Part shown: positions 1 through 61,722 of the stretch, piece by piece
Numbering within the stretch: position 1 is the first letter of the stretch
How the letters are laid out: every line of letters starts with the position of its first letter
Assembly: GCA_005889535.1 (NCBI GenBank)
Contig: VBHC01000123.1
Location: 1 to 61,722, forward strand
DNA from: Chloroflexota bacterium
GTDB lineage: Bacteria; Chloroflexota; Dormibacteria; CF-121
Direction of reading: 5' to 3'
DNA length: 61,722 bases
Notes under the pieces: model-generated
Databases searched by the model: none
Seen by the model: the letters and a program-made list of their open reading frames with translations, nothing else
What the model was told of the DNA's origin: nothing
Translations under genes and position numbers: made by a program

Positions 1-1454
1 TCGAACGCCGGGGTGACGCCGTGCTGCTGCGCCAGGATCATTGCATCGGCATAGGAGCTGGAGGTCAGATATCCAATGCCGGTCCAATCGTGGTAGTAGG
101 TCGGCAGGCCCAGCGTCGCCTTCTCCGGCGGCACCCCCTGCATCGAGAACTCCAGGGCCTGACGCATCCATGGGGTTCCGGAGACGGCGCCAGGGGGTGT
201 CACACCGTTGTGCTCGTCATACGTCATAAAGGACAGAAAGTCGGCCGCCTTCGCCAGCGCGGCGAAATCGTACGCGCCCGACCATTGACGGAAGTAGTTG
301 AGCAATGACCCGGTTGCACTGTCGTCGCCGGGCATCCGTGGAATGACCGCGATGGAGAGGTTGAGACCGGCCGGATGGAAGGCGCTGGCGCAATCCTTGA
401 CCAGCCCCGTGAGCAGGTCGCGATCGGTCCAGGGAATCTGCTCGAAGTCGAGCTGGAAGCCGGCATAGCCAAAGGCCTTTGCCTCCTTGACGAGGTTGCC
501 GCACAATGCGGTGCGAAGATTGGGATCGGCAAGGATCGCATGACCGACGCCAGGATCAACATCTTTATTGACGATCAGCGGGATGATGGCGACTCGGCTC
601 GCATGTGCGGCGTCGATGACGTCCCGCCTTGCATAACCGGTGATGCTGCCGTCGGCGTTTGCGTCGTACCAGGCGGGGCTGAGCACATCGATCTGACCCA
701 GGTGGGCCATGAGTGAGGCGCGGCCGTCATCCGTGTTGACGTAGTACATCTGGACCATGTGACCGGGCACTACCTGAGTGAGCGTCGAAGGAATGGAGAG
801 GCCGGCGCTCTGGAACTTGCGGCTGCGCGTCCCATCCGCGGCATTGATACCAGGGTCGATCATGACGACGGCGTGGTCGTTTAGACCGAAGCCGGTGGAC
901 ACCACGTCGACCGTCTGCGCATCGCGCCAGGTGAACGTCGGATTGCCCGTGACCGTGACGTGCGCCTGCGCCTGCGCCTGATCGGCGACCGCCCGAGAGA
1001 AACGAATGGTTGCCGCCACGCTGACCTGGGAATCGGCCTGAAGATGAAAGAGGTGCATCGACACCGCGGCGCTGAGCGGTGGCACAACCTGGAAGGCGGC
1101 GCGAATCTGCATGGCGCCGGCCGCCAGCTGCATCGTGTGGCGGCTGCCGAGTGCCAGGGGGCCGGGAATCGCGACGCGCAACACGGCGCCCCCCGCGGTG
1201 GCGGAGAGAGCAACCGGGCGCCCGTCCATAACCAGGTGCCAGTCACCGGGTTTCAGCGGACGGCTGACCCTGACGACCAGCTTTGGATGCGGCGACACCT
1301 GCGGCAGCGGCGCCGAGAGCACCGACGTCCCGTCGAGCTCCATGGCGTCGACATTGACGACCGGCATTGGATTCAGCTCGGTCGCCAGGAGGCCCCCCAG
1401 CAACAAGATTCCGGTGGTCATCGCCCCGGCGCCCACAAAGACCGGGAGGCGCAT
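1..1454 (-). CDS. GH18 glycosyl hydrolase (YaaH/SleL-like) with N-terminal anchor and Ig-like region; 3' end beyond window
   Basis: My translation of the minus strand (not in ORF track): ...YAGFQLDFE...GAYDFAALAKAADFLSFMTYDEH...LGLPTY, the GH18 catalytic and MTYD motifs. Confidence 0.85.
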   Translation of the reverse strand, partial: MRLPVFVGAGAMTTGILLLGGLLATELNPMPVVNVDAMELDGTSVLSAPLPQVSPHPKLVVRVSRPLKPGDWHLVMDGRPVALSATAGGAVLRVAIPGPLALGSRHTMQLAAGAMQIRAAFQVVPPLSAAVSMHLFHLQADSQVSVAATIRFSRAVADQAQAQAHVTVTGNPTFTWRDAQTVDVVSTGFGLNDHAVVMIDPGINAADGTRSRKFQSAGLSIPSTLTQVVPGHMVQMYYVNTDDGRASLMAHLGQIDVLSPAWYDANADGSITGYARRDVIDAAHASRVAIIPLIVNKDVDPGVGHAILADPNLRTALCGNLVKEAKAFGYAGFQLDFEQIPWTDRDLLTGLVKDCASAFHPAGLNLSIAVIPRMPGDDSATGSLLNYFRQWSGAYDFAALAKAADFLSFMTYDEHNGVTPPGAVSGTPWMRQALEFSMQGVPPEKATLGLPTYYHDWTGIGYLTSSSYADAMILAQQHGVTPAF

Positions 1455-1597
1455 GCGGCGCGAGTATCGCTGGCTGCCAGCACCCCGGCAAACGCTCGCT
1501 GTAGCACCAACTGAGGCTCAACCGTTAGGCGCTTACACCGGGACGCCGTTATCAGCTTTGCTGATTTGGTTCGCCAGCGCCGGGGTAGAAAAAAATC

Positions 1598-1918
1598 GTG
1601 GACGTGCTTGATATCCTCCGGCGACAGGCGGGTCGTTTCCAGTGCCCCAAGTGTGGGCAGAGCCTGGCCGAGTGCCAGCTCGAGATGGTGACTCACCACG
1701 ATGACCAGTCACTCGTCAAGGTGACGTGTGCCCACTGCCAGGACACTCGGCTGATCGCGGTCGCGTTCGCGGCCGAAACCGAAACCGAGGCGCCGGCAAT
1801 TGACGTTCGGGACGAGCCTGCCGAGGACCTCGGTGTTGCCATCAGCGCCGACGACGTCCTGGATGCCCGCCTGGCGCTGGCCGGCCACGCCGGCGATCTC
1901 GAGAGCCTACTTCGCTGA
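1598..1918 (+). CDS. Small zinc-ribbon-like hypothetical protein
   Basis: CPKC...CAHC pairs, acidic C-terminus. Confidence 0.7.
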   Translation: MDVLDILRRQAGRFQCPKCGQSLAECQLEMVTHHDDQSLVKVTCAHCQDTRLIAVAFAAETETEAPAIDVRDEPAEDLGVAISADDVLDARLALAGHAGDLESLLR

Positions 1919-2002
1919 TGCGACCTGTCACCAACCGGTAACAATCCAAAGCCGACAGCGCCTGTGCTGGACTTGACCCAACCTCGACCGTAAGATGACG
2001 CC

Positions 2003-2623
2003 GTGGAGAGGGGTCGGCGCCGCGCGCTGGCGGCAACCGTGCTTGCCGTCGCGGCCTGGGTGACGGGGAGCCTTGGGGCATCCGCCGGCCCGGCCGTGCC
2101 AACCTTCAGTCAACGATCGATGCAGTGGTCCCGGGAGGCCCTGGGCAGCGACCGGCTGGACACGATCGGGTCATCCGGCTGCGCGCTGACGGCGGTCACG
2201 ATGGTGACGGCCGCCTACGGTTACCCCACCAACCCGGGGACGCTGAACCGCTGGCTTACCGCAAACGGCGGCTACCTCGAGAATGACCTGCTGCTCTGGC
2301 GTCAGGCAGCGGCCGCGACCCAGGGATCGGTGCGCTGGAAGTGGCTGCACGTCCCGGGCATGGTGTCGCAGCTGCGCACCGACGACCAGGACATCGAAGA
2401 CCTACCGCCGCAATCCGTGGTGGAGGCCCAACTCGATGCTGGTCGCCTGGTCGTCGCCGAGGTGCGGCTCTACGGCGGCATGCACTTTGTGGTGATCACC
2501 GGCCATCGCGGCCAAACCCTCTACATCAACGACCCCTGGTACGGCGACCGCACCACTTTGCAGGCTCGCTACGGGAACTACCGGCAAGCGGTGCACTCGG
2601 CACAGGTCTACTACCGCAGTTAG
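2003..2623 (+). CDS. Secreted C39-like cysteine peptidase
   Basis: Signal peptide; Q...GCALTA, HFVVITG, YINDP motifs. Confidence 0.8.
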   Translation: MERGRRRALAATVLAVAAWVTGSLGASAGPAVPTFSQRSMQWSREALGSDRLDTIGSSGCALTAVTMVTAAYGYPTNPGTLNRWLTANGGYLENDLLLWRQAAAATQGSVRWKWLHVPGMVSQLRTDDQDIEDLPPQSVVEAQLDAGRLVVAEVRLYGGMHFVVITGHRGQTLYINDPWYGDRTTLQARYGNYRQAVHSAQVYYRS

Positions 2624-2635
2624 CGGCCCGGCGAG

Positions 2636-3124
2636 TCAGGCTGCGGCAAGTTCCTCGTCGTAACTGGCCGCGCCCCATTGGCGAGTCCGCTGGGCAATGG
2701 CGGCGGACAGGGTGGCAAACGTATCCGCGCGAAACAAGGCGCGATCCAATTTCAGGACCTGGCTGCCGGCCGCGATTTCGAGATGGCCACCCTGGCGGGT
2801 GATGACCTCGTTCATCCCCTGGACCCGGTCCCAGGGAACCAGCTGGGGCCGGCGATTGAGCCAGGCGTGGCCGACCGGGCGCAGCGCAATGCCTTCCCGC
2901 GTGACCGTCACCTCCATCCACTCGATGAAGAAGCTGTGGAAGAGCAACCCGACGCTGAACGCCAGACCGCAGCCCATCGCGATCGCGAGTGCAGCGAAGG
3001 ACCCATTGTGGGTCTCCGAGACTTCGACGACGGCCAGCACGAACCCCAGGGCGCAGGCGGCGATCGGGACACCGGGCCAGAGGATGACGAGCCGGTTCAG
3101 CGGGCTATCCGGCCGAAAGCTCAT
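2636..3124 (-). CDS. Membrane protein (2 TM plus PH-like beta domain)
   Basis: Two hydrophobic segments then EVTVTREGI...VPWDRV pattern. Confidence 0.6.
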   Translation of the reverse strand: MSFRPDSPLNRLVILWPGVPIAACALGFVLAVVEVSETHNGSFAALAIAMGCGLAFSVGLLFHSFFIEWMEVTVTREGIALRPVGHAWLNRRPQLVPWDRVQGMNEVITRQGGHLEIAAGSQVLKLDRALFRADTFATLSAAIAQRTRQWGAASYDEELAAA

Positions 3125-3254
3125 GCGTGCTCATAAACTATCGAGCGCAATCAAAGACAACATTTCGGCCATCGCATCGCTGCAGAGATGTTTCGCGGGT
3201 GTGACGAGCGCTTCCCGTCGCCGCCAAGCGCCGTTCCGGCCGGGGACTCTCTGC

Positions 3255-3602
3255 TTAGACGTCCAGCTCTTTGACGTCGAGCTCGCGCAGCTCCGCCGGA
3301 GCCTGCAGCCCGTTGTCCACCAGGATCCGGAGTAAACGCAACACGTAGCGGGCGCCGTTGAGATTGACGCCATGCTGGCGGGTCAGGGTCTGAATCGCCT
3401 GAAGTTTGCGGATGTCGCGCTGCGAAAAGCGACGGCGGTTGGTGGAGGTTCGCTTGGGGACGACGAGGCCCAGATGCTCGTACATCATCAGTGTTCGAGG
3501 ATGGGTCTGCAAAATCTCCGAGGCCACGCTGATGGTGTAGATCGGTTTGTCCAGCGAGAGGCTGGTGTCCGACGGTGCGCGGCGGGTTACTCCTTTAGCC
3601 AA
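3255..3602 (-). CDS. HspR-like MerR-family regulator (paralogue 1)
   Basis: YTISVASEIL..HPRTL..YE.LGL..P.RT..NRRRFS..D...GVNL.G; TTG start overlapping the upstream gene. Confidence 0.9.
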   Translation of the reverse strand: MAKGVTRRAPSDTSLSLDKPIYTISVASEILQTHPRTLMMYEHLGLVVPKRTSTNRRRFSQRDIRKLQAIQTLTRQHGVNLNGARYVLRLLRILVDNGLQAPAELRELDVKELDV

Positions 3603-4015
3603 TCCTCAATCCCCTCGGACAGACTGGTGGGCGTTGTGCGCGCCTTGATGAGGTACTCGTGGGCCCCCAGCCGCAACCCGCGCGCAACCAGATCCTCTTC
3701 ATCGTAATTAGAGAGGATGATAACCGGAATATCCCGCGTCTTCTCCTGCGCCCGCAATTTCCTCAACACTTCGAGCCCGTCCATTTTGGGGAGGCGGATG
3801 TCGAGGAAGATGATGTCGGGGGTCAGGTCGCCTGCTTTCTTCAGGCCGTCCTCGCCGTCGAGGGCGGTATTCACGCGATAACCATCGAGCTCCAACTTGA
3901 GGCGGTACATCTCCAGGACCGAGGGATCGTCTTCCACCAGGAGAACGTCGACCAGGTCCTCGTCGGTCTGGGTCGCCCGGCTCGCGCCGGCGCTGCGGCG
4001 CGTCTTACTTTCCAT
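3587..4015 (-). CDS. Single-domain response regulator (receiver only)
   Basis: LLVEDD, PDIIFLDIRLPKMDG, IILSN, YLIK. Confidence 0.9.
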   Translation of the reverse strand: MESKTRRSAGASRATQTDEDLVDVLLVEDDPSVLEMYRLKLELDGYRVNTALDGEDGLKKAGDLTPDIIFLDIRLPKMDGLEVLRKLRAQEKTRDIPVIILSNYDEEDLVARGLRLGAHEYLIKARTTPTSLSEGIEDWLKE

Positions 4016-4134
4016 AACACTCCCCTTGGCGCGAAGCAGTATAGACGAAGTCGGTGAATCTCGCCGCCCTTATGGAAAGGAATACGGTCCGATTACCCCG
4101 AGGCATACGACCGATCGCGTGGACATCCCCCAGA

Positions 4135-4162
4135 AAAGTTAAGGCCCTCCGAAGGGAGGGCC
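4135..4162 (-). terminator. Intrinsic terminator-like hairpin
   Basis: Minus strand GGCCCTCC-CTTC-GGAGGGCC followed by TTAACTTTT. Confidence 0.65.
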
Positions 4163-4191
4163 CGAAGAGGGGGGCAAGAGAACTAATGCGG

Positions 4192-4220
4192 ATTATAGGA
4201 AGGCCCGCGAGTCTTGTCAA
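4192..4220 (-). promoter_or_regulatory. Perfect sigma70/sigmaA consensus promoter
   Basis: Minus strand TTGACA (4220-4215), 17 nt spacer, TATAAT (4197-4192). Confidence 0.8.
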
Positions 4221-4338
4221 CAGGAGCACAGTCAGTAATTGTCCCGAGCCGACTGTCCCTAAACCCCGAACCCGGCGCATAACGATCCGCAAAAACGGTG
4301 AGCCAGGAAACCGGCAGCCCGCGGGATCCGCTCGGGCG

Positions 4339-4686
4339 CTAGACGTCGAGCTGCGACACGTCGATATCGCGAAGCTCGACCGGCGCGGAAAGCTGGTTCT
4401 CGTGCAGGAGCTTGAGCAGCTTCATGATGTAGCGCACGCCCGCGAGGTTGACCGAATGCTGCCGAGTCAGCTTCTGGATGGTCTGCAGCTTCATCACGTC
4501 GCGCTGCGAGAAGCGCCGGCGATTCGTCGATGTCCGCTTCGGCACGACCAGGCCGAGATGCTCGTACATCATCAGCGTCCTTGGATGAGTCTCCAGGATC
4601 TCCGACGCCACGCTGATGGTATAGATCGGCTTGTCGAGGGAGATGTTCGTGTCACGTCGGGTCTCACGCTTGACGGCGGTTACCAT
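4339..4686 (-). CDS. HspR-like MerR-family regulator (paralogue 2)
   Basis: Near-identical HTH to paralogue 1; GGAGG RBS. Confidence 0.9.
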   Translation of the reverse strand: MVTAVKRETRRDTNISLDKPIYTISVASEILETHPRTLMMYEHLGLVVPKRTSTNRRRFSQRDVMKLQTIQKLTRQHSVNLAGVRYIMKLLKLLHENQLSAPVELRDIDVSQLDV

Positions 4687-4848
4687 GCGGCCTCCAGTGC
4701 TTTTGTGCTTCCTGTATTGATAGCGTCCGCCGCGTGGACTCCGACGGCGAAATCGTGCTGAGTATAGGGGCGCAACGTGAGTAGGCTCAACGTAGGATTC
4801 GTAAATAGATGTGAACTCAGTTGAACGCCCACCCCCGGGCTAACGATA

Positions 4849-4877
4849 TGGACAGAACATCAGTGTGCTGCTATCAT
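4849..4877 (+). promoter_or_regulatory. Putative promoter of csbD-like gene
   Basis: TGGACA-17 nt-TATCAT with TGn extension. Confidence 0.5.
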
Positions 4878-4923
4878 ATTTGCTAACAGCGCCTTGTGGC
4901 GCTAAATCTACAGGAGGTGCCGC

Positions 4924-5112
4924 GTGGGCGAGTTTGGCGACAAGGCGGAAGGCGAAATGAAGGATGCCGGCGGGAAGCTGACCGGCGACAAGAAGATGGA
5001 ATGGGAAGGCAAGGCGCAGAAGGTGAAGGGCGATGTCGAAGGCGCGGGGCGTGAGATGACCGAAGGCGAGCCTGCGACGGACAAGCCGGTCGAGGGCGAG
5101 AAGGGCGTCTAG
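4924..5112 (+). CDS. CsbD-family stress protein
   Basis: DKAEG.MK...GKLTGD..ME.EGKAQK.KG; AGGAGG RBS. Confidence 0.85.
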   Translation: MGEFGDKAEGEMKDAGGKLTGDKKMEWEGKAQKVKGDVEGAGREMTEGEPATDKPVEGEKGV

Positions 5113-5127
5113 AGGCGAGGATCGCGC

Positions 5128-5154
5128 AAACCGGCCTTCGGGCCGGTTTTTTTA
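5128..5154 (+). terminator. Intrinsic terminator (possibly bidirectional)
   Basis: AAACCGGCC-TTCG-GGCCGGTTTTTTT. Confidence 0.85.
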
Positions 5155-5739
5155 TCGGGGAGTGGCCGGTGGGCGAGTACCGCCCGGTGGGGATGATTCC
5201 GCGGTCGCGGCTTCGGTGGAAACCTCGGGTCCCGCCCGCCGTCCCGCCTGGTAGCGGCCCGCGGGTCCCGCCTCGGGAGTGGATGGCCCGCCCCCACGCG
5301 GCCGAATATGGCTCAGGGTGGATTCCCGCAAGATCAAGAAGAGCAAGAGGGCAACCGACCCCAGGAGGAAATTCACGCTCAGCCACGCGCTTCCGATGGC
5401 AGGGGTAAAAAATCCGAGCACGAAACCGATCAGTGCCATGAAGAAGGCCGCGATGCTACCGATGTGCATGAACTCGTCCTGGAGGTGATGCCGCGGAAAC
5501 AGCTGCTGCAGACGGTCTTCCAGGGCGGACCGCGACCTGCCGCCCGATGGCAGGCCGGACGATCGAACCGGGCCGCTCGGCGGATCCGCTTGCGATTTCC
5601 CGCAGAACCGGCAAAACCGGGCACCCGCCTCAATGGGCTTGCCGCACTCCCGGCAAAAGATGGTTGCGCTCTTTTCGGCTGAGGCCGCGGCTGACAAAGC
5701 TGCCCCATTATAGGTTGGCGCTCTCCAGTTCGCGGCCAC
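5152..5739 (-). CDS. Zinc-ribbon membrane protein
   Basis: FCRECG...ARFCRFCG plus two TM segments; start uncertain. Confidence 0.7.
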   Translation of the reverse strand: MAANWRAPTYNGAALSAAASAEKSATIFCRECGKPIEAGARFCRFCGKSQADPPSGPVRSSGLPSGGRSRSALEDRLQQLFPRHHLQDEFMHIGSIAAFFMALIGFVLGFFTPAIGSAWLSVNFLLGSVALLLFLILRESTLSHIRPRGGGPSTPEAGPAGRYQAGRRAGPEVSTEAATAESSPPGGTRPPATPR

Positions 5740-5893
5740 CTCCCGGAGGGCGTAACCAAAGTCCCGGCGGGGCCGTTCGACAGAGGCAACCGGAACATTC
5801 TCGGACCCATCCCGTACAGAGGAGCTCCGCTTAGGTTACAATGGCTAAGTCAGATTTCCGTAGAGCAGTTACGGTACGTTTTAGGGGCCTGAA

Positions 5894-6088
5894 ATGATCA
5901 ACATCCGGCATGCGACCCACTCAGTCACCGCAGATGGCCTCTCGTCCCTCGCCGCTCGCCGACGGCAGATCCGGCGTCAGCGCCGGTCTACGGCGCGGGC
6001 GCTGGCGAGCGGACTGGGGTGGGGAGCGGTTATGCTCCTCTCTCTGTGGCTCCTGCTTTCGGGGATCTCCGGGTTTCTGAGCGCCTAG
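5894..6088 (+). CDS. Small basic membrane protein
   Basis: Arg-rich stretch and C-terminal TM; AGGGG RBS-like. Confidence 0.45.
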   Translation: MINIRHATHSVTADGLSSLAARRRQIRRQRRSTARALASGLGWGAVMLLSLWLLLSGISGFLSA

Positions 6089-8313
6089 CGGCTCGCCGGC
6101 GCACACAACGCCACGTAGACCGGTGGCGAAAGCGCAGCCGTGCCGACTTCCGTCGCACCGTGATCCTTGGTGTCGTGGTGGTGTTGCTCCTGCCCCTGAT
6201 GGGCATCCCCGCGATCACCGCCCAGGCCGTTGGACCCTTGCCCGCCGTCAGCGGCCTGTCGTCCAACAAGCTCCAGCAGGACACGCTGATCTACGACCGC
6301 CATGGGCAGCTGCTCGCCGACGTCGGCAAGGAGGGCAATCACCGGATCGTCGTGCCCCTCAACTACGTCTCGCCCTGGGTCGTGAAGGCGACCCTGGCCA
6401 CCGAGGACCGCACCTTCTACAGCAACAGCGGCATCGACGTCGGCGGCATTCTTCGGGCCGCGATCGCGAACTACCAGCACCATCACATTCAGCAGGGCGG
6501 GAGCACCATCAGCCAGCAGTTGATCAAGCAGGTCTACATCGGAAGCAACGCTCCAAACGACATCCAGCGCAAGATGAAGGAAGCGATCCTTGCCATCGAG
6601 CTGAACCGCGAATACAGCAAGAATCAGATCCTGGAGATGTATCTCAACACCATCTTCTACGGGAGCCAGACCTATGGGATCGAGGCGGCAGCACGCAGCT
6701 ACTTCCAGACCAACGCCCACGATGTGTCGCTGGCCCAGGCCGCCATGCTGGCCGGCCTCCCTCAGGCGCCGACGCGATACAACCCGGTCGTCAACTTCGC
6801 GTCCGCCAAACAGCGCCAGGCGCAGGTGCTGGCCGCCATGGTTGGCGAGAAGTTCATCACGGCGGCCGACGCCCAGGCTGCCTATGCCGTCAAGCTCCAG
6901 GTCTTCTCTCCCGTCACCAAGTTCGAGGCGCCCTACTTCGTCGACTACGTCTTGAAGACGCTCGCCAAGGACCACGGCATCAACTCCAGCGATCAGCGGG
7001 GCTATCGCGTCTACACCAGCCTCGACCTGAATCTCCAGCACATGGCGGAGAAAGTGGTGCGCGACCAGGTGGCGCAGAAGGGCGGTTTCTACAACTTCCA
7101 TGATGCGGCGCTGGTCAGCATGGACCCGAAAACCGGCCAGGTGCTCGCCATGGTCGGCGGCGTCGACTACAACCGACCCGGAGGCCAATTCAACTTCGCC
7201 TACGACGTCCCGCGCCCGCCCGGCTCGAGTTTCAAGATCTTCACCTACACGGCCGCCATCGAGAGCCGGAAAGTAAACATGCTGAGTCCGGTGCTCGACG
7301 CCCCGATGGTCTTCCCCACCGGTGGCGATGGTCCCGGCTACATGAGCGGATATGCGAAGTACATTCCGCAGAACTATGACCGCCGCTTTCACGGCACGCT
7401 GCCGCTCAAAATGGTGATGGGTAACTCGTTGAACATCCCCGCGCTGAAGGTTGAGCTGCGCACGGGCATCCCCGCGGTGGTCGACATGGCACACCGACTT
7501 GGCCTGACCTGTCTGGGCGAACCCTGCGACCGAAAACCCGCTGACTACGGCATGAGCCTGACGCTGGGCGCCTACCCCGTACGGCTGGCGGACATGGCGA
7601 CCGCGGCCTCAACGCTGGCGACGCTCGGCGTCCGCCACCGCGAAGCGCCAATCCTCAGCATCAAGGACGGACTGGGCCGCGCCGTCTACACATATGACCC
7701 GAAAACCGTGGAGTACCGGGCGGTCGACCCGGGCGTGGCCTTCATCATCGCGTCCATCATGTCCGACGACCGCAACCGTTGCCTTGAATTCGGCTGTGGC
7801 GGCGACCTTACCCTGGCTGGGCGCCACGTCGCCGCCAAGACCGGCACCACCAACGATTTCAAAGACAACTGGACGGTCGGTTTTACACCGAGCCTGGCGA
7901 CCGCCGTGTGGGTGGGAAACCCTGACAACAAGCCGCTCAGTCACAACTCGACCGGGATCGTCGGCGCCGCTCCCATCTGGCACAAGTTCATGACACAGGC
8001 ACTCGCCGGCAAACCGGATGAGTGGTACGGCGCAGTCCCGGCAGGCATCGACCAGATCGGGCAGAACTACTTCCTGACCGGCACCGAAAACCTGCCGAAG
8101 ACGCTGGCGCAGCCGTGGCCGCAATGCAAGCTCCCCGCGAACTACAGTCCCTACAGCCTGAGCTATTCGCAGATCACGGTGGATGGCGTCTACTGCGTCA
8201 TCAACGCGCCCAAGCCGCCGCCGGCGCCGACGCCTTCACCCGCGCCCAGCCCAACGCCTGACTGCCTGCCGGGTCTACCGCTTCCGCCCGGTCAGTGCAA
8301 GCCACATGACTAG
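6019..8313 (+). CDS. Class A penicillin-binding protein (transglycosylase-transpeptidase)
   Basis: EDRTFY, GGSTISQQL, RKMKE, SSFK, SLN, KTGTT; Pro-rich tail; true start probably further downstream. Confidence 0.95.
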   Translation: MGSGYAPLSVAPAFGDLRVSERLAARRRTQRHVDRWRKRSRADFRRTVILGVVVVLLLPLMGIPAITAQAVGPLPAVSGLSSNKLQQDTLIYDRHGQLLADVGKEGNHRIVVPLNYVSPWVVKATLATEDRTFYSNSGIDVGGILRAAIANYQHHHIQQGGSTISQQLIKQVYIGSNAPNDIQRKMKEAILAIELNREYSKNQILEMYLNTIFYGSQTYGIEAAARSYFQTNAHDVSLAQAAMLAGLPQAPTRYNPVVNFASAKQRQAQVLAAMVGEKFITAADAQAAYAVKLQVFSPVTKFEAPYFVDYVLKTLAKDHGINSSDQRGYRVYTSLDLNLQHMAEKVVRDQVAQKGGFYNFHDAALVSMDPKTGQVLAMVGGVDYNRPGGQFNFAYDVPRPPGSSFKIFTYTAAIESRKVNMLSPVLDAPMVFPTGGDGPGYMSGYAKYIPQNYDRRFHGTLPLKMVMGNSLNIPALKVELRTGIPAVVDMAHRLGLTCLGEPCDRKPADYGMSLTLGAYPVRLADMATAASTLATLGVRHREAPILSIKDGLGRAVYTYDPKTVEYRAVDPGVAFIIASIMSDDRNRCLEFGCGGDLTLAGRHVAAKTGTTNDFKDNWTVGFTPSLATAVWVGNPDNKPLSHNSTGIVGAAPIWHKFMTQALAGKPDEWYGAVPAGIDQIGQNYFLTGTENLPKTLAQPWPQCKLPANYSPYSLSYSQITVDGVYCVINAPKPPPAPTPSPAPSPTPDCLPGLPLPPGQCKPHD

Positions 8314-8340
8314 CGCCCCGACCGCTTCCCTGAGAGCGGC

Positions 8341-8715
8341 CTAGGCGATCCCCGGCTGGTCGGTGGAGGCTTTTTCGCCGCGGCCCTGCTCGCCGTCGCC
8401 GAAGGGCATCCGCTGGGCGAGCTCGCCGGCACGGTCACGGAGCTCGATGCCGCGCTGCATCAGGTCGTCTCGCATTTCCTCGCCGGTCTTGGGAGCGAGC
8501 AGTAAGGCGAGCCCGAAGCCGACAGCGACCCCGATCAACAGCCCGGTAACGAACCGCTCGACGCCGGCGTCTTCGTCCTGCGTGAGGCGGGTGCGCCGCA
8601 AGGCCGCCACCGCGTCCGTCAAACGGTCTTTCACCTCGAAATCCTGGGCCGCCTTGTTCGCGCGATCGAGCAGGTCGCTCAATCGGTCGATCGTCTTCTC
8701 CACGGTCTGATCCAT
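8341..8715 (-). CDS. YtxH domain protein
   Basis: G.LIG.AVG..LALLLAPKTGEEMR. Confidence 0.8.
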   Translation of the reverse strand: MDQTVEKTIDRLSDLLDRANKAAQDFEVKDRLTDAVAALRRTRLTQDEDAGVERFVTGLLIGVAVGFGLALLLAPKTGEEMRDDLMQRGIELRDRAGELAQRMPFGDGEQGRGEKASTDQPGIA

Positions 8716-8717
8716 CC

Positions 8718-8951
8718 TCATCCTCCTATGGGCGCCTGGCCCGGCTTTCTATTCCTGGAGCGCCCCGCCGAGGGAGGCGTAACCGGCGAAGCCGACCCGG
8801 CCCCGCCACTGTTGGCAGCCATCATGTCCTCCGCCTGACCCAGTAGGCGCGACACCCGCTGCCGGGTGCGCAGCCCGGACTCGGGCGCATAGAGCAACCC
8901 CAGGATGGCGCCCGCGATCGCGCCATGGGTCAGACCTCGCAAATATCCCAT
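8718..8951 (-). CDS. YtxH domain protein
   Basis: GAIAGAILGLLYAPESGLRTR. Confidence 0.75.
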   Translation of the reverse strand: MGYLRGLTHGAIAGAILGLLYAPESGLRTRQRVSRLLGQAEDMMAANSGGAGSASPVTPPSAGRSRNRKPGQAPIGG

Positions 8952-9163
8952 CTGGAAAACACGCTCCTCCCGCGCCAACCCCGCCCGGTACCGCCAAACG
9001 CTACGGCCATCGTACCACTTGCGTTTTTGCCGACCGACGCCGGTTTGGCGGCACGAAATTTCGGAATCTTGGGTGAACTTGGTTATACTTACCACCGGTG
9101 GAAAGGGGGGAAAGGTGACAGACGCGATGTTGACTTTCGCGATACGGCGTCCAAGGAGGGGAC

Positions 9164-9553
9164 ATGAGTGAAGTGGTCGATGAGGACGTTAACGTCCTCT
9201 TCATCGAAGATGACCCGGCCGTCGCCGAGATGTACAAGCTCAAGCTGGAGCTCGACGGCTACCGGGTTACCGTAGCCAAGTCCGGTGAGGAGGGCCTCGA
9301 CCACGCCAAGAACCAGGTGCCGGACATCGTGTTTCTCGACATCCGCCTTCCCAAGATGGATGGTTTTGCCGTCCTGGAGAATCTGCGCTCCGACAACGTG
9401 ACCAAGAACATCCCGGTCATCATCCTCTCCAACTACGGCGAAAAGGAGTTGGTCGACCGCGGTCTCAAGCTGGGCGCGCTCGACTACCTGATCAAGTCAG
9501 AGACCACGCCGGCAAGCCTCAGCCGTGGCGTACAGGATTGGGTCAAGGAATAG
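9164..9553 (+). CDS. Single-domain response regulator
   Basis: Close paralogue of 3587-4015; AAGGAGG RBS. Confidence 0.9.
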   Translation: MSEVVDEDVNVLFIEDDPAVAEMYKLKLELDGYRVTVAKSGEEGLDHAKNQVPDIVFLDIRLPKMDGFAVLENLRSDNVTKNIPVIILSNYGEKELVDRGLKLGALDYLIKSETTPASLSRGVQDWVKE

Positions 9554-9900
9554 CGTTGGTCCCGAATCGCGACCCGCGGATCGCCGGGGCGTTTGACCTC
9601 GACAAGCCCCTCTACACCATCAGTGTTGCGTCGGAGATCCTCGAAACCCACCCCCGTACCCTGATGATGTATGAGGACCTGGGGCTGATCGAGCCCTACC
9701 GGACGGCCACCAACCGGCGGCGCTACTCGCAACGCAACGTGCGCAAGTTGCAGGTCATCCAGCAACTGACCCGGGAGAAAGGGGTTAACCTCGCCGGCGT
9801 CAAGTACATTCTGATGCTGCTGGAATCACTCAAGCGCGGCGCGGTCAAACCGCCGGAAGACCTCAAGCAGGTCTACGACCTGTACGAAGAGATTATCTAG
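9538..9900 (+). CDS. HspR-like MerR-family regulator (paralogue 3)
   Basis: LDKPLYTISVASEILETHPRTL...GVNLAGVKYI; start TTG 9538 or 9556. Confidence 0.9.
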   Translation: MGQGIALVPNRDPRIAGAFDLDKPLYTISVASEILETHPRTLMMYEDLGLIEPYRTATNRRRYSQRNVRKLQVIQQLTREKGVNLAGVKYILMLLESLKRGAVKPPEDLKQVYDLYEEII

Positions 9901-11864
9901 CTTGCGGCGATCGGGGGGTCGGCGTCCCGGTCGCCGGCCGATCCGGCAGACGAGTCCTCCCAGTCATGGGCTTCGGCGGCGGCGATCCGCGCGGCCACCC
10001 CCGACTCCTGGACTTTCGGCAAGGTGACAGTGGCCGGCTCGATCGCCTCTTCTTCGAGCAGCAGGCGGTCGAGTTCGTCGCCGTCGATCGTTTCCACCAG
10101 CTGTAAGTGCTCGGCAATCCGCACCAGCGTGGCTCGGCGCGTGTGGCAGATGTCGTATGCCTGACGATAGGCCGCATCGGTCAGCGCCTTCACCTCCGCG
10201 TCGACATCAGCGGCCGTCAACTCGGAGAAGAACAGGCTGTCGCCCTCACCCCGGCGGTGCAATGTGACCAGACCAAGCCGCTCGCTCATGCCAAACTCGC
10301 AGACCATCTGGCGGGCGATGCTGGTGGCCTGTTCGATATCCTGCTTCGCGCCGGTTGTGACATCGCCAAAGATGATCTCCTCAGCGGCCCGGCCACCCAT
10401 CGCCGACGCCATGCGGCTCATCAGCTCAGACTTCGAGGTCAGGTACCGATCCTTCAACGGCAGCTGGATGGTGACACCCAGCGCCTGGCCGCGTGACACC
10501 ACCGAGACTTTGTGTACCGGGTCGCTCTTCGCAATCGATTTCATCACCAGGGCGTGGCCGACCTCGTGGTAGGCGATGATTGACTTCTCCTCCGGCGTGA
10601 TCATCCGGCTTCGCTTCTCGGGTCCGGCCATCACCCGAAGGCTCGCCTCGTCCAGCTCCTGCCTGCCAATCGCGACCTTCTTGTTCCGGGCGGCGAGGAT
10701 GGCCGCCTCGTTAAGAAGGTTCGCCAGGTCGGCACCGGTAAAGCCCGGCGTCTGCCTGGCGACCAGATCGAGGTCGATATTTTCGGCCAGCGGCTTGTGC
10801 GCCGCATAGAGACTCAGGATCGCGCGCCGGCCATTGAGGTCGGGCGCGTCGATCGCCACCCGCCGATCGAAACGGCCGGAGCGAAGCAGCGCGGGATCGA
10901 GGACGTCCGGACGGTTCGTAGCCGCGATCACGACCACGGCGCAGTCCGTGTTGAACCCGTCCATCTCCACGAGCAGCTGGTTGAGGGTTTGCTCACGCTC
11001 TTCATTAGTACGGATCTGCGCACCGCCACGCTTGCGCCCGAGGGCATCGATCTCGTCGAGAAAGACGAGGCAGGGGGCATTTTTCTTCGCGTGCCGGAAG
11101 AGATCGCGGACGCGCGCCGCGCCCACACCGACGAACATCTCGACGAAGTCGGACCCGCTCAACGAGAAATACGGGACCTTCGCCTCACCGGCGACCGCCC
11201 GAGAGAGCAGCGTCTTGCCGGTGCCGGGTGGACCGACCAGCAGGATGCCACGCGGCATGCGCGCACCAAGCTTGCCGAAGCTGCTCGGCGCTTTGAGGAA
11301 TTCGACAACCTCTTCCAGCTCGTGCTTGGCTTCGTCGACACCGACCACCTGGGAGAAGGTGACCTGGTCGGCGTCGCCAGTACGGGCCTCGGCGAGATGC
11401 TTTGTCATGGCGCCCATCGGATTGCCCAGCAGGTTGGACCGCCTGAGCAGGATGAACAGCAACGCCAGCAGGACAAGCAGTCCCAGCAGGTTCGGCAGCA
11501 CGGCCGCGAACGAGGTTTCGTCGGTCGACTGAACCGCGACTTTGACGTTGTGGCTCCGCAGGTACTGCTCGGTCGTGCCCATGGAGGATTCTTTTTCGAT
11601 CGTCCACGACTGATGACCGGCCGTGTCCGTCAATACGATGCGCTGACCAGTGATGCTGGCGCCCAGGATCTCGCCGCGGTCGACGCGGTCGAGCACATCG
11701 CTGATCGGAACGCTGGGCTGGTTCCAGACGGAGTTGGCGCCGGCATGTCCGAGAAACCACAGACCACCGGTAACGAGAAGGACCAGGGCCAGGAGCGCGG
11801 GCACGAGCATCCATCGACGACGCAGCCCCGACAAGGCGCGAAGACGGCGAACAAGCCATTTCAT
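9897..11864 (-). CDS. ftsH: ATP-dependent zinc metalloprotease FtsH
   Basis: Two [15 protein letters not shown] pore loop, DEID, SRH, HEVGH. Confidence 0.95.
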
Positions 11865-11884
11865 TGGTTCCTCAACCCCTCTCC

Positions 11885-13015
11885 TTAGTACGCAACCGGC
11901 TGGTCAGGTAGCGCGATCAGAGCCGTGCCGGCGATGCCGCCCGCGCGGTACCGCTGCCAGAACGGGTACGCGGTGATCGCCTGTTGCTCTTCCCCGGTCA
12001 CCCCGTTGTCCGCATTCGCCAGCCGGTAGTAAGACCAGCTGATCCCGCCCTGGGCGCGTGTCTCATCCATCGAGGTGACGATCTCATCCCCGGGTGGGGC
12101 ACCGGGCGTGCCATACTCGGGCGCGGCATCATAGGCTTGCGCCGTGATCGTCAGCGGGCGCTTGAACGGATTGACGCCCGGGTCGCGGAACTGTTGGAAC
12201 ACCTGGTCGACGTAGGCCCGAGCTCCGCCCGCACCGCTGTACTGCGGCAGGCCGGTGGCTCGCCAGTACACCATCGGGGCAAAGACCTGGCAATAGCGCG
12301 ACATGGTCGCGTAGGCGTAACCGGGGTGGTCATAGGGGGTTGGCAGGGTGCTCGCAATCAGCAGGTAGCGATCGCCGAGACCGTTCATGCCCTGGATCCC
12401 GCCGCGGATTCCCGACAGGTACTGGCCCACATTCGGGTCGGACGTGCTGTTCCCCTCGATCGTCAGCGCCAGGCCATCCAGGCGCTGGCCCTGCTCTTCG
12501 AACTGCGCCGCTGCCAGGGCATCGGCAGTGTCGGCGTTCGGGTCATCGAGCATGGGCTCGATCCAACCGATGATGCTGAGCCCATGCTGATGCGCGATGG
12601 GCAAGAGGTCCTGGAGGGCCGAAGCGCCGTAGAAGTGGTACCGCGAGTCGGCGATCCTTATATATAGGTGGCTGAGGTCAGCCCGGACGGCGGCATCGAC
12701 GATGGCCGCGGCCCGGTCGGCATCGGGATCGTTCCAATCACCGTTGAAGATCATCAGCCAGGCGCCTTTGCCCTTGACGCCGTCGAGCGGTGAGCGCGGC
12801 GCCTGGGCGAACGGCCGCGCCGTTACCGGCAGCTGGACGATCGCCGCGGTCGGGCGGCCGAAGCTGACGATCACGTGGCTGGCCTGTGCCTGCTCCTGGG
12901 CTCGAGCCTCCAGGTAGGCGCGCAGACCGAAAGGGGGCGTGAGGAGAGCGAATAGCGTCACTCCCAGCACAACCCTCCCTCCAAAGACCGTGACTTGCCG
13001 TAAGATGCGCGACAT
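11885..13015 (-). CDS. Membrane-anchored putative glycoside hydrolase-like (TIM-barrel) protein
   Basis: N-terminal TM; GKGAW, DGLALTIE, FAPMVYW, GISWSYY pattern. Confidence 0.5.
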   Translation of the reverse strand: MSRILRQVTVFGGRVVLGVTLFALLTPPFGLRAYLEARAQEQAQASHVIVSFGRPTAAIVQLPVTARPFAQAPRSPLDGVKGKGAWLMIFNGDWNDPDADRAAAIVDAAVRADLSHLYIRIADSRYHFYGASALQDLLPIAHQHGLSIIGWIEPMLDDPNADTADALAAAQFEEQGQRLDGLALTIEGNSTSDPNVGQYLSGIRGGIQGMNGLGDRYLLIASTLPTPYDHPGYAYATMSRYCQVFAPMVYWRATGLPQYSGAGGARAYVDQVFQQFRDPGVNPFKRPLTITAQAYDAAPEYGTPGAPPGDEIVTSMDETRAQGGISWSYYRLANADNGVTGEEQQAITAYPFWQRYRAGGIAGTALIALPDQPVAY

Positions 13016-13229
13016 GCTCCAAGGAACGGCTGCGACGCCGTTCGGGCGTGACACTAGCGGCAAGCTCGAGCGTGTTCAAGCGAGCGTCACGACGGCTAAG
13101 GTGATACGCCCCCGTACAGCCAATGGGTAGGCTTTTCCGGATCGTCACGCTGCGCACAGCGACGCCACAATTGACGCAAACGACGGCGGCCTTCGCTGTT
13201 TATCACAAATCCTGACATGTGGGCTATAA

Positions 13230-13565
13230 TTGTTTACAGCTTTCCATCCGGGAGGGCCGCAATTGGCAATGCCGCATAAGTCCAGCGAAGTCTCCGACAT
13301 GTTCGATATCGAGCCCCGTACGCTTTTCGTCTACGAAAGCGAGAATCTGATCGCCCCCGAGCGAACGCCGACACAGCGGCGGCGTTACTCGCGCCGCGAC
13401 ATCGAGCGGATCCGGCTCATTCGCGAATTGACCACGGTGCATGGCATCAACCTTGCCGGTGTCAAAGTCATTTTTTCTCTGATGGAGGCAGCGGTACAAA
13501 GCCGGCTGCAGATCCCAGAGAACGAATTTCCGGAGCTTGCCGGCGCCCGCCACCTCTGGGCCTGA
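13230..13565 (+). CDS. HspR-like MerR-family regulator (paralogue 4, diverged HTH)
   Basis: PRTLFVYE..NLIAPERT..QRRRYSRRDI...GINLAGVK; start possibly ATG 13269. Confidence 0.85.
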   Translation: MFTAFHPGGPQLAMPHKSSEVSDMFDIEPRTLFVYESENLIAPERTPTQRRRYSRRDIERIRLIRELTTVHGINLAGVKVIFSLMEAAVQSRLQIPENEFPELAGARHLWA

Positions 13566-13568
13566 GCC

Positions 13569-15131
13569 CTAGAGCGTTCCCTCGCGTCCGACCGGGAGTG
13601 TTTCCTCGCGGGCGGCTTCAGGATGCCGGGCGGCGAGGGGCTCCACCAGGTCCCGGATATCCTGCAGCTGCGCCGAGATCCAGCGGGCCACATCATTCTG
13701 CTGCACCACGGCCCGCATTTTCTCGGCGCGCCCGTGGCGTTCCACTGGGTCCATCAGCAGGGCGTGCTGCAGGGCCTGAGCAGTCGCGTCGACGTCAAAT
13801 GGATTGATCGTGATGGCCCACTCGCCAAGCTCCTCGTGGGTGCCGGCATTCTCGGAGAGCACCAGCGCACCGCCCCGGCGGTTCACCGTGATCCCCTCTT
13901 TCGCAACCAGGTTCATGCCGTCGTAGATCGGATTGACCAGGAGCACGTCGAACTGCTTGTAACCCGCCACCGCCCGGTTCATATCCTCACGAAGCTCGAG
14001 CCGAATAGGCTGCCAGTCATCGGACGCGAGGCGGCTATTGATCACCCTGGCCACCTGGAGGACCTGACGCGCGTATTCGCGGTATTCCGGCACGTTCTGG
14101 CGCGTCTTCTGCAGCATCGCCCAGAAGATGACCCGCCGCCGCCATTCCGGATGGGCTTGAAGCAGCCGCTCGTAGGCATAAAACCCGCGCACGATGTTCT
14201 TCGACAGGTCCATGCGGTCGACCCGATAGATCAGCTGCTCGGGACGCCAGCGTAGGATCTCCCGCTCGGCGCGCTCGACTCCCGGGCTGCCGGCGCTGCG
14301 CTCGAATTCCCGTACATCGATCGAGATGGGATAGCGACGCACCCATACCGTCCGGCCGCGATAGAAGGCGGTCTGTTGGCGGAAGTCGACGGGCAGCCCC
14401 ATGTTCTCTTCGCACGTCAGCAAGAAATTGCGAACGTCCGAATGCGTCTGTAGACCGATGATGTCGGCCGCCAGCAGGCCGTCCATGATCTCGTCCCGCA
14501 TGTATTGCGGCAGCACCTTCCAGTACTGCGGGGTGGGCCAGGGGATGTGAACGAAATGCTGTATCACCGCATCCGCCAGCTCGCGGCGCACCAACCGCGG
14601 CACGAGGTACAGGTGGTAATCATGCGACAGCACAAGCGGCCGCTTGCGACCGCGCCGCGCTTCGCGCACCACTTGCTGGGCGAACAGCTGGTTGACACGG
14701 CGGTAGCCTTCGTTCCAGGCCCGGTGCGTGCTGTCATCGAGAACGGGCGCTTCCGCCAGGTTCCAGAGGTAATGCTGGACGAACCAGAGCAGCGGGTTCG
14801 CAATCGCGTTGTAGTACAGGTCGTAGGCGAGGCGCGGTGGATTGACCCAGCTGACCTGGAAGCGGGCACCGTCCGCGGTCTCGACCACCATCGGCTCTCC
14901 GCCGCTCCCCAGGTCGAGCTCGCCTTCGAATCCATCCCGCGCCGAGGCCACCCACACCGCCCCGGTGGCCTGGGCAAGGCCCGAGAGCCCCGTCACGAGC
15001 CCGCCAGATCCCCGAACAAAGCGTTCTCGGTCGCCGGCGTCGGGCGCGAGGTCAACCGGCGGGCGGTTGGCTGCCACGATCGGATGAAAATCCTTGAGAA
15101 GGCGGCGGGTGTACTGCTCGATCGCCAGCAT
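13569..15131 (-). CDS. otsA: Trehalose-6-phosphate synthase / GT20 glycosyltransferase
   Basis: ANRPP, GGLVT, HDYHL, HFVHIPWP, VDRMDLSKN, DGMNLVAKE, LSENAG. Confidence 0.9.
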   Translation of the reverse strand: MLAIEQYTRRLLKDFHPIVAANRPPVDLAPDAGDRERFVRGSGGLVTGLSGLAQATGAVWVASARDGFEGELDLGSGGEPMVVETADGARFQVSWVNPPRLAYDLYYNAIANPLLWFVQHYLWNLAEAPVLDDSTHRAWNEGYRRVNQLFAQQVVREARRGRKRPLVLSHDYHLYLVPRLVRRELADAVIQHFVHIPWPTPQYWKVLPQYMRDEIMDGLLAADIIGLQTHSDVRNFLLTCEENMGLPVDFRQQTAFYRGRTVWVRRYPISIDVREFERSAGSPGVERAEREILRWRPEQLIYRVDRMDLSKNIVRGFYAYERLLQAHPEWRRRVIFWAMLQKTRQNVPEYREYARQVLQVARVINSRLASDDWQPIRLELREDMNRAVAGYKQFDVLLVNPIYDGMNLVAKEGITVNRRGGALVLSENAGTHEELGEWAITINPFDVDATAQALQHALLMDPVERHGRAEKMRAVVQQNDVARWISAQLQDIRDLVEPLAARHPEAAREETLPVGREGTL

Positions 15132-15196
15132 CGCTTGGTCTAACTCTACGCGGCATGCTCGAATGGCCCGGCTTCGGAAGCCGGGGCTTGCGCCGA

Positions 15197-15225
15197 TTGG
15201 CAATAAGTGATATCGTGGGTATAAA
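15197..15225 (+). promoter_or_regulatory. Putative sigmaA promoter of MerR paralogue 5
   Basis: TTGGCA-17 nt-TATAAA. Confidence 0.55.
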
Positions 15226-15269
15226 GTTACGGCTAAGCGGGGCCGGGGAATGCTCCGCGCTGGGGTGAC

Positions 15270-15617
15270 ATGGGAAAACGAAAGCGAATGCCGGCGATTG
15301 CCCCGGGTCGGGCTGTCTTCACGCCCAGCATCGCTAGCGAGATCCTCAACCTCCACCCGCGCACGTTGATGATTTACGAGAGCGAGAACCTGATCAAGCC
15401 GCAGCGCACGGCCACGAACCGTCGGCGGTACTCGGAAGACGATATCCGGCGAGTTCGCGTGATTCAGTTCCTCACCCGCCAGAAGGGTGTGAACCTCGCG
15501 GGGGTGAAGTACGTCCTGCATCTGCTGCAATCCCTGGGGAACCAGGGCCTCGACCTCAACCAGGTCCGCGAGCTCGACACGCTACAGGAGGTCTCCGGGA
15601 ACGGCCTCTCGGCTTGA
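15270..15617 (+). CDS. HspR-like MerR-family regulator (paralogue 5)
   Basis: FTPSIASEILNLHPRTL..YE...NRRRYS...GVNLAGVKY. Confidence 0.9.
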   Translation: MGKRKRMPAIAPGRAVFTPSIASEILNLHPRTLMIYESENLIKPQRTATNRRRYSEDDIRRVRVIQFLTRQKGVNLAGVKYVLHLLQSLGNQGLDLNQVRELDTLQEVSGNGLSA

Positions 15618-15734
15618 GTTCTAGCACTCTCCGTGAAAGTGCTTGACAGGGCTTGTGGACTATGTAACAGTGCATGTATCATCTTTCGTGGATCATGAAC
15701 TCGGTACATTCGCGTTAGTGAAGGGAGCAGGTAG

Positions 15735-16046
15735 ATGCTGAGCGACGCGATCGAGGAGATTCATCGTGAGTTTCAGGCGGCGGCCGACCGGCGGGACCAA
15801 GAGCTTCGCCGACGGGCGGACGTGCGACGGGTCGACGACTTCCTTCTCGCGATCGAAGACATCATCGAGAACCAGCGCGGGGCCGTCCCGGCCCCGCTGA
15901 TGGACGAGATCACCCGGTTTGTCCGGCCGCTGAGCCGTAAGCTGCTGCGGGCGCTCAACCGCAACGTGACCCGTGATCCGGTACGCGTGCTGGACGTCCT
16001 CTTCGACGTGCAGCAACTGCTCCTGCCGCGGTTGATGGTGGCATAG
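15735..16046 (+). CDS. Helical hypothetical protein
   Basis: GGGAG RBS; resembles 38665-39000. Confidence 0.7.
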   Translation: MLSDAIEEIHREFQAAADRRDQELRRRADVRRVDDFLLAIEDIIENQRGAVPAPLMDEITRFVRPLSRKLLRALNRNVTRDPVRVLDVLFDVQQLLLPRLMVA

Positions 16047-16187
16047 TCCGGAGCGAGGGGGGATCCTCCGGCTAGAAAACCGATAGGCGGCGCGCTCAAT
16101 AAGCCGGATAGCCGTTGCAGTTGAATCCGGACTGTGCGTCAAATAGCCTGTGCGGCCGGTCGAATTGATCCTATTGAGGTTGCCCTG

Positions 16188-17780
16188 ATGCCACAAGTAG
16201 CGGCCCGCAGCGGCGGGCTGGGCGCGAGGTTCCGTCGTCGCTGGTGGGTCCTCCCCATCGTTTTGCTGCTGGTTGCCGCCGGGCTGGTGCTGCGCGCCTT
16301 GACCACCCCGCTGGCCGTCAGCGCCAGTGTGGCCGACGGCGATCATGCCGTGGTCCGCGGTTCGGCGGTCATCCTGACCTTCAGTCAGGACATGGACGTG
16401 GCATCGGTCAAGCATGGCTTCCGGATCACGCCGTCCGTTCCTTACACGGTGCTGGTCAAGGACCCGCACACCTTCGAATTCCATGCTCAGCTCCAGGCCG
16501 ACACCGGCTATCGAATCCAGGTCGCTGGCGCCCGCAAAGCCATCGGCTTCGGGAGCCAGAACTACGGCGTCGCGTTTCACACGGAGCCGGCACCGAAGGT
16601 GACCGGAGCCAGCTTCAACGATGCCGCGCTGGCCGATGGCCAGCAGGCGGTCGCCCTGCATGGCACCCTCAAGGTCACCTTCTCGCAGCCCATGGATCCG
16701 GCCCGGACGCCGTTCTTGCTCGACGGCGCTCCGCTGGAGCCCAAGACGATCACCTGGGACAAGAGCAGCCTGACGGCGAGCGCCCTTCTTTCGCTCACTC
16801 ACAGCCGGACCCACACCCTGCTGGTGCCAAAGAGCGCGGCCAATCGCAAGCGAGATTCGGCGCTGGCCGATTGGAAGCTCAGTTTTACCACCATGGTGCA
16901 GGTGCCGTCGGCGGGCTCGACAGCCCGGATCGGCAGCTCGGGCGCACCGATCATCGTCCAGATCGAAAACAGCACGCAGACCACGGTTCGGCCCCAGACC
17001 GGCATGCAGCAGGCGGACATGATTTACGAGTACATCAGCGAGTTCGGGATACCGCGGCTTTCCGCGATCTACTGGCACCCACCGTCGAGTCTCATCGGTC
17101 CGGTCCGGAGCTGCCGCTTGATCACGGTCCAGCTGGAGCAGATGTACCGGGGCATGATCTATTGCTCCGGCGCCAACAACTACGTGCTCGGGCAAGTTTG
17201 GAAATGGCCGAACGTCGTCTACGACTACGCGTACATGTACGCCTATATGTACCGGGCTTCTGACCGCTACGCCCCGCACAACGTGATCGCCCGGCCTGAC
17301 CAAATTACGGCGCACACGGCGGGAGCCAACTTGCCCGCCCTGAGTTATGACATCGCTGCAGCGCACCCTGACGTGCCGCTGCCTGGCGCAATCCCGGCAA
17401 CCTCTGTGACCATCAAGCAGCACAGTGCCGTGTGGCGCTACGATGCCAACCGTCACGAGTACTTGAAGTGGCAGGATGGAGTACCCTTCACCAACGTTGG
17501 GACCGGGCAGGTGCACGCCAAAAATTTGATCATCGAGCGTGTGCCCTCGTATATCGATCGGAACCCTGCTAACACCGGGGTCCACGGCACCTACAACACG
17601 GAGTACTACGAACTGGCGGGTGAAGGCACGGCCGACATCTACTCGGATGGCGGGATGATCCATGCGACGTGGAAGCATCCCAACCGAGACCTACCGGTGG
17701 TTTACTACGATGCCAGCGGCAACCCGATCGACCTCAACACCGGGTTGACCTGGGTTCACGTCATAGGGAGTGATCAATGA
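16188..17780 (+). CDS. Membrane-anchored Ig-like (Big_5) + DUF3048 (YerB-like) protein
   Basis: TM; FSQDMD/FSQPMD Ig motifs; QIEN..RPQTG...AD..YE..E.GI.R, GPVRS.R, APHN, G.TWVH. Confidence 0.8.
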   Translation: MPQVAARSGGLGARFRRRWWVLPIVLLLVAAGLVLRALTTPLAVSASVADGDHAVVRGSAVILTFSQDMDVASVKHGFRITPSVPYTVLVKDPHTFEFHAQLQADTGYRIQVAGARKAIGFGSQNYGVAFHTEPAPKVTGASFNDAALADGQQAVALHGTLKVTFSQPMDPARTPFLLDGAPLEPKTITWDKSSLTASALLSLTHSRTHTLLVPKSAANRKRDSALADWKLSFTTMVQVPSAGSTARIGSSGAPIIVQIENSTQTTVRPQTGMQQADMIYEYISEFGIPRLSAIYWHPPSSLIGPVRSCRLITVQLEQMYRGMIYCSGANNYVLGQVWKWPNVVYDYAYMYAYMYRASDRYAPHNVIARPDQITAHTAGANLPALSYDIAAAHPDVPLPGAIPATSVTIKQHSAVWRYDANRHEYLKWQDGVPFTNVGTGQVHAKNLIIERVPSYIDRNPANTGVHGTYNTEYYELAGEGTADIYSDGGMIHATWKHPNRDLPVVYYDASGNPIDLNTGLTWVHVIGSDQ

Positions 17781-19342
17781 CCTGGATGCAAACACTACGT
17801 CAACGCTGGTGGCTGGCACCGATCGCCATCCTCCTGGTCGCGGCGGCCATCGTGATTCGCATCATCACCACGCCGCTCGAGGTCAACGCCAACGTCAACG
17901 ACGGTGACCAGGCGGTCCCCCGGACGGCCACGATCGACCTTCGCTTCAACCAGGACATGAAATCGGACTCGGTGCAGCATGCCTTCAGCATCAGCCCTGG
18001 CGTGCTGGTCGGCTTCAAGGCCGTAAGCGCCCGCGAGTTCCAATTCCGGCCGAAGATGGCGCCGAACACCTCCTACCACGTCAGCATCAAGGACGCCAAG
18101 AACACGTCGGGCCGGGGCGTCAGCAGTGGCTTTCGTTTCAAGACCGAGCCCGCGCCGGGCATTGCGAATGTCAAGGTCAACAACGAGAGCGTGAGCGACG
18201 GCCAGCAGGGGCTGAAGCCGACCGGTGCCATCCAGATCGGCTTCTCACAGCCGATGGACGGTGCCAAGACGCCGATCGCCGTGAACGGCAAGGCGTTCGA
18301 CAGCAAGAAGGTCAGTTGGTCCCACGACGGCAAGGCGGCGACGCTGGATTTGAAGCTCGGGCACAGCCACCCCTATCAGTTGTCGATTCCGCAGACGGCG
18401 GTCAATCGCAAGCAGGACCCGCTGGCAGCGGACTGGAAGTTCTCCTTCACGACAGTGATCGAGGTGCCGTCGCAGGGCGACCCGGCCAGGATCGGGGCAG
18501 GAGCCCCGACCATCATCCAGATCGAGAACAGCAGCGATGCGCGTCCACAGGCCGGCATGCAGCAAGCCGACATGGTCTACGAGTACATCAGCGAGGGCTC
18601 GATCCCGCGGCTCAGTGTGATCTACTGGCACCCGCTGCCCGACCTGGTTGGTCCGGTGCGGAGCTGCCGCCTGATCACCATCAGATTGGAGTTGATGTAC
18701 AAGGGGATGATTTATTGCTCCGGGGCGAACGATTATGTCCTGGGGATGGTCTGGAAATACCCCAACCTGGTCAATGACTACAGCCGCGGCGCGGGAAACG
18801 TGTTTTATCGCGCCTCAGACCGGTATGCCCCGCACAACGTCATGATGCACGGCAACAACGTCACCGCCTTCACCGCCAGCAAGAACGTCGCGGCACCCAC
18901 CTATGACATCGCGCCCAAACATCCTGACGGAACCTTCACTGGTGACGCCGCTCCCCAAATCTCGGTCCCCGACCACGGAGCGACCTGGCAGTACGATCCC
19001 AATTCGAAGCAGTACTTCAAATCGCAGGACGGGCGGGCCTTCAACAACGTGGGCACCGGTCGGGTCCACGCCAAAACCGTGATCGTCGAATATGTCAACT
19101 CCTTCCTCGACACCAACCCGGCAAACAGTTTCCACGGCTATTTCACGGAGGCCTATGAGTTGACCGGCGACGGCCGGGCCGACATCTTCGTCGACGGCAT
19201 GGTGGTCCACGCCACCTGGCACCATCCGGATCCAAATGTCCCGGCGGTCTACCTGGACGCGAACGGAAACCCGATCGAGCTGGACAACGGGTTGACCTGG
19301 GTCCATGTGATCGGCTCCCAGAAGTGGCACGGCGGCATCTAA
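17777..19342 (+). CDS. Second Ig-like + DUF3048 protein (tandem paralogue)
   Basis: Same motifs; ATGA overlap with upstream gene. Confidence 0.8.
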   Translation: MTWMQTLRQRWWLAPIAILLVAAAIVIRIITTPLEVNANVNDGDQAVPRTATIDLRFNQDMKSDSVQHAFSISPGVLVGFKAVSAREFQFRPKMAPNTSYHVSIKDAKNTSGRGVSSGFRFKTEPAPGIANVKVNNESVSDGQQGLKPTGAIQIGFSQPMDGAKTPIAVNGKAFDSKKVSWSHDGKAATLDLKLGHSHPYQLSIPQTAVNRKQDPLAADWKFSFTTVIEVPSQGDPARIGAGAPTIIQIENSSDARPQAGMQQADMVYEYISEGSIPRLSVIYWHPLPDLVGPVRSCRLITIRLELMYKGMIYCSGANDYVLGMVWKYPNLVNDYSRGAGNVFYRASDRYAPHNVMMHGNNVTAFTASKNVAAPTYDIAPKHPDGTFTGDAAPQISVPDHGATWQYDPNSKQYFKSQDGRAFNNVGTGRVHAKTVIVEYVNSFLDTNPANSFHGYFTEAYELTGDGRADIFVDGMVVHATWHHPDPNVPAVYLDANGNPIELDNGLTWVHVIGSQKWHGGI

Positions 19343-19354
19343 GCTAGCGGTGCG

Positions 19355-21706
19355 CTGACAGACAGAACCGTCTACGTCGTCCCGCATACGCACTGGGACC
19401 GCGAGTGGTACGAGACGTTTGCGACCTTCCGCACGCAGCTCGTCGAGCTCTGGGACCAACTGCTTGCCCTGACGGAGGCGGACCCTGACTTCCGCTTCCT
19501 GATGGACGGCCAGACGGTGGTCATCGACGATTACCTGGAAGTCCGCCCGGAAGCGAAGGCGCGGCTGGAGAGCGCGGTGGCTCGCGGCCAGATCCAGGTT
19601 GGGCCCTGGTACACGCTCCCCGATGAATTCCTCGTGTCCGGCGAAACGCTGGTTCGCGATTTGCAGCGAGGCATCGCCTCAGCCGAAACCCATGGAGGCT
19701 CGATGCGGGTCGGCTATCTTCCGGACTCGTTCGGCCACGCGGCCCAGATGCCGCAGCTCTACCGCCAGCTCGGATTTCGGCACGCGGCGGTCTGGCGCGG
19801 TGTTCCACTGGCCGTCGACCGAGTCGCCTTCATCTGGGAGGCACCAGATGGTAGCCGGATTCTCACCGCCTACATGGGCAACTCCTACTCGCATGGGGTG
19901 GATCTACCGACGGAGGCGGACCGCCTGGCCAGCCGGATCGCCGACGCGCTGCAGGCCATCGAACCATTTGGTCCTACCGCCGATGTCCTGCTGATGAACG
20001 GGAACGACCACGTCCTCCCCCAGCGGGCCCTGAGCGCCGCGGTCCGCGGCGCGAGCGGGCGTCTGAACGGGACCCGGATCCGACTCGCCCGCCTTGACGA
20101 TTATCTCGCCACCCTGCCGAAAGAGGGATGGCCGCTGTGGCGCGGGGAATTGCGCTCCTCCGCGCGAGCCAACGTGCTGATGGGGACGCTCTCCGTCCGG
20201 GTCCGTGAGAAACAGCTCCACGCGCGGGCGACCCGGATGCTGGAGCGGCTGGCCGAGCCGATCGCCGCCCTGTCTCGGATCGATGTCGCTGAGGCACTGG
20301 ATCAGGCCTGGACACTGTTGCTGCAGAACGCGGCCCACGACACTGCATGCGGCTCCGGGATCGACGCCGTCGCCGAGGAGTCTGGACAGCGGAGCCTCTC
20401 CGCCCTTCGGATTGCCGGTGGCGCCGTCGACCGCGGGCTTGCCGGGCTGGCCGGTGACGGCCAGGTCTGGAATCCGAGCCCGTTCGCACGACAAGGCCTG
20501 GTCGAGGCCGATGGCGCGCTGATCAGAACGCCGATGATTGCTGGCTGCTCCGTCGGCTCCCTTCTGAGCAGCCGCCCTCGGGTCCCGGCCAGTGGCCGGT
20601 CGATGCGCCTTGAAAACGCGCTCCTGGCGTGTGAGCTGACGCCGGATGGCACGTTCAGCGTGGTCGACCGGCAAACGGGTACACGCTACCCGGCCCTCCA
20701 CCGGCTGGTCGACGAGGGCGATGCCGGCGATGAATACAACTTCTCGCCGGTGGCGGCCAACCTACCGCCGCCCAATCCGGTGCGCAATTTCACCAGCGTC
20801 GTCACGGAAGCGGGTCCGCTCCGCGCCCGTCTCGAGGCCCGCTTCGACTATGTGGTCCACAGTGGGCTCAGCCGAAACCGCCGGCGCCGGGCGGACATCG
20901 ACACCACGCTGCCGGTTCGGCTTGTGCTCTCGCTCGAGGCCGAGGAGCCGCGGCTCGACATCGAGCTGGCTGTCGTCAACCGGGCGACCGATTATCGGCT
21001 CCGGGTCCATTTTCCCCTCCCCTTTTCCGCCACAGAATCGGCCGCGGACACGCCGTTCCATGTGACTCGGCGCCCCGTGGTCGGCGCCCGCCGCGACCCG
21101 GGGTCACCCGAGCTGGAGCTGCCGACCTATCCGATGTGGTCCTTCGTGGACGTCAGCGACGGCCGGGTTGGACTGGCCCTGATCACCGACGGCCTGCACG
21201 AATACGAAGTGCTGCCCGGCGCCCGACCGGAGCTGGCGCTGACCCTGCTGCGCGCGGTCGGCTGGCTCTCGCGAGAGGACCTGACCACCCGCACCGGGCA
21301 CGCCGGCCCGGCGCTCGAGACACCGGGCGCCCAGGTGCTCGGCGAACACCGGTTCCGTTACAGCCTCTTTTTCCATTCGGGCGATTGGGAACGCGGGGCC
21401 GTCTGGCGGGCGGCCGAGACCGCGTTGACCCCGATGCTGACGGGTCGCGGCCAAGCGGTTACGACGCTGGGTCCGGGCATCGAGCTGGAACCGGACTGCA
21501 TCCAGATGACCGCCTGCATTCCACGCCCGAACGGTTTCGATCTTCGGCTCTTGAATGCCTCCGACCAGCCACGCGTCGCGTTGGTTCGGCACGATGTCCG
21601 CCCCGCCGATGTCGCCTGGATCACGCTGGGCGGCGATCCCGGCGACGGCGTGATGCGGTTATCGTTGCGCCCCTGGCAGATCGCGACGCTGCGGATCAAC
21701 CGGTAG
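19355..21706 (+). CDS. GH38 alpha-mannosidase-like protein
   Basis: HTHWDREWY, in frame upstream of the ORF-track start; DGQT, GYLPDSFGH, HD..CG; apparent CTG start. Confidence 0.85.
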   Translation: MTDRTVYVVPHTHWDREWYETFATFRTQLVELWDQLLALTEADPDFRFLMDGQTVVIDDYLEVRPEAKARLESAVARGQIQVGPWYTLPDEFLVSGETLVRDLQRGIASAETHGGSMRVGYLPDSFGHAAQMPQLYRQLGFRHAAVWRGVPLAVDRVAFIWEAPDGSRILTAYMGNSYSHGVDLPTEADRLASRIADALQAIEPFGPTADVLLMNGNDHVLPQRALSAAVRGASGRLNGTRIRLARLDDYLATLPKEGWPLWRGELRSSARANVLMGTLSVRVREKQLHARATRMLERLAEPIAALSRIDVAEALDQAWTLLLQNAAHDTACGSGIDAVAEESGQRSLSALRIAGGAVDRGLAGLAGDGQVWNPSPFARQGLVEADGALIRTPMIAGCSVGSLLSSRPRVPASGRSMRLENALLACELTPDGTFSVVDRQTGTRYPALHRLVDEGDAGDEYNFSPVAANLPPPNPVRNFTSVVTEAGPLRARLEARFDYVVHSGLSRNRRRRADIDTTLPVRLVLSLEAEEPRLDIELAVVNRATDYRLRVHFPLPFSATESAADTPFHVTRRPVVGARRDPGSPELELPTYPMWSFVDVSDGRVGLALITDGLHEYEVLPGARPELALTLLRAVGWLSREDLTTRTGHAGPALETPGAQVLGEHRFRYSLFFHSGDWERGAVWRAAETALTPMLTGRGQAVTTLGPGIELEPDCIQMTACIPRPNGFDLRLLNASDQPRVALVRHDVRPADVAWITLGGDPGDGVMRLSLRPWQIATLRINR

Positions 21707-21729
21707 ACGGCGGCGGGTGGATTGGCCCG

Positions 21730-23763
21730 CTACGCCGCGGCGAACGCTTTCTCGCGGTTCATCCAGCGAGGCAGCGCGCTGAGCAACGCGGGGCCCTCGA
21801 CCTGCGTCTTGATGACGTACTCCAGGGCGCCCAACTGGATCGCGCGCTTGATCAGGGTGGGCTCGCTGAAGTTCGACATCACGACGACCGGCGTGTTCTT
21901 TGTCTCATCGGAGGCGCGCAAGGTCTGAAGCACAAGAATCCCATTCTGGCGCGGCATCATGACATCCAGCAGGATGACCTGCGGTTGCACCCGGGTGCAG
22001 AGGTCAACGCCTGACACCCCGTCGTTCGCGACTTCGACCTGGTAACCGTTGCCCTTGAAGAGCGTCGCGTAGTAGCTGGCGGCGGTGTGGTCGTCCTCGA
22101 TGATCACGATGGTCCCGGCGCTGGGTCGATCACCGTTTTCGTCGGTGGGCGTTTCGGGGACGCCGGCGTCAGGCGCTTCCGCGGTCTCGCTGCTCGTGAC
22201 AGGTACCGCTTCCTCAGATTCCGCCGGCGACGTCGGCCTCCACGCATCATATGCCTCGGCCACAGCAGGTTCCGTGGTGAGTTCGGCTGGCGGCGTGGTT
22301 TCAGCTGGCTCCTCGCCCGCCGTCTGCGCTGGCTCCTCGGAGGCCGCGCCGTCTTCGGCTCGTCCCCACGGTTCCGACCGCCAGGTCGAATCGGATGACG
22401 TCGCCTCGGGCTCGGCGGTTGACGTCTCCGCTGCCGCCGGCTCCTCGCCCCTGCTGGATTCCTCGCCCTTGTTGGATTCCTCGCCGAACATCATCGCCCG
22501 CATCGACCGGCGTGCGTCTGGTTTCCGCTCGGTCTCCGGCTCCGATCCCCGTACCCCGGCTGCCTCCGGCTCGGGCGTAAAGCCATGAGCCTCGGGTTCG
22601 CTGCTGGCCGTCTCCGAGACGTCCTCCACGCTCTCCGTCTTCTCCGATTCTCCAGCCGCGTCGACGTCGGCCGGCTCTTCAGCGGCAGGTGGGCCGAACT
22701 GCAGGGGCAGTGACTCTTCCTTCGCGGGAGCTGTTCTTGGCGGCGCGGTTGGGTCCGCTGCGGGCGTGGCCGGCTGCCAAGGCCCGGTCGACGCCTCGGC
22801 GGGTGGCGAGCCAGCCGCTGGCGTTACGGGTGACGTGACCGGCGCGCCGCTCGATGGGGCTGGAGGCGTCCAGCCCGTCGGGGGGAGCGGCTCCACTTTC
22901 TGCTGGACCATTTTCTCGAGGCTCTCGAGAACGTTGAAATTGAATCGCCGCCGTTTCGGCTTTCCCCGACGTCCGCCATCCTGGGCAGGCGACTCGCCCA
23001 TGGCGGGCTCGACCGCGGTTGGATTGCCGAAGGCCGGCATTCCCCCCGGCATGGCCGGAATACCGGGTGGCGCCATGGACGGCGGGGATGCCGAAGGTCC
23101 GCTGGAGGCCGCCGGCAAGCCCGGTTGTCCGAACGGCGCAGGTGGCCCGTACAGGCCGGGCGCGAACGGCGGGGGCATGGCTGAGGGGGCCGGACCCATC
23201 GGTTGCGATGGCGCCGATTGCGGCTGGTAGAACGGGACCTGGCCGGGTGGCCCGCCCGGCATGGGTCGCCCGGCGGCGGCGGGGAAGCCCCAGGGCGCCG
23301 GCGGCGGCGGCGCGGCCCACGGGGCGTTCGGTGTGGCGTACGGCGATGCCATCCCCGGTTGAGGGTGAGGTTGTGGAGGTCCGGCCTGCAGCGGATTCGT
23401 GTTCGGCGCCCAGCCGGCCGGCGTGGGCGGTGAGTAGATTTGCGGACCGGACATCCCGGCCTTTTGCAGCGCTGTGCCGAGGTTTCGCGCGTAGGTTCGG
23501 CCCCCCTTCACCGGCGGCAACGCTCCGCCTTCGGCGTGTCCTTCGTCGACGGGTGCGGCCGCCGCGTAACGCCGGCCGCCCTGAGGCGACCCACCTGACT
23601 TGGCGGCCGACAGGTCACGCTCCAGCCGCTCGTTCCGCCAGCGCGTGATCAGAAGCTGGATAGTGAACCAGCCGAGCAGCGCCGCGAGCAGGACGATGAC
23701 TTTGTCCCGGTTCGCGAAGACGAGGTGACTGAAGGGCGTCAGGAACTCTTGAAGGCCGCTCAT
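21730..23763 (-). CDS. Membrane-anchored protein with long Pro-rich/acidic disordered linker and C-terminal receiver domain
   Basis: N-terminal TM; IIEDD...LLDVMMPRQNG...MSN..YVIK at C-terminus. Confidence 0.8.
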   Translation of the reverse strand: MSGLQEFLTPFSHLVFANRDKVIVLLAALLGWFTIQLLITRWRNERLERDLSAAKSGGSPQGGRRYAAAAPVDEGHAEGGALPPVKGGRTYARNLGTALQKAGMSGPQIYSPPTPAGWAPNTNPLQAGPPQPHPQPGMASPYATPNAPWAAPPPPAPWGFPAAAGRPMPGGPPGQVPFYQPQSAPSQPMGPAPSAMPPPFAPGLYGPPAPFGQPGLPAASSGPSASPPSMAPPGIPAMPGGMPAFGNPTAVEPAMGESPAQDGGRRGKPKRRRFNFNVLESLEKMVQQKVEPLPPTGWTPPAPSSGAPVTSPVTPAAGSPPAEASTGPWQPATPAADPTAPPRTAPAKEESLPLQFGPPAAEEPADVDAAGESEKTESVEDVSETASSEPEAHGFTPEPEAAGVRGSEPETERKPDARRSMRAMMFGEESNKGEESSRGEEPAAAETSTAEPEATSSDSTWRSEPWGRAEDGAASEEPAQTAGEEPAETTPPAELTTEPAVAEAYDAWRPTSPAESEEAVPVTSSETAEAPDAGVPETPTDENGDRPSAGTIVIIEDDHTAASYYATLFKGNGYQVEVANDGVSGVDLCTRVQPQVILLDVMMPRQNGILVLQTLRASDETKNTPVVVMSNFSEPTLIKRAIQLGALEYVIKTQVEGPALLSALPRWMNREKAFAAA

Positions 23764-23893
23764 TCGACGGTTCCGCCTGCGGAAATGCGGCAGCTGATCG
23801 CATGGCAGGGGCGCTGGCTGGCCGCGGGCACGTTAATAGAACGGTGAGTGGCAGAAAGGCTGTCACTCGACGGAAGTGGACGTTACCGGACCG

Positions 23894-24193
23894 TCACGTC
23901 GAGGCGCCGGTCCGCTCGGCGAGCCGGAGATACCCCTCCTGCAAGCGCGGCAGCAACTGTGCAAAATTCACGGCCCATCCGATGCCAACCACCCGGTCGG
24001 TAAAGACGCGGCGATCAGCCGGATTCCAGTAGGCGTCCTTGAACCGCTTGAGCGTCGGAAAGCGGAAGTCGTAGGGGACCCCGCCGACCCGACCGTGCCA
24101 GCTCCGCTCGCCCTCCGGCTTGCTCAGCTCTTGGGCGACGGCAGCCAGCGTGAGGAAGAGAGCCGCGGCCCGAAGCAGACGACCGAGACGCAC
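23894..24193 (-). CDS. DUF5808-like small protein
   Basis: YWNPADRRVF...GIGWAVNFA. Confidence 0.7.
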   Translation of the reverse strand: MRLGRLLRAAALFLTLAAVAQELSKPEGERSWHGRVGGVPYDFRFPTLKRFKDAYWNPADRRVFTDRVVGIGWAVNFAQLLPRLQEGYLRLAERTGAST

Positions 24194-24196
24194 CGG

Positions 24197-24439
24197 TCAG
24201 CCGGCCTTGCGACCCTGGAATCCCAGGTTCGGAAGATCATCGCGAAGATTCTCCATGGACTTCGCGTAGACCCAGTAGTCGAGCGCAGCCTTCGAAAAGA
24301 CAACGCGTTCGCCGACTTTGGTGAATGGGATCTGATGCTTGCTGACCATGTCGTCGATCACGTCGGAGGGAACCCCCAGGTAGCTGGCGGCCTGGAGGGT
24401 GTTCATGACGTAGTTGACGCCAGTTGGATCGTAGATCAC
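24197..24439 (-). CDS. Excisionase/BldC-like HTH_17 DNA-binding protein
   Basis: MNTLQAASYLGV...IPFTKVGERVVFSKAALD.W; GTG start after GGAGGA. Confidence 0.75.
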   Translation of the reverse strand: MIYDPTGVNYVMNTLQAASYLGVPSDVIDDMVSKHQIPFTKVGERVVFSKAALDYWVYAKSMENLRDDLPNLGFQGRKAG

Positions 24440-24501
24440 GATCGAGTCCTCCAATGCTGAATTTTCGCTACCTATAATAGGGTTCGCTGCCGAGGCCTCA
24501 A

Positions 24502-24579
24502 GGCCCGTTCGTCTAGCTGGTCCAGGACGCTGCCCTCTCAAGGCAGAAATCAGCGGTTCGAATCCGCTACGGGCTACCA
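24502..24579 (+). tRNA. tRNA-Glu(CTC)
   Basis: Cloverleaf GGCCCGT...ACGGGCT-ACCA; anticodon arm CTGCC-CTCTCAA-GGCAG; GGTTCGAATCC. Confidence 0.95.
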
Positions 24580-24690
24580 CTCAACTGGACACTCTGCGGC
24601 TGTGCTTCCCGCTGAGGTTCTCCATCCCGACATTGGCGCTTGCCCGCAAGGTAACGTCGGTCATCGAGATTTAGCAGTCACAACACCGTC

Positions 24691-24939
24691 GTGTCTTACC
24701 CCACGCGACCCGAAGAAGATCAGGAGCGGACGCGGATCCAATTAGGCTGCGCCCTAGCGGCCGCCATTGGGATCGCTTTCCTGTTGCTTGTCCTCTTCGG
24801 AATCGTCTATTTGTTTTTCGTCGCTCTTGGGCATGTGACGATCGCTGCCGCAGCGGTTGAACAGACATCGCCTGGACTGGCGCCAAATTCGATTGTTCGA
24901 TTAGTGTCCGCCACGGGCTATAAAACCAATTTCGGATAG
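24691..24939 (+). CDS. Small membrane protein (cassette 1); ORF runs through the repeat, possibly truncated
   Basis: Long hydrophobic segment. Confidence 0.45.
   Translation: MSYPTRPEEDQERTRIQLGCALAAAIGIAFLLLVLFGIVYLFFVALGHVTIAAAAVEQTSPGLAPNSIVRLVSATGYKTNFG
24882..24920 (+). repeat. tRNA-Glu 3'-end-derived att-like repeat, copy 1
   Basis: GCCAAATTCGATTGTTCGATTAGTGTCCGCCACGGGCTA. Confidence 0.85.
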
Positions 24940-24986
24940 GTTCGGGCTATGCCTGCTGCGACACGTAGGCTTTGCCGCCCCCGGAG

Positions 24987-25571
24987 TCAGCTCCCAGGCC
25001 CAGCAACCGGCCCGAGAGAATTCGCGATCTGCCAGAACTCGGCTTCCGCGAAGCCCTCGGTGGAGAGGAAGTACGGGACGCCATACTCCGGCTTGATCTG
25101 GAGGTTCGGGCTGGCCGTGCCGGGCTCTCCCCAGTCAATGAACCTCCGGCTGGTGGGCGGCGACTGGCTATCGACCTGGTAAAGGGCCGTAACCCCGCGG
25201 AAACGCGGGTATGACTGGGTACCGTCTGGCTGCGGCGGCGGCGGTTGGGCTATCCCGAGCTCGAAGAAGATACGCCGCGAGCCGTCCACGCTGGCATAGG
25301 TGACCTGAAAGTCATCGGCCGACACTGTCACCTGGGCGGTGTATCCGACAGGAATTGCTTTAGGCAGAAGCACCGGCCGCGACCCGGTCACTGTCCGCCC
25401 GATCAGGGCCGCTGCCTCGTCCAACGAGAGGGTGCGCGGCATCGTGGCCGGGGTGGGGGAAGTCGGGGTCGTGTTGGTCGCCCGAGAGATATGTTGGGCC
25501 CCGCCGCACGCGCTGAGAATGAGGGTCGCCGCAATGGCGAGGCCGGAACCCGCGCGGGCTAGCTTGCGCAC
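24987..25571 (-). CDS. Putative lipoprotein (cassette 2)
   Basis: Lipobox LSAC, Thr/Pro linker. Confidence 0.7.
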   Translation of the reverse strand: MRKLARAGSGLAIAATLILSACGGAQHISRATNTTPTSPTPATMPRTLSLDEAAALIGRTVTGSRPVLLPKAIPVGYTAQVTVSADDFQVTYASVDGSRRIFFELGIAQPPPPQPDGTQSYPRFRGVTALYQVDSQSPPTSRRFIDWGEPGTASPNLQIKPEYGVPYFLSTEGFAEAEFWQIANSLGPVAGPGS

Positions 25572-25801
25572 CTTCTAGCTGTGTTAACGATCGCCGCTCC
25601 GGAAAGTTCCTCGGGCTCTGCAGCAAGGTACCAAAGTGCACGCTTTAGACTCGCAGATGGGGAGTCGGCAGACGCCCTAGAGGCTGGGCAACCTGTCATT
25701 GAATAGGCTCCCGGGGGTCTCCTGCTCCCCTCGCTTAAGCTCCCGGTGTCCTTGACACTGCCTCGCGGTGCCCACTTAAACTACGGGTCTGCTGGGACCG
25801 A

Positions 25802-25840
25802 CCCAATTAAATTGTTCGATTAGTGTCCGCTGGGGCTACC
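25802..25840 (+). repeat. att-like repeat, copy 2
   Basis: CCCAATTAAATTGTTCGATTAGTGTCCGCTGGGGCTACC. Confidence 0.8.
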
Positions 25841-25961
25841 GCCGAACTCCGGTTCCATGGCCGACGCGCCTGCGCCGAATGTGTAATCCCGTGCGGATCT
25901 GGTCGTGCCGCCGAGCCACCCGCTTACCATAAGGGCGCTAACAGGACATGAGAGGTGAGCC

Positions 25962-26324
25962 ATGGAGCAGGTGCTAACGATCTCGACAACCTGGGGAACG
26001 AACGACCCAACGAAGGCAACGATCCCATTCCATCTAGCCCGCGGCGCCAAGCAGACCGGCATTGATGTCCGGATTGTTCTCGCGGGCGACTCGACAGACC
26101 TGATCCGCTCGGGCGTTGCGGAGACGGTACGAGGCAAGGGCGTACCGCCGCTTGCTGAAGTTCTGGACTTCGCGCGCGAAAACAAAATCCCAGTGCATGT
26201 CTGAAAGGGTTGCGCCGAGGCCCGTGGGGTCTCTCAGGCTGAGGTCGATGCCATCGGCGGATCGTGGATCGATCCAAAAGGTTGGACGCGCTTGATCATT
26301 GAGGGACGTAACATCGCGTTCTAA
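25962..26324 (+). CDS. DsrE/DsrF-family protein, probable selenoprotein (in-frame TGA 26202-26204; cassette 3)
   Basis: DPTKATIPF..A.GA...V.I.L.GD DsrE pattern; V-TGA-K-G-C-AEARG sits at the CxxC position; frame continues 39 codons to TAA. Confidence 0.8.
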
Positions 26325-26354
26325 TTAGACGGTCGTGCCTGACGGCGACGAGTC

Positions 26355-26391
26355 GCCAAAGCCGTGTCCGATTAGTGTCCGCCACGGGCTA
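26355..26391 (+). repeat. att-like repeat, copy 3
   Basis: GCCAAAGCCGTGTCCGATTAGTGTCCGCCACGGGCTA. Confidence 0.85.
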
Positions 26392-26420
26392 TGACTACCC
26401 CAACTCTTGAATAGGCCGAG

Positions 26421-27077
26421 CTATCGAGTGATGTTGGTCTTGGCCCTCGCCGCACTGGCTAAGCGCCCGGCGCTGCGCCTGCGCCATAGGACGATACCGC
26501 CAATTCCAGCTGCGATCAGAACCAGCGCCGCGACCTCGGGCAGGAGCTCGATCGGCGACCACGGCGACCGGCCCATCGCCCAGACGGTCAAACCGCTCGG
26601 CATGGTTGAGCATTGGACCTCGCCTTTGCTGCTGTAGCGCGTCGGAGGCAATCCATCATCGGCGCTCCGTGTCAGGTGGGCCCAGAGACCGCCTCTGTTA
26701 GCGTTGGTAAAGGTGACGTCAAGCGAGTTCAGCACGAGATGTTCGTGTTGCCGATGTCGCGCCGCGAAATAGGCCATCAAGTTCTCCCGGTCGTACGCTT
26801 CCGCGTTGAGACGCTGTCCAGGGGCATCCGTTGCATACCAGACAAACTGCTGCTGGGATACGAGTCGGTCCAGTTGGGCGATGTCGCCCCGGTTGAAGGC
26901 ATCAATGAAGCGCTCGACGACCTGGCGGACTCCTTGGGGCGTGCATTGATTTGGAGTACCGGGCGAGCCCGATGCAGCTCCCACCTGGCAACCGGCCAGA
27001 AGGACGAGCTGCGTGCAGCTCGCCACGATTAGCCAGAGACGTCTGCCCATCGCCAGAACGACGCGGGCCTTGCCCAT
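26421..27077 (-). CDS. Putative lipoprotein with NTF2-like fold and C-terminal TM (cassette 4)
   Basis: LAGC lipobox; VERFIDAFNRGD; C-terminal TM + RRR. Confidence 0.6.
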   Translation of the reverse strand: MGKARVVLAMGRRLWLIVASCTQLVLLAGCQVGAASGSPGTPNQCTPQGVRQVVERFIDAFNRGDIAQLDRLVSQQQFVWYATDAPGQRLNAEAYDRENLMAYFAARHRQHEHLVLNSLDVTFTNANRGGLWAHLTRSADDGLPPTRYSSKGEVQCSTMPSGLTVWAMGRSPWSPIELLPEVAALVLIAAGIGGIVLWRRRSAGRLASAARAKTNITR

Positions 27078-27134
27078 TCCCCTGCGGCGCAGCCTACCCC
27101 ACGCCGACGGCTTACGACGGGTCTTTGGAGACCG

Positions 27135-27173
27135 GCCAATTCAATTGTTCGATTAGTGTCCGCCACGGGCTAC
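27135..27173 (+). repeat. att-like repeat, copy 4
   Basis: GCCAATTCAATTGTTCGATTAGTGTCCGCCACGGGCTAC. Confidence 0.85.
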
Positions 27174-27230
27174 TCGCTGAAATCTGAGCGCCACACCGGA
27201 CAGTCAGCATTCGCGATCCGGCCGCAGTAC

Positions 27231-27629
27231 TTAATCGCGGACCTCGCGAAATCCGGCTGCTGTGAAATCGCCGTCAAAAGCCAGCGCTTCCCGGATTCGT
27301 AGCGATCGCATGAGAGCAAAGCTCGTCGCGTCCACGAAGGAATATTCGCGCTCGTCATGACGGCGCAGCCAACGTAGCGCCGCCGTCTCTAAATCGGCAG
27401 ATACAACAACCAGTCGAAGCCGCGGCGACCGGTCGATTGAATCGAGAAAATCAACTGCCGATCGGTGCCCGGCGCGCCGCCGGAGGAATGTCCACGTCTC
27501 CCCGCGGACGTGATTGCTGGTGACCAGTGGCTCCGCGGCGTGGCTTGCCAGAAGGCTTCGTGCCAGGTCGTGAGAATTGTCGCGGCGGTTACGAAGCGCC
27601 ACCCAGAACGACGTATCGACAAAGATCAC
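27231..27629 (-). CDS. vapC: VapC PIN-domain toxin
   Basis: FVDTS, E.W, SFVDA.SF, FDGDF. Confidence 0.9.
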   Translation of the reverse strand: MIFVDTSFWVALRNRRDNSHDLARSLLASHAAEPLVTSNHVRGETWTFLRRRAGHRSAVDFLDSIDRSPRLRLVVVSADLETAALRWLRRHDEREYSFVDATSFALMRSLRIREALAFDGDFTAAGFREVRD

Positions 27630-27838
27630 CGATAGACGACATCGTCGATCGCGGCGGGCTCGAAGTCATCAGCACCGGCCATCCGTCCGATGGGGTCGGC
27701 CGACAGTGGGGGGAGCGGCTTAAGGCGCTCGCGAACGTAGAGCCGGATCAAAGCGGCCTTCGACGTACGGGCCTCGAGCGCGGCCCTCTCTAGTTCCGCG
27801 TCGACGTCCTCTTCGATCATGATCTGGAGCCGTTTCAT
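27626..27838 (-). CDS. CopG/RHH antitoxin (VapB-like)
   Basis: MKRLQIMI...SKAALIR; overlaps vapC start. Confidence 0.8.
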   Translation of the reverse strand: MKRLQIMIEEDVDAELERAALEARTSKAALIRLYVRERLKPLPPLSADPIGRMAGADDFEPAAIDDVVYR

Positions 27839-27956
27839 GGTTGGAGTATACATCACTTCTTTGATGTTGATGTAAGAATAGGTTCGCGGCTAGATACTCT
27901 TCCTGCGTCGGGGCCTGACCCTTGACTGCCGGATCGCCCTCCTCGATGCTTCGACT

Positions 27957-29561
27957 GTGGGAGGTGCCTCGGGGCGGATAACGGTTCGGGAACGGATCCA
28001 TCCCGAGATCACGGCCACGCTTTTTGCCAACTACCGGTCTTCGGCGGACACGCTGATGGAGCTGATCGACAACGCTTTGGATTCGCGCCGATCTGGAGAG
28101 CCAATGAAGGTGGAGGTCGCCATTCACGGTGAAGGGATCACGGTGATGAGCGAAGGCGGCGAGGGCATGGGGCCGAAGGACCTCGAACGCCGCTATCTCC
28201 GTTGGGGCAAGTCCACCAAGCGCGGCAAGGACCTGCTTGGACAATACGGCCAGGGTGGTAAGGCAGCGATCGGTCATCTCGGCCGTAGCTTCTCGGTCGA
28301 GTCAAGTCGTCCGGGCGACCCTATAGCCTGGCGTTTTACCGACCCAAACTACCGTGACCGGAGCCGACTGAAGACCTACGAGTTGCATGAGGTGGCCAAG
28401 CATGTTGCAGACGATCTTGGCTACGTTCGGATCCGGATCGATGACGTCGATAAGCGGGTCGACTTAAAGCGGGTTGGCCAGCGGCTCGCCGATGCATTTC
28501 GTCTGCTTCTCGAGCGAGGCGATCTCCAGATCATCTTGAACGGGTCGCCGCTAAGGCCAAGGTCGCTCGGGGAAGTCGCACGTAAGGATTTTCGTGTCAG
28601 GGCTGCCGCTACCATCGTTGCTGGCTGGGTCGGAACGGTCGATCCCGCGAAGAGGACCGCCGACTTCGTTCCCGGCGTGCGGTGCTATCGGTTAGGGCGC
28701 CTGGTCAAAGACGGCGAGTTCTTCGGGCACCCAACACCCGCCCAGGAGCCTGGAATGGCGCTGTTGATCGGCGAGGTTGAAATTCCTCGGGTCCCGCTGA
28801 CGATCAACAAGAGCGACTTCGATCGGGACAGCGCACCGTGGGTCGACATCGAGGGTCGACTCCATCGCCTGCTGAAGCCGATCGCGCGGCAGCTCTCGAG
28901 GCAGCCCGAGAGTCCGCCCCCACCATCCGCGGTTAGAGTCGCTCAGCAGGTGCGGCGTTTATTGAGCCAGGCGCTTCGCTGGGCAGACCGCCCTGAACTC
29001 TTCCTAGGCAGCGCTCCAATGCGTCCCCGGATGTCAGCCCCAAGCAATGGTGATCGAGCATCCCAACCGCATCTGCCTGAGGCGGAGCAGCCGCCCCTAT
29101 CACAAAGCGGATCAAATGCTGCATCGAAGCGCCGGGGCTTCGGGGATATCGTCATCAGGCAGCTCGGCCCGGCGATCCGAAGCCAGACCGTTATCAAGGA
29201 TGCAGTCAAAGTCGTCGTGATCAATTCGCAGCATCCCCTCTATCGCGAGCGCAAAGGCGACATCTGGTATCAGCTCGAAACCGCGGCAAGCGAGATATGC
29301 AAATCCATCGAAGGCGTGACCGTCGCCGAATACGAACGCCGGGTCAACGAGATTGTGCTTCTCGCTTTCCGGCGGCCGCCAATCCCAGGCATAGGCCTCA
29401 TCAGCACCATTGCTTCCAAAGAATGTGAACCCCACCACTCCCTTGGGATGGCTGGCAGGTTAGTAGCCAGTCGCTCCATCAATGCGCTCCCGAAGGAGAT
29501 CCGCATGCCCGTTGTGTCGGGAGTACTCCTCAATCATGTGGACCAGGATCCAGCGCAGTGA
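27957..29561 (+). CDS. GHKL (HATPase/MORC-like) ATPase; native C-terminus probably lost
   Basis: ELIDNALD, G.GM, GQYGQGGK; VINSQHPLY; tail overlaps the convergent DinB gene by about 100 bp. Confidence 0.75.
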   Translation: MGGASGRITVRERIHPEITATLFANYRSSADTLMELIDNALDSRRSGEPMKVEVAIHGEGITVMSEGGEGMGPKDLERRYLRWGKSTKRGKDLLGQYGQGGKAAIGHLGRSFSVESSRPGDPIAWRFTDPNYRDRSRLKTYELHEVAKHVADDLGYVRIRIDDVDKRVDLKRVGQRLADAFRLLLERGDLQIILNGSPLRPRSLGEVARKDFRVRAAATIVAGWVGTVDPAKRTADFVPGVRCYRLGRLVKDGEFFGHPTPAQEPGMALLIGEVEIPRVPLTINKSDFDRDSAPWVDIEGRLHRLLKPIARQLSRQPESPPPPSAVRVAQQVRRLLSQALRWADRPELFLGSAPMRPRMSAPSNGDRASQPHLPEAEQPPLSQSGSNAASKRRGFGDIVIRQLGPAIRSQTVIKDAVKVVVINSQHPLYRERKGDIWYQLETAASEICKSIEGVTVAEYERRVNEIVLLAFRRPPIPGIGLISTIASKECEPHHSLGMAGRLVASRSINALPKEIRMPVVSGVLLNHVDQDPAQ

Positions 29562-29993
29562 GACGGCTCTTCCGGTACGCTGGCGCCCTTCATCCATAAG
29601 CTGGTGTCGGGCGATGACCTGGCTCGCCAGTTCGCACTCCGATCGCCATGCGGCGAACATATCATCGACATCGGCGCCGTCGATGTCATTGAAGTCGGCA
29701 TCCGGGTCCGCATCGGTCGCGTAGAGGTCGCCAATAACCTCCAGTGCCAGAGTCCGCCGAAACCAACCTCGTTCCACATCAGTCAGATGGCGAATAAGTC
29801 CGAGTAGGCTGAGCGTCGAGGGAGCCGCCGAACGCGTTCGCAGTTGCTCTGGCGTGAGGCCAGCGCACTTCCGCGCCAGCGTCGACCGCTGCCACTCCAG
29901 GAAGGCGACAAGCGTCGCCCGCTCATCGGCCGTGCGCGGGATGTCGTCGTATCGCAGCTCTACGGGTGAAGCCTTCCCCTCGGTCCTGGCCAT
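29460..29993 (-). CDS. DinB/DUF664 family protein
   Basis: L..QR...KC.GL, LLGLIRHL..VE..WF, HMIEEYSRHNGHADLLRE.IDG. Confidence 0.85.
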   Translation of the reverse strand: MARTEGKASPVELRYDDIPRTADERATLVAFLEWQRSTLARKCAGLTPEQLRTRSAAPSTLSLLGLIRHLTDVERGWFRRTLALEVIGDLYATDADPDADFNDIDGADVDDMFAAWRSECELASQVIARHQLMDEGRQRTGRAVSLRWILVHMIEEYSRHNGHADLLRERIDGATGY

Positions 29994-30128
29994 CGGGACT
30001 CTCATCAGACAAGGTAACACCAGTGATGATGTTGGCGGCGGCTGCGATGTCCTCAATCGGGGCTTGGTCGAAGATGTCAAGGAAGTCGTCCTGAGAAGGT
30101 CGTCAACGCCCATCTCGTTGCTCAGTCC

Positions 30129-30598
30129 ATGCGGCTAGTCAGGGTCTTCGTCATGGCCGCATTCCTACCCTTGCTGATAGGTGTGGGATTTCTGGTTCTC
30201 ATTAACAGGGGTGCAGGAATCCAAGGCCTGATTGTGCAGCCCGACTGTGTCTATCCCGTCCTTACGACGCCGTGCCAGATTCAGTGGTTGCCACTGAAGG
30301 CCCAAGTCCGGGTCTTCCGTGCCGTTCCTAGACCGGATGGCATCTCTGACCCTGGGCCTCTACTCACGACCGCTGAGGCAGGCCCAGTCAAAATTGGTGG
30401 GATAGCGAGCCAATGCTGGTCACCGTGCGGCCCTGGTCATTCGAGGACATCCGCATCCAAGTGAGAGGCAACCCGGCAGCGATATGTTTGGCAGCAACAG
30501 ATCGCATCGACACCCCAACCGGGCAAGTACCTGTTTCGCAAATCCGGGTCGGGATGATCGTCTGGACACTGGACGCTACAGGCCGCCGGGTGAGCGTT
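30129..30598 (+). pseudogene. Decayed membrane/secreted protein with N-terminal part of a Hint domain
   Basis: Two frames; the second reads CLAATDRIDTPTGQVPVSQIRVGMIVWTLD, then breaks off. Confidence 0.55.
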
Positions 30599-30867
30599 AG
30601 ACGAACGCCCCAGGGAGTCGCTGGCGTTGGAATGCTCTGGCCGAACGCCCCGAGGTTGCCTACCCCGGTCATGGCCTGCATACCGATCGCTATCCAGAAG
30701 ATCCATTCGTAGCGTTGGGCGACCTCAAGGCGCGCATCGCTGCCACGATTCATTGGCGGCGGGCGCACTGTGAGCCACCAGACCAGCAGGGCTCCGCCGA
30801 GGATTGCCGCCATGCCAACGACGTGCGCCCATCGGATAAGCAGGCTGAGTGGTTCCATGCGCGTCAC
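30595..30867 (-). pseudogene. Truncated CopD-like membrane protein
   Basis: LIRWAHVVG.A..LGG, TGVGN; ends at junction with the Hint fragment. Confidence 0.5.
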
Positions 30868-30874
30868 CGTCTAA

Positions 30875-30906
30875 GGGGAAAGGGCGACCCGAGGCCGCCC
30901 TTCCCC
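30875..30906. terminator. GC hairpin downstream of the sialidase-like gene
   Basis: GGGGAAAGGGCG...CGCCCTTCCCC; no clear U-tract. Confidence 0.4.
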
Positions 30907-30921
30907 AATATGTCGAGAAGC

Positions 30922-32718
30922 CTAGCCCGTTGAGATTGACTGAATATCGGTGTTGCCGAAGTTCATCGGGCAGTCGGTGAGCGGCCATGGCGCTCCGGGA
31001 AGATCGCGGTGCCCAGCGGCGTAGGAGCGCTCGCGATAATCCTGGATCGGGGAGCAGACGGCGGCATTCGCGGCAGAGGTCCAGACGCCGACTCCGTAGG
31101 TGTTCGACGCTGCCGCGTAGACATAATCGCCGACGCGCTCCTGGTACAGATCGTGGCCGGGATAGGTCGCGAGGAGATCGCCTGGCGGCGATTCGTTGAA
31201 CACCGTCGCCCATCCGGCTGGGGCCCCGGTCGATCCGAGAGCCGAACTGACAAACACGCCATGGTACGGTCGCGGCGTGTGGAAGTCGGCGCCCGCCCAC
31301 GGTGCCATATCCGCTTCATAGACGACATACGCGTGCGAACCATCGGGTGCGATGGCGGGCGCGGCGTAGAGCGGCCGATCACCACCTCGTGAAACGGCGG
31401 TCGGAGCACTCCAGGATGCTCCTCCGTTCGTCGAATAGATGAAGTCAGCGACTTCGCCATTCAGCACCGGGGCGTCGGCCCAGGCGTCGACGATCTCGTT
31501 GGTGGCTCCGGCGCCGGTTGGAGCGCCGTTGGCAATGGAGACACTGGGCGACGCGGCGAGATCGGTTCGCGCACCGGCGTAGCCGTCCATCACGCAGCGG
31601 CCCTCGACCGGATCGATGAAGTAGCAGGGGTCTGTAACGTGGGTGATCACGGTGGGCGCGGTCCAATGCAGACCTGCATCGAACGACTTGAACATCACCT
31701 GTGCGCTGTGGGTCGGAAGTCCGGTTATCGCCGGGTTCGCGAACCGCTCCGCGAAGAGGTAGACGATGCCCGTGCTATCCGTCCTGATGGTGCATCCGCT
31801 GTAGCCGAAATCATTGGGTCCACGGCCGTTGGTCGCCGCCGAGGTGACCGACTTTTTGGTCCACGTGCTACCGCCGTCGGCTGAGGAGAAGACTTGAACC
31901 GGCACCGGGGAGTTGCCGTTCTTGTGACTGCCATTGCTTCGGAAATCGTTGGCGCAGATGTAGGTATGCCCAAAGAACGGGCTCGAGGCGGCGTTGTCAG
32001 CCCAGATCTGTTCCTTGTCATAGAAGGAGGTCTGACCCTGTGCACTCGATACGATCACCGGAGCCTTCCAGCTGCTCTTGTTGAGGATGGAGGCTGGCGT
32101 GGGGTTGTCCAGGCGGGAGGCCGCGACGCCGACGAATCCATTGAAGACCGGGTTCGGGAAGGAGAACTCCACCTGGGTACTGAATGCCGTGGTCAGGTTC
32201 GCGTAGTAGACCCGCTCCCCATTGCCCCACGAAAACGTCCCGTCATTGCCGGGAATCGGCCCCACAGCCACCGCAGGGTCGCCGAAGGAGACGAGCTGGT
32301 TCTCGTAATACCAGGGCAGGGTGTGGATCGGGCCGGTGTTGCCTTTGCAGGGTGTCATCGGGTCGCATGCGGCCGTAGTCCAACCCGTGTAGGTAGGCTG
32401 CGTCCAGCTGTGACCTGCATCGAACGAGAAATAGACACCGGAGACGCCGACCCCCGTGGCTCTGTCCAGACATGTGCCACTGTTTACGGCCAGCGGTCGC
32501 GGGCACGCCTGCTCATCGACAAAATCGTTCGAGCCGGCTACCAGGGTATTCGGCGACATCGCGTCCAGGGCAACCGCCGGCTCGTTCTGGTGGTTCTGCG
32601 GGGTGTTCCCCGGCGGGCTGCCGGAGCTGACACGGCTTGATGTCTGAGCGAATGCGCCGGTCGTCGACATCAGGACCGCCGCCATCGACGCCAGCAACGC
32701 ACGCATAGGCTTTCTCAT
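30922..32718 (-). CDS. Secreted BNR/Asp-box (sialidase-like) beta-propeller protein
   Basis: Signal peptide; repeated S.DGG.(S/T)W Asp boxes; QNEP, DP, DKE, GDY; AAGGAGG RBS. Confidence 0.8.
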   Translation of the reverse strand: MRKPMRALLASMAAVLMSTTGAFAQTSSRVSSGSPPGNTPQNHQNEPAVALDAMSPNTLVAGSNDFVDEQACPRPLAVNSGTCLDRATGVGVSGVYFSFDAGHSWTQPTYTGWTTAACDPMTPCKGNTGPIHTLPWYYENQLVSFGDPAVAVGPIPGNDGTFSWGNGERVYYANLTTAFSTQVEFSFPNPVFNGFVGVAASRLDNPTPASILNKSSWKAPVIVSSAQGQTSFYDKEQIWADNAASSPFFGHTYICANDFRSNGSHKNGNSPVPVQVFSSADGGSTWTKKSVTSAATNGRGPNDFGYSGCTIRTDSTGIVYLFAERFANPAITGLPTHSAQVMFKSFDAGLHWTAPTVITHVTDPCYFIDPVEGRCVMDGYAGARTDLAASPSVSIANGAPTGAGATNEIVDAWADAPVLNGEVADFIYSTNGGASWSAPTAVSRGGDRPLYAAPAIAPDGSHAYVVYEADMAPWAGADFHTPRPYHGVFVSSALGSTGAPAGWATVFNESPPGDLLATYPGHDLYQERVGDYVYAAASNTYGVGVWTSAANAAVCSPIQDYRERSYAAGHRDLPGAPWPLTDCPMNFGNTDIQSISTG

Positions 32719-32954
32719 GAACTCCCTCCTTGTCGCCGGTGGAAAGCTAGGCGGAGCCGCAATCGCGCCCCTGAAAAACTTAGCACGCAGCCGGCTGGTT
32801 GCTGAGAGGCTGAACTGCAAACGCCCTGTCGGGCTCGAGCATCACACAGGCTCGGGTATTGACATCCTGGGCCAGACGCCCAATAGTCGTGGCGTCGGGT
32901 CGGGGGCACCCGCATCAGTCTCGAAGGGCAAACGATCGATAGAAGGAGGGGAAG

Positions 32955-33377
32955 ATGGAACGTTCGCTATACGATCGCCTCGGTGGGATCGATTCGATTA
33001 CCGCCGTCGTCGAAGACTTCAGGGATCGGGTTGCCAGGGATGACCGGATCAATCAGAAGTTCGTCAGAACGGACCTGGGTCGGCTGACGAAGATGCTCAT
33101 CGATCAGGTCTGCCAAGCTGCGGGAGGGCCGTGCACGTACACCGGCCGGACGATGAAGGCGGCCCATGCCGGGATGGGAGTCACGAGCGGCGAGTTCGAC
33201 GCCCTCGTCGCGGATCTCGTAGCGACCCTCAGTCAGTTCAAAGTCGGCAAGACGGAGCAGGGCGAGGTCCTGGGTGTGCTCGGCCCGCTGAAGGCCGACA
33301 TTGTTGAGGTCGATTCGAGCGCGGTCGGAACGCCTCTGCCGCCGACGTACCAGCCGGCGCCGGCGCTCGTCAGGTAG
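32955..33377 (+). CDS. glbN: Group I truncated hemoglobin
   Basis: [21 protein letters not shown]. Confidence 0.9.
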
Positions 33378-33396
33378 ACGCTCGCCAACCTGGATC

Positions 33397-33765
33397 TCAT
33401 CGCTGAGGGGCGCGGACAAGGCGACGCTGCCTGACGCCGTAGATCGCGACAGCGCCCGCGCCGGTGCCAAGCGCCGCGGCGAGGAGCCCGGCGAGCAGGA
33501 CGAGAACCTGTCCTGTCCCAATGCCATAGGCGATCGCGCCGAGTCCGGGCAACCCGACCAGAGCCACGACCCCTGAGGACAACCACAGGGTTGCGGGCGT
33601 GACCCAGGTGGTACGCAACGATAAGCCGCCCGGCCGGGACCACATCAAGCCCATAAAGAAGTCCGCCAGCGGAAGAAGGCGCTCCTGGGCCGGGTCCAGC
33701 GGGGGAAGATCCTTCGGTACCCGAGTCCAGGGGTAGCTCACGCGGGTGCAACGTCCATCGTCCAC
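33397..33765 (-). CDS. Membrane hypothetical protein
   Basis: Two hydrophobic segments; start uncertain. Confidence 0.45.
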   Translation of the reverse strand: MDDGRCTRVSYPWTRVPKDLPPLDPAQERLLPLADFFMGLMWSRPGGLSLRTTWVTPATLWLSSGVVALVGLPGLGAIAYGIGTGQVLVLLAGLLAAALGTGAGAVAIYGVRQRRLVRAPQR

Positions 33766-33868
33766 CGACCTTCTGCCAGGGGCGGGAGCCGGGCAGCGCT
33801 GAGTAGAAAGGTTAGTACCGGGGAGATTGATTCAAAGCTCGCGGATCCCTAGACTTCCCCAGCACGAA

Positions 33869-34744
33869 ATGCGCCACGCCCTCCGGCTCATCGCCCCAGT
33901 CCTGGCGCTTAGCGTGAGTGCGTGCGGCGCCGCGGCCGCCAGCACGAAACCGATTTCCTCGTCCCATGTCGCTGGGCCGGCAGCGAGCCCGACAGCAACG
34001 CCGGTAGCCTCGGTGACACCCACTTCAACGGCGACCACCGTTGACGCGGCCTCGCTTGCGACCGAGCTTGCCGGGGTGGAGCAGGCGATCCGCATTCCCG
34101 ACACGTCCGCGGAGGAATACGTCGTTCTCGGCCAGCGGCAGCAGCAGGCGTATCACCTGCTCGCCGCGCATGGGGACTGGGTCGCGGCCGTTCTCAATAG
34201 TGTCCCGGCACCGCTGCGGGCCGTCATTCAAGACAACCTGTCGGCCGCCCAACAAATCGATGACCTGAATGGAGCCCGTACGACGCTTCCCCACTGGCGC
34301 ATCATCGCGCCGCCGACCTCGGAGGTCCTGCTGAGCTACTACCGTGAGTCTCAGCAAAGCTCCGGAGTCCAGTGGCAGTATCTGGCCGCCATCAACCTGA
34401 TCGAGACAAACATGGGCCGGATCCAGGGTCTCAGCTCCGCCGGCGCGCAGGGGCCGATGCAGTTCATGCCGGCGACCTGGGCCAGCTACGGCCGCGGCGA
34501 CGTCAACAATCCACGCGACGCCATCCTTGCCGCCGGACGTTACCTGCATGCGCACGGAGCTCCGCAAAACATGACCGGCGCCATCTACGCCTACAACCCG
34601 AGCTGGCTCTACGTCCGAGCCGTCCAGCTCTATGCCAGGCAGATGTTCGACGATGCACATGCTTTTCTCGGCTATTACAACTGGCAGGTCTACGTCCAGA
34701 CGACAAGGGGCGAGGTCCTGCTGCCCGAAGGCTTCACCGGATAA
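33869..34744 (+). CDS. Lytic transglycosylase (SLT) lipoprotein
   Basis: LSVSAC lipobox; AIN.IET, SSAGAQGPMQFMPATW, AYN. Confidence 0.85.
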   Translation: MRHALRLIAPVLALSVSACGAAAASTKPISSSHVAGPAASPTATPVASVTPTSTATTVDAASLATELAGVEQAIRIPDTSAEEYVVLGQRQQQAYHLLAAHGDWVAAVLNSVPAPLRAVIQDNLSAAQQIDDLNGARTTLPHWRIIAPPTSEVLLSYYRESQQSSGVQWQYLAAINLIETNMGRIQGLSSAGAQGPMQFMPATWASYGRGDVNNPRDAILAAGRYLHAHGAPQNMTGAIYAYNPSWLYVRAVQLYARQMFDDAHAFLGYYNWQVYVQTTRGEVLLPEGFTG

Positions 34745-35264
34745 CGGCGCTCAGGCGGTGCTTGCGAATAAACGCCGCGACGTGGTCCATCGCCGCGTCC
34801 CGGACCGACAGGAGACCGTGACCCACGCCGGGGAATGTCACGAGCTCGGCCTGCCGCAGCAACCGAACCGAGGCCCGTAGCAGCTCCACCCTGGCAAACG
34901 GATCCGATTCTCCTGACAGGAGGAGCACCGGACAAGCGATCCGGGGCCAGTGCTCGGTGCGCAGGTCCTCCGGGTGCCCGGGCCGGTGGAGCGGATAGCT
35001 CAGCAGCAGCAACGCCGCGTATGGCACCTGGGTGGCGGCCATGCTGGCGACCCGGCCGCCGTACGAGTGCCCGCCGGCGATCGATCCCGCAGGAACCTTT
35101 TCGATGAATGTGGGCACCGCCTTCTCGGCTTTGACCACTGAGCGGCCCGAGCGGGGCAGGTCGATGGCCTCGGCGGAGAGCTTGCGCGCCGCCAGCGCCT
35201 GGACGTAAGGTCGCATGCTGCGCGCATCACCTGACGCGCCGTGCGCCAGATAAATGGTATGCAC
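34734..35264 (-). CDS. Alpha/beta hydrolase
   Basis: AHGAS, GHSYGGR, SYPLH.PG, GESDPF, GH. Confidence 0.85.
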   Translation of the reverse strand: MHTIYLAHGASGDARSMRPYVQALAARKLSAEAIDLPRSGRSVVKAEKAVPTFIEKVPAGSIAGGHSYGGRVASMAATQVPYAALLLLSYPLHRPGHPEDLRTEHWPRIACPVLLLSGESDPFARVELLRASVRLLRQAELVTFPGVGHGLLSVRDAAMDHVAAFIRKHRLSAVIR

Positions 35265-35307
35265 CTTGGTCGATGAAGAGGGCACCCGTTAACATTAGTG
35301 CCGCGTC

Positions 35308-35676
35308 ATGGCACGCGTCTTGCTCGTCGAGGATGAGCCCAATATTGCGTCGATCATCGTCTTCAAGCTGGAGCGCGAAGGGCACCAGGTGCGCTGGGAA
35401 TCGAGCGCCGCGACAGTCCTCGATGCCGCTGCAGCGATACAACCTGACCTTGTGCTTCTGGACTCCAGCCTTCCCGACGGTGACCCCTTTGCCCTGCTGA
35501 GTGCGCTTTCCCCGAATCCGCCGGTGGTGATGATGACCGAGTTCCGCGATGTGCTGACTCCCGACCGCGCGCGAGCGGCTGGGGCGCTGGCGACGGTCGA
35601 AAAACCGTTCAAGCCGACGCAGCTTGCGCGGCTGGTTGCCCAGCTCGTGCCGACAGCCACGGCGCGACGGCCGTGA
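35308..35676 (+). CDS. Single-domain response regulator
   Basis: LLVEDE, PDLVLLD..LP, KPF. Confidence 0.85.
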   Translation: MARVLLVEDEPNIASIIVFKLEREGHQVRWESSAATVLDAAAAIQPDLVLLDSSLPDGDPFALLSALSPNPPVVMMTEFRDVLTPDRARAAGALATVEKPFKPTQLARLVAQLVPTATARRP

Positions 35677-35888
35677 TGACAGTCCTGGCCCGCAAGCAGG
35701 GCGCCGCGCTCGTAATTCGGGACCGCACCCTCGGAATCTTCACCGACAAGGGGTTCACGCCGGTGGATTTCAAAGTCGAGCTGGCCATGAAGCTCGCCAC
35801 GAGGCTCAAGTACACGCCCGTGCTTCCGGCGCAGGACATGGAGGAGCCGGAGCTGTTGCGCTTCCTGGACGAAGCGCGCCCAGCGTAA
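35673..35888 (+). CDS. Small hypothetical protein
   Basis: GTGA overlap with the upstream gene. Confidence 0.55.
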   Translation: MMTVLARKQGAALVIRDRTLGIFTDKGFTPVDFKVELAMKLATRLKYTPVLPAQDMEEPELLRFLDEARPA

Positions 35889-35920
35889 GACGGGCCGCCG
35901 GCACGCGTTATCCCTGCGCG

Positions 35921-36625
35921 ATGACCGCGCAGACCGAGCGTCTCCTGGAGAGCGGCCGGCTGGCGGAATCGGAAGGCAACGTGCGCCAGGCGATGGCATG
36001 CTACGGGGAGGCGGTCAATCTGGCCGGGGACGAGGCCCTTTCCAGGCTTCGTTTAGGGACGCTGTGCCATCGCACTCGCGAGTATTCCCGGGCCCGACAG
36101 CTGCTCGACGAAGCGTCTCGCCTCGACCCGGACCATCCTGATGTTGCATTTCGTCTGGGCTTGACCTGCGATGCGCTCGGCGACCGGGAGCGGGCGAAAG
36201 CCGCCTACACCCGCACCGTGCTCCTTGCGCCGAGCTCCTGGCAGACCTGGTACCTGATCGGTCGAGACCATCGCCAGCTCGGCCACGCGGAGGTCGCCCG
36301 ACTTGCCTACCAGCGAGCCCTGGAAGAGGCGCCCGACGAGCCGGAGATCCTGGCCGAGCTTGGAACGCTACTCTGGGAAATGGGCCAGTGGAATGACGCG
36401 TACGTCTACCTGGAACACGCGGTTACGGTATGCCCCGTCGACCCTGGGTTTGCCTTGCAACTCGGGCTGGCCGAGATGCAGCGTGGCGACCTGATCGCAG
36501 CCCATCGCCTCTTGACCGGCGCGAAGCATCTCGACCCGTCAGACCGACGGATCGACGTCGCGCTGCAAGGGCTGGCCCTTCGCAAGAAGGAGACTCGGAG
36601 CCGGCAGCGTAAGCGAGCGGCCTGA
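35921..36625 (+). CDS. Tetratricopeptide repeat protein
   Basis: Repeated LG...A...Y..A...P units. Confidence 0.85.
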   Translation: MTAQTERLLESGRLAESEGNVRQAMACYGEAVNLAGDEALSRLRLGTLCHRTREYSRARQLLDEASRLDPDHPDVAFRLGLTCDALGDRERAKAAYTRTVLLAPSSWQTWYLIGRDHRQLGHAEVARLAYQRALEEAPDEPEILAELGTLLWEMGQWNDAYVYLEHAVTVCPVDPGFALQLGLAEMQRGDLIAAHRLLTGAKHLDPSDRRIDVALQGLALRKKETRSRQRKRAA

Positions 36626-36642
36626 CGACGTGCCTGTCAAAA

Positions 36643-36672
36643 CAAAAGGCCGCTTTTTGAGGGCGGCCTATT
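36643..36672. terminator. Terminator between convergent genes
   Basis: AAAAGGCCGCT...GGCGGCCTATT. Confidence 0.6.
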
Positions 36673-36752
36673 GTGGGGAGGAGGGGGACGCTTGGGAAAT
36701 TTTTCGGGACTGAACGCAGCCTAGCAATGGCGCATTACGGTACCGCTAAACG

Positions 36753-38507
36753 TCAGGCGCCTTGACGTGCCTCGGCGTCCGCCCACCGCGGCGCCGCAAC
36801 ATCGGCCGTAAGGACCCCTTCCTGGGCAAGGATCCGCCGGAGGATGGCCACTGTCGACGCGTAGGTCGAATCCATCCCGTAATAAGAGAGCCCGCGGGCT
36901 CCGAGCGTGCGGGCCTGCGTATAGGGCGTGTCTGATGCGTAATGCAGGACGCCGAGATCGAAGGGCAGCTTTGTGAAGTTGATGTTCTCGCGCGTCGGGT
37001 AGCGAGAGGACTCGGCCGCTTCGTACAGGGCATTGAGGTAGGGGCCACCTTCCATCTCAACGACCGTGAAACTCTCGCGGTGATAGAAGTCAAGGTAGCC
37101 CCGGTTCTGCAGGAAGGTTCCTCTGACGGTCACCGCTCGCTGATTGTCGAGCGCTGAGCCATAGACAAGGAAGGGCGCCACGCTGTCGAAGCTGAAGCAG
37201 TTCTCCAGCCAATAAGTGTTTTCCGAGTGCTCCTCAAAGACAACGTTCGAGATCATGATGTCGCCGATGCTGCCATTCAGGGTGGCAGCCTTGCCGAGCA
37301 CATAGACGCCACGGAGCGTTCCCACGCTGACCGCGACCTCGCGCAGCACGTTGTATGCGCCCAGGCCGAGCGGGTAGTTGACGTTGATCAAGACCGCAGG
37401 GCTGCGTTTTAAGCGATCTGCGGGCGGCTCGCCGAGTCGCGCGTCGAGATCGCTCGCGACCAGCCGGTCCAGGATGATGACCTGCGCGGCCACGTCGAGG
37501 CCGGCGTGGCTAGGAAGAAAGAAGATGCCGCGAGCCTCCTCTTCGTTGGTCCGCTGAGTCCGCCGCTCCCCGGCTTCGGGGGACTGGCCGTAATACGCGC
37601 GGGCCGCGTAATAGAGAAAGTTGTCCCAATTGCCACGCGACTGACCCTGGCGGAGTTTGCGGAGCTCAGGAACCAGCTCGAGGTTTTTGCTGCGCTCGAT
37701 GTATTCGACGATTTCATCTTGATGCCGTCGCGCCGAGCCACTCAGCAAGTTGACGAGGCTATGGGTGTTGCTCGATATGAAGTAGACCGGCCGGTCACCG
37801 ACGCCCTGACTCTGCATCAGTGATTCGACGGGCGCCCACCACCGGCGCGTCGCCTTGATGTAGCCGACCTGCGAACCGCCGAGCATGCGGACTGTGAAGT
37901 CTTTCTCTTCCGCCTGAATGCGGCGTAGCGGAACGAGCAGGTCGCCCCAGATCTCGACAAGTCGGATGGCGTCATCCTCGGAAATGCCTAGGCGCTGAAG
38001 GATCTGGAACTGCGCCGCCACCGTTTCCATCCCGCTCAGATCTTCGGCGCTCAGTAACGCGTGCAGCTTGTTCCACTCGATCTGGAGTGCGACGAGCTGC
38101 GGAATGACATCGTCAATGTCCGATGGGCTGGCGATGTAGACGGCGAGCGTTTCCTTACCGTCGTAGTAATAGCGCCGGCGACGACCAGGCGAGCTCTGCA
38201 TCTCCCATCGTTCGACATCCACGTTGAGCATCCGCTTGAAGACCTCGGCCGATTGGCCGAGAACGATCCGCCGCACCGCCGTGATGCAAGGAGGCAGACG
38301 CCGCAGCGCATAGATCAGCGCGCCGCTGTCCGGCTGGGCCGATCCGGCCTTCGGGTGCAGGCTCGACCGCATGCCAATGTGCGACTGTTCCAGCACCTTG
38401 AGCTTGGTTTCTCCGGAGCTACGCAGCAGCGTGCCATAGGTGCGGGTATACAGCTCGACGGCATCCCGTCCCGGTACGCGCTCGGCGTCGTCGTCGATGT
38501 AGGCCAT
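36753..38507 (-). CDS. Conserved hypothetical protein (DUF6909-like; nucleoside-phosphorylase-like C-terminus)
   Basis: ISSNTHS, YPLG, GKAATLNG..GD, EMEGGPYL, YASDTP. Confidence 0.65.
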   Translation of the reverse strand: MAYIDDDAERVPGRDAVELYTRTYGTLLRSSGETKLKVLEQSHIGMRSSLHPKAGSAQPDSGALIYALRRLPPCITAVRRIVLGQSAEVFKRMLNVDVERWEMQSSPGRRRRYYYDGKETLAVYIASPSDIDDVIPQLVALQIEWNKLHALLSAEDLSGMETVAAQFQILQRLGISEDDAIRLVEIWGDLLVPLRRIQAEEKDFTVRMLGGSQVGYIKATRRWWAPVESLMQSQGVGDRPVYFISSNTHSLVNLLSGSARRHQDEIVEYIERSKNLELVPELRKLRQGQSRGNWDNFLYYAARAYYGQSPEAGERRTQRTNEEEARGIFFLPSHAGLDVAAQVIILDRLVASDLDARLGEPPADRLKRSPAVLINVNYPLGLGAYNVLREVAVSVGTLRGVYVLGKAATLNGSIGDIMISNVVFEEHSENTYWLENCFSFDSVAPFLVYGSALDNQRAVTVRGTFLQNRGYLDFYHRESFTVVEMEGGPYLNALYEAAESSRYPTRENINFTKLPFDLGVLHYASDTPYTQARTLGARGLSYYGMDSTYASTVAILRRILAQEGVLTADVAAPRWADAEARQGA

Positions 38508-38664
38508 TGTGGGTATTATCCCGCGGGTTTTCGAAAGCCTGCCGGTGACATCGGGTCGCCTATTTACATCTTTTAACGAAAGTTATTTGCTGGCTACGGG
38601 AACGGGCACGTACCGTGGGCGCTGACCCCAACAAACAGCAAGCGTCGGAGGAACCACCCCAACG

Positions 38665-39000
38665 ATGTACCAAGCGATTCAACAAGAGACCCAACGCACG
38701 ACGCTGCGAGTCATCGCCACCCGCGCCCAGGACGCCAAGCGCAAGCTCAGCCTCTACGCGCTGGACCGCGTTCTGTGGGCGCTCGAAGAGCTCAATCTCG
38801 CCGAACGGACCATCGTCCCCCGCGACCTGGTCAAGCAGCTGTTCGCTTTCGGCGTACCGTATTCACCCGACATCAAGATTCCCGACTTGATCGAGCTCGT
38901 CTTCACGGCCCAGGAAGAATTCATGAACGTTGAGCCGGATGAGATCAACCGGGTACCGACGATCGAGGAGCTGGAAGTCTACTTCGAGCGCGTCGCCTAG
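38665..39000 (+). CDS. Helical hypothetical protein
   Basis: GGAGG RBS; resembles 15735-16046. Confidence 0.7.
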   Translation: MYQAIQQETQRTTLRVIATRAQDAKRKLSLYALDRVLWALEELNLAERTIVPRDLVKQLFAFGVPYSPDIKIPDLIELVFTAQEEFMNVEPDEINRVPTIEELEVYFERVA

Positions 39001-39129
39001 CGGCGAGCGTCCCAGTAAACTGATCGCAGCGCCGCCCGAGATTCGGGTGGCGTTTTCTTTTCCCGGCACGCATCCTATAATTGCGGTCACCTTTTGGGGG
39101 AGGTGATGCCGGCCAAGCGCCACGACAAG

Positions 39130-39298
39130 TCAATCGCCGTCAGGTGGCTCGAAGTGAGCTGAAAAGGGAAGCCGGTGTGAGTCCGGCGCGAACCCGTCAC
39201 TGTAACCGGGGAGCCGTGGACGAGATCCACTGAGGCCCGTGGCCTTGGGAAGGAGTTCAACGGCAACGATCCGGAGCCAGGAGACCTGCCTGTCGGGG
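39130..39298 (+). promoter_or_regulatory. Cobalamin riboswitch
   Basis: AGGT..AAAAGGGAAGCCGGTG..A.TCCGGCGC...CCCG.CACTGTA...CCACTG...GGGAAGG...AGCCAGGAGACCTGCC. Confidence 0.92.
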
Positions 39299-39387
39299 AC
39301 CAACGACCCTCTTCGAGGCTGAGAGGGAGGTGCCAGGCATCTTCTCCGATCGGCCTCCAGTTGCTCATCAACGCTCTGGAGGACACC

Positions 39388-40488
39388 ATGAAACGACTGA
39401 CGTCCGCGACCCTCACCACCATCGCGGTGCTCGTGCTGGCCTCGGTTACGGCCAGCGCCCAGAATCGACTCCCCAACAATGCCCAGCGAGGCCTGCAATG
39501 GCTGCAGTGCACGCAGCAGCAGTCCAACGGGCAGATCGGCAGCGGCGGTAATCCGATCGCGCGCTCCTCGGAGGTGGCCTTCGGCCTGGCCGCAGCCGGC
39601 CAGGATGCCGCCGCCATGAAAACCGGCGGCGTATCGCTGGCCGATTATCTCAAGACCGCGGTCAGCACCGATGTCGGAACCAACGGTGAGCTGCTGATCG
39701 CGCGGGCCTCGCAGACGCACGCCGGACCAACCGCGGCGGTCATCACGCAATTGCAGGCAGCAAAGGGCAGCAACGGCGAGTACGGCGCCGACTTATACAG
39801 CGATGCGCTCGCTATCCTCGGCTTGCGCGCCGCGAACCAGGCCGTTGGCCAGGACGCGGTGACATTCCTGAAAGACCACCAGCAGCCGGACGGCGGCTGG
39901 GGCTTCGGTGGCGACCAGTACACCGATTCCAACACGACAGCCCTCGTCATCCAGGCCCTGCTCAGCGCTGGCCTGCCATCCGCTGATGGGGCGATCACCC
40001 ACGGCTTTGCCTACCTGCAGTCGGTCTTCGGCCAGGGAGGCTTTGCGGACGCGCCCGGCGCCGCCCCCGACGGGAATTCGGACGAACTGGCGATCCAGGC
40101 GATTCTGGCCGCGAACCAAGAGGCTGACCAGACCTGGCGGTCGAAGCTCGACCAGGCCCTCGCCCACCTCGCCGGCTTGCAGGTTGGCAGCGGAGTCGAC
40201 GCCGGCGCCATTTCCAACCCGTACAGCAAGCTGTTCGCCACCACCTTCGCGCCAGCCGCGTTCTTGCTCAGGCCGCTCACCAGCAGCGGCATCGCCGAAA
40301 CCGCGACATCACTGCTCGCATGTCCGGTCAGCTCGACGGCGACGCCCACGCCAACGCCGGTGGCGACCGCGAAGCTGGCGCAGACGGGTGGCGCCGCCGA
40401 TATCCGGCCACCGCTTGCCGGCCTGGCGCTCCTCCTCCTGGGCACCGGCGTCTTGATGAGGCCTCGCCGACGCGCGCCCAGTCGGTAG
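39388..40488 (+). CDS. Surface protein with prenyltransferase/squalene-cyclase-like alpha-barrel repeats, LAXTG-anchored
   Basis: Signal peptide; QQPDGGWG, DSNTTA..IQAL repeats; LAQTG + TM + RPRRR. Confidence 0.75.
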   Translation: MKRLTSATLTTIAVLVLASVTASAQNRLPNNAQRGLQWLQCTQQQSNGQIGSGGNPIARSSEVAFGLAAAGQDAAAMKTGGVSLADYLKTAVSTDVGTNGELLIARASQTHAGPTAAVITQLQAAKGSNGEYGADLYSDALAILGLRAANQAVGQDAVTFLKDHQQPDGGWGFGGDQYTDSNTTALVIQALLSAGLPSADGAITHGFAYLQSVFGQGGFADAPGAAPDGNSDELAIQAILAANQEADQTWRSKLDQALAHLAGLQVGSGVDAGAISNPYSKLFATTFAPAAFLLRPLTSSGIAETATSLLACPVSSTATPTPTPVATAKLAQTGGAADIRPPLAGLALLLLGTGVLMRPRRRAPSR

Positions 40489-40499
40489 TCCGCTCAACC

Positions 40500-41243
40500 G
40501 TGGCGCTGGTGCTGGCGCTGACGGGTGCGGTGCTGTGGCATCCGCCCGCTCATGCCGCGACACACCGTGCCGCGCTGGTGATTCAGCACAGCGCCTCGTG
40601 GCCAGCTCCACGGGTGGTCTGGAAGTGCGTCGAGTTCGCGCAAGAAGCGATCGGGGGGTTGGCGCTGCTGGAGCTCGCCGGCGTCAATTCCGGCCAGCCG
40701 CCTCAGGTGTACGACTGGGGCGGCGGCAGCGATACCGTGTGCCAGCTCGATCGTCAGCCGACCCCGGTTCCCGACCGATGTTTCGGCCCGACCTCGGGGC
40801 CGAACTGGTCTGATTGGTTTGCGACAACGTCAGGATGGGTCGCACGATCGACCGGGGTGAACGGCTACACGCTCCACGACGGCGAAATCGAGGGCTGGAC
40901 CTACACGCCCACATTCGGCGCGCCACCGCCGGCGGTTCGGTTCGCACAGGTCTGCGCTGCGGCGGCGCCAACGGTGGTAGCCACCCATTCGGCTACCGCG
41001 CCCGCGGCGGTTCGCGCGGCGCCAACGGCGAGCGCAACCTCACCTGTATCAGTTCCTATATCACCCAACCTGCAGGCGGCGGCGCCCAGCGTTTCGATCA
41101 CCAGCCGGTCCGCGCTCGCCGTCACCGGTCCAACGACCCAACCGCCGACGCCGCCTTCGATCGGACCATGGCTGCTGTTCGGCGGCGCGGCGGCGCTGCT
41201 CGTGGGACTGGGGGTCGTCAACCTGCGGCGACGGGGACCATGA
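40500..41243 (+). CDS. Surface protein with DUF4430/transcobalamin beta-like domain and C-terminal anchor
   Basis: G..LL, W..W...S..G...Y.L.DG..EGW; Ala/Thr/Pro linker, LAVTG, TM, RRR. Confidence 0.6.
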   Translation: MALVLALTGAVLWHPPAHAATHRAALVIQHSASWPAPRVVWKCVEFAQEAIGGLALLELAGVNSGQPPQVYDWGGGSDTVCQLDRQPTPVPDRCFGPTSGPNWSDWFATTSGWVARSTGVNGYTLHDGEIEGWTYTPTFGAPPPAVRFAQVCAAAAPTVVATHSATAPAAVRAAPTASATSPVSVPISPNLQAAAPSVSITSRSALAVTGPTTQPPTPPSIGPWLLFGGAAALLVGLGVVNLRRRGP

Positions 41244-42073
41244 TCCGCCATCCGCTGGCCTGGTGCGTCTGGGCGATCGCCGGTCTATCGGCCGCATTTA
41301 TCGATCGCAATCCCGCCCTTCAGGGGCTGCTGCTGCTGGTCGTGATCAACACCTGGCTGGCGCATCGCCGCGGGCGAACCGTTCCCTATTGGAAGTTCGG
41401 GCTGGCCCTGGCTGTGGTCCCGATCCTGTTTAGCGCCGCGCTCAGCCGCTTCGGCCACCATGTCATCTTCACGCTGCCCGGAATCCCGGTCATCGGTGGC
41501 GCCTGGAGCTGGGAGGCCGTCGTCTATGGCGCCTCTACCGGCGTGGCGCTCCTGCTGACCGTGGCCGTTTTCGCGGTGCTGCAGTCCGTGGTCCGCAGCG
41601 CCGACCTGATGGCCCTGCTTCCCCGACCTCTGTACCGGGCCGGCACGGCGTTCGCGTTGTCGCTCGCCTTCGCGCCCAAGACGATCGCGTCGTTTGAGGC
41701 ACTCCGTGAGGCCCGCCGGCTACGCGGGCAGCGGACTGGGTGGCGATCCGCACCGGGCCTCCTTGTCCCTCTTTTGCTCACGATGCTCGAGCAGGCGGTG
41801 CAGTACGGCGAATCACTGGATGCTCGTGGCTACGGCAATCGCCGGCGTTCTCGTTACCGGCCGCTCGGCTGGTCGCTGGTCGATGGGCTCGTGATCGGCG
41901 CCGCACTCACAGCCCTGGTCCTGACGCTCGCGTTCGGCCCGCCGGCATATAACCCGTATCTCGACCTCGCGCCGAGTGTGCCGTCGGCCATCAGCGTGTT
42001 GGCCATCATGCTGCTCGCCACGCCGGCTCTGACGGCCGTTCCCCGAATGCACCATGCCGCTGATCGCGTTTGA
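41240..42073 (+). CDS. ECF transporter T component
   Basis: HPLAW; ARRLRG; E.LDARGY. Confidence 0.85.
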   Translation: MIRHPLAWCVWAIAGLSAAFIDRNPALQGLLLLVVINTWLAHRRGRTVPYWKFGLALAVVPILFSAALSRFGHHVIFTLPGIPVIGGAWSWEAVVYGASTGVALLLTVAVFAVLQSVVRSADLMALLPRPLYRAGTAFALSLAFAPKTIASFEALREARRLRGQRTGWRSAPGLLVPLLLTMLEQAVQYGESLDARGYGNRRRSRYRPLGWSLVDGLVIGAALTALVLTLAFGPPAYNPYLDLAPSVPSAISVLAIMLLATPALTAVPRMHHAADRV

Positions 42074-43556
42074 CGATGTCCGCTACCGATACCCGGAGGC
42101 CGACGGCCCGGCCCTCGATGGGATCACCGCCGCCGTCGAGCCCGGCCAGGTCATCCTGCTGCGTGGCGCGTCGGGCAGCGGCAAATCGACGCTGCTCCGC
42201 TGCCTCAACGGTCTCGTCCCGCACAGCACTGGTGGTGATTACAGCGGTCGGGTGACAGTCTGCGGCCTTGATACCCGGATGCACCCACCCCGCGAACTTG
42301 GCGCCCGGATCGGTTTCGTCTTTCAACATCCGGATTCCCAGTTCGTCCTCGAGGACGTCGAAGCCGAGCTGGCCTTCGGGCTGGAGAACCTGGGTCTGGA
42401 AAGAGGACTGATGCGAAAGCGGATCGAGGAGACGATCGATCAAGTGGGCATCAGCGCCCTGCGCCATCGCCGGATCGCAACCCTGTCGGGTGGCGAGCGT
42501 CAGCGCGTGGCGATCGCGGCCGCCCTCGCCACCCATCCGTCGGCGCTGGTTCTTGACGAGCCGACCTCGCAGCTCGATCCGCAAGCCGCGGAGGATGTTC
42601 TGCAAGTTGTGCTCCGCCTCGTTGCCGAGCTCGGCATGACGACGGTGATCGCCGAGCATCGGGTCGAACGCATCGCGCCCTTTGTGGACCGGATCTGGAC
42701 GCTGAAGACCGGTCGGCTGCAGGACCAGGCGCCACGGGTGGCGGTCGCCGAGGGCGGTGCGCGGCCGCCCGTGGTCGATCTCGCGCTTCGGGCGGGCTGG
42801 GCTCCCATCCCGCTGGGACTCCGCGATGCCCGCGTCCCGGCGCAAGGTCTGCCGCCGGAGGTACCCGCCAGCCCGCCGGTGGATGGCGCGGGCTCGGTCA
42901 TCGCCCGGCTCGACCGGCTCGGCTATGCATACCCCACAGCCCGGGCGGTGGATGATGTGTCGCTGTCCTTGCGCCGCGGCCAGGTGACAGCGCTGATGGG
43001 CCGCAACGGGTCGGGGAAGACGACGCTCCTGAAACTGATCGCCGGCACCCTCCGTCCGCAACGCGGCCAGCTACACGCCGACGGCCGAACGGCGTACGTC
43101 CCGCAAGATGCCGATGCGCTGCTCTTCGCGGCGACGGTCGAGGACGAGCTTCGTGGCCAGGCTGACGACGTGGTCGCGCCCTTCCGACCGTGGCTCAGCC
43201 GTTATCCGAGGGATCTGAGCGCCGGCGAACGGCAGCAGCTCGCGATCGCCGTGGTGGCGGGGCGGGCCGATCTGCTCTTGCTCGATGAGCCCACCCGCGG
43301 GCTCGATCCATTGGTCAAGAAGGCGCTGACGAGTTTTTTGCGGATGCGCGCTTCCGCGGGCGCCGGGGTGCTGATCGCGACGCACGATGTCGAATGGGCG
43401 GCGCGCACCGCCGACCGCGTGCTGCTGATGGCCGACGGCGAAATCTACGCCGACGGTCCGCCCCGCAGCGTCCTCAGTGATTCGCTCGTCTTCGCCACCC
43501 AGATCAACAAGCTGTTGGGCCACGGTTGGCTTTTGCCCGAGGAAGTGCCGGTATGA
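42054..43556 (+). CDS. ECF transporter fused double ATPase
   Basis: GASGSGKST and GRNGSGKTT, LSGGE, two DEPT. Confidence 0.9.
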   Translation: MPLIAFDDVRYRYPEADGPALDGITAAVEPGQVILLRGASGSGKSTLLRCLNGLVPHSTGGDYSGRVTVCGLDTRMHPPRELGARIGFVFQHPDSQFVLEDVEAELAFGLENLGLERGLMRKRIEETIDQVGISALRHRRIATLSGGERQRVAIAAALATHPSALVLDEPTSQLDPQAAEDVLQVVLRLVAELGMTTVIAEHRVERIAPFVDRIWTLKTGRLQDQAPRVAVAEGGARPPVVDLALRAGWAPIPLGLRDARVPAQGLPPEVPASPPVDGAGSVIARLDRLGYAYPTARAVDDVSLSLRRGQVTALMGRNGSGKTTLLKLIAGTLRPQRGQLHADGRTAYVPQDADALLFAATVEDELRGQADDVVAPFRPWLSRYPRDLSAGERQQLAIAVVAGRADLLLLDEPTRGLDPLVKKALTSFLRMRASAGAGVLIATHDVEWAARTADRVLLMADGEIYADGPPRSVLSDSLVFATQINKLLGHGWLLPEEVPV

Positions 43557-44392
43557 CGCGCTGGTTGACCGTCCGTGGAGCCGACGCTGTGCTGATCGTC
43601 GTCTCCGGGGCCGGGCTGGCCCTCTTCGTCGCCCCACTCGTTCTCGGTTCCCGGTTTCCGCAACCGGTCGCGCTGTTCAGCGCGCTGGTCGCGGTATCCG
43701 CCCTGGTGGTCCTGGGGGTCGCGCTCCAAACTCATCAACTGTCGACTCGCCTGCTGGCCATCCTGGCGGGGCTGGTTGCGGTGGATGCCACCCTCCGCCT
43801 CGTGATCGTGGTCGGCCTGCTCGGGTTCTCGCCGATCTTCTTCCTGATCATCGCCGGCGGATTTGTGATGGGGCCGAGCTTCGGCTTCGCCAGCGGGGCC
43901 CTCACCCTCCTCCTCTCCGCCGTCCTGACAGCCGGCCTCGGACCGTGGCTGCCGTACCAGATGCTGGCCGCCGCCTGGGTGGGGATGGGCTCGGGGTATC
44001 TCGGACGCCTGAGCCGACGATCCACCTCCCGATTCGGCATCGTTCTCTTGTGCTGCTACGGCGGCATCGCCGGCCTCGCCTACGGCCTCCTGCTCGATCT
44101 CTGGGAGTGGCCGCTGCTACTCGGCACGGCTTCTTCTCAGCTGAGCTGGGTGCCGGGGCTCGCGGTCAGCGAATTGATCCGGCGTTTCGGCGGCTTCTAC
44201 CTTGCGACGTCGCTCGTCTACGACGCGTTCAGGGCGGCGGGCAACATCATCCTGATTGCGGTCCTCGGCCGCGCGGTCATCACCGCACTGGACCGGTTCC
44301 GCCGCCGCTTCCTCGTCAACTGGACGGCGCGCCCACCGGTTCTGGAACAGACCGCGGGTAAGATTTCGGGAGATGTCGGAACTCCCGCCTGA
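43553..44392 (+). CDS. ECF S component (cobalamin, CbrT-like by context)
   Basis: P.FFL..GG...GP.FGF..G, GLGPWLPYQM, D..RA.GN. Confidence 0.8.
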   Translation: MTRWLTVRGADAVLIVVSGAGLALFVAPLVLGSRFPQPVALFSALVAVSALVVLGVALQTHQLSTRLLAILAGLVAVDATLRLVIVVGLLGFSPIFFLIIAGGFVMGPSFGFASGALTLLLSAVLTAGLGPWLPYQMLAAAWVGMGSGYLGRLSRRSTSRFGIVLLCCYGGIAGLAYGLLLDLWEWPLLLGTASSQLSWVPGLAVSELIRRFGGFYLATSLVYDAFRAAGNIILIAVLGRAVITALDRFRRRFLVNWTARPPVLEQTAGKISGDVGTPA

Positions 44393-45059
44393 GCTCGCGG
44401 TTGAACCGGAACCGACGGATGCCGACCCACCGCCGGAAGCGATTCGGCCTGACCGGCCGCGCATCTGGCCGGAGGAGCCGCGCGCTCCAAAACCCCAGAT
44501 CAAGCGGCCGATGGAGGAGTGGCTCGCCGAATTCGAAGAGCGAGTCAGGCATCAGGACGCTCACCCACGCGAACAGCCCGGCCGGCGCCGCCGCCCGCGC
44601 GGGCTGGCGCGGATTGTGCCTGCCGCAGCGCGCCCGGAGCCGCCGCGCAAGGAGCTGGCCCCGGATAGGGGCAGGGCACAACCCGCCGACCAGCAACGTC
44701 GAGGCCGCCGACGGCGACGGGGCGGGCGCGGAATTTCGCCCGGCGCCGGGCCAGGGCAGGGCGAGACTCAGGCAAGACCGCCGGTGGCGCCATCGCGGCG
44801 CCGGGATCGGCCGTACGCCCCACCCCGATCCTCCCCCGCACGGGGGGAGGGGGAATCCGGAAACCGGCCGGCGCCCACACGGGGGGACGGTGGATCCACA
44901 AACCGGCCCTCTCCCGCGAAGGGAGACCGCCGCTCCGAGCAGGACCCGAATCGCCGGCGCCGTCGTCGCGGTCGGGGCCGCGGTCGCGGCCCGCGACCGG
45001 GTGGTTCCCCAGGGCAGGGTAGCCCGCCGAGCCCGGGTGGGGGCGGGCCACCGACCTGA
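44373..45059 (+). CDS. Arg/Gly/Pro-rich intrinsically disordered protein
   Basis: Short helical motif MEEWLAEFEERV; RRRRRRGRGRGRG; GGGAG RBS. Confidence 0.5.
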   Translation: MSELPPELAVEPEPTDADPPPEAIRPDRPRIWPEEPRAPKPQIKRPMEEWLAEFEERVRHQDAHPREQPGRRRRPRGLARIVPAAARPEPPRKELAPDRGRAQPADQQRRGRRRRRGGRGISPGAGPGQGETQARPPVAPSRRRDRPYAPPRSSPARGEGESGNRPAPTRGDGGSTNRPSPAKGDRRSEQDPNRRRRRRGRGRGRGPRPGGSPGQGSPPSPGGGGPPT

Positions 45060-45094
45060 CGGCTTCGGAATCGCATTGAATTCGCTGGAATAGA

Positions 45095-45682
45095 ATGGAC
45101 CAGCGAGGCGTTGGCATGAGTAGCGACTTTTCGCTTTTTGAGAGGCACGTCGACGCGCTCTACCGGAGCGCACTGCGCCTCACGAGGAAGCCGGAGGACG
45201 CCGAGGACCTGGTGCAGGAAACGTATTTGCGAGCCTATCGCTACCGGAATCGCTTCAAGCCCGGTACGAACGAGAAAGCCTGGCTCTTCACAATCATGAC
45301 GAACGTCTTCCGCAATCGATTGCGGCAGCGCCCGGCGCCTACCGAGCCGCTCGACCAGCCGGGAACCGACTTTTCGATCTACGACCAGCTGCGGCGGGAG
45401 GGGATGCCGGTTCATCTCATGTCTCCCGAGGAGATCATCGTCGAGCGCGGCTTTGGCGACGAGGTGAAGCACGCGCTCGAGGAGCTGCCCTTGCCCATGC
45501 GGATGGTGGTCGTGCTCGTGGACGTCGAGGACTTCTCCTATAAAGAGGTCGCGTCGATCCTGGGGATCAAAATTGGAACCGTGATGTCCCGGCTGCACCG
45601 CGGCCGGCAGGCATTGCAGAAGAAGCTATGGGAATACTCCGGCCGGCCCAGGGCGCGGCCGGTGGCCGTGGGAGCCAACTGA
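45095..45682 (+). CDS. ECF sigma factor, SigR/SigH-like
   Basis: DAEDLVQET, F.PGTN.KAWL..I.TN, DVE.FSYKE.A.I....GTVMSRLHRGR; start 45095 or 45116. Confidence 0.9.
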   Translation: MDQRGVGMSSDFSLFERHVDALYRSALRLTRKPEDAEDLVQETYLRAYRYRNRFKPGTNEKAWLFTIMTNVFRNRLRQRPAPTEPLDQPGTDFSIYDQLRREGMPVHLMSPEEIIVERGFGDEVKHALEELPLPMRMVVVLVDVEDFSYKEVASILGIKIGTVMSRLHRGRQALQKKLWEYSGRPRARPVAVGAN

Positions 45683-45936
45683 TGGGCGACCATTGTGAAC
45701 AGGCGATGCGAAAACTCTCGGTCTACATCGACCGCGAGCTCAGCGATGCGGAGGTTCGCCGGGTCAAGGCCCACCTGGACGACTGCCCGCCCTGTGAGAA
45801 GGTCTTCGACTTCCAGGCGGAGATGAAGCGACTGGTCCGCAAGGAGTGTTGCACCGACGATGCTCCCGCGCGGCTCCGGGATTGGGTCCGCCAGCTCGCA
45901 ACCGAGAACCCGCCAGCCCGCGACCGAGAAGTCTAA
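45682..45936 (+). CDS. Zinc-binding anti-sigma factor, RsrA/RshA-like
   Basis: C...HLDDCPPC (HxxxCxxC), CC..AP..LR. Confidence 0.9.
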   Translation: MGDHCEQAMRKLSVYIDRELSDAEVRRVKAHLDDCPPCEKVFDFQAEMKRLVRKECCTDDAPARLRDWVRQLATENPPARDREV

Positions 45937-45945
45937 GCCGATCGG

Positions 45946-47145
45946 ATGATCGTCGACCTGACCCTGGCGTTTCTCGCCGGACTGTTGTCGTTCGCGTCGA
46001 CCTGCGTCTTGCCGCTGGTACCGGCCTATGTGACCTACATGGGCGCCGCCTCGGCGGGCACCACCATGACACTCCGGCAGCAACTCGGCGTCCTCGGCAA
46101 CGCGGCTTTGTTCGTTGCCGGCTTTGGGTCGGCGTTCGTCGCGCTGGGCGCCTCCTTCGGCCTTATCGGTGCGGATTTGAAGGCCTACCGTCCGCTCTTG
46201 CTGCAGGTGGCCGGTGTCGCGCTGGTGTTGATCGGGATCGCGCTCTTGACAGTTGGCCGCATCCCCGGGCTGATGGGCGAGAAGCGCTTCGACATCGCCC
46301 ACCGCCTTCCGCGGGCGCCCTGGGCGTCTTACGTGATCGGCCTCGCCTTCGCGATTGGATGGACGCCGTGCGTCGGGCCAATCCTGGCGGCCATCCTGCT
46401 CCGGGCCGGAAGCAGCGGAACCGCTGCTCAGGGCGCTGTGCTACTCGCCGTCTATTCGGCCGGTCTGGGGCTACCATTCCTGGTCGCCGCCGGCCTCTCC
46501 GGGATGTTGACCCAGGTCCTCAGTCGGATTCGTGGCGCGTACGGCATTTTGAATGCCGTCGCGGCTGCCTTCCTGATCGGCATGGGGCTGCTCATTTTTT
46601 CCAACCGGCTCACCGTCTTCAACGACTTCTTCCCGGTAGTAGCCGTGACGACGCCGTGGGATTCGCATTTTCAGAGCGACGAAGGGACACTGCCGGCGAC
46701 TCACGGACCGGTGCAGGTGGGGCAGCCGGCCCCGTCATTCACCCTTACCGACATTGACGGCCACCGAGTCTCGCTTTCGCAGCTCAAAGGCAAGCCGGTG
46801 TTGATCAGCTTCTGGGCGACCTGGTGTGTGCCCTGCCGCGATGAGCTCCCCCTGATCCGTGATGAGTACCTGGCGCACCACACCGAAGGCCTGGAAGTCG
46901 TCGCCATCGACTGGGGTGATGAATCGGCGGATACCGTGCGGAGGTTCTGGACCGGCCTGAAGCTGCAGCCGGCACCATACCTCGACCCGGATGGCCGAGC
47001 CGCCACTGCGTACGGCGTGACGCTCAGCAGCACCGGCTTGCCCGTCAGCATTCTCGTCGCGCGCGACGGCACTGTCAGCAGTTACGAACCGTTCCCGCTG
47101 ACGAAGGAGTTTCTCGATCCGGCGCTGACGAAGATCCTCTCGTGA
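45946..47145 (+). CDS. CcdA/DsbD membrane domain fused to TlpA-like thioredoxin (DipZ-like)
   Basis: SF.S.CVLPLVPAY, WTPCVGP; FWATWCVPC. Confidence 0.85.
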   Translation: MIVDLTLAFLAGLLSFASTCVLPLVPAYVTYMGAASAGTTMTLRQQLGVLGNAALFVAGFGSAFVALGASFGLIGADLKAYRPLLLQVAGVALVLIGIALLTVGRIPGLMGEKRFDIAHRLPRAPWASYVIGLAFAIGWTPCVGPILAAILLRAGSSGTAAQGAVLLAVYSAGLGLPFLVAAGLSGMLTQVLSRIRGAYGILNAVAAAFLIGMGLLIFSNRLTVFNDFFPVVAVTTPWDSHFQSDEGTLPATHGPVQVGQPAPSFTLTDIDGHRVSLSQLKGKPVLISFWATWCVPCRDELPLIRDEYLAHHTEGLEVVAIDWGDESADTVRRFWTGLKLQPAPYLDPDGRAATAYGVTLSSTGLPVSILVARDGTVSSYEPFPLTKEFLDPALTKILS

Positions 47146-48107
47146 GTCAGACCGCAAAGACCGGTACCTGGTCCGGGCGTGGGCTCTGGCGCTACCGAGC
47201 CGACCTCGCGGTTCGCGGCGAACCCGTGACGCTGGGCGAGGGCGCCACGCCGATCGTGCCCTACGAAAAATTCCTGCTGAAGCTCGAGAGCATCTCCCCG
47301 ACCGGCTCCTTCAAAGATCGCGGAGCGGCGACCGCCATCACGGCGGCCCGCAGCGCCGGAGCACGAATAGTCGTGGAAGACTCGTCGGGCAACGCCGGAA
47401 CGGCAATCGCCGCCTATGCGGCCGCCGCCGGATTGCGCGCGCGGATTTTCGCGCCGGATGACATCGTGGCATCGAAGGCCCGGGCCATTCAGGTGTTGGG
47501 TGCCGAGCTGGTGAAGATCTCCGGGCCGCGCTCAGCCGTGACCGAAGCCGCCCTGATGGCGGCCAGGGACGCCTACGACGTTGGCCACGCGCGCGACGAC
47601 ACCTTTCTCGAGGGGACCAAGACGATCGCCTACGAACTCTTCGAGGAGCTTGGGGATGAGTTGCACGACATCGTGACGCCGGTAGGCCAGGGCACGGTGC
47701 TGATCGGGCTGGCGATGGGGTTCGCCGATCTGGTGGCCGCCGGCCGCATGGCGCGGGCGCCAAAGCTGCACGGCGTGCAATCGGACGCATGCGCGCCGCT
47801 GGTTCGGGGCGCCGCGATCGGCCGCCCCGCGCCCGTCGTACGCCAACCGTCGATTGCCGATGGCATCCGGATCCCCGAGCCGACCCGGGCGGAACGCAGT
47901 TACGCCGCCGTCCGATACAGCGGCGGTCGCTGGATCGCCGTGCCAGACGACGCGATCGAGCAGGCCTGGCGCCAGGCCGCCACAGTGGGATTGCTGATCG
48001 AGCCGACCTCAGCCGCAGCGATCGTGGGCGCCCACGTCCTCCACCTTCCGCCTGGAGCGGTGCTCATCATCACGGGATCGGGGCTGAAGGCGATCGAGCG
48101 CTACTAG
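47142..48107 (+). CDS. Threonine synthase-like PLP-dependent enzyme
   Basis: LGEG.TP, PTGSFKDRG, SSGN, EPTSA, ITGSGLK. Confidence 0.8.
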   Translation: MSQTAKTGTWSGRGLWRYRADLAVRGEPVTLGEGATPIVPYEKFLLKLESISPTGSFKDRGAATAITAARSAGARIVVEDSSGNAGTAIAAYAAAAGLRARIFAPDDIVASKARAIQVLGAELVKISGPRSAVTEAALMAARDAYDVGHARDDTFLEGTKTIAYELFEELGDELHDIVTPVGQGTVLIGLAMGFADLVAAGRMARAPKLHGVQSDACAPLVRGAAIGRPAPVVRQPSIADGIRIPEPTRAERSYAAVRYSGGRWIAVPDDAIEQAWRQAATVGLLIEPTSAAAIVGAHVLHLPPGAVLIITGSGLKAIERY

Positions 48108-48483
48108 GAACCCCCACCCGTTCCCTGGCGCGCGCGATCGTTTGGGGATCGTACGCGAGCGCCAGGCGGGCGCCCCAGAGATCGATGTGATAGCCGGGGA
48201 GGCGCCGTCGCCGGGGCAACGGGGAGTCGAGGTCGGGGAGCGACTTGAACTGGAGCGCTCGCTGCGGAATCGCCTTGCTGATCGCCCAGGTCAGCAACCG
48301 GTCCGGATCGGCGCTGACCACCTTGCCGTACCAGCCGGGACCGAAGCGGGCATGTTCCAGGTAAACCAACGGCGCCAGCCATAGGCCCCCGGCGGCGGCA
48401 TGGCGGAAGCCATCCGCCCGGCGGTCGAAGGCCCGCGGAACGTCAGGCGGCACGGACCAGGAACCGGCCGGGGTCGAAGGCAT
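48104..48483 (-). CDS. DUF4031-like hypothetical protein
   Basis: S.D...L..WA, HIDL; start uncertain. Confidence 0.45.
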
Positions 48484-49561
48484 CGAGGGGAAGACGAGGC
48501 CGCCGTCGGGCTACGAGATCCAGGACCAGTTCGCCCGTGATGGGAGCCAGCAAGATGCCTTCCCGGAAATGACCGGTGGCGAGAACGATCCCGTCCCATC
48601 CCGGCGGCCGTCCAAGCAATGGGAGGCGGTCCGGCGTGCCTGGCCGTAAGCCGGCCCACGCGCTCAAGACCGTGGCATCGGCCAAACGGGGCACCAGCCG
48701 CGAAGCCAGGGCGAGCAATCCGGCGATTCCTGCTGCCGTGGGTCGCGCATCGAAGCCGACCTCCTCGACGGTTGTGCCCACGATCGTCGAACCGTCGGCT
48801 TTGGTCAGGACGTATCCGCTGTTGGAGCTGACCGCGTGACGGAGCGGCGTCGCACTGGTTGACAGGGCTACCATCTGGCCGCGCACCGGTCGCACCGGGA
48901 TCGGCGTCTGCAGCGTGTTCGACCATGCCGAAGCCCAGGTGCCATTCGCGATGACGGTCTCCGGCGACCGGATGGTCTCGCCGCCGACTGCGACACCAAC
49001 CACACGATCGCCCTGGATCAGCAGCCGATCGGCAGCGGCACCTTCCAGCACGGCCGCTCCCAGGTCGGTCGCGGCGCGTGCCAACGCCTGGGCGAGGACA
49101 CGTGGCAAGATCTGGTAATGGTCCTCATAGAGCAGGGCCGCCCGAACGCCAGGGTTTAGCGCCGGTTCGACATCCACGGCGGCGGCGCCGTCGAGCCAGC
49201 CGACCGACATTCCCTGATCCACCTGCCAGGCGCGGTGCGCTCGGAGCTGCGCCTCTTCGGCTTCGTCGAGCGTGACGTGCAGCAGCGAGGCCCGACGATA
49301 CCCGATGTCGATCCCGGTGCGTTCCAGCAGCTCAGCCGCCAGCGCGGTAAAGAGGCGGGCACTCTCGGCCCCGAGCGCGGAGAATGCGGGTGGCGTGCCG
49401 CGGTCGGGGTTGAGCTGAATCATTCCCGCCGACGCTCCCGTGGCTTCTCCGCCCACGCGCCCGCGGTCGAGAACCATGACCTTCAGGCCGGCTTTGGCAA
49501 GCTGGTAGGCAGTCGAGGTTCCGATGGCGCCGGCGCCAATCACGATGACGTCCGGACTCAC
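48443..49561 (-). CDS. thiO: Glycine oxidase ThiO / FAD-dependent DAO-family oxidoreductase
   Basis: GAGAIG, A.GASAGM, PVRGQ, WAGLRP, ATGHFREGILLAP. Confidence 0.75.
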   Translation of the reverse strand: MSPDVIVIGAGAIGTSTAYQLAKAGLKVMVLDRGRVGGEATGASAGMIQLNPDRGTPPAFSALGAESARLFTALAAELLERTGIDIGYRRASLLHVTLDEAEEAQLRAHRAWQVDQGMSVGWLDGAAAVDVEPALNPGVRAALLYEDHYQILPRVLAQALARAATDLGAAVLEGAAADRLLIQGDRVVGVAVGGETIRSPETVIANGTWASAWSNTLQTPIPVRPVRGQMVALSTSATPLRHAVSSNSGYVLTKADGSTIVGTTVEEVGFDARPTAAGIAGLLALASRLVPRLADATVLSAWAGLRPGTPDRLPLLGRPPGWDGIVLATGHFREGILLAPITGELVLDLVARRRPRLPLDAFDPGRFLVRAA

Positions 49562-49587
49562 GAATTCGATCTTAGTCGGGCGAGAAG

Positions 49588-49622
49588 CCCCACCCTGGCC
49601 CTCCCCGCGGCCGCGGGAGGGA
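49588..49622. repeat. REP-like palindromic repeat
   Basis: CCCCACCCTGGCCCTCCCCGCGGCCGCGGGAGGGA; related copies at 44818-44856, 44903-44926, 59087-59128. Confidence 0.6.
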
Positions 49623-49631
49623 ATCTGTGCA

Positions 49632-49844
49632 TTAGTCGATCAGGCGACGGAGCCGCTGATCTTCGCTGGCACGGGCGCCCTGGTATAGAGCACAGGTCGC
49701 CACTTTTCCCAGGCACGGCGGCGACGGCCACGCCACCACCCCCCAGAAGTGGTGGACCCGGCGGTCGACGTGGCAATCCGCCTGAAACACTTTCAGGAAG
49801 GCTCGGCGCTTTCGAAGGATCTGCTCAAGGTACGGACAGCGCAT
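49632..49844 (-). CDS. Possible small Cys-rich protein
   Basis: MRCPYL...C...C...C; fills the intergenic gap; no clear RBS. Confidence 0.35.
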   Translation of the reverse strand: MRCPYLEQILRKRRAFLKVFQADCHVDRRVHHFWGVVAWPSPPCLGKVATCALYQGARASEDQRLRRLID

Positions 49845-50059
49845 AGGAAGAAAAAGTGATACTCCAAGACTAACACGAGGTTGGCCTGCGTGCGCCCTGT
49901 CATCGCCCTCTTCTAGCCAGACAACGCAGCGTCCAGACGCTTCTGGCCCGATTCAGGCTCACTTCCACCGACCCGTTACACTCAGCCGTGCCGCATGTTC
50001 GGATCGGGATCTCAAACGTAATATCTATGGCCGAGACTGGGTTCTGGCGATCCCCCTCC

Positions 50060-51001
50060 ATGCTGTCCTGGTGGCGTCGGCGCCGCCCATCGAGCTCGCA
50101 AACCGGGGAACGAGCGCGCCGGTTGGTCTTCGTCCTGGGCGGCGGCGGCAGCCGGGGCGCCTGCAGCGTGGGGGTGCTCAAGGCTCTGCTCGAGGCCGGC
50201 ATCAAGCCGGACGGGCTGGTCGGCTGCAGCTCAGGCGCGTTCAATGCAGTCGCGCTCGCCGCCAAACCGGACCTCCAAACGATCGAGCAGCTGGCTCACG
50301 TTTGGGGATCGATCCGGAACCGTGACCTGTTTGATCGCAACCCGCTGCGGATGGCATACCGCTACATGCGCAGCCGCAACAGCTTCTTCGACAGCCGCTA
50401 CTTGCGAACGCTGGCCGCCATGAACTTGCCTGCGACCTTCGACCAGCTGACCCTGCCCTGCGCGGTAATCGCGACCAACCTCACCCGGGCCCGAAAGGAA
50501 ATCTTTACGACGGGCAGCGTGCCGGACGCGGTCGCCGCGTCGTCCGCGATCCCGGGCCTGTTCAACCCTTATCGCATCGGCAATGAAGAATTCGTCGATG
50601 GGGCGGTGGCAGAGAACGTGGGCCTTGCCGAAGCCATCCAGCTTGGCGCCACACACATCGTCGCCATCGACAACAGCACCTCCAACCCACGCCGGCCACC
50701 GAACCACACGTTGACCGGCATCCTGGCGCAGAGCATCCAGATCATGCTGGGCCAGCGAACGCTGGAGGAGTACCAGCGCTTCGCTCAGCAGGCCGAGATC
50801 TGTCTGCTGGTTCCCAACGTCGAGTTCGGCACAGCCGGAACGGACTTCAGCCAGGTGGATCGCCTCATCGAGGAGGCGTACGCTCGCACCCACGCCTTTC
50901 TCCAGGACGGCGGCGGACTCGACCGCCAGGGGCGCCTCGAGCCGGGCATCCACTACATGCTTCCCCCCCGGCGCCAGACTGTCGTCTCCCTGGCCCAGTG
51001 A
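50060..51001 (+). CDS. Patatin-like phospholipase
   Basis: GGGGSRG, GCSSG, DGA; start uncertain. Confidence 0.9.
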   Translation: MLSWWRRRRPSSSQTGERARRLVFVLGGGGSRGACSVGVLKALLEAGIKPDGLVGCSSGAFNAVALAAKPDLQTIEQLAHVWGSIRNRDLFDRNPLRMAYRYMRSRNSFFDSRYLRTLAAMNLPATFDQLTLPCAVIATNLTRARKEIFTTGSVPDAVAASSAIPGLFNPYRIGNEEFVDGAVAENVGLAEAIQLGATHIVAIDNSTSNPRRPPNHTLTGILAQSIQIMLGQRTLEEYQRFAQQAEICLLVPNVEFGTAGTDFSQVDRLIEEAYARTHAFLQDGGGLDRQGRLEPGIHYMLPPRRQTVVSLAQ

Positions 51002-52236
51002 CGGTCGCCCGAAAAAACGCGGGCCGCCTGGCGGGGTGGCTGCGATGGCTGTGGCCGCTCGGACTGCTCCTCATCGCGTGGCTGATCGCCCCGCTTCGGG
51101 CCGGGGCCACCTACCCCGGCATGCCTTGCACGGCGCAGGCCGACACCGTTTTCAGCCTCGCATCGTACACGCTGCTCTTTCTTCCGACGGCCGCGGTGCT
51201 GCTCTGGCTGAGCCGGCGGCTGATTCCGGCCGCCTTGCGGCGGGGCCTTTTTGCCTGGGTTGCCGGCCTCAGCGCGGTCGCGGTCGGTATCGGGATCGTG
51301 TTCCTTTCGTTTGCCGGGGTGTCGGCGGACCGCCGGCCGTTCCGAACCAGCGAACAAACTGTCAGCTGTCCCGACCTGGGCGCGGGTTTGCAAGCGATGC
51401 ATTGCTGGAGGGACGGCAGCACGCTCGAGATGAATGCCTATGGCCAGCGGCCGCTCGACCTGGGCGGCGTTCAATCGATGGCGCGGGCCCTCCGGGCGAC
51501 CAAACAGGATGCGGCCCTTTACGAGGCTTTCATCACCGATACGACGGATCGGAGCATTGTCGACTACTCGAACGCGCGCCTGTTCGTACTGCAGCGACCG
51601 GGGCTGACCGACTTTTCAGATCTCTGCCTGTCCGAGCACCAGGCGAAGCTGCGCGAGGTGCAGTCCCATCGCGTCGGCTTCTACCGCTACAGCGCCCGGC
51701 AATCGCCCCCCGTCGACGCGTTCTTTCTGCAGGACACGGCAGGCACTGGCGAAGTCGGGTACGAGGTGATCGACTACCTGCATGGCCAGGCCACCCTCCC
51801 TTACGTGCGGCCGGTCGACCTGCGGCCCGACGAGTCCGCCTACCTGGACCGGGTCACCGCTGCCGTTGCGGCCTTGAACCAGGATCTCGATCGAGAGACG
51901 CAGTCGCCGTCCCCGCCCGGCGCGCTCGCCGGCATGCAGGCGGACTTCCAGCGCATCACCGCCGACCTGGTCTCCGCACCCGAGCGGCTCAGGGAGTATC
52001 GCGACGGGCGGGTCAAGCGATTCCTGGAGAATTACGACCTGATTCTGACAGCAGAGGAAAGTGCGGCCCGGGGCCAGAGCGGGCAGGCGATCCACTCCAG
52101 CGCCTATGAGGATCACCGCCGCTTCTTCTACCAGGAGGCGCGGGTCGCCCGGCTGATCGGTTATCTCTATCTCCAGCAGCCCAACACTCCGTTCACCGAC
52201 GACGAGCTGTCGACGGTTAACTGGGCCGTCTTCTAG
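50998..52236 (+). CDS. Membrane hypothetical protein
   Basis: Three TM segments, large soluble C-terminal domain; GTGA overlap. Confidence 0.65.
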   Translation: MTVARKNAGRLAGWLRWLWPLGLLLIAWLIAPLRAGATYPGMPCTAQADTVFSLASYTLLFLPTAAVLLWLSRRLIPAALRRGLFAWVAGLSAVAVGIGIVFLSFAGVSADRRPFRTSEQTVSCPDLGAGLQAMHCWRDGSTLEMNAYGQRPLDLGGVQSMARALRATKQDAALYEAFITDTTDRSIVDYSNARLFVLQRPGLTDFSDLCLSEHQAKLREVQSHRVGFYRYSARQSPPVDAFFLQDTAGTGEVGYEVIDYLHGQATLPYVRPVDLRPDESAYLDRVTAAVAALNQDLDRETQSPSPPGALAGMQADFQRITADLVSAPERLREYRDGRVKRFLENYDLILTAEESAARGQSGQAIHSSAYEDHRRFFYQEARVARLIGYLYLQQPNTPFTDDELSTVNWAVF

Positions 52237-52251
52237 CCGGCCGGGCCCGGC

Positions 52252-53418
52252 TTAGAGCGTCATCGACATCGACGGCGCTCGACTCTCGTTCTGCAGAATC
52301 GCCTTGATGGCGTCGATCCAGCGCGAGTCACCGTTATCCGCGCGCCACAACCAGTATTCGCTGCCCCAGAACAAGACGGTGCTATAACCGGCATCCTTCA
52401 GGTTCTCGAAGACGTTGCGGATCGCCCCCGGGCTGGTGCTCTTCGGGTCGGTATAGGTTGCCTGCTCCGACTCCCACGGCTCCGCCTGGGCCTCGGTGAT
52501 CCAGGCCTGCTTTCCTTGCCGCTTGGCCAGGTCGCGCACGCGCGCGAGCCGGTCCGGCCAGTCAGCATCCGCACGGCTGAGATGATCCTGGCCCAGGAAT
52601 TGATAGCCGATCGCGGTATAGACGTCGAGGCCGAGCACGTCACCGCGATCCAGGACGGCAAGGCTGTCACGCTCGGCGCTGTCCGCGTCGAAGCCCAGCC
52701 ACTGGCGTAAGTCGAAGCCCTGGCGAGCTGACGCCTGGTCGAAAACGAAGTTGAAGTGACTGAAAGCGTTGACGATCAGGGGTCGGTGATGGCGGTCGAG
52801 CTGTCGCACGCTGCTGATCTCGTCACGGAGGAATGCCGCATCGATCCAGAGGCGCTGCGGGCCGGCCCGGTTTAAAGGCTCATTCTCGATCTGCCAGGCG
52901 ACGAGCGCGGGATTGTCGCGGTAACGGCGCACCGTATCTTCGATGAACGCCAGGGCGGCTGCCCGGAGGCTCGGATCCGCGGCGACGTCCTGGCCCTGCT
53001 GGAGACTGGTCAGATCGGTCACCGAGGCTGGAACGAAGAACTCGGGCCAGCCGAGCGCCTTCATGCCGACGGTGAGAACGATGGGCTGCCGGGCTCGCTG
53101 GGCCTCGTTCATGAGCCAATCGAGCTGGTCGTAGCCTTCCTTGTCGACCTGGTCCCAGTAAGAGCTGAGCCGGATCACCCGAAAATGCAACGCCTCGAGG
53201 CGCTTGAATGCGCCGCGATAGTCGAGGCCAAGAGAGCCGGCGCGCATCGGACTGAAGCTGGTCCCTACCTGCACCGGCGCCGCGACGCCATGGGCCTTCA
53301 CGGGCGCCGGCATGAACAGATGAAGTGGTGCGATGGCAAGGAACGGCACGAGCAGCACGATCGCCAGCACCTGCACCCGCCGTTGACGTACCAGCGACTG
53401 GATCCTGGGTAATGTCAT
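52252..53418 (-). CDS. Clan GH-A glycoside hydrolase, membrane-anchored
   Basis: WQIENEP acid/base motif; ITEAQAEPW; FWGSEYW. Confidence 0.75.
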   Translation of the reverse strand: MTLPRIQSLVRQRRVQVLAIVLLVPFLAIAPLHLFMPAPVKAHGVAAPVQVGTSFSPMRAGSLGLDYRGAFKRLEALHFRVIRLSSYWDQVDKEGYDQLDWLMNEAQRARQPIVLTVGMKALGWPEFFVPASVTDLTSLQQGQDVAADPSLRAAALAFIEDTVRRYRDNPALVAWQIENEPLNRAGPQRLWIDAAFLRDEISSVRQLDRHHRPLIVNAFSHFNFVFDQASARQGFDLRQWLGFDADSAERDSLAVLDRGDVLGLDVYTAIGYQFLGQDHLSRADADWPDRLARVRDLAKRQGKQAWITEAQAEPWESEQATYTDPKSTSPGAIRNVFENLKDAGYSTVLFWGSEYWLWRADNGDSRWIDAIKAILQNESRAPSMSMTL

Positions 53419-53533
53419 GGCTGAGCCGGCCGGCGCGCGCCGAAACCGTTGCTGGTGTCACGGCGGTCCTCCAGATTTCTTGCGCGTGATGCCTGATGTA
53501 AAAATCTCGCGACGGTTCACGTAGCATTGGCCG

Positions 53534-54289
53534 ATGACGATCGCACGTGCCGAACCACTGGCGGCCAAACTGGGCAGCGGCCGCATCTTGCTCGGCGGCC
53601 ACCGTGGCAACGCCGACGAATTCCCGGAAAACACGCTGGCATCCTTTGGTTCCGCCGTCGAGCTCGGGGTCGATCTCATCGAATGCGACGTCCATCGTTC
53701 TGAGGATGGCGGCCTTCCGGTCATCCACGATCACCTGCTCGACCGCACCACCAACGGGAGCGGGCTCGTCCGTGACCACACGATGGCAGAGCTGAAGCGT
53801 TTCGATGCGGGCCGGTGGAAGGATGCTCGCTTCGAAGCGGAGCGCATTCCATCACTCGACCAGGTGCTGGCCCTGGCGAAGGGTCAGGTCGGGGTTGCCA
53901 TCGAAATCAAGAATCTGCCGTTGCCCTATCCCGGCATCGAGGAGGCGGTGGTCGACGCCGTCCAGAAGGCCGGGATGGTGCGAGATGTGGTCGTGATTTC
54001 GTTCGACCATCGCTGCATCAAGCGGATCGGTGCGCTGGAGCCGGAGATCCTGACCGGCGTGCTCGAGGCATCGCGCCCGGTGGACGTCCTGCGGGTCATG
54101 GATGACGCCGATGCGGACGTCTTCTGCCCGCACTGGGCGTCCATCGATCCACAGACGGCGGCGGAGCTCCACGCAGCGGGCAAGATGATCGGCCTATGGG
54201 TGGTTGATGATGCCTTTTCGCTGGCCTGGTCGAAGGCGCTGCCGGCGAACGCGATCTACACCAACAAGCCCCGGGAAATCCGACCCTAG
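53534..54289 (+). CDS. Glycerophosphodiester phosphodiesterase
   Basis: HRG, PENT, E.DV, HD..LDRTT, IEIK. Confidence 0.92.
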   Translation: MTIARAEPLAAKLGSGRILLGGHRGNADEFPENTLASFGSAVELGVDLIECDVHRSEDGGLPVIHDHLLDRTTNGSGLVRDHTMAELKRFDAGRWKDARFEAERIPSLDQVLALAKGQVGVAIEIKNLPLPYPGIEEAVVDAVQKAGMVRDVVVISFDHRCIKRIGALEPEILTGVLEASRPVDVLRVMDDADADVFCPHWASIDPQTAAELHAAGKMIGLWVVDDAFSLAWSKALPANAIYTNKPREIRP

Positions 54290-54293
54290 CCGG

Positions 54294-54864
54294 ATGACCC
54301 TCCATCGCGACTGGCCGCTCTTCGGCCTGCGCATCATGAATGCCGTTCGAGATCCCCTGGACCGACGATCCGCCTGACGTTCGGCCTAGAAATTCGCTGC
54401 AGTTCTGGTGGGGGTTGCGAGCCAGGTGGAAACCTAATCAGTGGGTGCTTACGATGCTGGTGGAAGAGCACGAAATTGTCGTCGGCGTTCAGGATCTGAT
54501 CGGTGCTGAGTTTGCGGTGACGCGGCAGGTCGCAACCGGTTCCTGGTTAGGGAAGGCGTATCAGGGACGCGGGATCGGGAAGGAAATGCGAGCCGCCATT
54601 CTCCACCTGGCGTTCGCAGGACTTGGAGCCCAGCGCGCCACCAGCGAAGCGTTCGAGGACAACGCCGCATCCCTTGCGGTTTCGCGCGCCCTCGGGTACG
54701 TGGAGAATGGCGATGACATCAAAGTGTCGACCGGACGACCCAGGCGCGCGATCCGGCTCGTCCTCCATCGTGAGGTCTGGCAGAAAAATCGCCGCGACGA
54801 CATACTGATTCGCGGATTGGAGCCCTGTGTGTCGAAGTTTGGAGTCGCCGGAGTGGATTTCTGA
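54294..54864 (+). pseudogene. RimJ/RimL-like GNAT acetyl/succinyltransferase with internal deletion and frameshift
   Basis: MTLHRDWPLFGLRI (54294) is out of frame with MPFEIPWTD...TGSWLG..YQGRGIG.EMR. Confidence 0.65.
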
Positions 54865-54867
54865 CGA

Positions 54868-56028
54868 CTATTTGAAGGCGCTGATCCCGGTGATCTCCTC
54901 GCCGATGGCGAGCAGGTGAATCTCGTTCGTCCCCTCATAGGTAAAGACTGTCTCGAGGTTCGCCATATGCCGCATCACTGGATACTCGAGGCTGATGCCG
55001 TTGGCACCCAGGATGCCGCGCGCGTCGCGGGCGATCTGCAATGCCTCGCGCACGTTGTTCATCTTCGCCATCGAAATCTGCGTCGCCGTCGCTTTGCTTT
55101 GATCCTTGAGACGACCGAGCTGTAACGCCAGCAACTGCCCCTTGGTGATCTCGGTCAACATCGTGACCAGCTTCTCCTGGGTGAGCTGGTAACCCGCGAT
55201 CGGCCTGTCGAACTGCACCCGCACCTTCGCATAGTCGAGCGCACTGCGGTAGCAGGCGATGGCGGCACCTAACACTCCCCAGACGATCCCGTAGCGGGCC
55301 TCGTTCAGACAGGACAGCGGGGCCTTGAGCCCCTGGGCCTCCGGCAGTTCGTTACAGGCCGGGACCCTCACATCATCCAGGATCAGCTCTGACGTCACCG
55401 AAGCTCGCATCGAAAGCTTGTGACGGATCTCGCGTGCCTCGAAGCCCTTGCTGCCCTTCTCGACGAGGAAACCGCGAATCCCTTTCTCCGCTCGGGCCCA
55501 TACGATCGCCAGGTCGGCGACGTTCCCATTCGTGATCCAGCGCTTGGTGCCGCTGATGATCCAGTCGTCGCCGTCACGACGCGCGCGGGTCGCCATGCCG
55601 GCGGGATTCGAGCCGAACTCGGGCTCGGTCAGACCGAAGCAACCGATCACCTCGCCCTTCGCCATGCGGGGAAGCCAGCGCTCCTTCTGCTCCTCCGAGC
55701 CGTAGCGATGGATGGGAAACATGCAGAGCGAACCCTGCACCGAGACAAAACTACGCAACCCGCTGTCGCCCCGCTCCAATTCCTGGCAGGCGAGCCCGTA
55801 CATCACGTTGCTCATCCCGGCGGCCCCATAGCCCTGAAGATGCATGCCGAATACGCCGAGGCGGGCGAGCTCGGGAACGATCTCCATGGGAAAGGTGGCG
55901 CGCTCGAAGTGCTCGGCCACAATCGGCAAGAAGCGCTGATCGACAAAGCGTCCCACCGTCGATCGGACCAGGCGCTCTTCCTCACTGAGGAGGTCGTCGA
56001 CGCGATAGAAGTCCACCGGCTCGGCCAA
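54868..56028 (-). CDS. Acyl-CoA dehydrogenase (glutaryl-CoA dehydrogenase-like)
   Basis: CFGLTEP..GS, G.K.WITN, RVQF..PI, GANG, TYEGT. Confidence 0.9.
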   Translation of the reverse strand: MAEPVDFYRVDDLLSEEERLVRSTVGRFVDQRFLPIVAEHFERATFPMEIVPELARLGVFGMHLQGYGAAGMSNVMYGLACQELERGDSGLRSFVSVQGSLCMFPIHRYGSEEQKERWLPRMAKGEVIGCFGLTEPEFGSNPAGMATRARRDGDDWIISGTKRWITNGNVADLAIVWARAEKGIRGFLVEKGSKGFEAREIRHKLSMRASVTSELILDDVRVPACNELPEAQGLKAPLSCLNEARYGIVWGVLGAAIACYRSALDYAKVRVQFDRPIAGYQLTQEKLVTMLTEITKGQLLALQLGRLKDQSKATATQISMAKMNNVREALQIARDARGILGANGISLEYPVMRHMANLETVFTYEGTNEIHLLAIGEEITGISAFK

Positions 56029-56085
56029 CGCGAACCCATTCTACGGTCGCGTTTGCAAGGGCCGCCTATCATTGACGGAGCGTGC

Positions 56086-57834
56086 ATGGACAATCCGCTT
56101 TCGCTGCGGCACTTCTACTTTCGAAACAAGCGCAAGGTGCTGCCGGTCATCGGCATCCTGGCGCTGGCGATCCTGGGCGTGGTCGTCACCGATTCTCTGC
56201 TGGCGTCCGCCCGTGAGACTGCCTACGCCACCTACGGCAGCTATCAGAAGCTGATCCTGGTCGCCCCGCGGGCGACCCGTGACCAGGACCTGTCGAATCC
56301 GCTCCAGGAGTCGCTGACCCGGCTGCACGACGTGCAGCTCCAGGTTGATGCCCTCGACGGACCGGGCGGGCTCTCGTCTTACTATGCCGCGGTGACCGCG
56401 ATTCCCGCCCAAGTCCAGGCGCAGCTTCCTGCGATGCGGCAGCTCCAGATCGATGCCGCCAATGCCCGCTATTACGCCGCCCGGCTTCGCGGCGATCTCG
56501 TGCCGCTTGGCGACCTGATCGTTCGGGTGCAGCGCCTGCAGTCGGAGGAAAAGGCGTTCGAGCAGCTCGTGCAGCAACTCACCCAGAACCCTAACGACCC
56601 GCGGGCGCTCATCAGCTATCTCCAACAGCATCAGACCTTGCTCCGCACGGTGCTGCCCGACAGCGCCCAGCTCGGACGGCTGCAGGCCGCCGGCACCAGC
56701 GCGTCATCCGACGCCGCCGGGCTGCAGCAATCACTGCAGGCAATGAGTCACGATACCGCCAGTCTCAATGCCGCCGGTCGGAATGTGGCGGACCTTCCGG
56801 TCCCTCCATCGCCGAGCGCCACGATCGACCAGTTCAAGGTCGCACTCGACCGGCTGACGGCCAGCCTTGGCTCGTTCCAGTCGCCGCAGCCTGGCCTCGA
56901 CAAGTTGGTGGCTGGCAGCGCTCGGATCGCCGGCACTGCCTTCGTTAAACGGGACGCCTACTCGAACCTCGACATCAATATGCTGGCGGGCCAGGCGCAG
57001 TTCGATCTCTACGGAGTCGATCAGCCCGGCATGGCCCAGCTGCTGTCGTTGTACGGCGATCGCGTGATCCTGGGCCGGCTGCCCAGAGCGGACGGGAGTG
57101 AGATCGCGATTTCCGAAGAGATTGCACGCTCGCGCCAGGTCTGGATTGGCGGCAAGGTGGGCAACAACATCGATGAGCTCGACCGCCTGCCCGATGCCTT
57201 TACCGTGGTTGGGATCATCCGCGGTCCGACGCGCATCGGCGTCATCCCGCTCGATTACATGACCGAGCACTACCTCTTTGAACGCCGCTATCAGGGCCTG
57301 GTCGTCGTTCCGCAGCCCGGCCACGAGCAGGCGGTGCACGACCAGTTGCAGACACTGATTGGCGATAGCGCGTTTCGCCTCTTCGACTGGAGCTACATCA
57401 AGGGAAAGATCGACAGCCTGATCGCGAACCTCGACGTGATCAATCGCTTCCTGATCCTCCTGGTCACGATCGTGCTCGCACTGGTCGTCGGACTTCTGAA
57501 CAACCTCTTTTTCCGGCAGCGCATGAACGAGTTTGGCCTGCTGGCGGCGGTCGGGTACAGTCGGTGGGGCCTGATCCTGCGCGTCGCCTGGGAGTCGTTG
57601 GGGGTCACGCTGGCTTCGTGGCTGGTTGGCGTCGGTCTCGGGGTCGCGGTGCTGAGCTGGTTCAATACGAGTTTCATCGTGCCGCATGGCTTGCTGATGA
57701 ACGTCTTCGACTGGAACGTTCTCGCGCTTCATACGCTCCCGATCCCATTGATGGTCTTCCTGTTCGGGATGGGCACCGTCGGCTGGCAGCTGCTGCGGCT
57801 CGATCCGATTTCCATTATCGAGCGGAGAGACTAA
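56086..57834 (+). CDS. MacB/FtsX-like ABC permease with long helical extracellular insert
   Basis: N-terminal TM, GRLP..EI, R..EFGLL.AVG, three C-terminal TM. Confidence 0.8.
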   Translation: MDNPLSLRHFYFRNKRKVLPVIGILALAILGVVVTDSLLASARETAYATYGSYQKLILVAPRATRDQDLSNPLQESLTRLHDVQLQVDALDGPGGLSSYYAAVTAIPAQVQAQLPAMRQLQIDAANARYYAARLRGDLVPLGDLIVRVQRLQSEEKAFEQLVQQLTQNPNDPRALISYLQQHQTLLRTVLPDSAQLGRLQAAGTSASSDAAGLQQSLQAMSHDTASLNAAGRNVADLPVPPSPSATIDQFKVALDRLTASLGSFQSPQPGLDKLVAGSARIAGTAFVKRDAYSNLDINMLAGQAQFDLYGVDQPGMAQLLSLYGDRVILGRLPRADGSEIAISEEIARSRQVWIGGKVGNNIDELDRLPDAFTVVGIIRGPTRIGVIPLDYMTEHYLFERRYQGLVVVPQPGHEQAVHDQLQTLIGDSAFRLFDWSYIKGKIDSLIANLDVINRFLILLVTIVLALVVGLLNNLFFRQRMNEFGLLAAVGYSRWGLILRVAWESLGVTLASWLVGVGLGVAVLSWFNTSFIVPHGLLMNVFDWNVLALHTLPIPLMVFLFGMGTVGWQLLRLDPISIIERRD

Positions 57835-58493
57835 TGCTCAGAGGCCACGACCTTGCGCTCGATTACCGGACTGGCGGGAGCGTGGCACATGCCGTCGACA
57901 ACGTCAGCCTGGCTGTCGATCCGGGAAGTTTTGTGGGGCTGATCGGCCCCTCAGGTTCGGGGAAGAGTTCATTGATGTACCTGCTCTCCGGACTGAAACG
58001 CCCCACCCGGGGGAGCGTCGCGTTCGAGGGGCGTGACTATCGCGGCATCCCGGCCGGCGGCTTGATGCGGCTGAGGCGGCAACGATTTGGATTCGTCTTC
58101 CAGCAGCACTTCCTGATCAACTACTTGAGCGCGATGGAAAACGTGATGGTGGGCGCCGTCCGGCGCAATCATGAAATGGCAGGGTATGCGCAGGAGCTGC
58201 TGCGCCGGATCGGACTCGGGGACAAGCTCGAAAAGCGCCCCTATCAGCTCTCCATCGGCGAGCGCCAGCGGGTTGCGGTGGCGCGAGCGCTGGTACACCG
58301 ACCCACGGTGGTCTTCGCGGATGAGCCGACCGCCTCTTTGGACCAGACCACCGGTCGCGAGGTGATCAACCTGCTGGCCGACTACCGGGCACGCGGCGAG
58401 GGGAGCCTGGTCGTGGTCACCCACGACCCGGCGATGCTGACCGGAGCCGATCGGGTGCTCCAGATGCGGGACGGGAAGCTGAGCGCCGCCTGA
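57834..58493 (+). CDS. ABC transporter ATP-binding protein (LolD-like)
   Basis: GPSGSGKS, LSIGERQR, ADEPT, VTHD. Confidence 0.92.
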   Translation: MLRGHDLALDYRTGGSVAHAVDNVSLAVDPGSFVGLIGPSGSGKSSLMYLLSGLKRPTRGSVAFEGRDYRGIPAGGLMRLRRQRFGFVFQQHFLINYLSAMENVMVGAVRRNHEMAGYAQELLRRIGLGDKLEKRPYQLSIGERQRVAVARALVHRPTVVFADEPTASLDQTTGREVINLLADYRARGEGSLVVVTHDPAMLTGADRVLQMRDGKLSAA

Positions 58494-58494
58494 C

Positions 58495-59067
58495 TCAGGC
58501 CGGCACGCCGGCGAGGCCGAGCGCGGTGGCGCTGCCCTTCATGGCGTCGATCACGACCTGGATGTGCTCGTCCAGGTCGACGCCCAATTGCTCGGCGCCG
58601 GTGAAAATCTGCTCTCGGTGCACCGCCCGAGCGAAGGCTTTGTCCTTGAACTTCTTCTTCACCGAGGCGACGTCCACCTCGGCAACCGATTTGGTCGGCC
58701 GGACCAGCGCGACGGCGGCCACGAACCCGACCAGCTCGTCGACGGCGTAGAGGACCTTCTGCATCGGGGTGGTCCGCGGGGCGTTGGCGTAGTCGGCGTG
58801 GGAGAGGACGGCGTACCAGATCTCCTGCGGCCAGCCGCGCTCCTTCAGGATCTCGGCACCCTTGACGGCATGCTCGCCCACCTCCGGGTAGCGCTCGTAG
58901 TCGTAGTCGTGGAGGAGGCCGGCGACCCCCCAGACGTCCGGGTTGCCGCCGTACTTCCGAGCGTAGGCCCGCATGGCCGACTCAACGCCCAGGGCGTGCT
59001 TGACCAGGCTGGGGTTCTTGGTGAACTCGGTGAGCGTCGCCCAGGCATCCTCCCGGCTGCTCGGCAT
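58495..59067 (-). CDS. HD-domain phosphohydrolase
   Basis: H...V, GLLHD.DYE, H, DEL.GF.A.ALVRP. Confidence 0.88.
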   Translation of the reverse strand: MPSSREDAWATLTEFTKNPSLVKHALGVESAMRAYARKYGGNPDVWGVAGLLHDYDYERYPEVGEHAVKGAEILKERGWPQEIWYAVLSHADYANAPRTTPMQKVLYAVDELVGFVAAVALVRPTKSVAEVDVASVKKKFKDKAFARAVHREQIFTGAEQLGVDLDEHIQVVIDAMKGSATALGLAGVPA

Positions 59068-59086
59068 TGGTCGTCGAGTGTAACAG

Positions 59087-59128
59087 CCCCTAACACCCTC
59101 CCCCGCTCGCGTGGGAGGGCAGGGTGGG
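59087..59128. repeat. REP-like palindromic repeat
   Basis: ACCCTCCCCCGCTCGCGTGGGAGGGCAGGGTGGG. Confidence 0.55.
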
Positions 59129-59206
59129 TTGGGCGCCGGTAGGCACTTTGGGCTATTGACGGCCTGCCGCGGCCGCCCTACGCTCACGTCAGGAGGTTTG
59201 GTTTAC

Positions 59207-59347
59207 ATGGCACGCCACCTCCACCATTGGCTCGACATGGTGGAAGCGGTGCTGAGCATCGGGATTCTGCTGGGCATCGCCTGGCTCACCTGGCAGGCGC
59301 TGACCCAGGCGTACTCCCCGGTCTTCAACATCTTCAGCCGGTTCTAG
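59207..59347 (+). CDS. Small single-TM protein (46 aa)
   Basis: AGGAGG RBS; hydrophobic core. Confidence 0.6.
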   Translation: MARHLHHWLDMVEAVLSIGILLGIAWLTWQALTQAYSPVFNIFSRF

Positions 59348-59392
59348 TTCGCTGCGGGGGCTGACTCAACACCCCTACCTATAATCGTGCGC

Positions 59393-59464
59393 GGGGGTGT
59401 AGCTCAGTGGTAGAGCACCTGCCTTTTAAGCAGGGTGTCGAGAGTTCGATCCTCTCCGCCCCTA
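59393..59464 (+). tRNA. tRNA-Lys(TTT)
   Basis: GGGGGTG/CGCCCCT acceptor; CCTGC-CTTTTAA-GCAGG; GAGAG-TTCGATC-CTCTC; CCA not encoded. Confidence 0.95.
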
Positions 59465-59643
59465 CTTCATCGCCAGCCTTGAAGCGTGGCGTGAATGGAT
59501 AACCCATCCGATGCGCAGCTAGCGTGCCGTGCGCGGTTCCCTAAAGCATCAAGGCAATTCTTGCTTCGACGTTCCATTGTCGCCTGGCTGGATGACACTG
59601 GCGACCGTCATGCTAGCGTCCTCCCCGTCGGCCAGCCACCAGG

Positions 59644-60150
59644 TTACGGAGCAACGAGTATCAGTGACGACATTCGTGGGCAGCCCAACACAGGCTCTTT
59701 GAGGATGTCTTCCGGAGCCGTCACAGCGCCATCGAGATTCACGAACTCGCCGACGGTAGCCACCGGCTGGCCGTTCTGGCTATAGACGGTCAACGGATTA
59801 CCGTGCGCCGAATATCGGGGCGGCCACATCAGGGCAGGCTGGTAGCCTTCGTTACTAAGCCAAAAGCAGGCCGTGCCGTCAGCGTTGATTCGACCTGCGA
59901 GCAAACCAGTTACTCCCGTCAATGCGCGTCCTTCCGGTAAAGCGCCGGCCCCGGCGGGGGGAGACCAAGTGGCCACCTTGTAACTGGGGGTGGACGACCC
60001 GATCCGGAACCCGACGACACCGAATGAGACAAGCACTACAGCGGTTAGGAGCATGTAAGCGTGGCCAGGCTTTTCTTTGACAAGAGATCGAGCCAGAGTC
60101 ACAAGCCTCATAAAGGGTATGACGGACGCCGCGCGGCAACCCGACAGCAC
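59644..60150 (-). CDS. Exported hypothetical protein (Lys-array cassette 1)
   Basis: TM then G.L....C.WL....LMWP..Y; true start probably downstream of 60150. Confidence 0.6.
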   Translation of the reverse strand: MLSGCRAASVIPFMRLVTLARSLVKEKPGHAYMLLTAVVLVSFGVVGFRIGSSTPSYKVATWSPPAGAGALPEGRALTGVTGLLAGRINADGTACFWLSNEGYQPALMWPPRYSAHGNPLTVYSQNGQPVATVGEFVNLDGAVTAPEDILKEPVLGCPRMSSLILVAP

Positions 60151-60306
60151 ATTGAGACCAGCGGAACATACTTTGGCAGGGAGTAAGAGACTGGTGCGCT
60201 GAAGGCGCTAAATAGCCGGAATGGTCTCCTCTTTGTCCATGGCGTCGGAGACTTCGGCGGCGCTGCTAGCTCCTAGAAAGCCGTTCTTGAGCGTGCCATT
60301 CCCCTG

Positions 60307-60440
60307 CACCATAACTGCGCCAGCGTCGCTTGACCTCCCAAACTCGGAGCTACAGCGCACAAGCGCGCCTGGCTTTTAAGCTGGGTGTCGAGAGTTCGAT
60401 CCTCTCCGCCCCTATGTCGGATACATTCGCACACCCTAAC
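60307..60440 (+). repeat. tRNA-Lys 3'-half repeat with conserved arms, copy 1
   Basis: 66-nt arm + CTTTTAAG...CGCCCCTA (60373-60414) + ATACA..GCACA.C..AAC. Confidence 0.9.
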
Positions 60441-60514
60441 GGCAACCGGCCTGAGCTACGAGGTCGACTCACATCCCAACTCGTCCCCTTTGGCCTTGCT
60501 CGGGCAGGAAGGAC

Positions 60515-61162
60515 GTGAACTCGTATCCGTTGAAGAGTTCGATGTCTATTCTGAGCCGCCGCCGAGGGGTGAACGTCCTCTCCGCGTTTGCCGTCGCAGT
60601 AGCAGCGATATTGATTGGATGGGCGGCCCTAGCTTGGCTGATGCCGGCCAATAGCCGGAAGGCTGACCGGCAATCCACGTGTACCCTTCCGACAGGTTCG
60701 GTCACCTACCAGGAGCTGCAATGCCATCCCGAGGCGAACTTGATCTACCCCGGAAGCACGGTTTTCCAGGGGATTGGTGCTTCGCAGACCAACACTTTCG
60801 ACGGTATCAATCCGGCCTTTAGCGGGGCCATTTTGATCTCGTCGGATCCGGTAACTAAAATCTATGCTTGGTACGACTCTTGGCTAAAGCAGCATGAGTG
60901 GTACCGCTCGCCCCTACTCGGAGCCGGTTATGTTTCGTCGCACGGCTATGCACGCGTTGGTGGGCGAGAAGCCTTCGACGTGGATATCGATAATCCGGCT
61001 CAACTTAGCGCTACGCTCGGAAAAAAGGTTCCTGCGGGTGGCACGATTTTCGAGGTCGTCTACCTCGTCTTCCCGTATACAGCCGGGGCGAAGTCGGCCC
61101 CATCTTGCGCATCAACTCCACCACCCACCGGACCACTGGACTCTTTCTATTGCAATCCGTGA
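60515..61162 (+). CDS. Exported hypothetical protein (Lys-array cassette 2)
   Basis: N-terminal TM; YPGS...WYD..L...W; appears lower in GC than flanks. Confidence 0.65.
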   Translation: MNSYPLKSSMSILSRRRGVNVLSAFAVAVAAILIGWAALAWLMPANSRKADRQSTCTLPTGSVTYQELQCHPEANLIYPGSTVFQGIGASQTNTFDGINPAFSGAILISSDPVTKIYAWYDSWLKQHEWYRSPLLGAGYVSSHGYARVGGREAFDVDIDNPAQLSATLGKKVPAGGTIFEVVYLVFPYTAGAKSAPSCASTPPPTGPLDSFYCNP

Positions 61163-61402
61163 TCCCATTGGTCTTTTAACTCAGCAAACTTGACGCTGGA
61201 TCATCGTGGCGAACCGTAATGGCCGTACCTTGGGTCTACGAAGGGTGGAGAGGGCACTGCGTAAGCCAGGGGATGCCGTGGCACAGGCCAATGCTGAGCC
61301 TCCGCCCCAGAGATGGGATCCAGCCGCGCAGGTAAAACGGGTAACCGGAGCCTAACGGCTTATGTTTCGTCTCGCTCGGCTCGAACCAGGGACCATTTCG
61401 CA

Positions 61403-61536
61403 CACCATAACTTCGCCGGTTTCGCTTGGCCGCGGCAACTCGAGGCTACAGCGCTCAAGCCCTGCTACCTTTTAAGCAGGGTGTCGAGAGTTCGATCCTC
61501 TCCGCCCCTAATCCAAATACAAAGGCACAGCCCAAC
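61403..61536 (+). repeat. tRNA-Lys 3'-half repeat with conserved arms, copy 2
   Basis: Same architecture; core 61469-61510 identical to the tRNA 3' half. Confidence 0.9.
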
Positions 61537-61567
61537 TAATTTCCTGCCCGTACAGCGCTTGAGGGAA

Positions 61568-61722
61568 TTACTCGGCACCCATCGCCCGAGGATTACCAAC
61601 CCGCGTGGTGTTGGCTGTTGGCGCGGTTGACACGGAGATGACGACCTTTCCTCGAGCGCGCCCGGTTTCGAGATAGCGGATCGCGTCTGCGGCTTCGCTC
61701 AGCGGATACGTCCGGTCAATGA
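61568..61722 (-). CDS. C-terminus of MDR-family (quinone oxidoreductase/ADH-like) enzyme; partial
   Basis: My translation: IDRTYPLSEAADAIRYLETGRARGKVVI. Confidence 0.75.
   Translation of the reverse strand, partial: IDRTYPLSEAADAIRYLETGRARGKVVISVSTAPTANTTRVGNPRAMGAE

Follow-up and report, generated by a model that had tools for sequence, protein, structure and literature searches.

Background

HspR is acted on by DnaK, and canonical HspR loci of the Chloroflexota carry ClpB (19 of 30) or a J-domain-like open reading frame (17 of 30). The nearest solved structures to the regulators described here belong to GlnR and TnrA of Bacillus and relatives. According to the available text of PMC4335299, from which the GlnR/TnrA box consensus was also taken, these two proteins have no MerR coiled coil and dimerise weakly on DNA, and their C-terminal tails serve as partner-binding or autoinhibitory sensors. 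BldC of Streptomyces, a developmental regulator of 68 aa, is described in the available part of PMC5859096 as a small MerR-like protein without a coiled coil or effector domain. Single-domain receivers of the CheY, Spo0F and DivK types act by protein contact.

The regulators and their neighbours

The window, the whole stretch of 61,722 nucleotides that was analysed, belongs to a soil MAG of Candidatus Dormibacterota. A first-pass annotation had reported five MerR-type genes with a common motif at 3255-15617, two of them coupled to stand-alone receiver genes and two flanking otsA. All of this was confirmed: the motif was present in all five (M1-M5; 98-115 aa from the likely starts), M1 was coupled with REC1 and M3 with REC3, otsA lay between M4 and M5, and the first helix varied among the paralogues as quoted. 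The features are as follows.

3255-3602, minus strand: M1, small HspR-related MerR-type regulator, 115 aa, TTG start (MerR_1 E 2.3e-16; HspR model 88 bits)
3587-4015, minus strand: REC1, single-domain receiver (Response_reg of Pfam, E 5.9e-26), stop 16 nt inside the M1 start
4131-4220, minus strand: conserved promoter (TTGACA-N17-TATAAT), C-rich transcript of about 55 nt and terminator-like hairpin, between M2 and REC1
4339-4686, minus strand: M2, MerR-type regulator, 115 aa (HspR model 91.8 bits), divergent from the csbD-like gene
4888-4903: hairpin in the 5'UTR of the csbD-like gene
4924-5112, plus strand: csbD-like gene for a small stress protein of 62 aa, with a GTG start preceded by GGAGG
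8341-8721, minus strand: ytxHa (YtxH of Pfam, 54.6 bits), divergent from REC3-M3
8718-8951 (open reading frame to 9095), minus strand: ytxHb (YtxH 36.3 bits, just below the 37.5 cut-off), divergent from REC3-M3
9164-9553, plus strand: REC3, single-domain receiver (Pfam E 5.3e-26) with a complete phospho-acceptor set
9556-9900 (open reading frame 9538-9900), plus strand: M3, MerR-type regulator, 114 aa from the likely TTG 9556
9897-11864, minus strand: ftsH, heat-shock protease (Peptidase_M41 E 9e-61, AAA E 7e-45)
11885-13063, minus strand: gene for a 392-aa protein, preceding ftsH and divergent from M4
13201-13217: 17-bp dyad TATCA-N7-TGACA, shortly before the -10 box of M4 (TATAAT, 13225-13230)
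13269-13565 (open reading frame 13230-13565), plus strand: M4, most divergent paralogue, 98 aa from the likely ATG 13269 (HspR model 69.6 bits)
13569-15131, minus strand: otsA, trehalose-6-phosphate synthase, 520 aa from ATG 15131 (Glyco_transf_20 E 1e-112)
15270-15617, plus strand: M5, MerR-type regulator, 115 aa (HspR model 82.8 bits), divergent from otsA

M1-M5 matched MerR_1 of Pfam (E 7e-17 to 2e-15) and shared 24 invariant columns; identity to M1 was 71% for M2, 56% for M3, 48% for M5 and 37% for M4. The likely start of M3 gives the same length as in database orthologues, and that of M4 is preceded by a GGGAGGG Shine-Dalgarno sequence. The window contained six matches to a back-translated N-R-R-R-F/Y pattern where 0.28 were expected; none of 100 shuffles reached six. 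Four matches lay inside the paralogues, M4 being missed with its Q-R-R-R, and the remaining two (22943 and 61407) were outside MerR genes. Across the MAG, M1-M5 were the only matches to the HspR model and five of the nine matches to MerR_1.

Four MerR units stand head-to-head with, respectively, the csbD-like gene, the two ytxH genes, the 392-aa gene with ftsH, and otsA. The first-pass description of the regulators as uncoupled from chaperone genes thus held in part: there was no linkage to dnaK, dnaJ or clpB, and dnaK, stated to be missing from the window, was found with clpB outside it, on contig C63; but every unit has a stress gene beside it. The csbD-like gene scored 34.6 bits against CsbD of Pfam, below the 40-bit cut-off, and was recovered by tblastn in 7 of 9 other genus loci. 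For ytxHb, orthologue alignments beginning near residue 45 point to ATG 8951 as the start. The 392-aa protein had no match in Pfam or NCBIfam; its gene and ftsH probably form an operon (9897-13063), and their order was kept in 9/9 genus loci. The otsA product scored 324 bits against TIGR02400, below the cut-off of 565.

Conservation and copy number

Gene order was identical in all nine same-genus loci fetched, where M1 orthologues were 93-99% identical; the near-identical locus L006 was 100% identical to M1. M4, which sits on a long branch in the trees, was found only in same-genus loci and further representatives. Every intergenic region contained blocks conserved in 10/10 genus sequences, including the region upstream of M2 and the M5 promoter.

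Among 11 loci from other Dormibacteria families, a receiver gene was adjacent in eight, otsA in seven and PBP1A in five. The otsA neighbour there (7/11) lies beside a reduced core with only one or two MerR genes, in most cases accompanied by a receiver. At E <= 1e-10, HspR-model matches numbered 3-8 in all 24 same-genus genomes searched and 0-5 in 16 genomes of other Dormibacteria families. At E <= 1e-15 there were 5-6 in family f1 and 0-3 in the listed Chloroflexota genomes outside it, and at least five copies occurred only in this family among 151 Chloroflexota genomes. The proposal of a lineage-specific expanded family was therefore upheld, by synteny as well as by copy number.

Relationship to HspR

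HspR (NF047375, cut-off 105 bits) was the best-scoring NCBIfam model for M1-M5, yet they reached only 69-92 bits. A match above the cut-off was present in 40 of 151 genomes of the phylum sample and in none of the 41 Dormibacteria genomes searched, 21 of which pass the quality filter (at least 90% complete); in this MAG a canonical hspR could be missed because it is only 81% complete. In the tree, 29 canonical HspR rows split off with SH-aLRT 100, and the common ancestor of M1-M5 spanned 60 rows with no canonical Chloroflexota HspR among them (SH-aLRT 93). FastTree was concordant (clade of 69 rows, support 89). The five thus belong to one clade without canonical HspR, in keeping with the first-pass proposal of a lineage-specific family.

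The two groups share the signature H-P-x-T-L...Y-E...R-T...R-R-Y-S...G-V-N-L-A-G. Profile comparison with canonical Chloroflexota HspR gave 99.8% probability and 45% identity only over residues 18-101, that is, the winged helix-turn-helix and helices 3-4. Unlike HspR, which is present in one to three copies, there are five here, two of them are paired with receivers and none adjoins a chaperone gene.

Structural comparison

The AlphaFold2 model of M3 (pLDDT 88) has two helices, at 85-100 and 107-117, where the canonical HspR model has a single long one at 68-107; the 40-residue C-terminal helix of HspR thus gives way to two shorter helices of 16 and 11 residues, separated by a Gly/Pro break. 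The top Foldseek hits of the M3 model were the GlnR-DNA structures 7tea and 4r4e (rmsd 1.0-1.1 Å, TM by target 0.84-0.93), with TnrA also found; over 7tea, 4r4e and 4r22 the rmsd was 1.0-1.8 Å. The nearest PDB match by sequence was likewise GlnR (E 5e-11). Like GlnR/TnrA, the regulators are about 100-135 aa long, without a long coiled coil and with a short C-terminal helix or tail after helix 4, a pattern of short tails that recurs across Dormibacteria families. Unlike them, they have no nitrogen-metabolism context, their tails are unrelated in sequence, and the candidate partner would be a receiver domain rather than glutamine synthetase. Taken together, their winged helix-turn-helix is closest to that of HspR, their build is that of GlnR/TnrA, and the long dimerising helix of HspR is absent. 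The earlier label "HspR-like" accordingly fits the DNA-binding domain but not the architecture. With BldC, which is much shorter, they have in common that they are small MerR-like proteins lacking a coiled coil and an effector domain.

Receiver genes

REC1 and REC3 (129-142 aa, 65% identical) consist of the receiver domain alone. Residues E15 D16 D17, D59, S89 and K111 were invariant in 38 sequences and, in our own reading, would fill the acceptor-pocket roles. In these respects they resemble the CheY, Spo0F and DivK types, and relatives carry the JGI label "CheY-like"; the difference lies in their conserved position immediately before a MerR-type gene. The REC1 and M1 frames overlap by 16 nt and REC3 stops 2 nt before the TTG of M3, and because the genes overlap or nearly abut, translational coupling is suggested. 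Tight, conserved gene coupling usually means that the proteins work together. In other Dormibacteria families, 8 of the 11 loci had a receiver gene directly upstream of a MerR gene. Over all Dormibacteria loci scanned, which are kin and not independent, this held for 113 of 219 MerR genes; M4 and M5 have no receiver. The scanned ORFs of the window included no histidine kinase gene. A search for natural REC-MerR fusions returned one protein, a frameshifted read-through, and the literature search found no described case of a single-domain receiver gene preceding a MerR-type gene in this way, with frames that overlap or abut.

Soil RNA-library contigs (three runs of one study) covered M1, REC1, M2, REC3 and M3 and bridged both REC-MerR junctions; they come mostly from 90-95% relatives, may include DNA carry-over and do not demonstrate a single transcript.

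Promoter elements

The block at 4131-4220 was near-invariant in 10/10 genus sequences, and an exact 20-mer of it was present in 41 of 132 loci. Its fold gave a z of only -1.37 and it had no match in Rfam; possible identities are an sRNA and a leader.

The dyad at 13201-13217 may be an operator, its 5-N7-5 layout having the geometry of the GlnR/TnrA box. TRTNA-N7-TNAYA occurred at the same position of the M4 promoter in 10/10 genus sequences. It was not enriched genome-wide: the genome has one exact site and eight with one mismatch, and three simulated genomes each had no exact site and 5-10 with one mismatch. This sole clean dyad was confined to the M4 promoter, and no operator common to the cluster promoters was identified, nor did an AT-rich dyad stand out among 149 non-redundant upstream regions. 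Regulation of the neighbours is therefore argued from gene arrangement alone.

Alternative explanations

The five could be functional equivalents of HspR that have been relocated and multiplied: as heat-shock repressors they would control dnaK, clpB and further chaperone genes in trans, and their neighbours would be coincidental. HspR being the top model for all five and the 45% identity of the DNA-binding domain agree with this, and since canonical HspR was not found above the cut-off in the 41 Dormibacteria genomes, its role could have passed to the paralogues. A CIRCE-like element was present at groEL and hrcA but absent at dnaK and clpB, so another regulator would be needed there. No HAIR-like site was found at dnaK or clpB, however, nor a 6-bp inverted repeat upstream of either. 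Nowhere in the MAG was the HAIR consensus matched with 0-1 mismatch; 42 sites had 2-3 mismatches, and a single one of these was near a chaperone gene, a three-mismatch site some 700 nt upstream of clpB in a stretch rich in hairpins. Because the operator could differ from HAIR, this only weakens the explanation; the sub-threshold scores, the missing long C-terminal helix and the class-wide linkage to otsA and REC also count against it, and we consider it quite unlikely. Membership in another characterised short-MerR group, either the nitrogen regulators GlnR/TnrA or developmental regulators of the BldC type, which bind direct repeats as multimers, is highly improbable. GlnR and TnrA are nearest by solved structure and PDB sequence match, and the M4 dyad has their box geometry, but the NCBIfam TnrA model gave 24-27 bits against a 140-bit cut-off and no glutamine synthetase family match was found among ORFs scanned in and around the cluster. 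The BldC model was matched weakly by M4 only (24 bits against 77), BldC ranked 42nd in Foldseek with 48 columns covered, and HspR models score far higher than either.

The regulators may instead be independent and local, derived by tandem duplication, with receivers acting elsewhere (e.g. as phosphate sinks) and neither receiver-MerR contact nor a common programme. The targets of single-domain receivers are commonly varied, no common operator or fused form was found, and M4 and M5, which are divergent, lack a receiver. The recurrence of REC upstream of MerR in other families, the overlapping or nearly abutting frames and the single functional kind of the neighbours, stress protection, argue against this explanation, which we hold to be unlikely.

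Proposed role of the cluster

We favour, with moderate confidence, a stress-protection island run by lineage-specific small MerR-type regulators that would be two-component-fed and partner-controlled. The older unit across the class would be one or two MerR genes by otsA, usually with a single-domain receiver directly upstream of one. In this genus the family would have grown to five regulators and two receivers, interleaved with the csbD-like gene, two ytxH genes, ftsH and otsA. A distant histidine kinase would pass a signal, probably one of desiccation, heat or osmotic stress, to the two phosphorylatable orphan receivers, and these would probably act on the co-translated MerR partner via protein contact, by analogy with glutamine synthetase on GlnR/TnrA and DnaK on HspR. 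Each regulator would bind the promoter region between itself and the facing stress gene and so control both. Of the dormancy or developmental programme first proposed, nothing points to development, while a stress or dormancy role would fit the neighbours, and the regulators are probably on-off switches for these protective genes.

Gene content and conservation of the cluster

Five small MerR-type regulator genes (M1 to M5) are located within about 12 kb of the window, two of them directly downstream of genes for single-domain receivers (REC1, REC3):

3255–3602 (−), M1, MerR_1 match, sharing a sequence motif with M2 to M5
3587–4015, REC1, single-domain receiver, overlapping the start of M1 by 16 nt
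4339–4686 (−), M2, MerR_1 match, shared motif
4924–5112, csbD-like gene, 62 aa, CsbD match under the Pfam cut-off
9164–9553, REC3, single-domain receiver, ending 2 nt before TTG 9556 of M3
9538/9556–9900 (+), M3, shared motif; TTG 9556 is the start in database orthologues
13230/13269–13565 (+), M4, MerR_1 match, shared motif
13569–15131, otsA
15270–15617 (+), M5, MerR_1 match, shared motif

The first-pass annotation had reported five motif-sharing MerR genes at 3255–15617, two coupled to receivers and two flanking otsA. All of this was borne out: the five ORFs matched Pfam PF13411 (MerR_1) with 57–62 bits against a cut-off of 21.6 bits (E about 1e-16), REC1/M1 and REC3/M3 are the coupled pairs, and M4 and M5 lie on the two sides of otsA. 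Identity to M1 was 71% for M2, 56% for M3, 48% for M5, and 37% for M4. The back-translated pattern NRRR(F/Y) occurred six times in the window (0.28 expected), four of the six inside the M1 to M5 genes. An ORF of 661 aa at 15693–17678 (−) was rejected as spurious, its translation being Arg-rich, non-protein-like, and without family match; the true gene is probably on the plus strand (16134–17780 (+)), and a DUF3048-like match in relatives overlaps the region.

The source genome is a metagenome-assembled genome (MAG), 81% complete, whose 221 contigs total 2.77 Mb. It matched the HspR model NF047375 at exactly the M1 to M5 places, which make up five of its nine MerR_1 matches. One locus (L006) was 100% identical to M1, and near-identical loci were also found. 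All 24 same-genus genomes searched (including the unpublished G019) had three to eight matches, frequently on a single contig with unchanged spacing, and the nine same-genus loci fetched all had the order GH18-C39-unk162-M1-REC1-M2-(csbD)-ZnR-PBP1A-ytxH-REC3-M3-ftsH-unk392-M4-otsA-M5-DUF3048, where unk392 is an ORF of 392 aa. A smaller core with one or two MerR genes was present in 11 loci of other Dormibacteria families, adjacent to a receiver gene in 8/11, otsA in 7/11, and PBP1A in 5/11. The core had two layouts, with an M2-like gene either divergent from a REC-M3-like pair or followed on the same strand by a receiver gene and another M2-like gene; both occur together in the genus of the window, which has M4 and M5 in addition. 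In a phylum sample of 151 Chloroflexota genomes (including the unpublished G075), 117 had a match at E ≤ 1e-15, with 5–6 matches in the family of the window's genus (f1) and 0–3 in the genomes listed outside it. M1 to M5 are thus genuine genes in a genuine cluster that is conserved in relatives, and this MerR family is expanded in the genus and in f1, among stress-protection genes.

Relation to HspR

HspR NF047375 (an equivalog model, cut-off 105 bits) was the best-scoring curated model for all five proteins, and all five stayed under its cut-off (M1 88.1, M2 91.8, M3 92.3, M4 69.6, and M5 82.8 bits). The cut-off was exceeded in none of the 41 Dormibacteria genomes and in 40 of the 151 genomes of the phylum sample; Chloroflexota proteins over it are referred to here as canonical HspR. 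A profile of M3 orthologues aligned to canonical HspR with 99.8% probability and 45% identity, ending at residue 101 because the C-terminal helices differ in the AlphaFold2 models. Canonical HspR was modeled with a single 40-residue C-terminal helix (68–107, pLDDT 91), and M3 with helices of 16 (85–100) and 11 residues (107–117) separated by a Gly/Pro break (pLDDT 88), so that the long MerR-type coiled-coil helix of HspR is absent from the M3 model.

Two phylogenies were built. The FastTree alignment of 205 rows contained sequences from the window, the genus loci, other Dormibacteria families, canonical HspR, and 142 representatives of 50% clusters; M1 to M5 fell within a clade of 69 rows (support 89) that lacked any canonical-type sequence. 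In IQ-TREE (quick search, 125 rows), the 29 canonical HspR rows split off with SH-aLRT 100, and the common ancestor of M1 to M5 spanned 60 rows (SH-aLRT 93). Both trees therefore put the five genes in one clade without canonical HspR. In the IQ-TREE phylogeny, M1 and M2 grouped with M2-like genes of other families and M3 with M3-like genes; M4 (on a long branch) and M5 had relatives only in genus loci and among cluster representatives. The alignments are short (107–116 columns), which limits the resolution of the deeper forks.

The canonical HspR genes are linked to chaperone genes. Among 30 canonical HspR loci (about ±1.5 kb), tblastn with the ClpB and DnaK of the MAG found ClpB in 19 and DnaK in one, and an ORF with a J-domain-like motif, called by motif only, was present in 17. 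Unlike canonical HspR, M1 to M5 have no linkage to dnaK or clpB: Pfam and NCBIfam scans of the window ORFs gave no ClpB and no DnaK, and the two genes lie together on another contig of the MAG (C63). The earlier description of the paralogues as uncoupled from chaperone genes holds in this respect and falls short in another, as the units adjoin stress genes, four of them head-to-head.

DnaK is the co-repressor of HspR in the Streptomyces literature. The MAG was scanned for HAIR and CIRCE elements with their consensus sequences. The HAIR scan gave no site with 0–1 mismatch, and the operator may have diverged; 42 HAIR-like sites had 2–3 mismatches, none directly upstream of dnaK, clpB, groEL, or hrcA, and one site with three mismatches was about 700 nt upstream of clpB. 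Both groEL and hrcA are outside the cluster. A perfect CIRCE-like inverted repeat (9-N9-9) was present upstream of groEL (contig C51, about 17990–18020), and hrcA was preceded by a degenerate version of it (contig C118, about 30740–30770). Upstream of dnaK and clpB, the scan gave no CIRCE-like and no HAIR-like element.

By the curated definition, M1 to M5 are not HspR; within the MerR family they form an offshoot of the HspR branch, of Dormibacteria type and with a GlnR/TnrA-like architecture. Since they fail the curated model and are unlinked to chaperone genes, the automatic JGI name 'heat shock protein HspR' and others like it claim more than is known.

Architecture of the MerR proteins

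In Foldseek, the structures closest to the M3 model were the GlnR-DNA and TnrA-DNA complexes (rmsd 1.0–1.8 Å), against rmsd above 5 Å for classical coiled-coil MerR proteins. The best match in a PDB sequence search was GlnR (E 5e-11), with no solved chain named HspR among the matches. As modeled, M3 resembles GlnR/TnrA in its winged HTH, its lack of a coiled coil, and its short C-terminal region. One study (PMC4335299) describes TnrA and GlnR as lacking the MerR coiled coil, binding as weak dimers to a 17-bp box TGTNA-N7-TNACA, and carrying C-terminal tails that serve as autoinhibitory or partner-binding sensors. M1 to M5 stayed under the cut-offs of two further curated models: TnrA NF053740 gave 24–27 bits for M1 to M5 against a 140-bit cut-off, and BldC NF033787 (cut-off 77 bits) matched only M4, with 24.4 bits.

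Two types of tail were found in the cluster, and the pattern recurs across Dormibacteria families:

Type 1, ending ...(D/E)(I/L)DV..(L/I).(V/L/M)
Type 2, ending ...PP.DL..(V/A)(Y/F)..Y.EI(I/L)

Some relatives of the family are fused to other domains, namely three BON domains (P0171) or a Lon N-terminal substrate-binding domain (P0221), and others are tandem MerR-MerR proteins (P0130, P0142). The BON and Lon-N fusions again connect this MerR branch with osmotic and proteotoxic stress.

Receivers and their coupling to MerR genes

What sets the cluster apart most is its coupling of receivers to MerR genes. REC1 and REC3 each matched Response_reg (PF00072) with 91 bits and were 65% identical to each other. 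The residues E15-D16-D17, D59, S89, and K111 were invariant in 38 REC3 relatives; in our reading of the alignment, they would be the acidic pocket, the acceptor Asp, the Ser/Thr, and the Lys of an apparently intact phospho-acceptor set. No histidine kinase was found among the window ORFs scanned. In complex prediction, REC3-M3 scored 0.27 and 0.04, with the mark set at 0.32, and the result is counted neither for nor against binding.

The search for longer proteins yielded no true REC-MerR fusion, a blank that is weak evidence in such a search. Its two matches were a read-through of REC1-M1 with a frameshift and a gene-call fusion of PBP and MerR. Pfam scanning of 10 long representatives gave tandem MerR-MerR, MerR+BON, and MerR+Lon-N architectures and a REC domain in none of the 10. 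In the literature searched, no description of receiver-HspR or receiver-MerR pairs was found, and no paper on Dormibacterota HspR.

RNA contigs from three soil libraries of one study covered M1, REC1, M2, REC3, and M3 and bridged both REC-MerR junctions. These contigs came mostly from relatives with 90–95% identity and made up small shares, with DNA carry-over possible, and they hint that the cluster is expressed. Cover was missing in places, for example over most of 6832–7739 and 8875–9101, and nothing is concluded from these gaps.

Elsewhere in the window, a 677-aa protein (21730–23763 (−)) has an odd response-regulator architecture: an N-terminal membrane-like segment, a very long low-complexity region rich in Pro, Ala, Gly, and Glu, and a receiver only at the C-terminus (residues 552–653). 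A full-length DUF6909 protein is encoded at 36753–38507 (−) (Pfam 707 bits).

Stress genes and intergenic elements

M2 is divergent from the csbD-like gene, REC3-M3 from two ytxH-like genes, M4 from unk392 (without assigned family) and then ftsH, and M5 from otsA; REC1-M1 follows M2 in the same orientation. In Bacillus, csbD and ytxH are members of the general stress regulon.

Six intergenic regions were aligned for 10 genus sequences. Conserved blocks were present, the 9-mers common to different regions were few and unconvincing, and no operator common to the cluster promoters was identified. The best candidate was a dyad TATCA-N7-TGAYA at 13201–13217, immediately 5' to the −10 box of M4, with the geometry of the GlnR/TnrA box; it was present in 10/10 sequences and a perfect palindrome in 5/10. 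A relaxed box, TRTNA-N7-TNAYA, was found at the M4 promoter in 10/10 and in the csbD −10 region in 6/10 sequences, and was absent from the other four regions. TATCA-N7-TGATA was not enriched genome-wide: the MAG had one exact and eight one-mismatch sites, and three simulated control genomes gave no exact and 5–10 one-mismatch sites.

Exact 5-mer inverted and direct repeats were also enumerated in 149 non-redundant Dormibacteria upstream regions. GC-rich repeats came out on top, among them the terminator hairpin of an sRNA-like unit (17 regions), and none of the 25 best repeats listed was an AT-rich operator dyad. Counts of 8-mers in upstream regions mirrored orthology only. A recurring GTGA(A/T/C) core, noticed by eye, was dropped as it had no statistical support.

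An sRNA-like unit in the cluster lies at 4131–4220 (−), between M2 and REC1. It has a consensus promoter (TTGACA-N17-TATAAT), a C-rich predicted transcript of about 55 nt at 4131–4186 (CCCCCCUCUUC), and a GC hairpin of 8 bp followed by a U-tract. This stretch was almost invariant in 10/10 genus sequences with variable flanks; it had no Rfam match, and its fold z-score was only −1.37. Its role may be that of an sRNA or of a leader/attenuator for REC1-M1. Paired by hand, its C-rich stretch could form 9 of 10 pairs with GAAAGGGGGG, an invariant sequence at about 9100–9110 in the 5' region of REC3.

At the Rfam gathering thresholds, there was no match within 3255–15617. Outside the cluster, the window contains a cobalamin riboswitch (RF00174) at 39125–39307 (+) (114 bits, E 7e-28) and two tRNA genes (24502–24576 and 59393–59464).

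Two further elements adjoin stress genes. A conserved CCGCGTAGAGTTAG block at 15132–15165 ends about 10 nt before the ATG of otsA, which suggests that the otsA mRNA is leaderless or near-leaderless; the GTAGAGTTAG 10-mer of this block is also found in front of a trkA-like gene that is transcribed divergently from dnaK (C63, about 6560–6590). In the 5'UTR of the csbD-like gene, a hairpin AGCGCC-TTGT-GGCGCT (4888–4903 (+)) is located between the −10 box (4872–4877) and the Shine-Dalgarno sequence. By alignment reading, other genomes of the genus preserve the stem although both of its sides have changed (e.g., GCGCG...CGCGT).

Proposed function and significance

From the gene arrangement, protein architecture, conservation, and acceptor residues, we infer how the cluster may work. 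Each MerR protein would control the divergent promoter region common to itself and a stress gene. The recognition helices and wings are nearly identical in M1, M2, M3, and probably M5, so these proteins may have sites or partners in common. The receivers would relay a signal from a kinase, by protein contact, to the MerR partners with which they are co-translated, by analogy with the action of GS on GlnR/TnrA. A more specific and rather improbable reading sees the conserved pair as a so far undescribed type of 'split response regulator'. In it, a phosphorylatable single-domain receiver would act via the conserved C-terminal tail of a coiled-coil-less HspR/GlnR-type MerR protein, the paralogues, with their nearly identical recognition helices, would heterodimerise on the island promoters, and the circuit would time trehalose, CsbD/YtxH-type protectants, and FtsH at dormancy entry and exit.

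The HspR-like DNA-binding domains in a GlnR/TnrA architecture link two groups of regulators controlled by partner proteins, and the cluster suggests the receiver domain as a possible third kind of partner for such regulators. Dormibacteria, a lineage named for the dormant state, abound in soils, have not been cultured, and are thought to survive long spells of dryness or starvation. For them, the island of about 12 kb is a concrete, conserved, and compact candidate circuit for protective functions. Its two receivers and five regulators would probably act on trehalose synthase, CsbD/YtxH-type proteins, and FtsH, and the whole could be synthesized for assays in vitro or in a heterologous host.

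What the first reader, a model, noticed from the sequence alone, without database searches (positions are those of the whole stretch)
24563..27173. Integron-like single-gene cassette array anchored at tRNA-Glu
Seen: four copies of an approximately 38-bp repeat. Three end TCCGCCACGGGCTA (13/14 identical to the tRNA 3' end TCCGCTACGGGCTA) and copy 2 is more degenerate. All carry a non-tRNA arm CCAA...TGT(T/C)CGATTAGTG; copies 2 and 4 also share ACGGGTCT further upstream. Intervals of about 0.34, 0.92, 0.55 and 0.78 kb each hold one gene, in either orientation. No integrase in the window. Known: integrative elements duplicate tRNA 3' ends. Inference: minimal non-autonomous cassettes accreted by a recombinase acting in trans, a tRNA-based analogue of integrons.
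Basis: partly seen in the sequence, partly recalled or inferred. Interest (0 to 1): 0.85.

Follow-up and report, generated by a model that had tools for sequence, protein, structure and literature searches.

The report
tRNA-anchored mobile gene cassette arrays
Soil bacteria of the uncultured phylum Dormibacterota keep rows of small swappable gene cassettes behind a tRNA gene, each ending in the same 27-letter tRNA-like tag, which looks like an integron-style gene-collecting system whose enzyme is still unknown.

Summary
tRNA-Glu(CTC) lies at 24502-24579, followed by four direct ~40-nt repeats ending at 24920, 25839, 26391 and 27172.

The repeat ("R") has a 27-nt hyperconserved core. It is the tRNA-Glu 3' end with two substitutions and a 5-nt insertion.

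It is not a local oddity:
- A second array lies in the same genome (C181).
- R occurs in 15 of 24 same-genus genomes, in other genera of the family, and in at least 119 soil metagenome contigs. It was found in no viral contig.

In 109 loci (835 kb) I catalogued 262 R sites. They are never on both strands of one locus, and the median spacing is 717 bp. 131 of 208 cassettes hold one ORF, in either orientation (67:64).

Homologous cassettes sit in different arrays, positions and species, always with the same polarity. Homology breaks exactly at the repeat end (GGGCTA|).

No recombinase is linked to the arrays. R does not fold like attC, so this is not an integron.

Best reading (0.6): a family-wide, tRNA-anchored, site-specific cassette system served by an unidentified recombinase in trans. 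Rivals are homologous exchange on R, and decayed islands.

The window's variable region runs to about 30875. A fifth R was lost by a 250-bp deletion.

The parts
24197..24460 (-). Gene for an 87-aa excisionase-family (HTH_17) DNA-binding protein, divergent from the tRNA. It is a conserved neighbour of the anchor tRNA across the family. Candidate accessory factor only.
   Evidence: Pfam HTH_17 at 6.7e-7. NCBIfam TIGR01764 'excise' at 3.2e-10. Found next to tRNA-Glu in 25 of 30 family genomes and in 0 of 70 genomes of other families at E<=1e-8.
24502..24579 (+). tRNA-Glu(CTC), the anchor of the array. Synteny with relatives stops exactly at its 3' end.
   Evidence: ARAGORN. Rfam tRNA at 61.1 bits. 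Alignments to relatives end at 24576-24581.
24580..24920 (+). Cassette 1. It holds a small membrane-protein ORF (24691-24939, +) that runs into repeat R1 (24881-24920).
   Evidence: No Pfam match.
24921..25839 (+). Cassette 2. It holds a 194-aa putative lipoprotein ORF (24987-25571, -) and ends in the degenerate repeat R2 (25800-25839).
   Evidence: Homologues of the ORF occur in 7 loci.
25840..26391 (+). Cassette 3. It holds a DsrE-like gene (25962-26324, +) with a conserved in-frame TGA and ends in repeat R3 (26352-26391).
   Evidence: Pfam DsrE at 1.1e-11. The same cassette lies in another array of G010 (82%), in G001 (85%), and in G043 and G005.
26392..27172 (+). Cassette 4. It holds a SnoaL-like lipoprotein ORF (26421-27077, -) and ends in repeat R4 (27133-27172).
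27173..29373 (+). Compound cassette 5. It holds VapB/VapC (27626-27856 and 27231-27629, -) and a HATPase_c_3 protein gene (from 27957, +). Its terminal repeat is deleted in the window.
   Evidence: Pfam. The HATPase gene is bounded by R on both sides in G001. VapBC remnants sit in a separate cassette in G011. L165 has 250 extra nt carrying the gene's 3' end and a fifth R.
29374..30875 (.). Repeat-less tail of the variable region. It holds an MST/DinB gene (29460-30113, -) and a membrane ORF (30388-30867, -). The conserved flank resumes at about 30875.
   Evidence: Pfam. Synteny with G043 and G005 resumes at 30875/30876. No further R was found by nhmmer.

Best explanation
The locus is one array of a family-wide system of mobile gene cassettes in Candidatus Dormibacterota.

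What a cassette is:
- It is 0.3-3 kb long and usually holds one gene with its own expression signals, in either orientation.
- It ends in a conserved recombination site, R. The core is TGTTCGATTAGTGTCCGCCACGGGCTA, preceded by a weaker CCCAATTCRAT arm.
- R derives from the 3' end of tRNA-Glu(CTC).

Proposed mechanism (inferred, not shown):
- A sequence-specific recombinase, encoded elsewhere, exchanges DNA within or at the 3' edge of R.
- It also acts on the matching stretch of the tRNA gene, or on a bare 21-nt tRNA-Glu 3' fragment ('X') at secondary loci.
- Cassettes are thereby inserted, excised and reshuffled in fixed polarity, and the tRNA stays intact.

Shown here:
- The site and its conservation.
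- The arrays.
- The fixed polarity.
- The exact coincidence of homology breakpoints with R and with the tRNA end.
- Cassette sharing between arrays and between species.
- The absence of a linked recombinase.

Inferred only:
- That the exchange is site-specific.
- That intermediates are circular.
- Which enzyme does it.

Candidates for the enzyme are an element-borne integrase not captured in these assemblies, or the single chromosomal Xer-like tyrosine recombinase. The conserved Xis-like HTH_17 protein encoded next to the tRNA may help.
For: 1) The site.
- In 239 distinct contexts, positions -1 to +25 carry 1.0-1.96 bits each. Conservation falls sharply after GGGCTA.
- Positions 1-24 were selected by the search pattern. 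Positions -1, 0 and 25 were not.

2) Distribution.
- R occurs in 15 of 24 same-genus genomes and in 0 of 16 genomes of other families.
- R-type repeats lie behind tRNA-Glu in 5 of 5 tRNA-Glu loci examined from two other genera of the family.
- R occurs in at least 119 metagenome contigs.

3) Architecture.
- There are 262 R sites in 109 loci, and no locus has R on both strands. Median spacing is 717 bp.
- 131 of 208 cassettes hold one ORF.

4) Mobility.
- There are 147 homologous cassette pairs between loci, and all 147 keep the same polarity.
- Neighbouring cassettes differ in 101 comparisons and agree in 26.
- Of 126 pairs, 40 alignments end within 3 nt of the repeat end. Only 1 ends 15-99 nt past it, and 22 run on 100 nt or more.

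5) Clean cases.
- L118 and L120 share a cassette at 99.6% identity and diverge right after GGGCTA.
- In one genome (G006), two arrays share exactly R-cassette-R.
- A cassette of the own genome (C181) is 93% identical to one in the G042 tRNA-Glu array, while the flanks are about 76% identical.

6) The tRNA junction.
- Exchange also happens exactly at the tRNA 3' end.
- There, identity with R is at most 8 uninterrupted bases. That is too short for RecA-type recombination.

7) No linked enzyme.
- None of the integrase places in 30 genus genomes lies on a contig with R sites.
- In 835 kb there are 3 tyrosine and 3 serine recombinase hits, none in a constant position.
Against: - No recombinase was identified.
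- No circular or excised junction was seen. No contig with terminal overlap was found. The laid runs were contigs only and gave just short-sided joints.
- The sequence right of R (the start of the next cassette) is poorly conserved. That is unusual for a lambda-type attP.
- Arrays also decay by ordinary deletion, for example the 250-bp loss of R5. G043 and G005 hold the DsrE cassette without recognisable R.
- Many loci come from related or identical populations, so the counts are not independent. 259 sites gave 239 distinct contexts.
- All genomes are MAGs. Linked elements could have been lost in assembly or binning.
Confidence: 0.6

Rival explanations
1. There is no dedicated recombinase. R is a relic att site that now serves as portable homology. 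Cassettes are swapped, deleted and acquired by RecA-type homologous recombination (double crossovers between flanking R copies after DNA uptake). R is kept uniform by gene conversion.
For: - A 27-nt block of near-perfect identity is about the minimum for homologous exchange (general knowledge, recalled).
- Fixed polarity and breakpoints inside or at R also fit homologous exchange.
- No recombinase was found.
- The left arm and the right flank assort independently (p=0.84).
Against: - Exchange also occurs exactly at the tRNA 3' end. There, continuous identity with R is only 8 nt (ACGGGCTA) plus GTTCGA, broken by a 5-nt indel.
- R is invariant across genera whose core DNA is about 70-76% identical.
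- Conservation has sharp edges, as expected for a protein-binding site.
Confidence: 0.2
2. The arrays are dead remnants of ordinary integrase-bearing elements (prophages, ICEs, tycheposon-like elements). These integrated one after another at tRNA-Glu and were then whittled down by deletion. The cassettes are not mobile units today.
For: - Successive integration at tRNA genes, with partial tRNAs and decayed elements left in islands, is documented for tycheposons (passages of 10.1101/2020.12.28.424599).
- It is also documented for CIME accretion (passage of PMC5704250).
- Deletion decay is visible here.
- One mini-array sits inside an element with a large serine recombinase and a Replic_Relax gene at tRNA-Gly in G006.
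Against: - There is no integrase fragment inside any array in 835 kb.
- The median unit is 717 bp with one intact ORF.
- The same non-tRNA arm and 5-nt insertion occur in hundreds of copies.
- A 99.6%-identical cassette has different neighbours. A cassette is 93% identical between species whose flanks are about 76% identical. Both argue for recent movement of single cassettes.
Confidence: 0.1
3. R is conserved for an RNA-level role, such as a tRNA-like processing, terminator or regulatory module at gene ends. The arrays simply reflect a hypervariable region.
For: R keeps the tRNA acceptor 3' strand, and 62 of 254 copies are followed by CCA.
Against: - Genes lie in either orientation relative to R, 67:64.
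- R has no fold beyond shuffled controls, with z from -0.52 to +0.59 in 6 of 6 folds.
- There is no Rfam match at R or X sites.
- R occurs only in arrays and in one orientation per locus.
Confidence: 0.05

Closest known systems
Integrons (chromosomal cassette arrays; CALINs, i.e. attC clusters without integrase)
   Same: - Long one-directional arrays of mostly single-gene cassettes.
- Each cassette carries its own recombination site at one end.
- Cassette content is very diverse and accessory (618 clusters from 1110 ORFs).
- Cassettes are shuffled and duplicated within and between arrays.
- Arrays without an adjacent integrase exist in both.
   Different: - No IntI-type integrase was found.
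- R is a hyperconserved sequence, not a variable hairpin.
- Genes show no orientation bias, so there is no common Pc-type promoter logic.
- The anchor is a tRNA gene rather than attI.
Tandem accretion at tRNA genes and cis-mobilizable elements (CIMEs) of ICE/IME families
   Same: - Elements lie in tandem behind the 3' end of a tRNA gene.
- They are separated by direct repeats derived from the tRNA end.
- Some elements have no integrase of their own (passage of PMC5704250).
   Different: - CIMEs are decayed ICEs or IMEs of several kb, few per locus, with a cognate integrase in a neighbouring element.
- Here there are up to 9 or more units of about 0.7 kb per array, hundreds of distinct cassettes, and no cognate integrase in the arrays or on their contigs.
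Tycheposons and the tRNA-flanked genomic islands of Prochlorococcus
   Same: - Islands lie next to tRNA genes.
- They are built by successive integrations that push older elements inward.
- Partial tRNAs are scattered in the islands, and the cargo is adaptive (passages of 10.1101/2020.12.28.424599).
   Different: - Tycheposons carry their own tyrosine recombinase and replication genes, and are 1-2 per genome.
- Their partial tRNAs are plain tRNA fragments.
- Here the units are single genes, and the site is a modified tRNA end with a conserved extra arm.
Xer-dependent modules (IMEX elements; pdif modules of Acinetobacter plasmids). Recalled from memory, not read here.
   Same: Small modules of one or a few genes, bounded by short conserved recombinase sites and moved by a host recombinase encoded elsewhere.
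   Different: - R shows no dif-like two-arm palindrome.
- R sites are all direct, whereas pdif sites alternate in orientation.
- A recalled dif-like core motif gave no convincing hit in the own genome.

Membership tests
Integron | IntI-type tyrosine integrase gene adjacent to the array | tested here: not met
   - There is no Phage_integrase match in the window. The one match in the own genome is on C24.
- No integrase lies on any R-bearing contig of 30 genus genomes.
- The family's universal recombinase scores far below the integron-integrase cut-offs: 105 bits against 265.
Integron | attC sites: variable sequence with a conserved imperfect hairpin on one strand | tested here: not met
   R is sequence-invariant. 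Folded as single-stranded DNA it is no more stable than shuffles, with z from -0.52 to +0.59 in 6 of 6 folds.
Integron | Cassettes mostly promoterless and co-oriented, read from a common promoter | tested here: not met
   Single-ORF cassettes run 67 in the same direction as R and 64 in the opposite direction.
Integron | Array of discrete cassettes that change position as units bounded by their sites | tested here: met
Tandem accretion / CIME at a tRNA gene | Units in tandem at the 3' end of a tRNA gene, separated by direct repeats of the tRNA end | tested here: met
Tandem accretion / CIME at a tRNA gene | Units derive from decayed ICE/IME/prophage (remnants of integration or transfer genes), with a cognate integrase in an adjoining element | tested here: not met
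   - In 835 kb there are 3 tyrosine-recombinase hits and 3 serine-recombinase hits. None is inside an array.
- 134 representative in-array ORFs gave 89 Pfam families, with no recombinase among the 25 listed.
- Families beyond the first 25 were not shown to me.
Tycheposon | Element-borne tyrosine recombinase plus replication module beside the partial tRNA | tested here: not met
   The second-class integrases of the family sit at tRNA-Ser or tRNA-Cys, not at tRNA-Glu.
Xer-dependent modules (IMEX / pdif) | Site with two inverted ~11-bp Xer-binding arms around a 6-8 bp spacer, related to the host dif | tested here: inconclusive
   - No such symmetry is evident in the R core.
- A subset of junctions (43 of 254) has an inverted TGTTCG...CGAACA pair.
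- The host dif was not identified.
Xer-dependent modules (IMEX / pdif) | Recombination depends on the host Xer recombinase | not testable with these tools
   One Xer-like gene per genome is present in 27 of 30 genus genomes. Its action on R needs an assay.

The most novel reading that the evidence does not exclude
A second, independently evolved 'integron'. It would be a chromosomal gene-capture platform, conserved across a family of Dormibacterota. The anchor is a tRNA gene and cassettes carry a double-stranded, sequence-specific tRNA-derived site. The system would be run by a recombinase outside the known cassette systems: the host's single Xer-like enzyme guided by the conserved Xis-like HTH_17 protein next to the tRNA, or an enzyme of a family not yet recognised as a recombinase.
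Probability: 0.3. Interest if true: 0.92.

Novelty: new variant of a known kind. Interest (0 to 1): 0.8.

Why it matters
Integrons are so far the one well-understood system in which bacteria stockpile and reshuffle single genes as cassettes. This looks like an analogue built on a different site (a modified tRNA end read as sequence, not as a hairpin), in an uncultured, globally common soil phylum.

If it holds up, it would show that cassette platforms evolved more than once. It would explain part of the strain-level gene-content variation in Dormibacterota. It would also point to a recombinase-and-site pair with a 27-bp specific target that could be useful as a tool.

It also gives a concrete handle for studying gene flow in organisms that cannot yet be grown. 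The conserved site allows cassettes to be fished directly from soil DNA by PCR.

I found no description of it in the library. Searches for 'Dormibacterota' with 'integron', and for 'Dormibacterota' with 'mobile genetic elements' or 'genomic island', returned nothing relevant.

Tried and rejected
- Viral contigs: 0 matches for the R core and 0 for the plain tRNA-Glu 3' fragment. No phage or plasmid donor was found there.
- Sequencing runs: all 20 runs listed are kept as contigs. I laid 4 of the 20.
  - Loose ends pile up at the R borders and just after the tRNA, as expected for a repeat.
  - The five joints all have sides of 27-90 letters and may come from other organisms.
  - I draw no conclusion on excision or circles from them.
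  - Parts without cover mean nothing.
- Circular contigs: 0 of the fetched genome and metagenome loci L049-L170 have terminal overlaps of 20-200 nt.
- Rfam: nothing at R or X sites. The only hits are tRNAs and a cobalamin riboswitch.
- Single-strand folding of R with and without its right flank: not different from shuffles, so the attC-like hairpin idea was dropped.
- Tyrosine integrases of a second class (about 390 aa, in several genomes): they sit beside tRNA-Ser(TGA) or tRNA-Cys. They were dropped as R enzymes.
- Large serine recombinases:
  - They lie on array contigs only in G006 (C3, directly before an X site; C12, in an island at tRNA-Gly with a Replic_Relax gene), and there is a fragment in L132.
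  - The two G006 enzymes are only distantly related to each other.
  - They are kept as a lead for a vehicle, not as the general enzyme.
- dif search with a recalled short motif: no convincing site. It says nothing either way.
- PDB sequence search with the HTH_17 protein: no hit.
- Promoter and terminator scan of 24400-31000: not above shuffles.
- Linkage of polymorphic positions in R:
  - Position 6 goes with the left arm (p=5e-5).
  - Position 19 goes with neither side.
  - This places the exchange somewhere between position 6 and the right edge, no finer. The sites are related, so the p-values overstate.
- G002:C105 against own C54: a 4-kb array sits where the own genome has adjacent genes. 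The junctions are too diverged to read a clean target site.
- Supplementary files of the papers were not opened. The tycheposon supplements may hold cases closer to this one.
Full report
THE OBSERVATION

The window (contig C46 of a 2.77-Mb, 81%-complete soil MAG) holds tRNA-Glu(CTC) at 24502-24579. Four direct copies of a ~40-nt repeat lie at 24881-24920, 25800-25839, 26352-26391 and 27133-27172. The 25-nt core occurs three times at up to 3 mismatches, against 0.00 expected in shuffles. Copy 2 has lost a base and is degenerate.

Compared with the tRNA 3' end (GGTTCGAATCCGCTACGGGCTA), the repeat reads TGTTCGATTAGTGTCCGCCACGGGCTA. That is the tRNA end with A>T, a 5-nt insertion (AGTGT) and T>C. 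It is preceded by a non-tRNA arm, CCAATTCRATTG.

The four intervals hold:
- a small membrane ORF (+);
- a lipoprotein ORF (-);
- a DsrE-like gene (+);
- a SnoaL-like lipoprotein gene (-).

No tyrosine or serine recombinase match lies in the window.

IT IS A WIDESPREAD SYSTEM

The same repeat (R) forms a second array on contig C181 of the same genome.

It occurs in 15 of 24 other genomes of the genus and in 0 of 16 genomes from three other families of the class. Copies always run in series and in one direction, with up to 9 in a row (G010:C38).

An exact-match scan of one genome per species found 23 stretches. Nearly all are titled Candidatus Dormibacterota or, in older records, Chloroflexi MAGs. 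No viral contig holds R or the plain tRNA fragment.

A 14-nt core search over 201 genomes of the class showed multi-copy contigs only in the window's family. In five tRNA-Glu loci fetched from two other genera of that family, R-type repeats with the same 5-nt insertion follow the tRNA in 5 of 5.

ANATOMY FROM A CATALOGUE OF 109 LOCI (835 kb)

These loci contain 262 R sites and 55 tRNA-Glu genes or bare tRNA-Glu 3' fragments ('X', GTTCGAATCCGCYACGGGCTA). No locus has R on both strands, and median spacing is 717 bp. Some loci are the same population sampled twice: 259 sites gave 239 distinct contexts.

Conservation is nearly complete from the TG before TTCGA to the A after GGGCT. It then drops abruptly. 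An upstream CCCAATTCRAT arm is moderately conserved, and position 19 (C or G) is the one variable core position. The 24 core positions were used to find the sites, so only their flanks are an unbiased measure. The flanking TG and A are as conserved as the core.

Of 208 cassettes, 131 hold one ORF. The ORF runs with R in 67 and against it in 64, and the median coding fraction is 0.80.

Cassette genes are diverse: 618 clusters from 1110 ORFs. They are of the accessory kind:
- SnoaL-like proteins and methyltransferases;
- a Kelch protein and an MFS transporter;
- MBL-fold and alpha/beta hydrolases;
- ice-binding-like and ACT-domain proteins;
- VapBC and a HATPase_c_3 protein;
- DinB/MST, cupins and sigma factors.

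THE CASSETTES MOVE AS UNITS BOUNDED BY R

Synteny and anchors:
- Synteny between the window and eleven relatives runs up to the last bases of the tRNA (24576-24581) and then stops.
- It resumes at window 30875 in G043 and G005.
- The variable region is therefore 24580-30875.

Sharing of single cassettes:
- Window cassette 3 recurs at 82% identity in a different array of G010, bounded by R on both sides. It recurs at 85% in G001, next to a HATPase cassette that in the window lies two units further on.
- A cassette of the own genome (C181) is 93% identical to one in the tRNA-Glu array of G042, whose flanks are about 76% identical to the window.
- In G006, two arrays share exactly one R-cassette-R unit at 88.5% and nothing else.
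- L118 and L120 share a cassette at 99.6% identity and diverge immediately after GGGCTA.

Pairwise counts:
- Over all loci there are 147 homologous cassette pairs, and all 147 keep the same polarity relative to R.
- Where neighbours could be compared, they differ in 101 cases and agree in 26. Most of the agreeing cases come from near-identical populations.
- Among 126 pairs aligned with 200-nt flanks, 40 alignments end within 3 nt of the repeat's end and 13 within the next 11 nt. One ends 15-39 nt past it. 22 run on as full synteny, and 50 stop inside the cassette.
- On the upstream side, none starts between 46 and 150 nt before the preceding repeat's end.
- Two arrays contain paralogous cassettes.

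NOT REMNANTS OF INTEGRASE-BEARING ISLANDS, AND NO LINKED ENZYME

- A profile built from ten tyrosine recombinases of the family found 3 hits in the 835 kb. One is beside a tRNA-Ser, one is 11 kb from an R, and one is a fragment 3.7 kb away. Serine recombinase queries also found 3.
- Of all Phage_integrase places in 30 genus genomes, none is on a contig that holds R.
- G010, with 14 R copies, has no match at all at 85% completeness.
- Each genome has one Xer-like enzyme. In the own genome it appears split over two frames.
- A second integrase class sits at tRNA-Ser or tRNA-Cys.
- The only gene that tracks the arrays is an 87-aa excisionase-family HTH_17 protein encoded divergently next to tRNA-Glu. 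It is present in 25 of 30 family genomes, always at that place, and not found in 70 genomes of other families at E<=1e-8. This co-distribution is confounded by phylogeny and proves nothing. The tandem TTCRATT repeats in R's left arm make it a testable accessory candidate.

SECONDARY LOCI

- Arrays away from tRNA-Glu begin with, or contain, X fragments.
- In G002, a 4-kb X-R-R-R array lies between two genes that are adjacent in the own genome.
- In G006, an X-R-R mini-array lies inside a 6.9-kb insertion at tRNA-Gly that also encodes a large serine recombinase and a Replic_Relax protein. This is a possible vehicle.

HOW IT MOST LIKELY WORKS

Several things point to a sequence-specific recombinase that exchanges strands within R and the matching tRNA segment:
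- the fixed polarity;
- the sharp edges of conservation;
- the invariance of R across genera;
- above all, exchange at the tRNA end, where uninterrupted identity with R is only 8 nt.

Such exchange would leave the tRNA intact and give each inserted cassette an R at its distal end. The distribution of the first bases after the site is similar for R and for tRNA/X sites: CCA 24% against 22%, TGA 13% against 15%. That is expected if junctions are freely exchanged. The left arm and the right flank assort independently.

Homologous exchange on the 27-nt block cannot be excluded for R-by-R events. Ordinary deletion also erodes arrays. The window lacks 250 nt present in the 99.8%-identical contig L165, including the HATPase gene's 3' end and a fifth R. 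G005 keeps only a vestige of R before its DsrE gene.

COMPARISON WITH KNOWN SYSTEMS

Functionally the system resembles a chromosomal integron, but it fails three of four defining features:
- no IntI;
- no attC hairpin;
- no co-orientation of genes.

It shares tRNA anchoring and tRNA-derived repeats with tandem accretion/CIMEs and with tycheposon islands. It differs in unit size, copy number, site structure and the lack of any cognate integrase or decayed mobility genes.

I found no paper describing it. I saw search listings, passages of two papers and no supplements.

VERDICT

This is a real, widespread and apparently undescribed cassette system. The mechanism is only partly resolved because the enzyme is unknown.

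Noticed in passing
window 25962-26324 (+): The DsrE-like cassette gene has an in-frame TGA at 26202-26204, giving a U-x-x-C motif. The same TGA is kept in G005 at 81% DNA identity. The N-terminal ORF is exactly 80 aa in 12 loci. The genome has tRNA-Sec on C179 and a selD that itself has an in-frame TGA. It is probably a selenoprotein carried on a mobile cassette.
   Followed up: partly
window 29370-29373: The window lacks 250 nt that the 99.8%-identical metagenome contig L165 has (L165 7068-7317). The missing stretch holds the true 3' end of the HATPase_c_3 gene and a fifth R repeat. The long ORF 27957-29561 in the window is therefore a fusion product of a deletion, or an assembly error.
   Followed up: yes
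G000:C24:6598-7067 (own genome, outside the window): The only tyrosine recombinase of the genome (Xer-like) matches the Pfam model in two pieces in different frames. This is a frameshift, a pseudogene or an assembly error.
   Followed up: no
L046 (G006:C12) 2249-9175: A 6.9-kb insertion lies behind tRNA-Gly(CCC) relative to the own genome. It encodes a large serine recombinase, a Replic_Relax protein, an X-R-R mini-array, a glyoxalase and a hydrolase. It is a possible integrative plasmid carrying cassettes.
   Followed up: partly
window 39125-39307 (+): Cobalamin riboswitch, 114 bits.
   Followed up: no
window 21730-23763 (-): A 677-aa protein with a very long proline/alanine-rich low-complexity region and a C-terminal response-regulator receiver domain. 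It is conserved upstream of tRNA-Glu in relatives.
   Followed up: no
window 16134-19342 (+): Two adjacent paralogous genes for DUF3048 / Ig-like domain proteins (548 and 521 aa), conserved as a pair in relatives.
   Followed up: no
window 27857-27956: The spacer between vapB and the HATPase gene contains ...AGGTTCGCGGCTAGATAC.... It could be a collapsed remnant of an R or X site at a former cassette boundary. In G001 and G011 the two gene sets are separate cassettes.
   Followed up: no

What the first reader, a model, noticed from the sequence alone, without database searches (positions are those of the whole stretch)
59393..61722. Second cassette array at tRNA-Lys with full attP-like junctions
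Seen: the 42-nt tRNA 3' half (from the anticodon loop) recurs at 60373 and 61469. Each copy has a 66-nt upstream arm (49/66 identical by my count, no gaps) and a downstream motif at the same offset (ATACA...GCACA.CC.AAC, 15/20). Units of about 0.95 and 1.1 kb each hold one exported-protein gene, and a third unit starts with an oxidoreductase. Known: anticodon-loop crossover is typical of tyrosine integrases, and tandem junctions recreate attP. Inference: the same strategy as at tRNA-Glu but with different arms, hence a different recombinase; possibly a genome-wide tRNA-cassette system.
Basis: partly seen in the sequence, partly recalled or inferred. Interest (0 to 1): 0.85.

Follow-up and report, generated by a model that had tools for sequence, protein, structure and literature searches.

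The report
Integrase-less gene cassettes stacked at tRNA-Lys
Behind a lysine tRNA gene of an uncultured soil bacterium sit three tiny gene cassettes, each closed by a copy of the tRNA's last 42 bases and a conserved flanking arm; related genomes carry the same kind of cassettes in other orders, but no gene for the enzyme that would move them was found.

Summary
The 42-nt 3' half of tRNA-Lys(UUU) recurs at 60373 and 61469. Each copy follows a 66-nt arm (49 of 66 identical). A fourth, damaged copy lies on contig C64 and closes unit 3 (alcohol dehydrogenase plus TetR regulator, about 2 kb).

This is a recurrent system:
- The arm plus core junction occurs behind the same tRNA in 10 of 43 genomes of this family (probably Candidatus Dormibacterota) and in 40 soil metagenome contigs.
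- It was found in 0 of 392 phylum genomes outside the family and in 0 viral contigs.
- The 49 complete units are 159-5146 nt long and hold about 26 kinds of cargo, mostly one or two genes on either strand.
- Both arms carry the same two motifs as direct repeats, which is attP-like anatomy.
- The same cassette sits at different ranks in different genomes. In 14 of 15 locus pairs it is 8-20 points more identical than the chromosomal flank.

No integrase or other recombinase gene lies in any array, and none was found in this genome apart from a Xer orthologue.

Best reading (0.55): integrase-less mini integrative elements, like cis-mobilizable elements, inserted by anticodon-loop site-specific recombination with an enzyme supplied in trans. 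Main rival: decayed relics now moved by homologous recombination. It is a new variant of a known kind (additive tRNA islands, cis-mobilizable elements).

The parts
58495..59187 (-). HD-domain protein gene: conserved chromosomal left flank of the hotspot
   Evidence: PF01966. The same gene family sits before tRNA-Lys in the relatives (f0).
59393..59465 (+). Intact tRNA-Lys(UUU) gene, the anchor of the array (attL side)
   Evidence: ARAGORN; Rfam RF00005, 71.5 bits.
59423..59464 (+). Core: 42 nt from the anticodon loop to the 3' end, the stretch that is repeated
59466..60372 (.). Unit 1 (907 nt), with no left arm
   Evidence: Bounded by the cores. The left-arm profile finds nothing behind the tRNA. 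The same unit is in metagenome contig L047 at 99.7% identity.
59644..60150 (-). Cargo of unit 1: 168-aa protein of unknown family with an N-terminal hydrophobic stretch
   Evidence: ORF; no Pfam family; Atlas gives only hypothetical proteins.
60307..60372 (+). Right arm (P arm) of unit 1, 66 nt
   Evidence: 49 of 66 identical to 61403-61468. Aligns with 49 unique arms from other loci, with a sharp 5' edge at ACACCATAACTG.
60373..60414 (+). Core copy 1 (41 of 42)
   Evidence: With the last 27 nt of the arm it scores as a sub-threshold tRNA (60346-60414, 22.5 bits, E 0.16).
60415..61468 (.). Unit 2 (1054 nt); its left arm is only a degenerate remnant
   Evidence: Left-arm profile E 0.026 over 20 nt.
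60515..61162 (+). Cargo of unit 2: 215-aa protein of unknown family with an N-terminal hydrophobic stretch
   Evidence: ORF; no Pfam family; Atlas gives no named family.
61403..61468 (+). Right arm (P arm) of unit 2, 66 nt
   Evidence: Holds motif A (ACACCNTAACT), which occurs only twice in the whole genome, both times at junctions.
61469..61510 (+). Core copy 2 (42 of 42)
61512..61586 (+). Left arm (P') of unit 3
   Evidence: nhmmer E 1.3e-12 against a profile of left arms from other genomes.
61511..61722 (.). First 212 nt of unit 3 (ADH plus TetR cassette, about 1.97 kb). It continues after a gap of about 498 nt on G000:C64, read in reverse complement.
   Evidence: The end of C46 maps to 1-213 and the start of reversed C64 maps to 712-1973 of the 1973-nt cassette in L068, L059 and L081, at 97-98.7% identity. 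ADH C-terminus here and ADH N-terminus plus TetR on C64.
61568..61720 (-). 3' end of the zinc alcohol dehydrogenase / quinone oxidoreductase gene (cargo of unit 3)
   Evidence: PF13602, profile positions 107-134 of 134.

Best explanation
The stretch is a tandem array of three small integrative cassettes that carry no integrase gene, stacked behind tRNA-Lys(UUU).

Anatomy of a cassette:
- an optional left arm (P', about 75 nt);
- one or two cargo genes on either strand;
- a 66-nt right arm (P).
Neighbouring cassettes are separated by a copy of the last 42 nt of the tRNA gene, from the anticodon loop to the 3' end. A junction therefore reads P arm, core, P' arm, which is the anatomy of an attP site.

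Proposed mechanism: each cassette entered as a circle by site-specific recombination between its own attP and the tRNA gene, or an existing junction. The crossover lies in the shared core. The enzyme is a tyrosine-type integrase supplied in trans by an element that has not been found.

The result is an exchangeable set of accessory genes for this bacterial family.

Shown: the anatomy, its conservation, that the arms travel with the cargo, that cassettes change rank, and that they spread between diverged genomes.
Inferred: the circular intermediate, the crossover point and the enzyme.
For: 1. Repeats and arms are real and far beyond chance.

2. The junction recurs behind the same tRNA elsewhere.
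- It occurs in 10 of 43 family genomes, plus G012, and in 40 soil metagenome contigs.
- It was found in 0 of 392 sampled phylum genomes outside the family.

3. Unit statistics. In 57 loci there are 49 complete units of 159-5146 nt, median 1282. 39 of 49 end in a full arm.

4. Arm anatomy.
- The 5' edge of the arm is sharp and arm variants go with the cargo to their left.
- Motif A (ACACCNTAACTG) lies at about -68 before 54 of 105 cores and at +15 to +18 after 12.
- Motif B (CTACAGCGC) lies at -24 before 60 cores and at +42 after 4. These are direct repeats in both arms.
- Motif A occurs only twice in the 2.77-Mb genome, both times at junctions.

5. Identity starts exactly in the anticodon loop. 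This is the crossover sublocation typical of one class of tyrosine integrases (recalled: Williams 2002).

6. Cassettes change rank. ADH plus TetR is third here and first in G009, L054, L059, L068, L080, L081 and L084. The cupin cassette is first in L050, L052 and L085 and third in L059.

7. Horizontal spread. In 14 of 15 locus pairs the shared cassette is 7.7-20.3 points more identical than the 1.6-3.5 kb upstream flank.
- Unit 3 against L081: 98.3% over 1262 nt, flank 80.0% over 3508 nt.
- The GNAT unit in L054 against L081: 100% over 656 nt, flank 79.7%.

8. Composition. Cargo GC3 is 0.62-0.64 against 0.77-0.88 for the flank genes. GC is 55-61% against 60-69%.

9. Cargo is accessory and holds no mobility genes. 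None of 30 representative array proteins has a recombinase, transposase, phage or conjugation domain.
Against: - No enzyme was found. tblastn with 5 family integrases gave 0 hits in 59 array sequences.
- This genome (81% complete) has only a Xer orthologue, in two reading frames, and no serine recombinase.
- The near-complete G066 has only a Xer-like gene and an integrase next to tRNA-Ser.
- G005, G008 and G062 show only the Xer-like gene.
- Neither the arm pattern nor the core was found in viral contigs.
- There are signs of decay. Unit 1 has no left arm and unit 2 only a remnant. 8 of 49 units lack the arm. The fourth core has a 6-nt deletion. IS remnants sit next to many cores.
- Pairs in the identity test are not independent: 10 of 15 involve the ADH-TetR cassette. 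Some metagenome contigs duplicate contigs of the assembled genomes.
Confidence: 0.55

Rival explanations
1. Relic array. The units are what is left of successive integrations of larger islands that did carry an integrase and have since decayed (the classic origin of cis-mobilizable elements). They are no longer moved by site-specific recombination. Their reshuffling and spread come from homologous recombination in the 108-nt arm-plus-core repeats after ordinary gene transfer.
For: - No integrase lies in or near any array, and none was found in several array-bearing genomes.
- Decay is visible: units without arms (8 of 49), missing or degenerate left arms, a core with a 6-nt deletion, and ADH-TetR in G010 with no junction behind it.
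- Truncated IS copies show that deletions happen here.
- The three-step decay model is in print (PMC5704250, passages read).
Against: - Not one integrase fragment in 59 array sequences.
- About 26 cargo types of mostly one or two intact genes, 39 of 49 units with a complete arm that has a sharp edge.
- Conserved motif blocks repeated in both arms, which homologous recombination does not require.
- Cassettes at 98-100% identity in backgrounds of about 80% identity imply recent movement.
Confidence: 0.3
2. A chromosomal housekeeping recombinase (the single Xer-like tyrosine recombinase of these genomes) acts on the junctions, as has been proposed for the dif-like modules of Acinetobacter plasmids (recalled, not read here).
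For: The Xer-like gene is the only tyrosine recombinase seen in G005, G008 and G062, and one of two in near-complete G066. The anticodon stem-loop offers an inverted repeat around a short spacer (sequence).
Against: No likeness to a dif site was tested. Long arms with direct-repeat motifs point to an arm-binding integrase, a domain that Xer proteins lack (established knowledge). Anticodon-loop cores are a hallmark of phage-type integrases.
Confidence: 0.07
3. The junction itself (arm, pseudo-tRNA core, second arm) is a small repeat element that spread between genes already in place, so the 'cassettes' are just ordinary genes between its copies.
For: Arm plus core scores weakly as a tRNA (22.5 bits, E 0.16). 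Two 'units' are nearly empty: 159 nt in L052 and 468 nt in L078.
Against: All copies lie in one orientation behind one tRNA gene. Gene content between copies is not syntenic among genomes. The same cargo with the same arm variant occurs at different ranks.
Confidence: 0.03
4. Chance similarity or an assembly artefact.
For: The window is a contig of a fragmented metagenome-assembled genome, and the array ends at a contig break.
Against: 0 matches in 100 shuffles. The same junctions occur in other genomes and in 40 independent contigs. Contigs of four public soil runs cover units 1 and 2 end to end with 0-1 differences (records 6, 7, 16, 29).
Confidence: 0.01

Closest known systems
Cis-mobilizable elements and tandem accretion at tRNA genes (streptococcal ICE/IME systems; review PMC5704250, passages read)
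   Same: Flanked by att sites made of the 3' end of a tRNA gene; no integrase or transfer genes; sit in tandem; presumed to depend on an integrase in trans.
   Different: Here the units are far smaller (median 1.3 kb, often one gene) and of about 26 cargo types. They share both arms. No parent element with an integrase is known, and no decayed integrase is seen in 59 sequences.
Dehalococcoides genomic islands at the tmRNA gene ssrA (PMC3146451, passages read)
   Same: Tandem islands behind one small RNA gene, bounded by direct repeats of its 3' end, with a conserved motif next to each repeat. 15 of those islands lack the integration module and were suggested to be cis-mobilizable elements.
   Different: There, 16 islands carry a serine-recombinase module, the repeat is 20 bp and the insertion point is in the T-loop. 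Here no unit carries a recombinase, the core is 42 nt starting in the anticodon loop, and the arms are 66 and about 75 nt.
Tycheposon islands of Prochlorococcus (bioRxiv 10.1101/2020.12.28.424599, passages read)
   Same: Cargo-carrying elements stacked at tRNA genes and separated by partial tRNA copies, with newer arrivals pushing older ones inward. They are a source of strain-level variation.
   Different: Tycheposons are defined by their own integrase and replication genes. In that work, integrase-less pieces are described as degenerated remnants, not as a family with conserved arms.
Additive flexible genomic islands at tRNA genes (Alteromonas; PMC4898812, passages read)
   Same: Hotspots at tRNA genes where cassettes vary in number and kind. 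[quoted passage not shown] Nearly identical cassettes occur in diverged species.
   Different: That description is at the level of islands and gives no shared arm sequence. Here every cassette carries the same recombination-site anatomy.
Integron gene cassettes (recalled knowledge)
   Same: Arrays of small, mostly single-gene cassettes, each with its own recombination site, moved by an enzyme that the cassette does not encode.
   Different: No adjacent integrase or attI site. The sites are not hairpin-forming attC sites (fold z about -1). Cargo genes lie on both strands (54 minus, 29 plus). The anchor is a tRNA gene.

Membership tests
Integrative element at a tRNA gene with anticodon-loop crossover (tyrosine-integrase type) | Direct repeat of the tRNA 3' part bounding the insert, with identity starting in the anticodon loop | tested here: met
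   42-nt core starting at CTTTTAAGC in three copies here and in 105 cores overall.
Integrative element at a tRNA gene with anticodon-loop crossover (tyrosine-integrase type) | An integrase gene inside the element, usually next to the tRNA | tested here: not met
   PF00589 finds no match on C46. 0 tblastn hits in 59 array sequences. No recombinase domain in 30 representative proteins.
Integrative element at a tRNA gene with anticodon-loop crossover (tyrosine-integrase type) | attP arms with repeated protein-binding motifs on both sides of the core | tested here: inconclusive
   Motifs A and B recur at fixed offsets in both arms. Protein binding was not tested.
Cis-mobilizable element | Keeps attL and attR but has no integration or transfer genes | tested here: met
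Cis-mobilizable element | Derived by decay from an element with an integrase, and mobilized by a related one | not testable with these tools
   No parent element was found in 43 family genomes, in 2 scans of viral contigs or in 40 metagenome contigs.
Integron | Integron integrase gene with attI and a promoter at the head of the array | tested here: not met
   The array is headed by a tRNA gene and an HD-domain gene. No PF00589 match on the contig.
Integron | attC sites that fold as imperfect hairpins | tested here: not met
   Arm plus core folded as single-stranded DNA on both strands gives z from -1.13 to 0.00.
Integron | Cassette genes co-oriented with the array | tested here: not met
   54 ORFs on the minus strand and 29 on the plus strand in 49 units.
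Tycheposon | Own tyrosine or serine recombinase plus replication genes | tested here: not met
Insertion sequence or miniature transposon | Terminal inverted repeats and short target-site duplication | tested here: not met
   Units are bounded by 42-nt direct repeats of the tRNA. The only inverted repeat found here is 25 nt at 72%. The IS481-like ends next to some cores belong to a separate element.

The most novel reading that the evidence does not exclude
A family of soil bacteria (probably Candidatus Dormibacterota) runs a cassette system that works like an integron but is anchored on a tRNA gene. Single-gene cassettes each carry a complete two-armed attP. They are excised and inserted one at a time behind tRNA-Lys(UUU), and traded between species. 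The dedicated integrase is encoded neither in the array nor, in most genomes, anywhere in the chromosome.
Probability: 0.3. Interest if true: 0.75.

Novelty: new variant of a known kind. Interest (0 to 1): 0.55.

Why it matters
Hotspots of variable genes behind tRNA genes are known, but how the small integrase-less pieces in them move is usually left open.

Here the pieces share a defined recombination-site anatomy (66-nt arm, 42-nt core, about 75-nt second arm, two repeated motifs). They also show clear signs of recent exchange between species that are only about 80% identical.

That makes the question testable. The site can be synthesized and used to fish for the enzyme, and circles can be sought in raw reads.

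It also gives a first view of how accessory genes circulate in a widespread uncultured soil phylum. The cargo seen here includes redox enzymes, regulators, transporters and secreted proteins.

Tried and rejected
1. Excision or circle evidence. All 20 runs listed as holding the stretch are kept as contigs only. In the four runs laid, no joint at a core was listed. Contigs simply stop in the cores: records 6 and 29 cover unit 1, records 7 and 16 cover unit 2. Rare forms cannot be seen this way, so this says nothing either way. The record over unit 3 has another depth (24.2 against 7.1-7.4 in X1). Because depths are summed over organisms, this is at most a hint that the ADH-TetR cassette is shared by more genomes.

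2. Search for a parent element. The arm pattern and the core gave 0 viral contigs. No family genome holds the arm away from tRNA-Lys. No genome outside the family holds it (0 of 392).

3. Integrases next to other tRNAs in relatives (tRNA-Ser in G066, tRNA-Cys in G031, tRNA-Lys-CUU in G009). The spacers between tRNA and integrase gene show no left-arm motif, so there is no link to these cassettes.

4. attC-like folding of the arms: rejected.

5. The idea that the arm is the right end of the IS481-like element whose left end sits after many cores.
- A 446-aa ORF between such an end and an arm (L086) looked like a candidate transposase but is a secreted protein of no family.
- The complete IS on G000:C128 has its own inverted right end, unlike the arm.
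- Rejected.

6. Function of the two cargo proteins: no Pfam family, and only unnamed clusters in the Atlas.

7. Strain comparison. No locus with a flank at least 97% identical but a different array was found. The nearest are L047 (the same array, 99.4% flank), then L054 (90%) and G015 (89%).

Supplements of papers were not asked for. Those of the tycheposon and Dehalococcoides papers may list integrase-less units in more detail than I saw.

9. Literature. Searches brought no paper on such arrays in Dormibacterota. One search (Dormibacter + integrase + tRNA) listed 2 unrelated papers, seen as listing only.

Unpublished genomes: G062 and G063 (G019 gave only its tRNA). Resting partly on them are 2 of the 10 arm-bearing genomes, 2 of the 49 units, 3 of the 49 unique arms, and one seed and one hit of the left-arm profile. 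No conclusion depends on them.
Full report
WHAT IS THERE

The window is a whole contig (C46) of a metagenome-assembled genome of 2.77 Mb in 221 contigs, 81% complete. tRNA-Lys(UUU) lies at 59393-59465.

Its last 42 nt, from the anticodon loop on (59423-59464), recur at two places:
- 60373-60414, one change;
- 61469-61510, exact.
The last 31 nt are exact three times, against none in 100 shuffles.

Each copy is preceded by a 66-nt arm.

The units between the copies are 907 and 1054 nt. Each holds one ORF: 168 aa on the minus strand and 215 aa on the plus strand. Neither has a Pfam family or a named look-alike.

THE ARRAY GOES ON BEYOND THE CONTIG

A fourth arm plus core, with a 6-nt deletion in the core, lies near one end of contig C64.
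- Read in reverse complement, C64 starts inside a zinc alcohol dehydrogenase gene (N-terminal domain). It goes on with a divergent TetR regulator gene and then this junction.
- C46 ends inside the C-terminal domain of such a gene.
- Three metagenome contigs hold the complete 1973-nt cassette. The last 212 nt of C46 map to its positions 1-213 and the first 1262 nt of reversed C64 map to 712-1973, at 97-98.7% identity.

So unit 3 is an ADH-TetR cassette of about 1.97 kb with about 498 nt unassembled.

Behind the fourth core come the truncated left end of an IS481-like element and then chromosomal genes: an Rce1-like protease and a membrane protein. A separate metagenome contig (L053) is 99.9% identical to this stretch and also lacks an intact core.

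No integrase follows.

IT IS A RECURRENT SYSTEM

Record titles of the closest relatives of the flanking HD-domain gene read 'Chloroflexi bacterium CF_..' and 'Candidatus Dormiibacterota'. The organism is therefore most likely a member of Candidatus Dormibacterota from soil.

Distribution of the arm:
- found in 10 of 43 genomes of its family, in two genera, and in G012;
- always behind the same tRNA;
- not found in 392 sampled genomes of the phylum outside the family;
- a junction pattern found 40 soil metagenome contigs and no viral contig.

Synteny is clear. The genes before the tRNA (permease, ABC ATPase, HD protein) and a block of genes some kilobases behind it are conserved. What lies between varies.

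In 57 loci I counted 49 complete core-to-core units:
- size 159-5146 nt, median 1282;
- 39 with a full arm, 2 with only its last third, 8 with none;
- mostly one or two ORFs (20 units with one, 19 with two);
- 54 ORFs on the minus strand and 29 on the plus strand.
By gene content there are about 26 kinds (my count from the list).

Some metagenome contigs duplicate contigs of the assembled genomes (L047 = this genome, L059 about G008, L064 about G009), so these counts are not independent.

Cargo families found:
- cupin;
- PNPOx-like protein;
- GNAT acetyltransferase;
- MmyB-type regulator with two short-chain dehydrogenases;
- ADH with TetR;
- a chloroperoxidase-like protein;
- STAND-LuxR regulators;
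- MFS transporter;
- a hydrolase-cyclase fusion;
- a WapI-like immunity protein;
- luciferase-like monooxygenase;
- several proteins of no family.
None of the 30 representatives has a recombinase, transposase, phage or conjugation domain.

ANATOMY OF THE JUNCTION

Aligned, 49 unique arms share a sharp 5' edge at ACACCATAACTG. Upstream of that edge the sequence is cargo-specific. The conserved blocks are ACACCATAACTG, TTTCGCTTGGCC and CAAACTCGGAGCTACAGCGC.

Arm variants go with the cargo on their left. For example, all ADH-TetR cassettes share one variant. The arm therefore belongs to the cassette.

Behind many cores lies a second conserved stretch of about 75 nt, the left arm of the next cassette (P').
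- 21 of 106 flanks match its profile at E below 0.001, most of them seeds or copies of seeds.
- In the window the flank of copy 2 matches strongly (E 1.3e-12), the flank of copy 1 only weakly (E 0.026), and the tRNA's own flank not at all.

Both arms contain the same two motifs in the same order and direction:
- ACACCNTAACTG at about -68 (54 of 105 cores) and at +15 to +18 (12);
- CTACAGCGC at -24 (60) and at +42 (4).

The first motif occurs only twice in the whole genome, both times at junctions.

The arms do not fold better than shuffles (z from -1.13 to 0.00). The last third of the arm with the core scores as a weak, sub-threshold tRNA (22.5 bits).

CASSETTES MOVE

- ADH-TetR is third here but first in G009 and in seven metagenome contigs. 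The cupin cassette is first in three loci and later in others. The regulator-dehydrogenase cassette has a P' left end in G006 and an IS end in G015.
- In 14 of 15 locus pairs that share a cassette and an upstream flank, the cassette is 7.7-20.3 points more identical than the flank. The fifteenth pair is this genome against its own duplicate contig. Ten of the pairs involve ADH-TetR.
- Cargo genes have lower GC3 (0.62-0.64) than the flank genes (0.77-0.88), and the region has lower GC.

THE MISSING ENZYME

- PF00589 finds only one tyrosine recombinase in this genome, on C24. It is the orthologue of the Xer-like gene of the relatives (94% at the protein level to that of G015) and reads in two frames.
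- PF00239 finds no serine recombinase here.
- Five integrases of relatives give no tblastn hit in 59 array sequences.
- Relatives do have classic integrases directly behind tRNA-Ser(UGA), tRNA-Cys and tRNA-Lys(CUU), but none behind tRNA-Lys(UUU). Their spacers lack the left-arm motif.
- G066, in 4 contigs, has an array but only the Xer-like gene and the tRNA-Ser integrase.

MOST LIKELY MECHANISM

The anatomy has three features:
- identity beginning in the anticodon loop;
- two arms with repeated motifs;
- arms that travel with the cargo.
This is the anatomy of attP sites of tyrosine integrases that cross over in the anticodon loop (recalled: Williams 2002).

I therefore read each unit as a minimal integrative element. 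It entered as a circle at the tRNA gene or at an earlier junction, through an integrase supplied in trans (confidence 0.55).

The main rival is that these are decayed relics now shuffled by homologous recombination in the 108-nt repeats (0.3). The absence of any enzyme and the visible decay speak for the rival. The absence of any integrase fragment, the intact arms and the recent spread speak against it.

Contigs of public runs could not show circles.

COMPARISON WITH WHAT IS KNOWN

Closest concepts:
- cis-mobilizable elements and accretion (PMC5704250);
- the integrase-less islands at ssrA in Dehalococcoides (PMC3146451);
- tycheposon islands;
- additive tRNA islands (PMC4898812).

It is not an integron: no adjacent integrase, no hairpin sites, genes on both strands.

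The new features are:
- the small size of the units;
- the shared two-armed site on some 26 cargo types;
- the complete lack of a linked recombinase in more than 50 loci;
- the host phylum.

VERDICT

- Observation: confirmed.
- Interpretation: partly supported.
- Novelty: new variant of a known kind.
- Interest: 0.55.

Noticed in passing
window 59096-59128: A 33-nt hairpin-like repeat (CCCTCCCCCGCTCGCGTGGGAGGGCAGGGTGGG) has summed contig depth 448-977 in four soil runs against about 8-50 beside it, with many loose ends on both sides. It looks like a REP-like element that is common in these soils.
   Followed up: no
G000:C128 about 5020-6380 (minus strand); remnants at C64 about 29760-29885 and after many cores in relatives: A complete IS481-like element sits 5 nt behind tRNA-Thr(UGU). 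It has a 393-aa rve transposase, four TTCGGCTGATG sub-repeats at the left end and two at the right. Only the first 100-130 nt of a related element sit 8-11 nt behind 13 of 49 cores, always in the same direction and cut at different points. An intact copy follows tRNA-Lys in G023. This seems to be an IS that targets the 3' flank of tRNA genes.
   Followed up: partly
window 24502-27173: tRNA-Glu(CUC) is followed by four copies of a different arm (CAATT..ATTGTTCGATTAGTGTCC) with a short core of about 12 nt taken from the 3' end of the tRNA. Start-to-start spacings are 919, 552 and 781 nt.
   Followed up: partly
G000:C179 30232-32377; G000:C198 3148-4875: tRNA-SeC has a repeat of about 65 nt of its 3' part 2 kb downstream. 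tRNA-Ser(UGA) has a repeat of about 60 nt, starting in the anticodon loop, 1.6 kb downstream. These are single small islands. No PF00589 (tyrosine integrase) match lies on either contig.
   Followed up: no
G000:C24 6196-7067: The only tyrosine recombinase gene of this genome, the Xer orthologue, reads in two frames and is about 60 nt shorter there than in G015. Whether the gene is broken or this is an assembly error is open.
   Followed up: partly
L030 (G005:C199), reverse-complement coordinates 255-965: The arm is split. Its 5' two thirds are followed by 0.6 kb with a 189-aa ORF, then by its last third (GGCTACAGCGC..) and the core. Three other junction types keep only that last third. This may point to a second crossover point at motif B.
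   Followed up: no
L037 (G010:C18), reverse-complement coordinates 6395-8346: ADH and TetR follow tRNA-Lys and an IS end but have no arm or core behind them. They are only 82% identical to the cassette of G009. This is either a fixed old copy or the source from which the cassette arose.
   Followed up: no
   Followed up: yes
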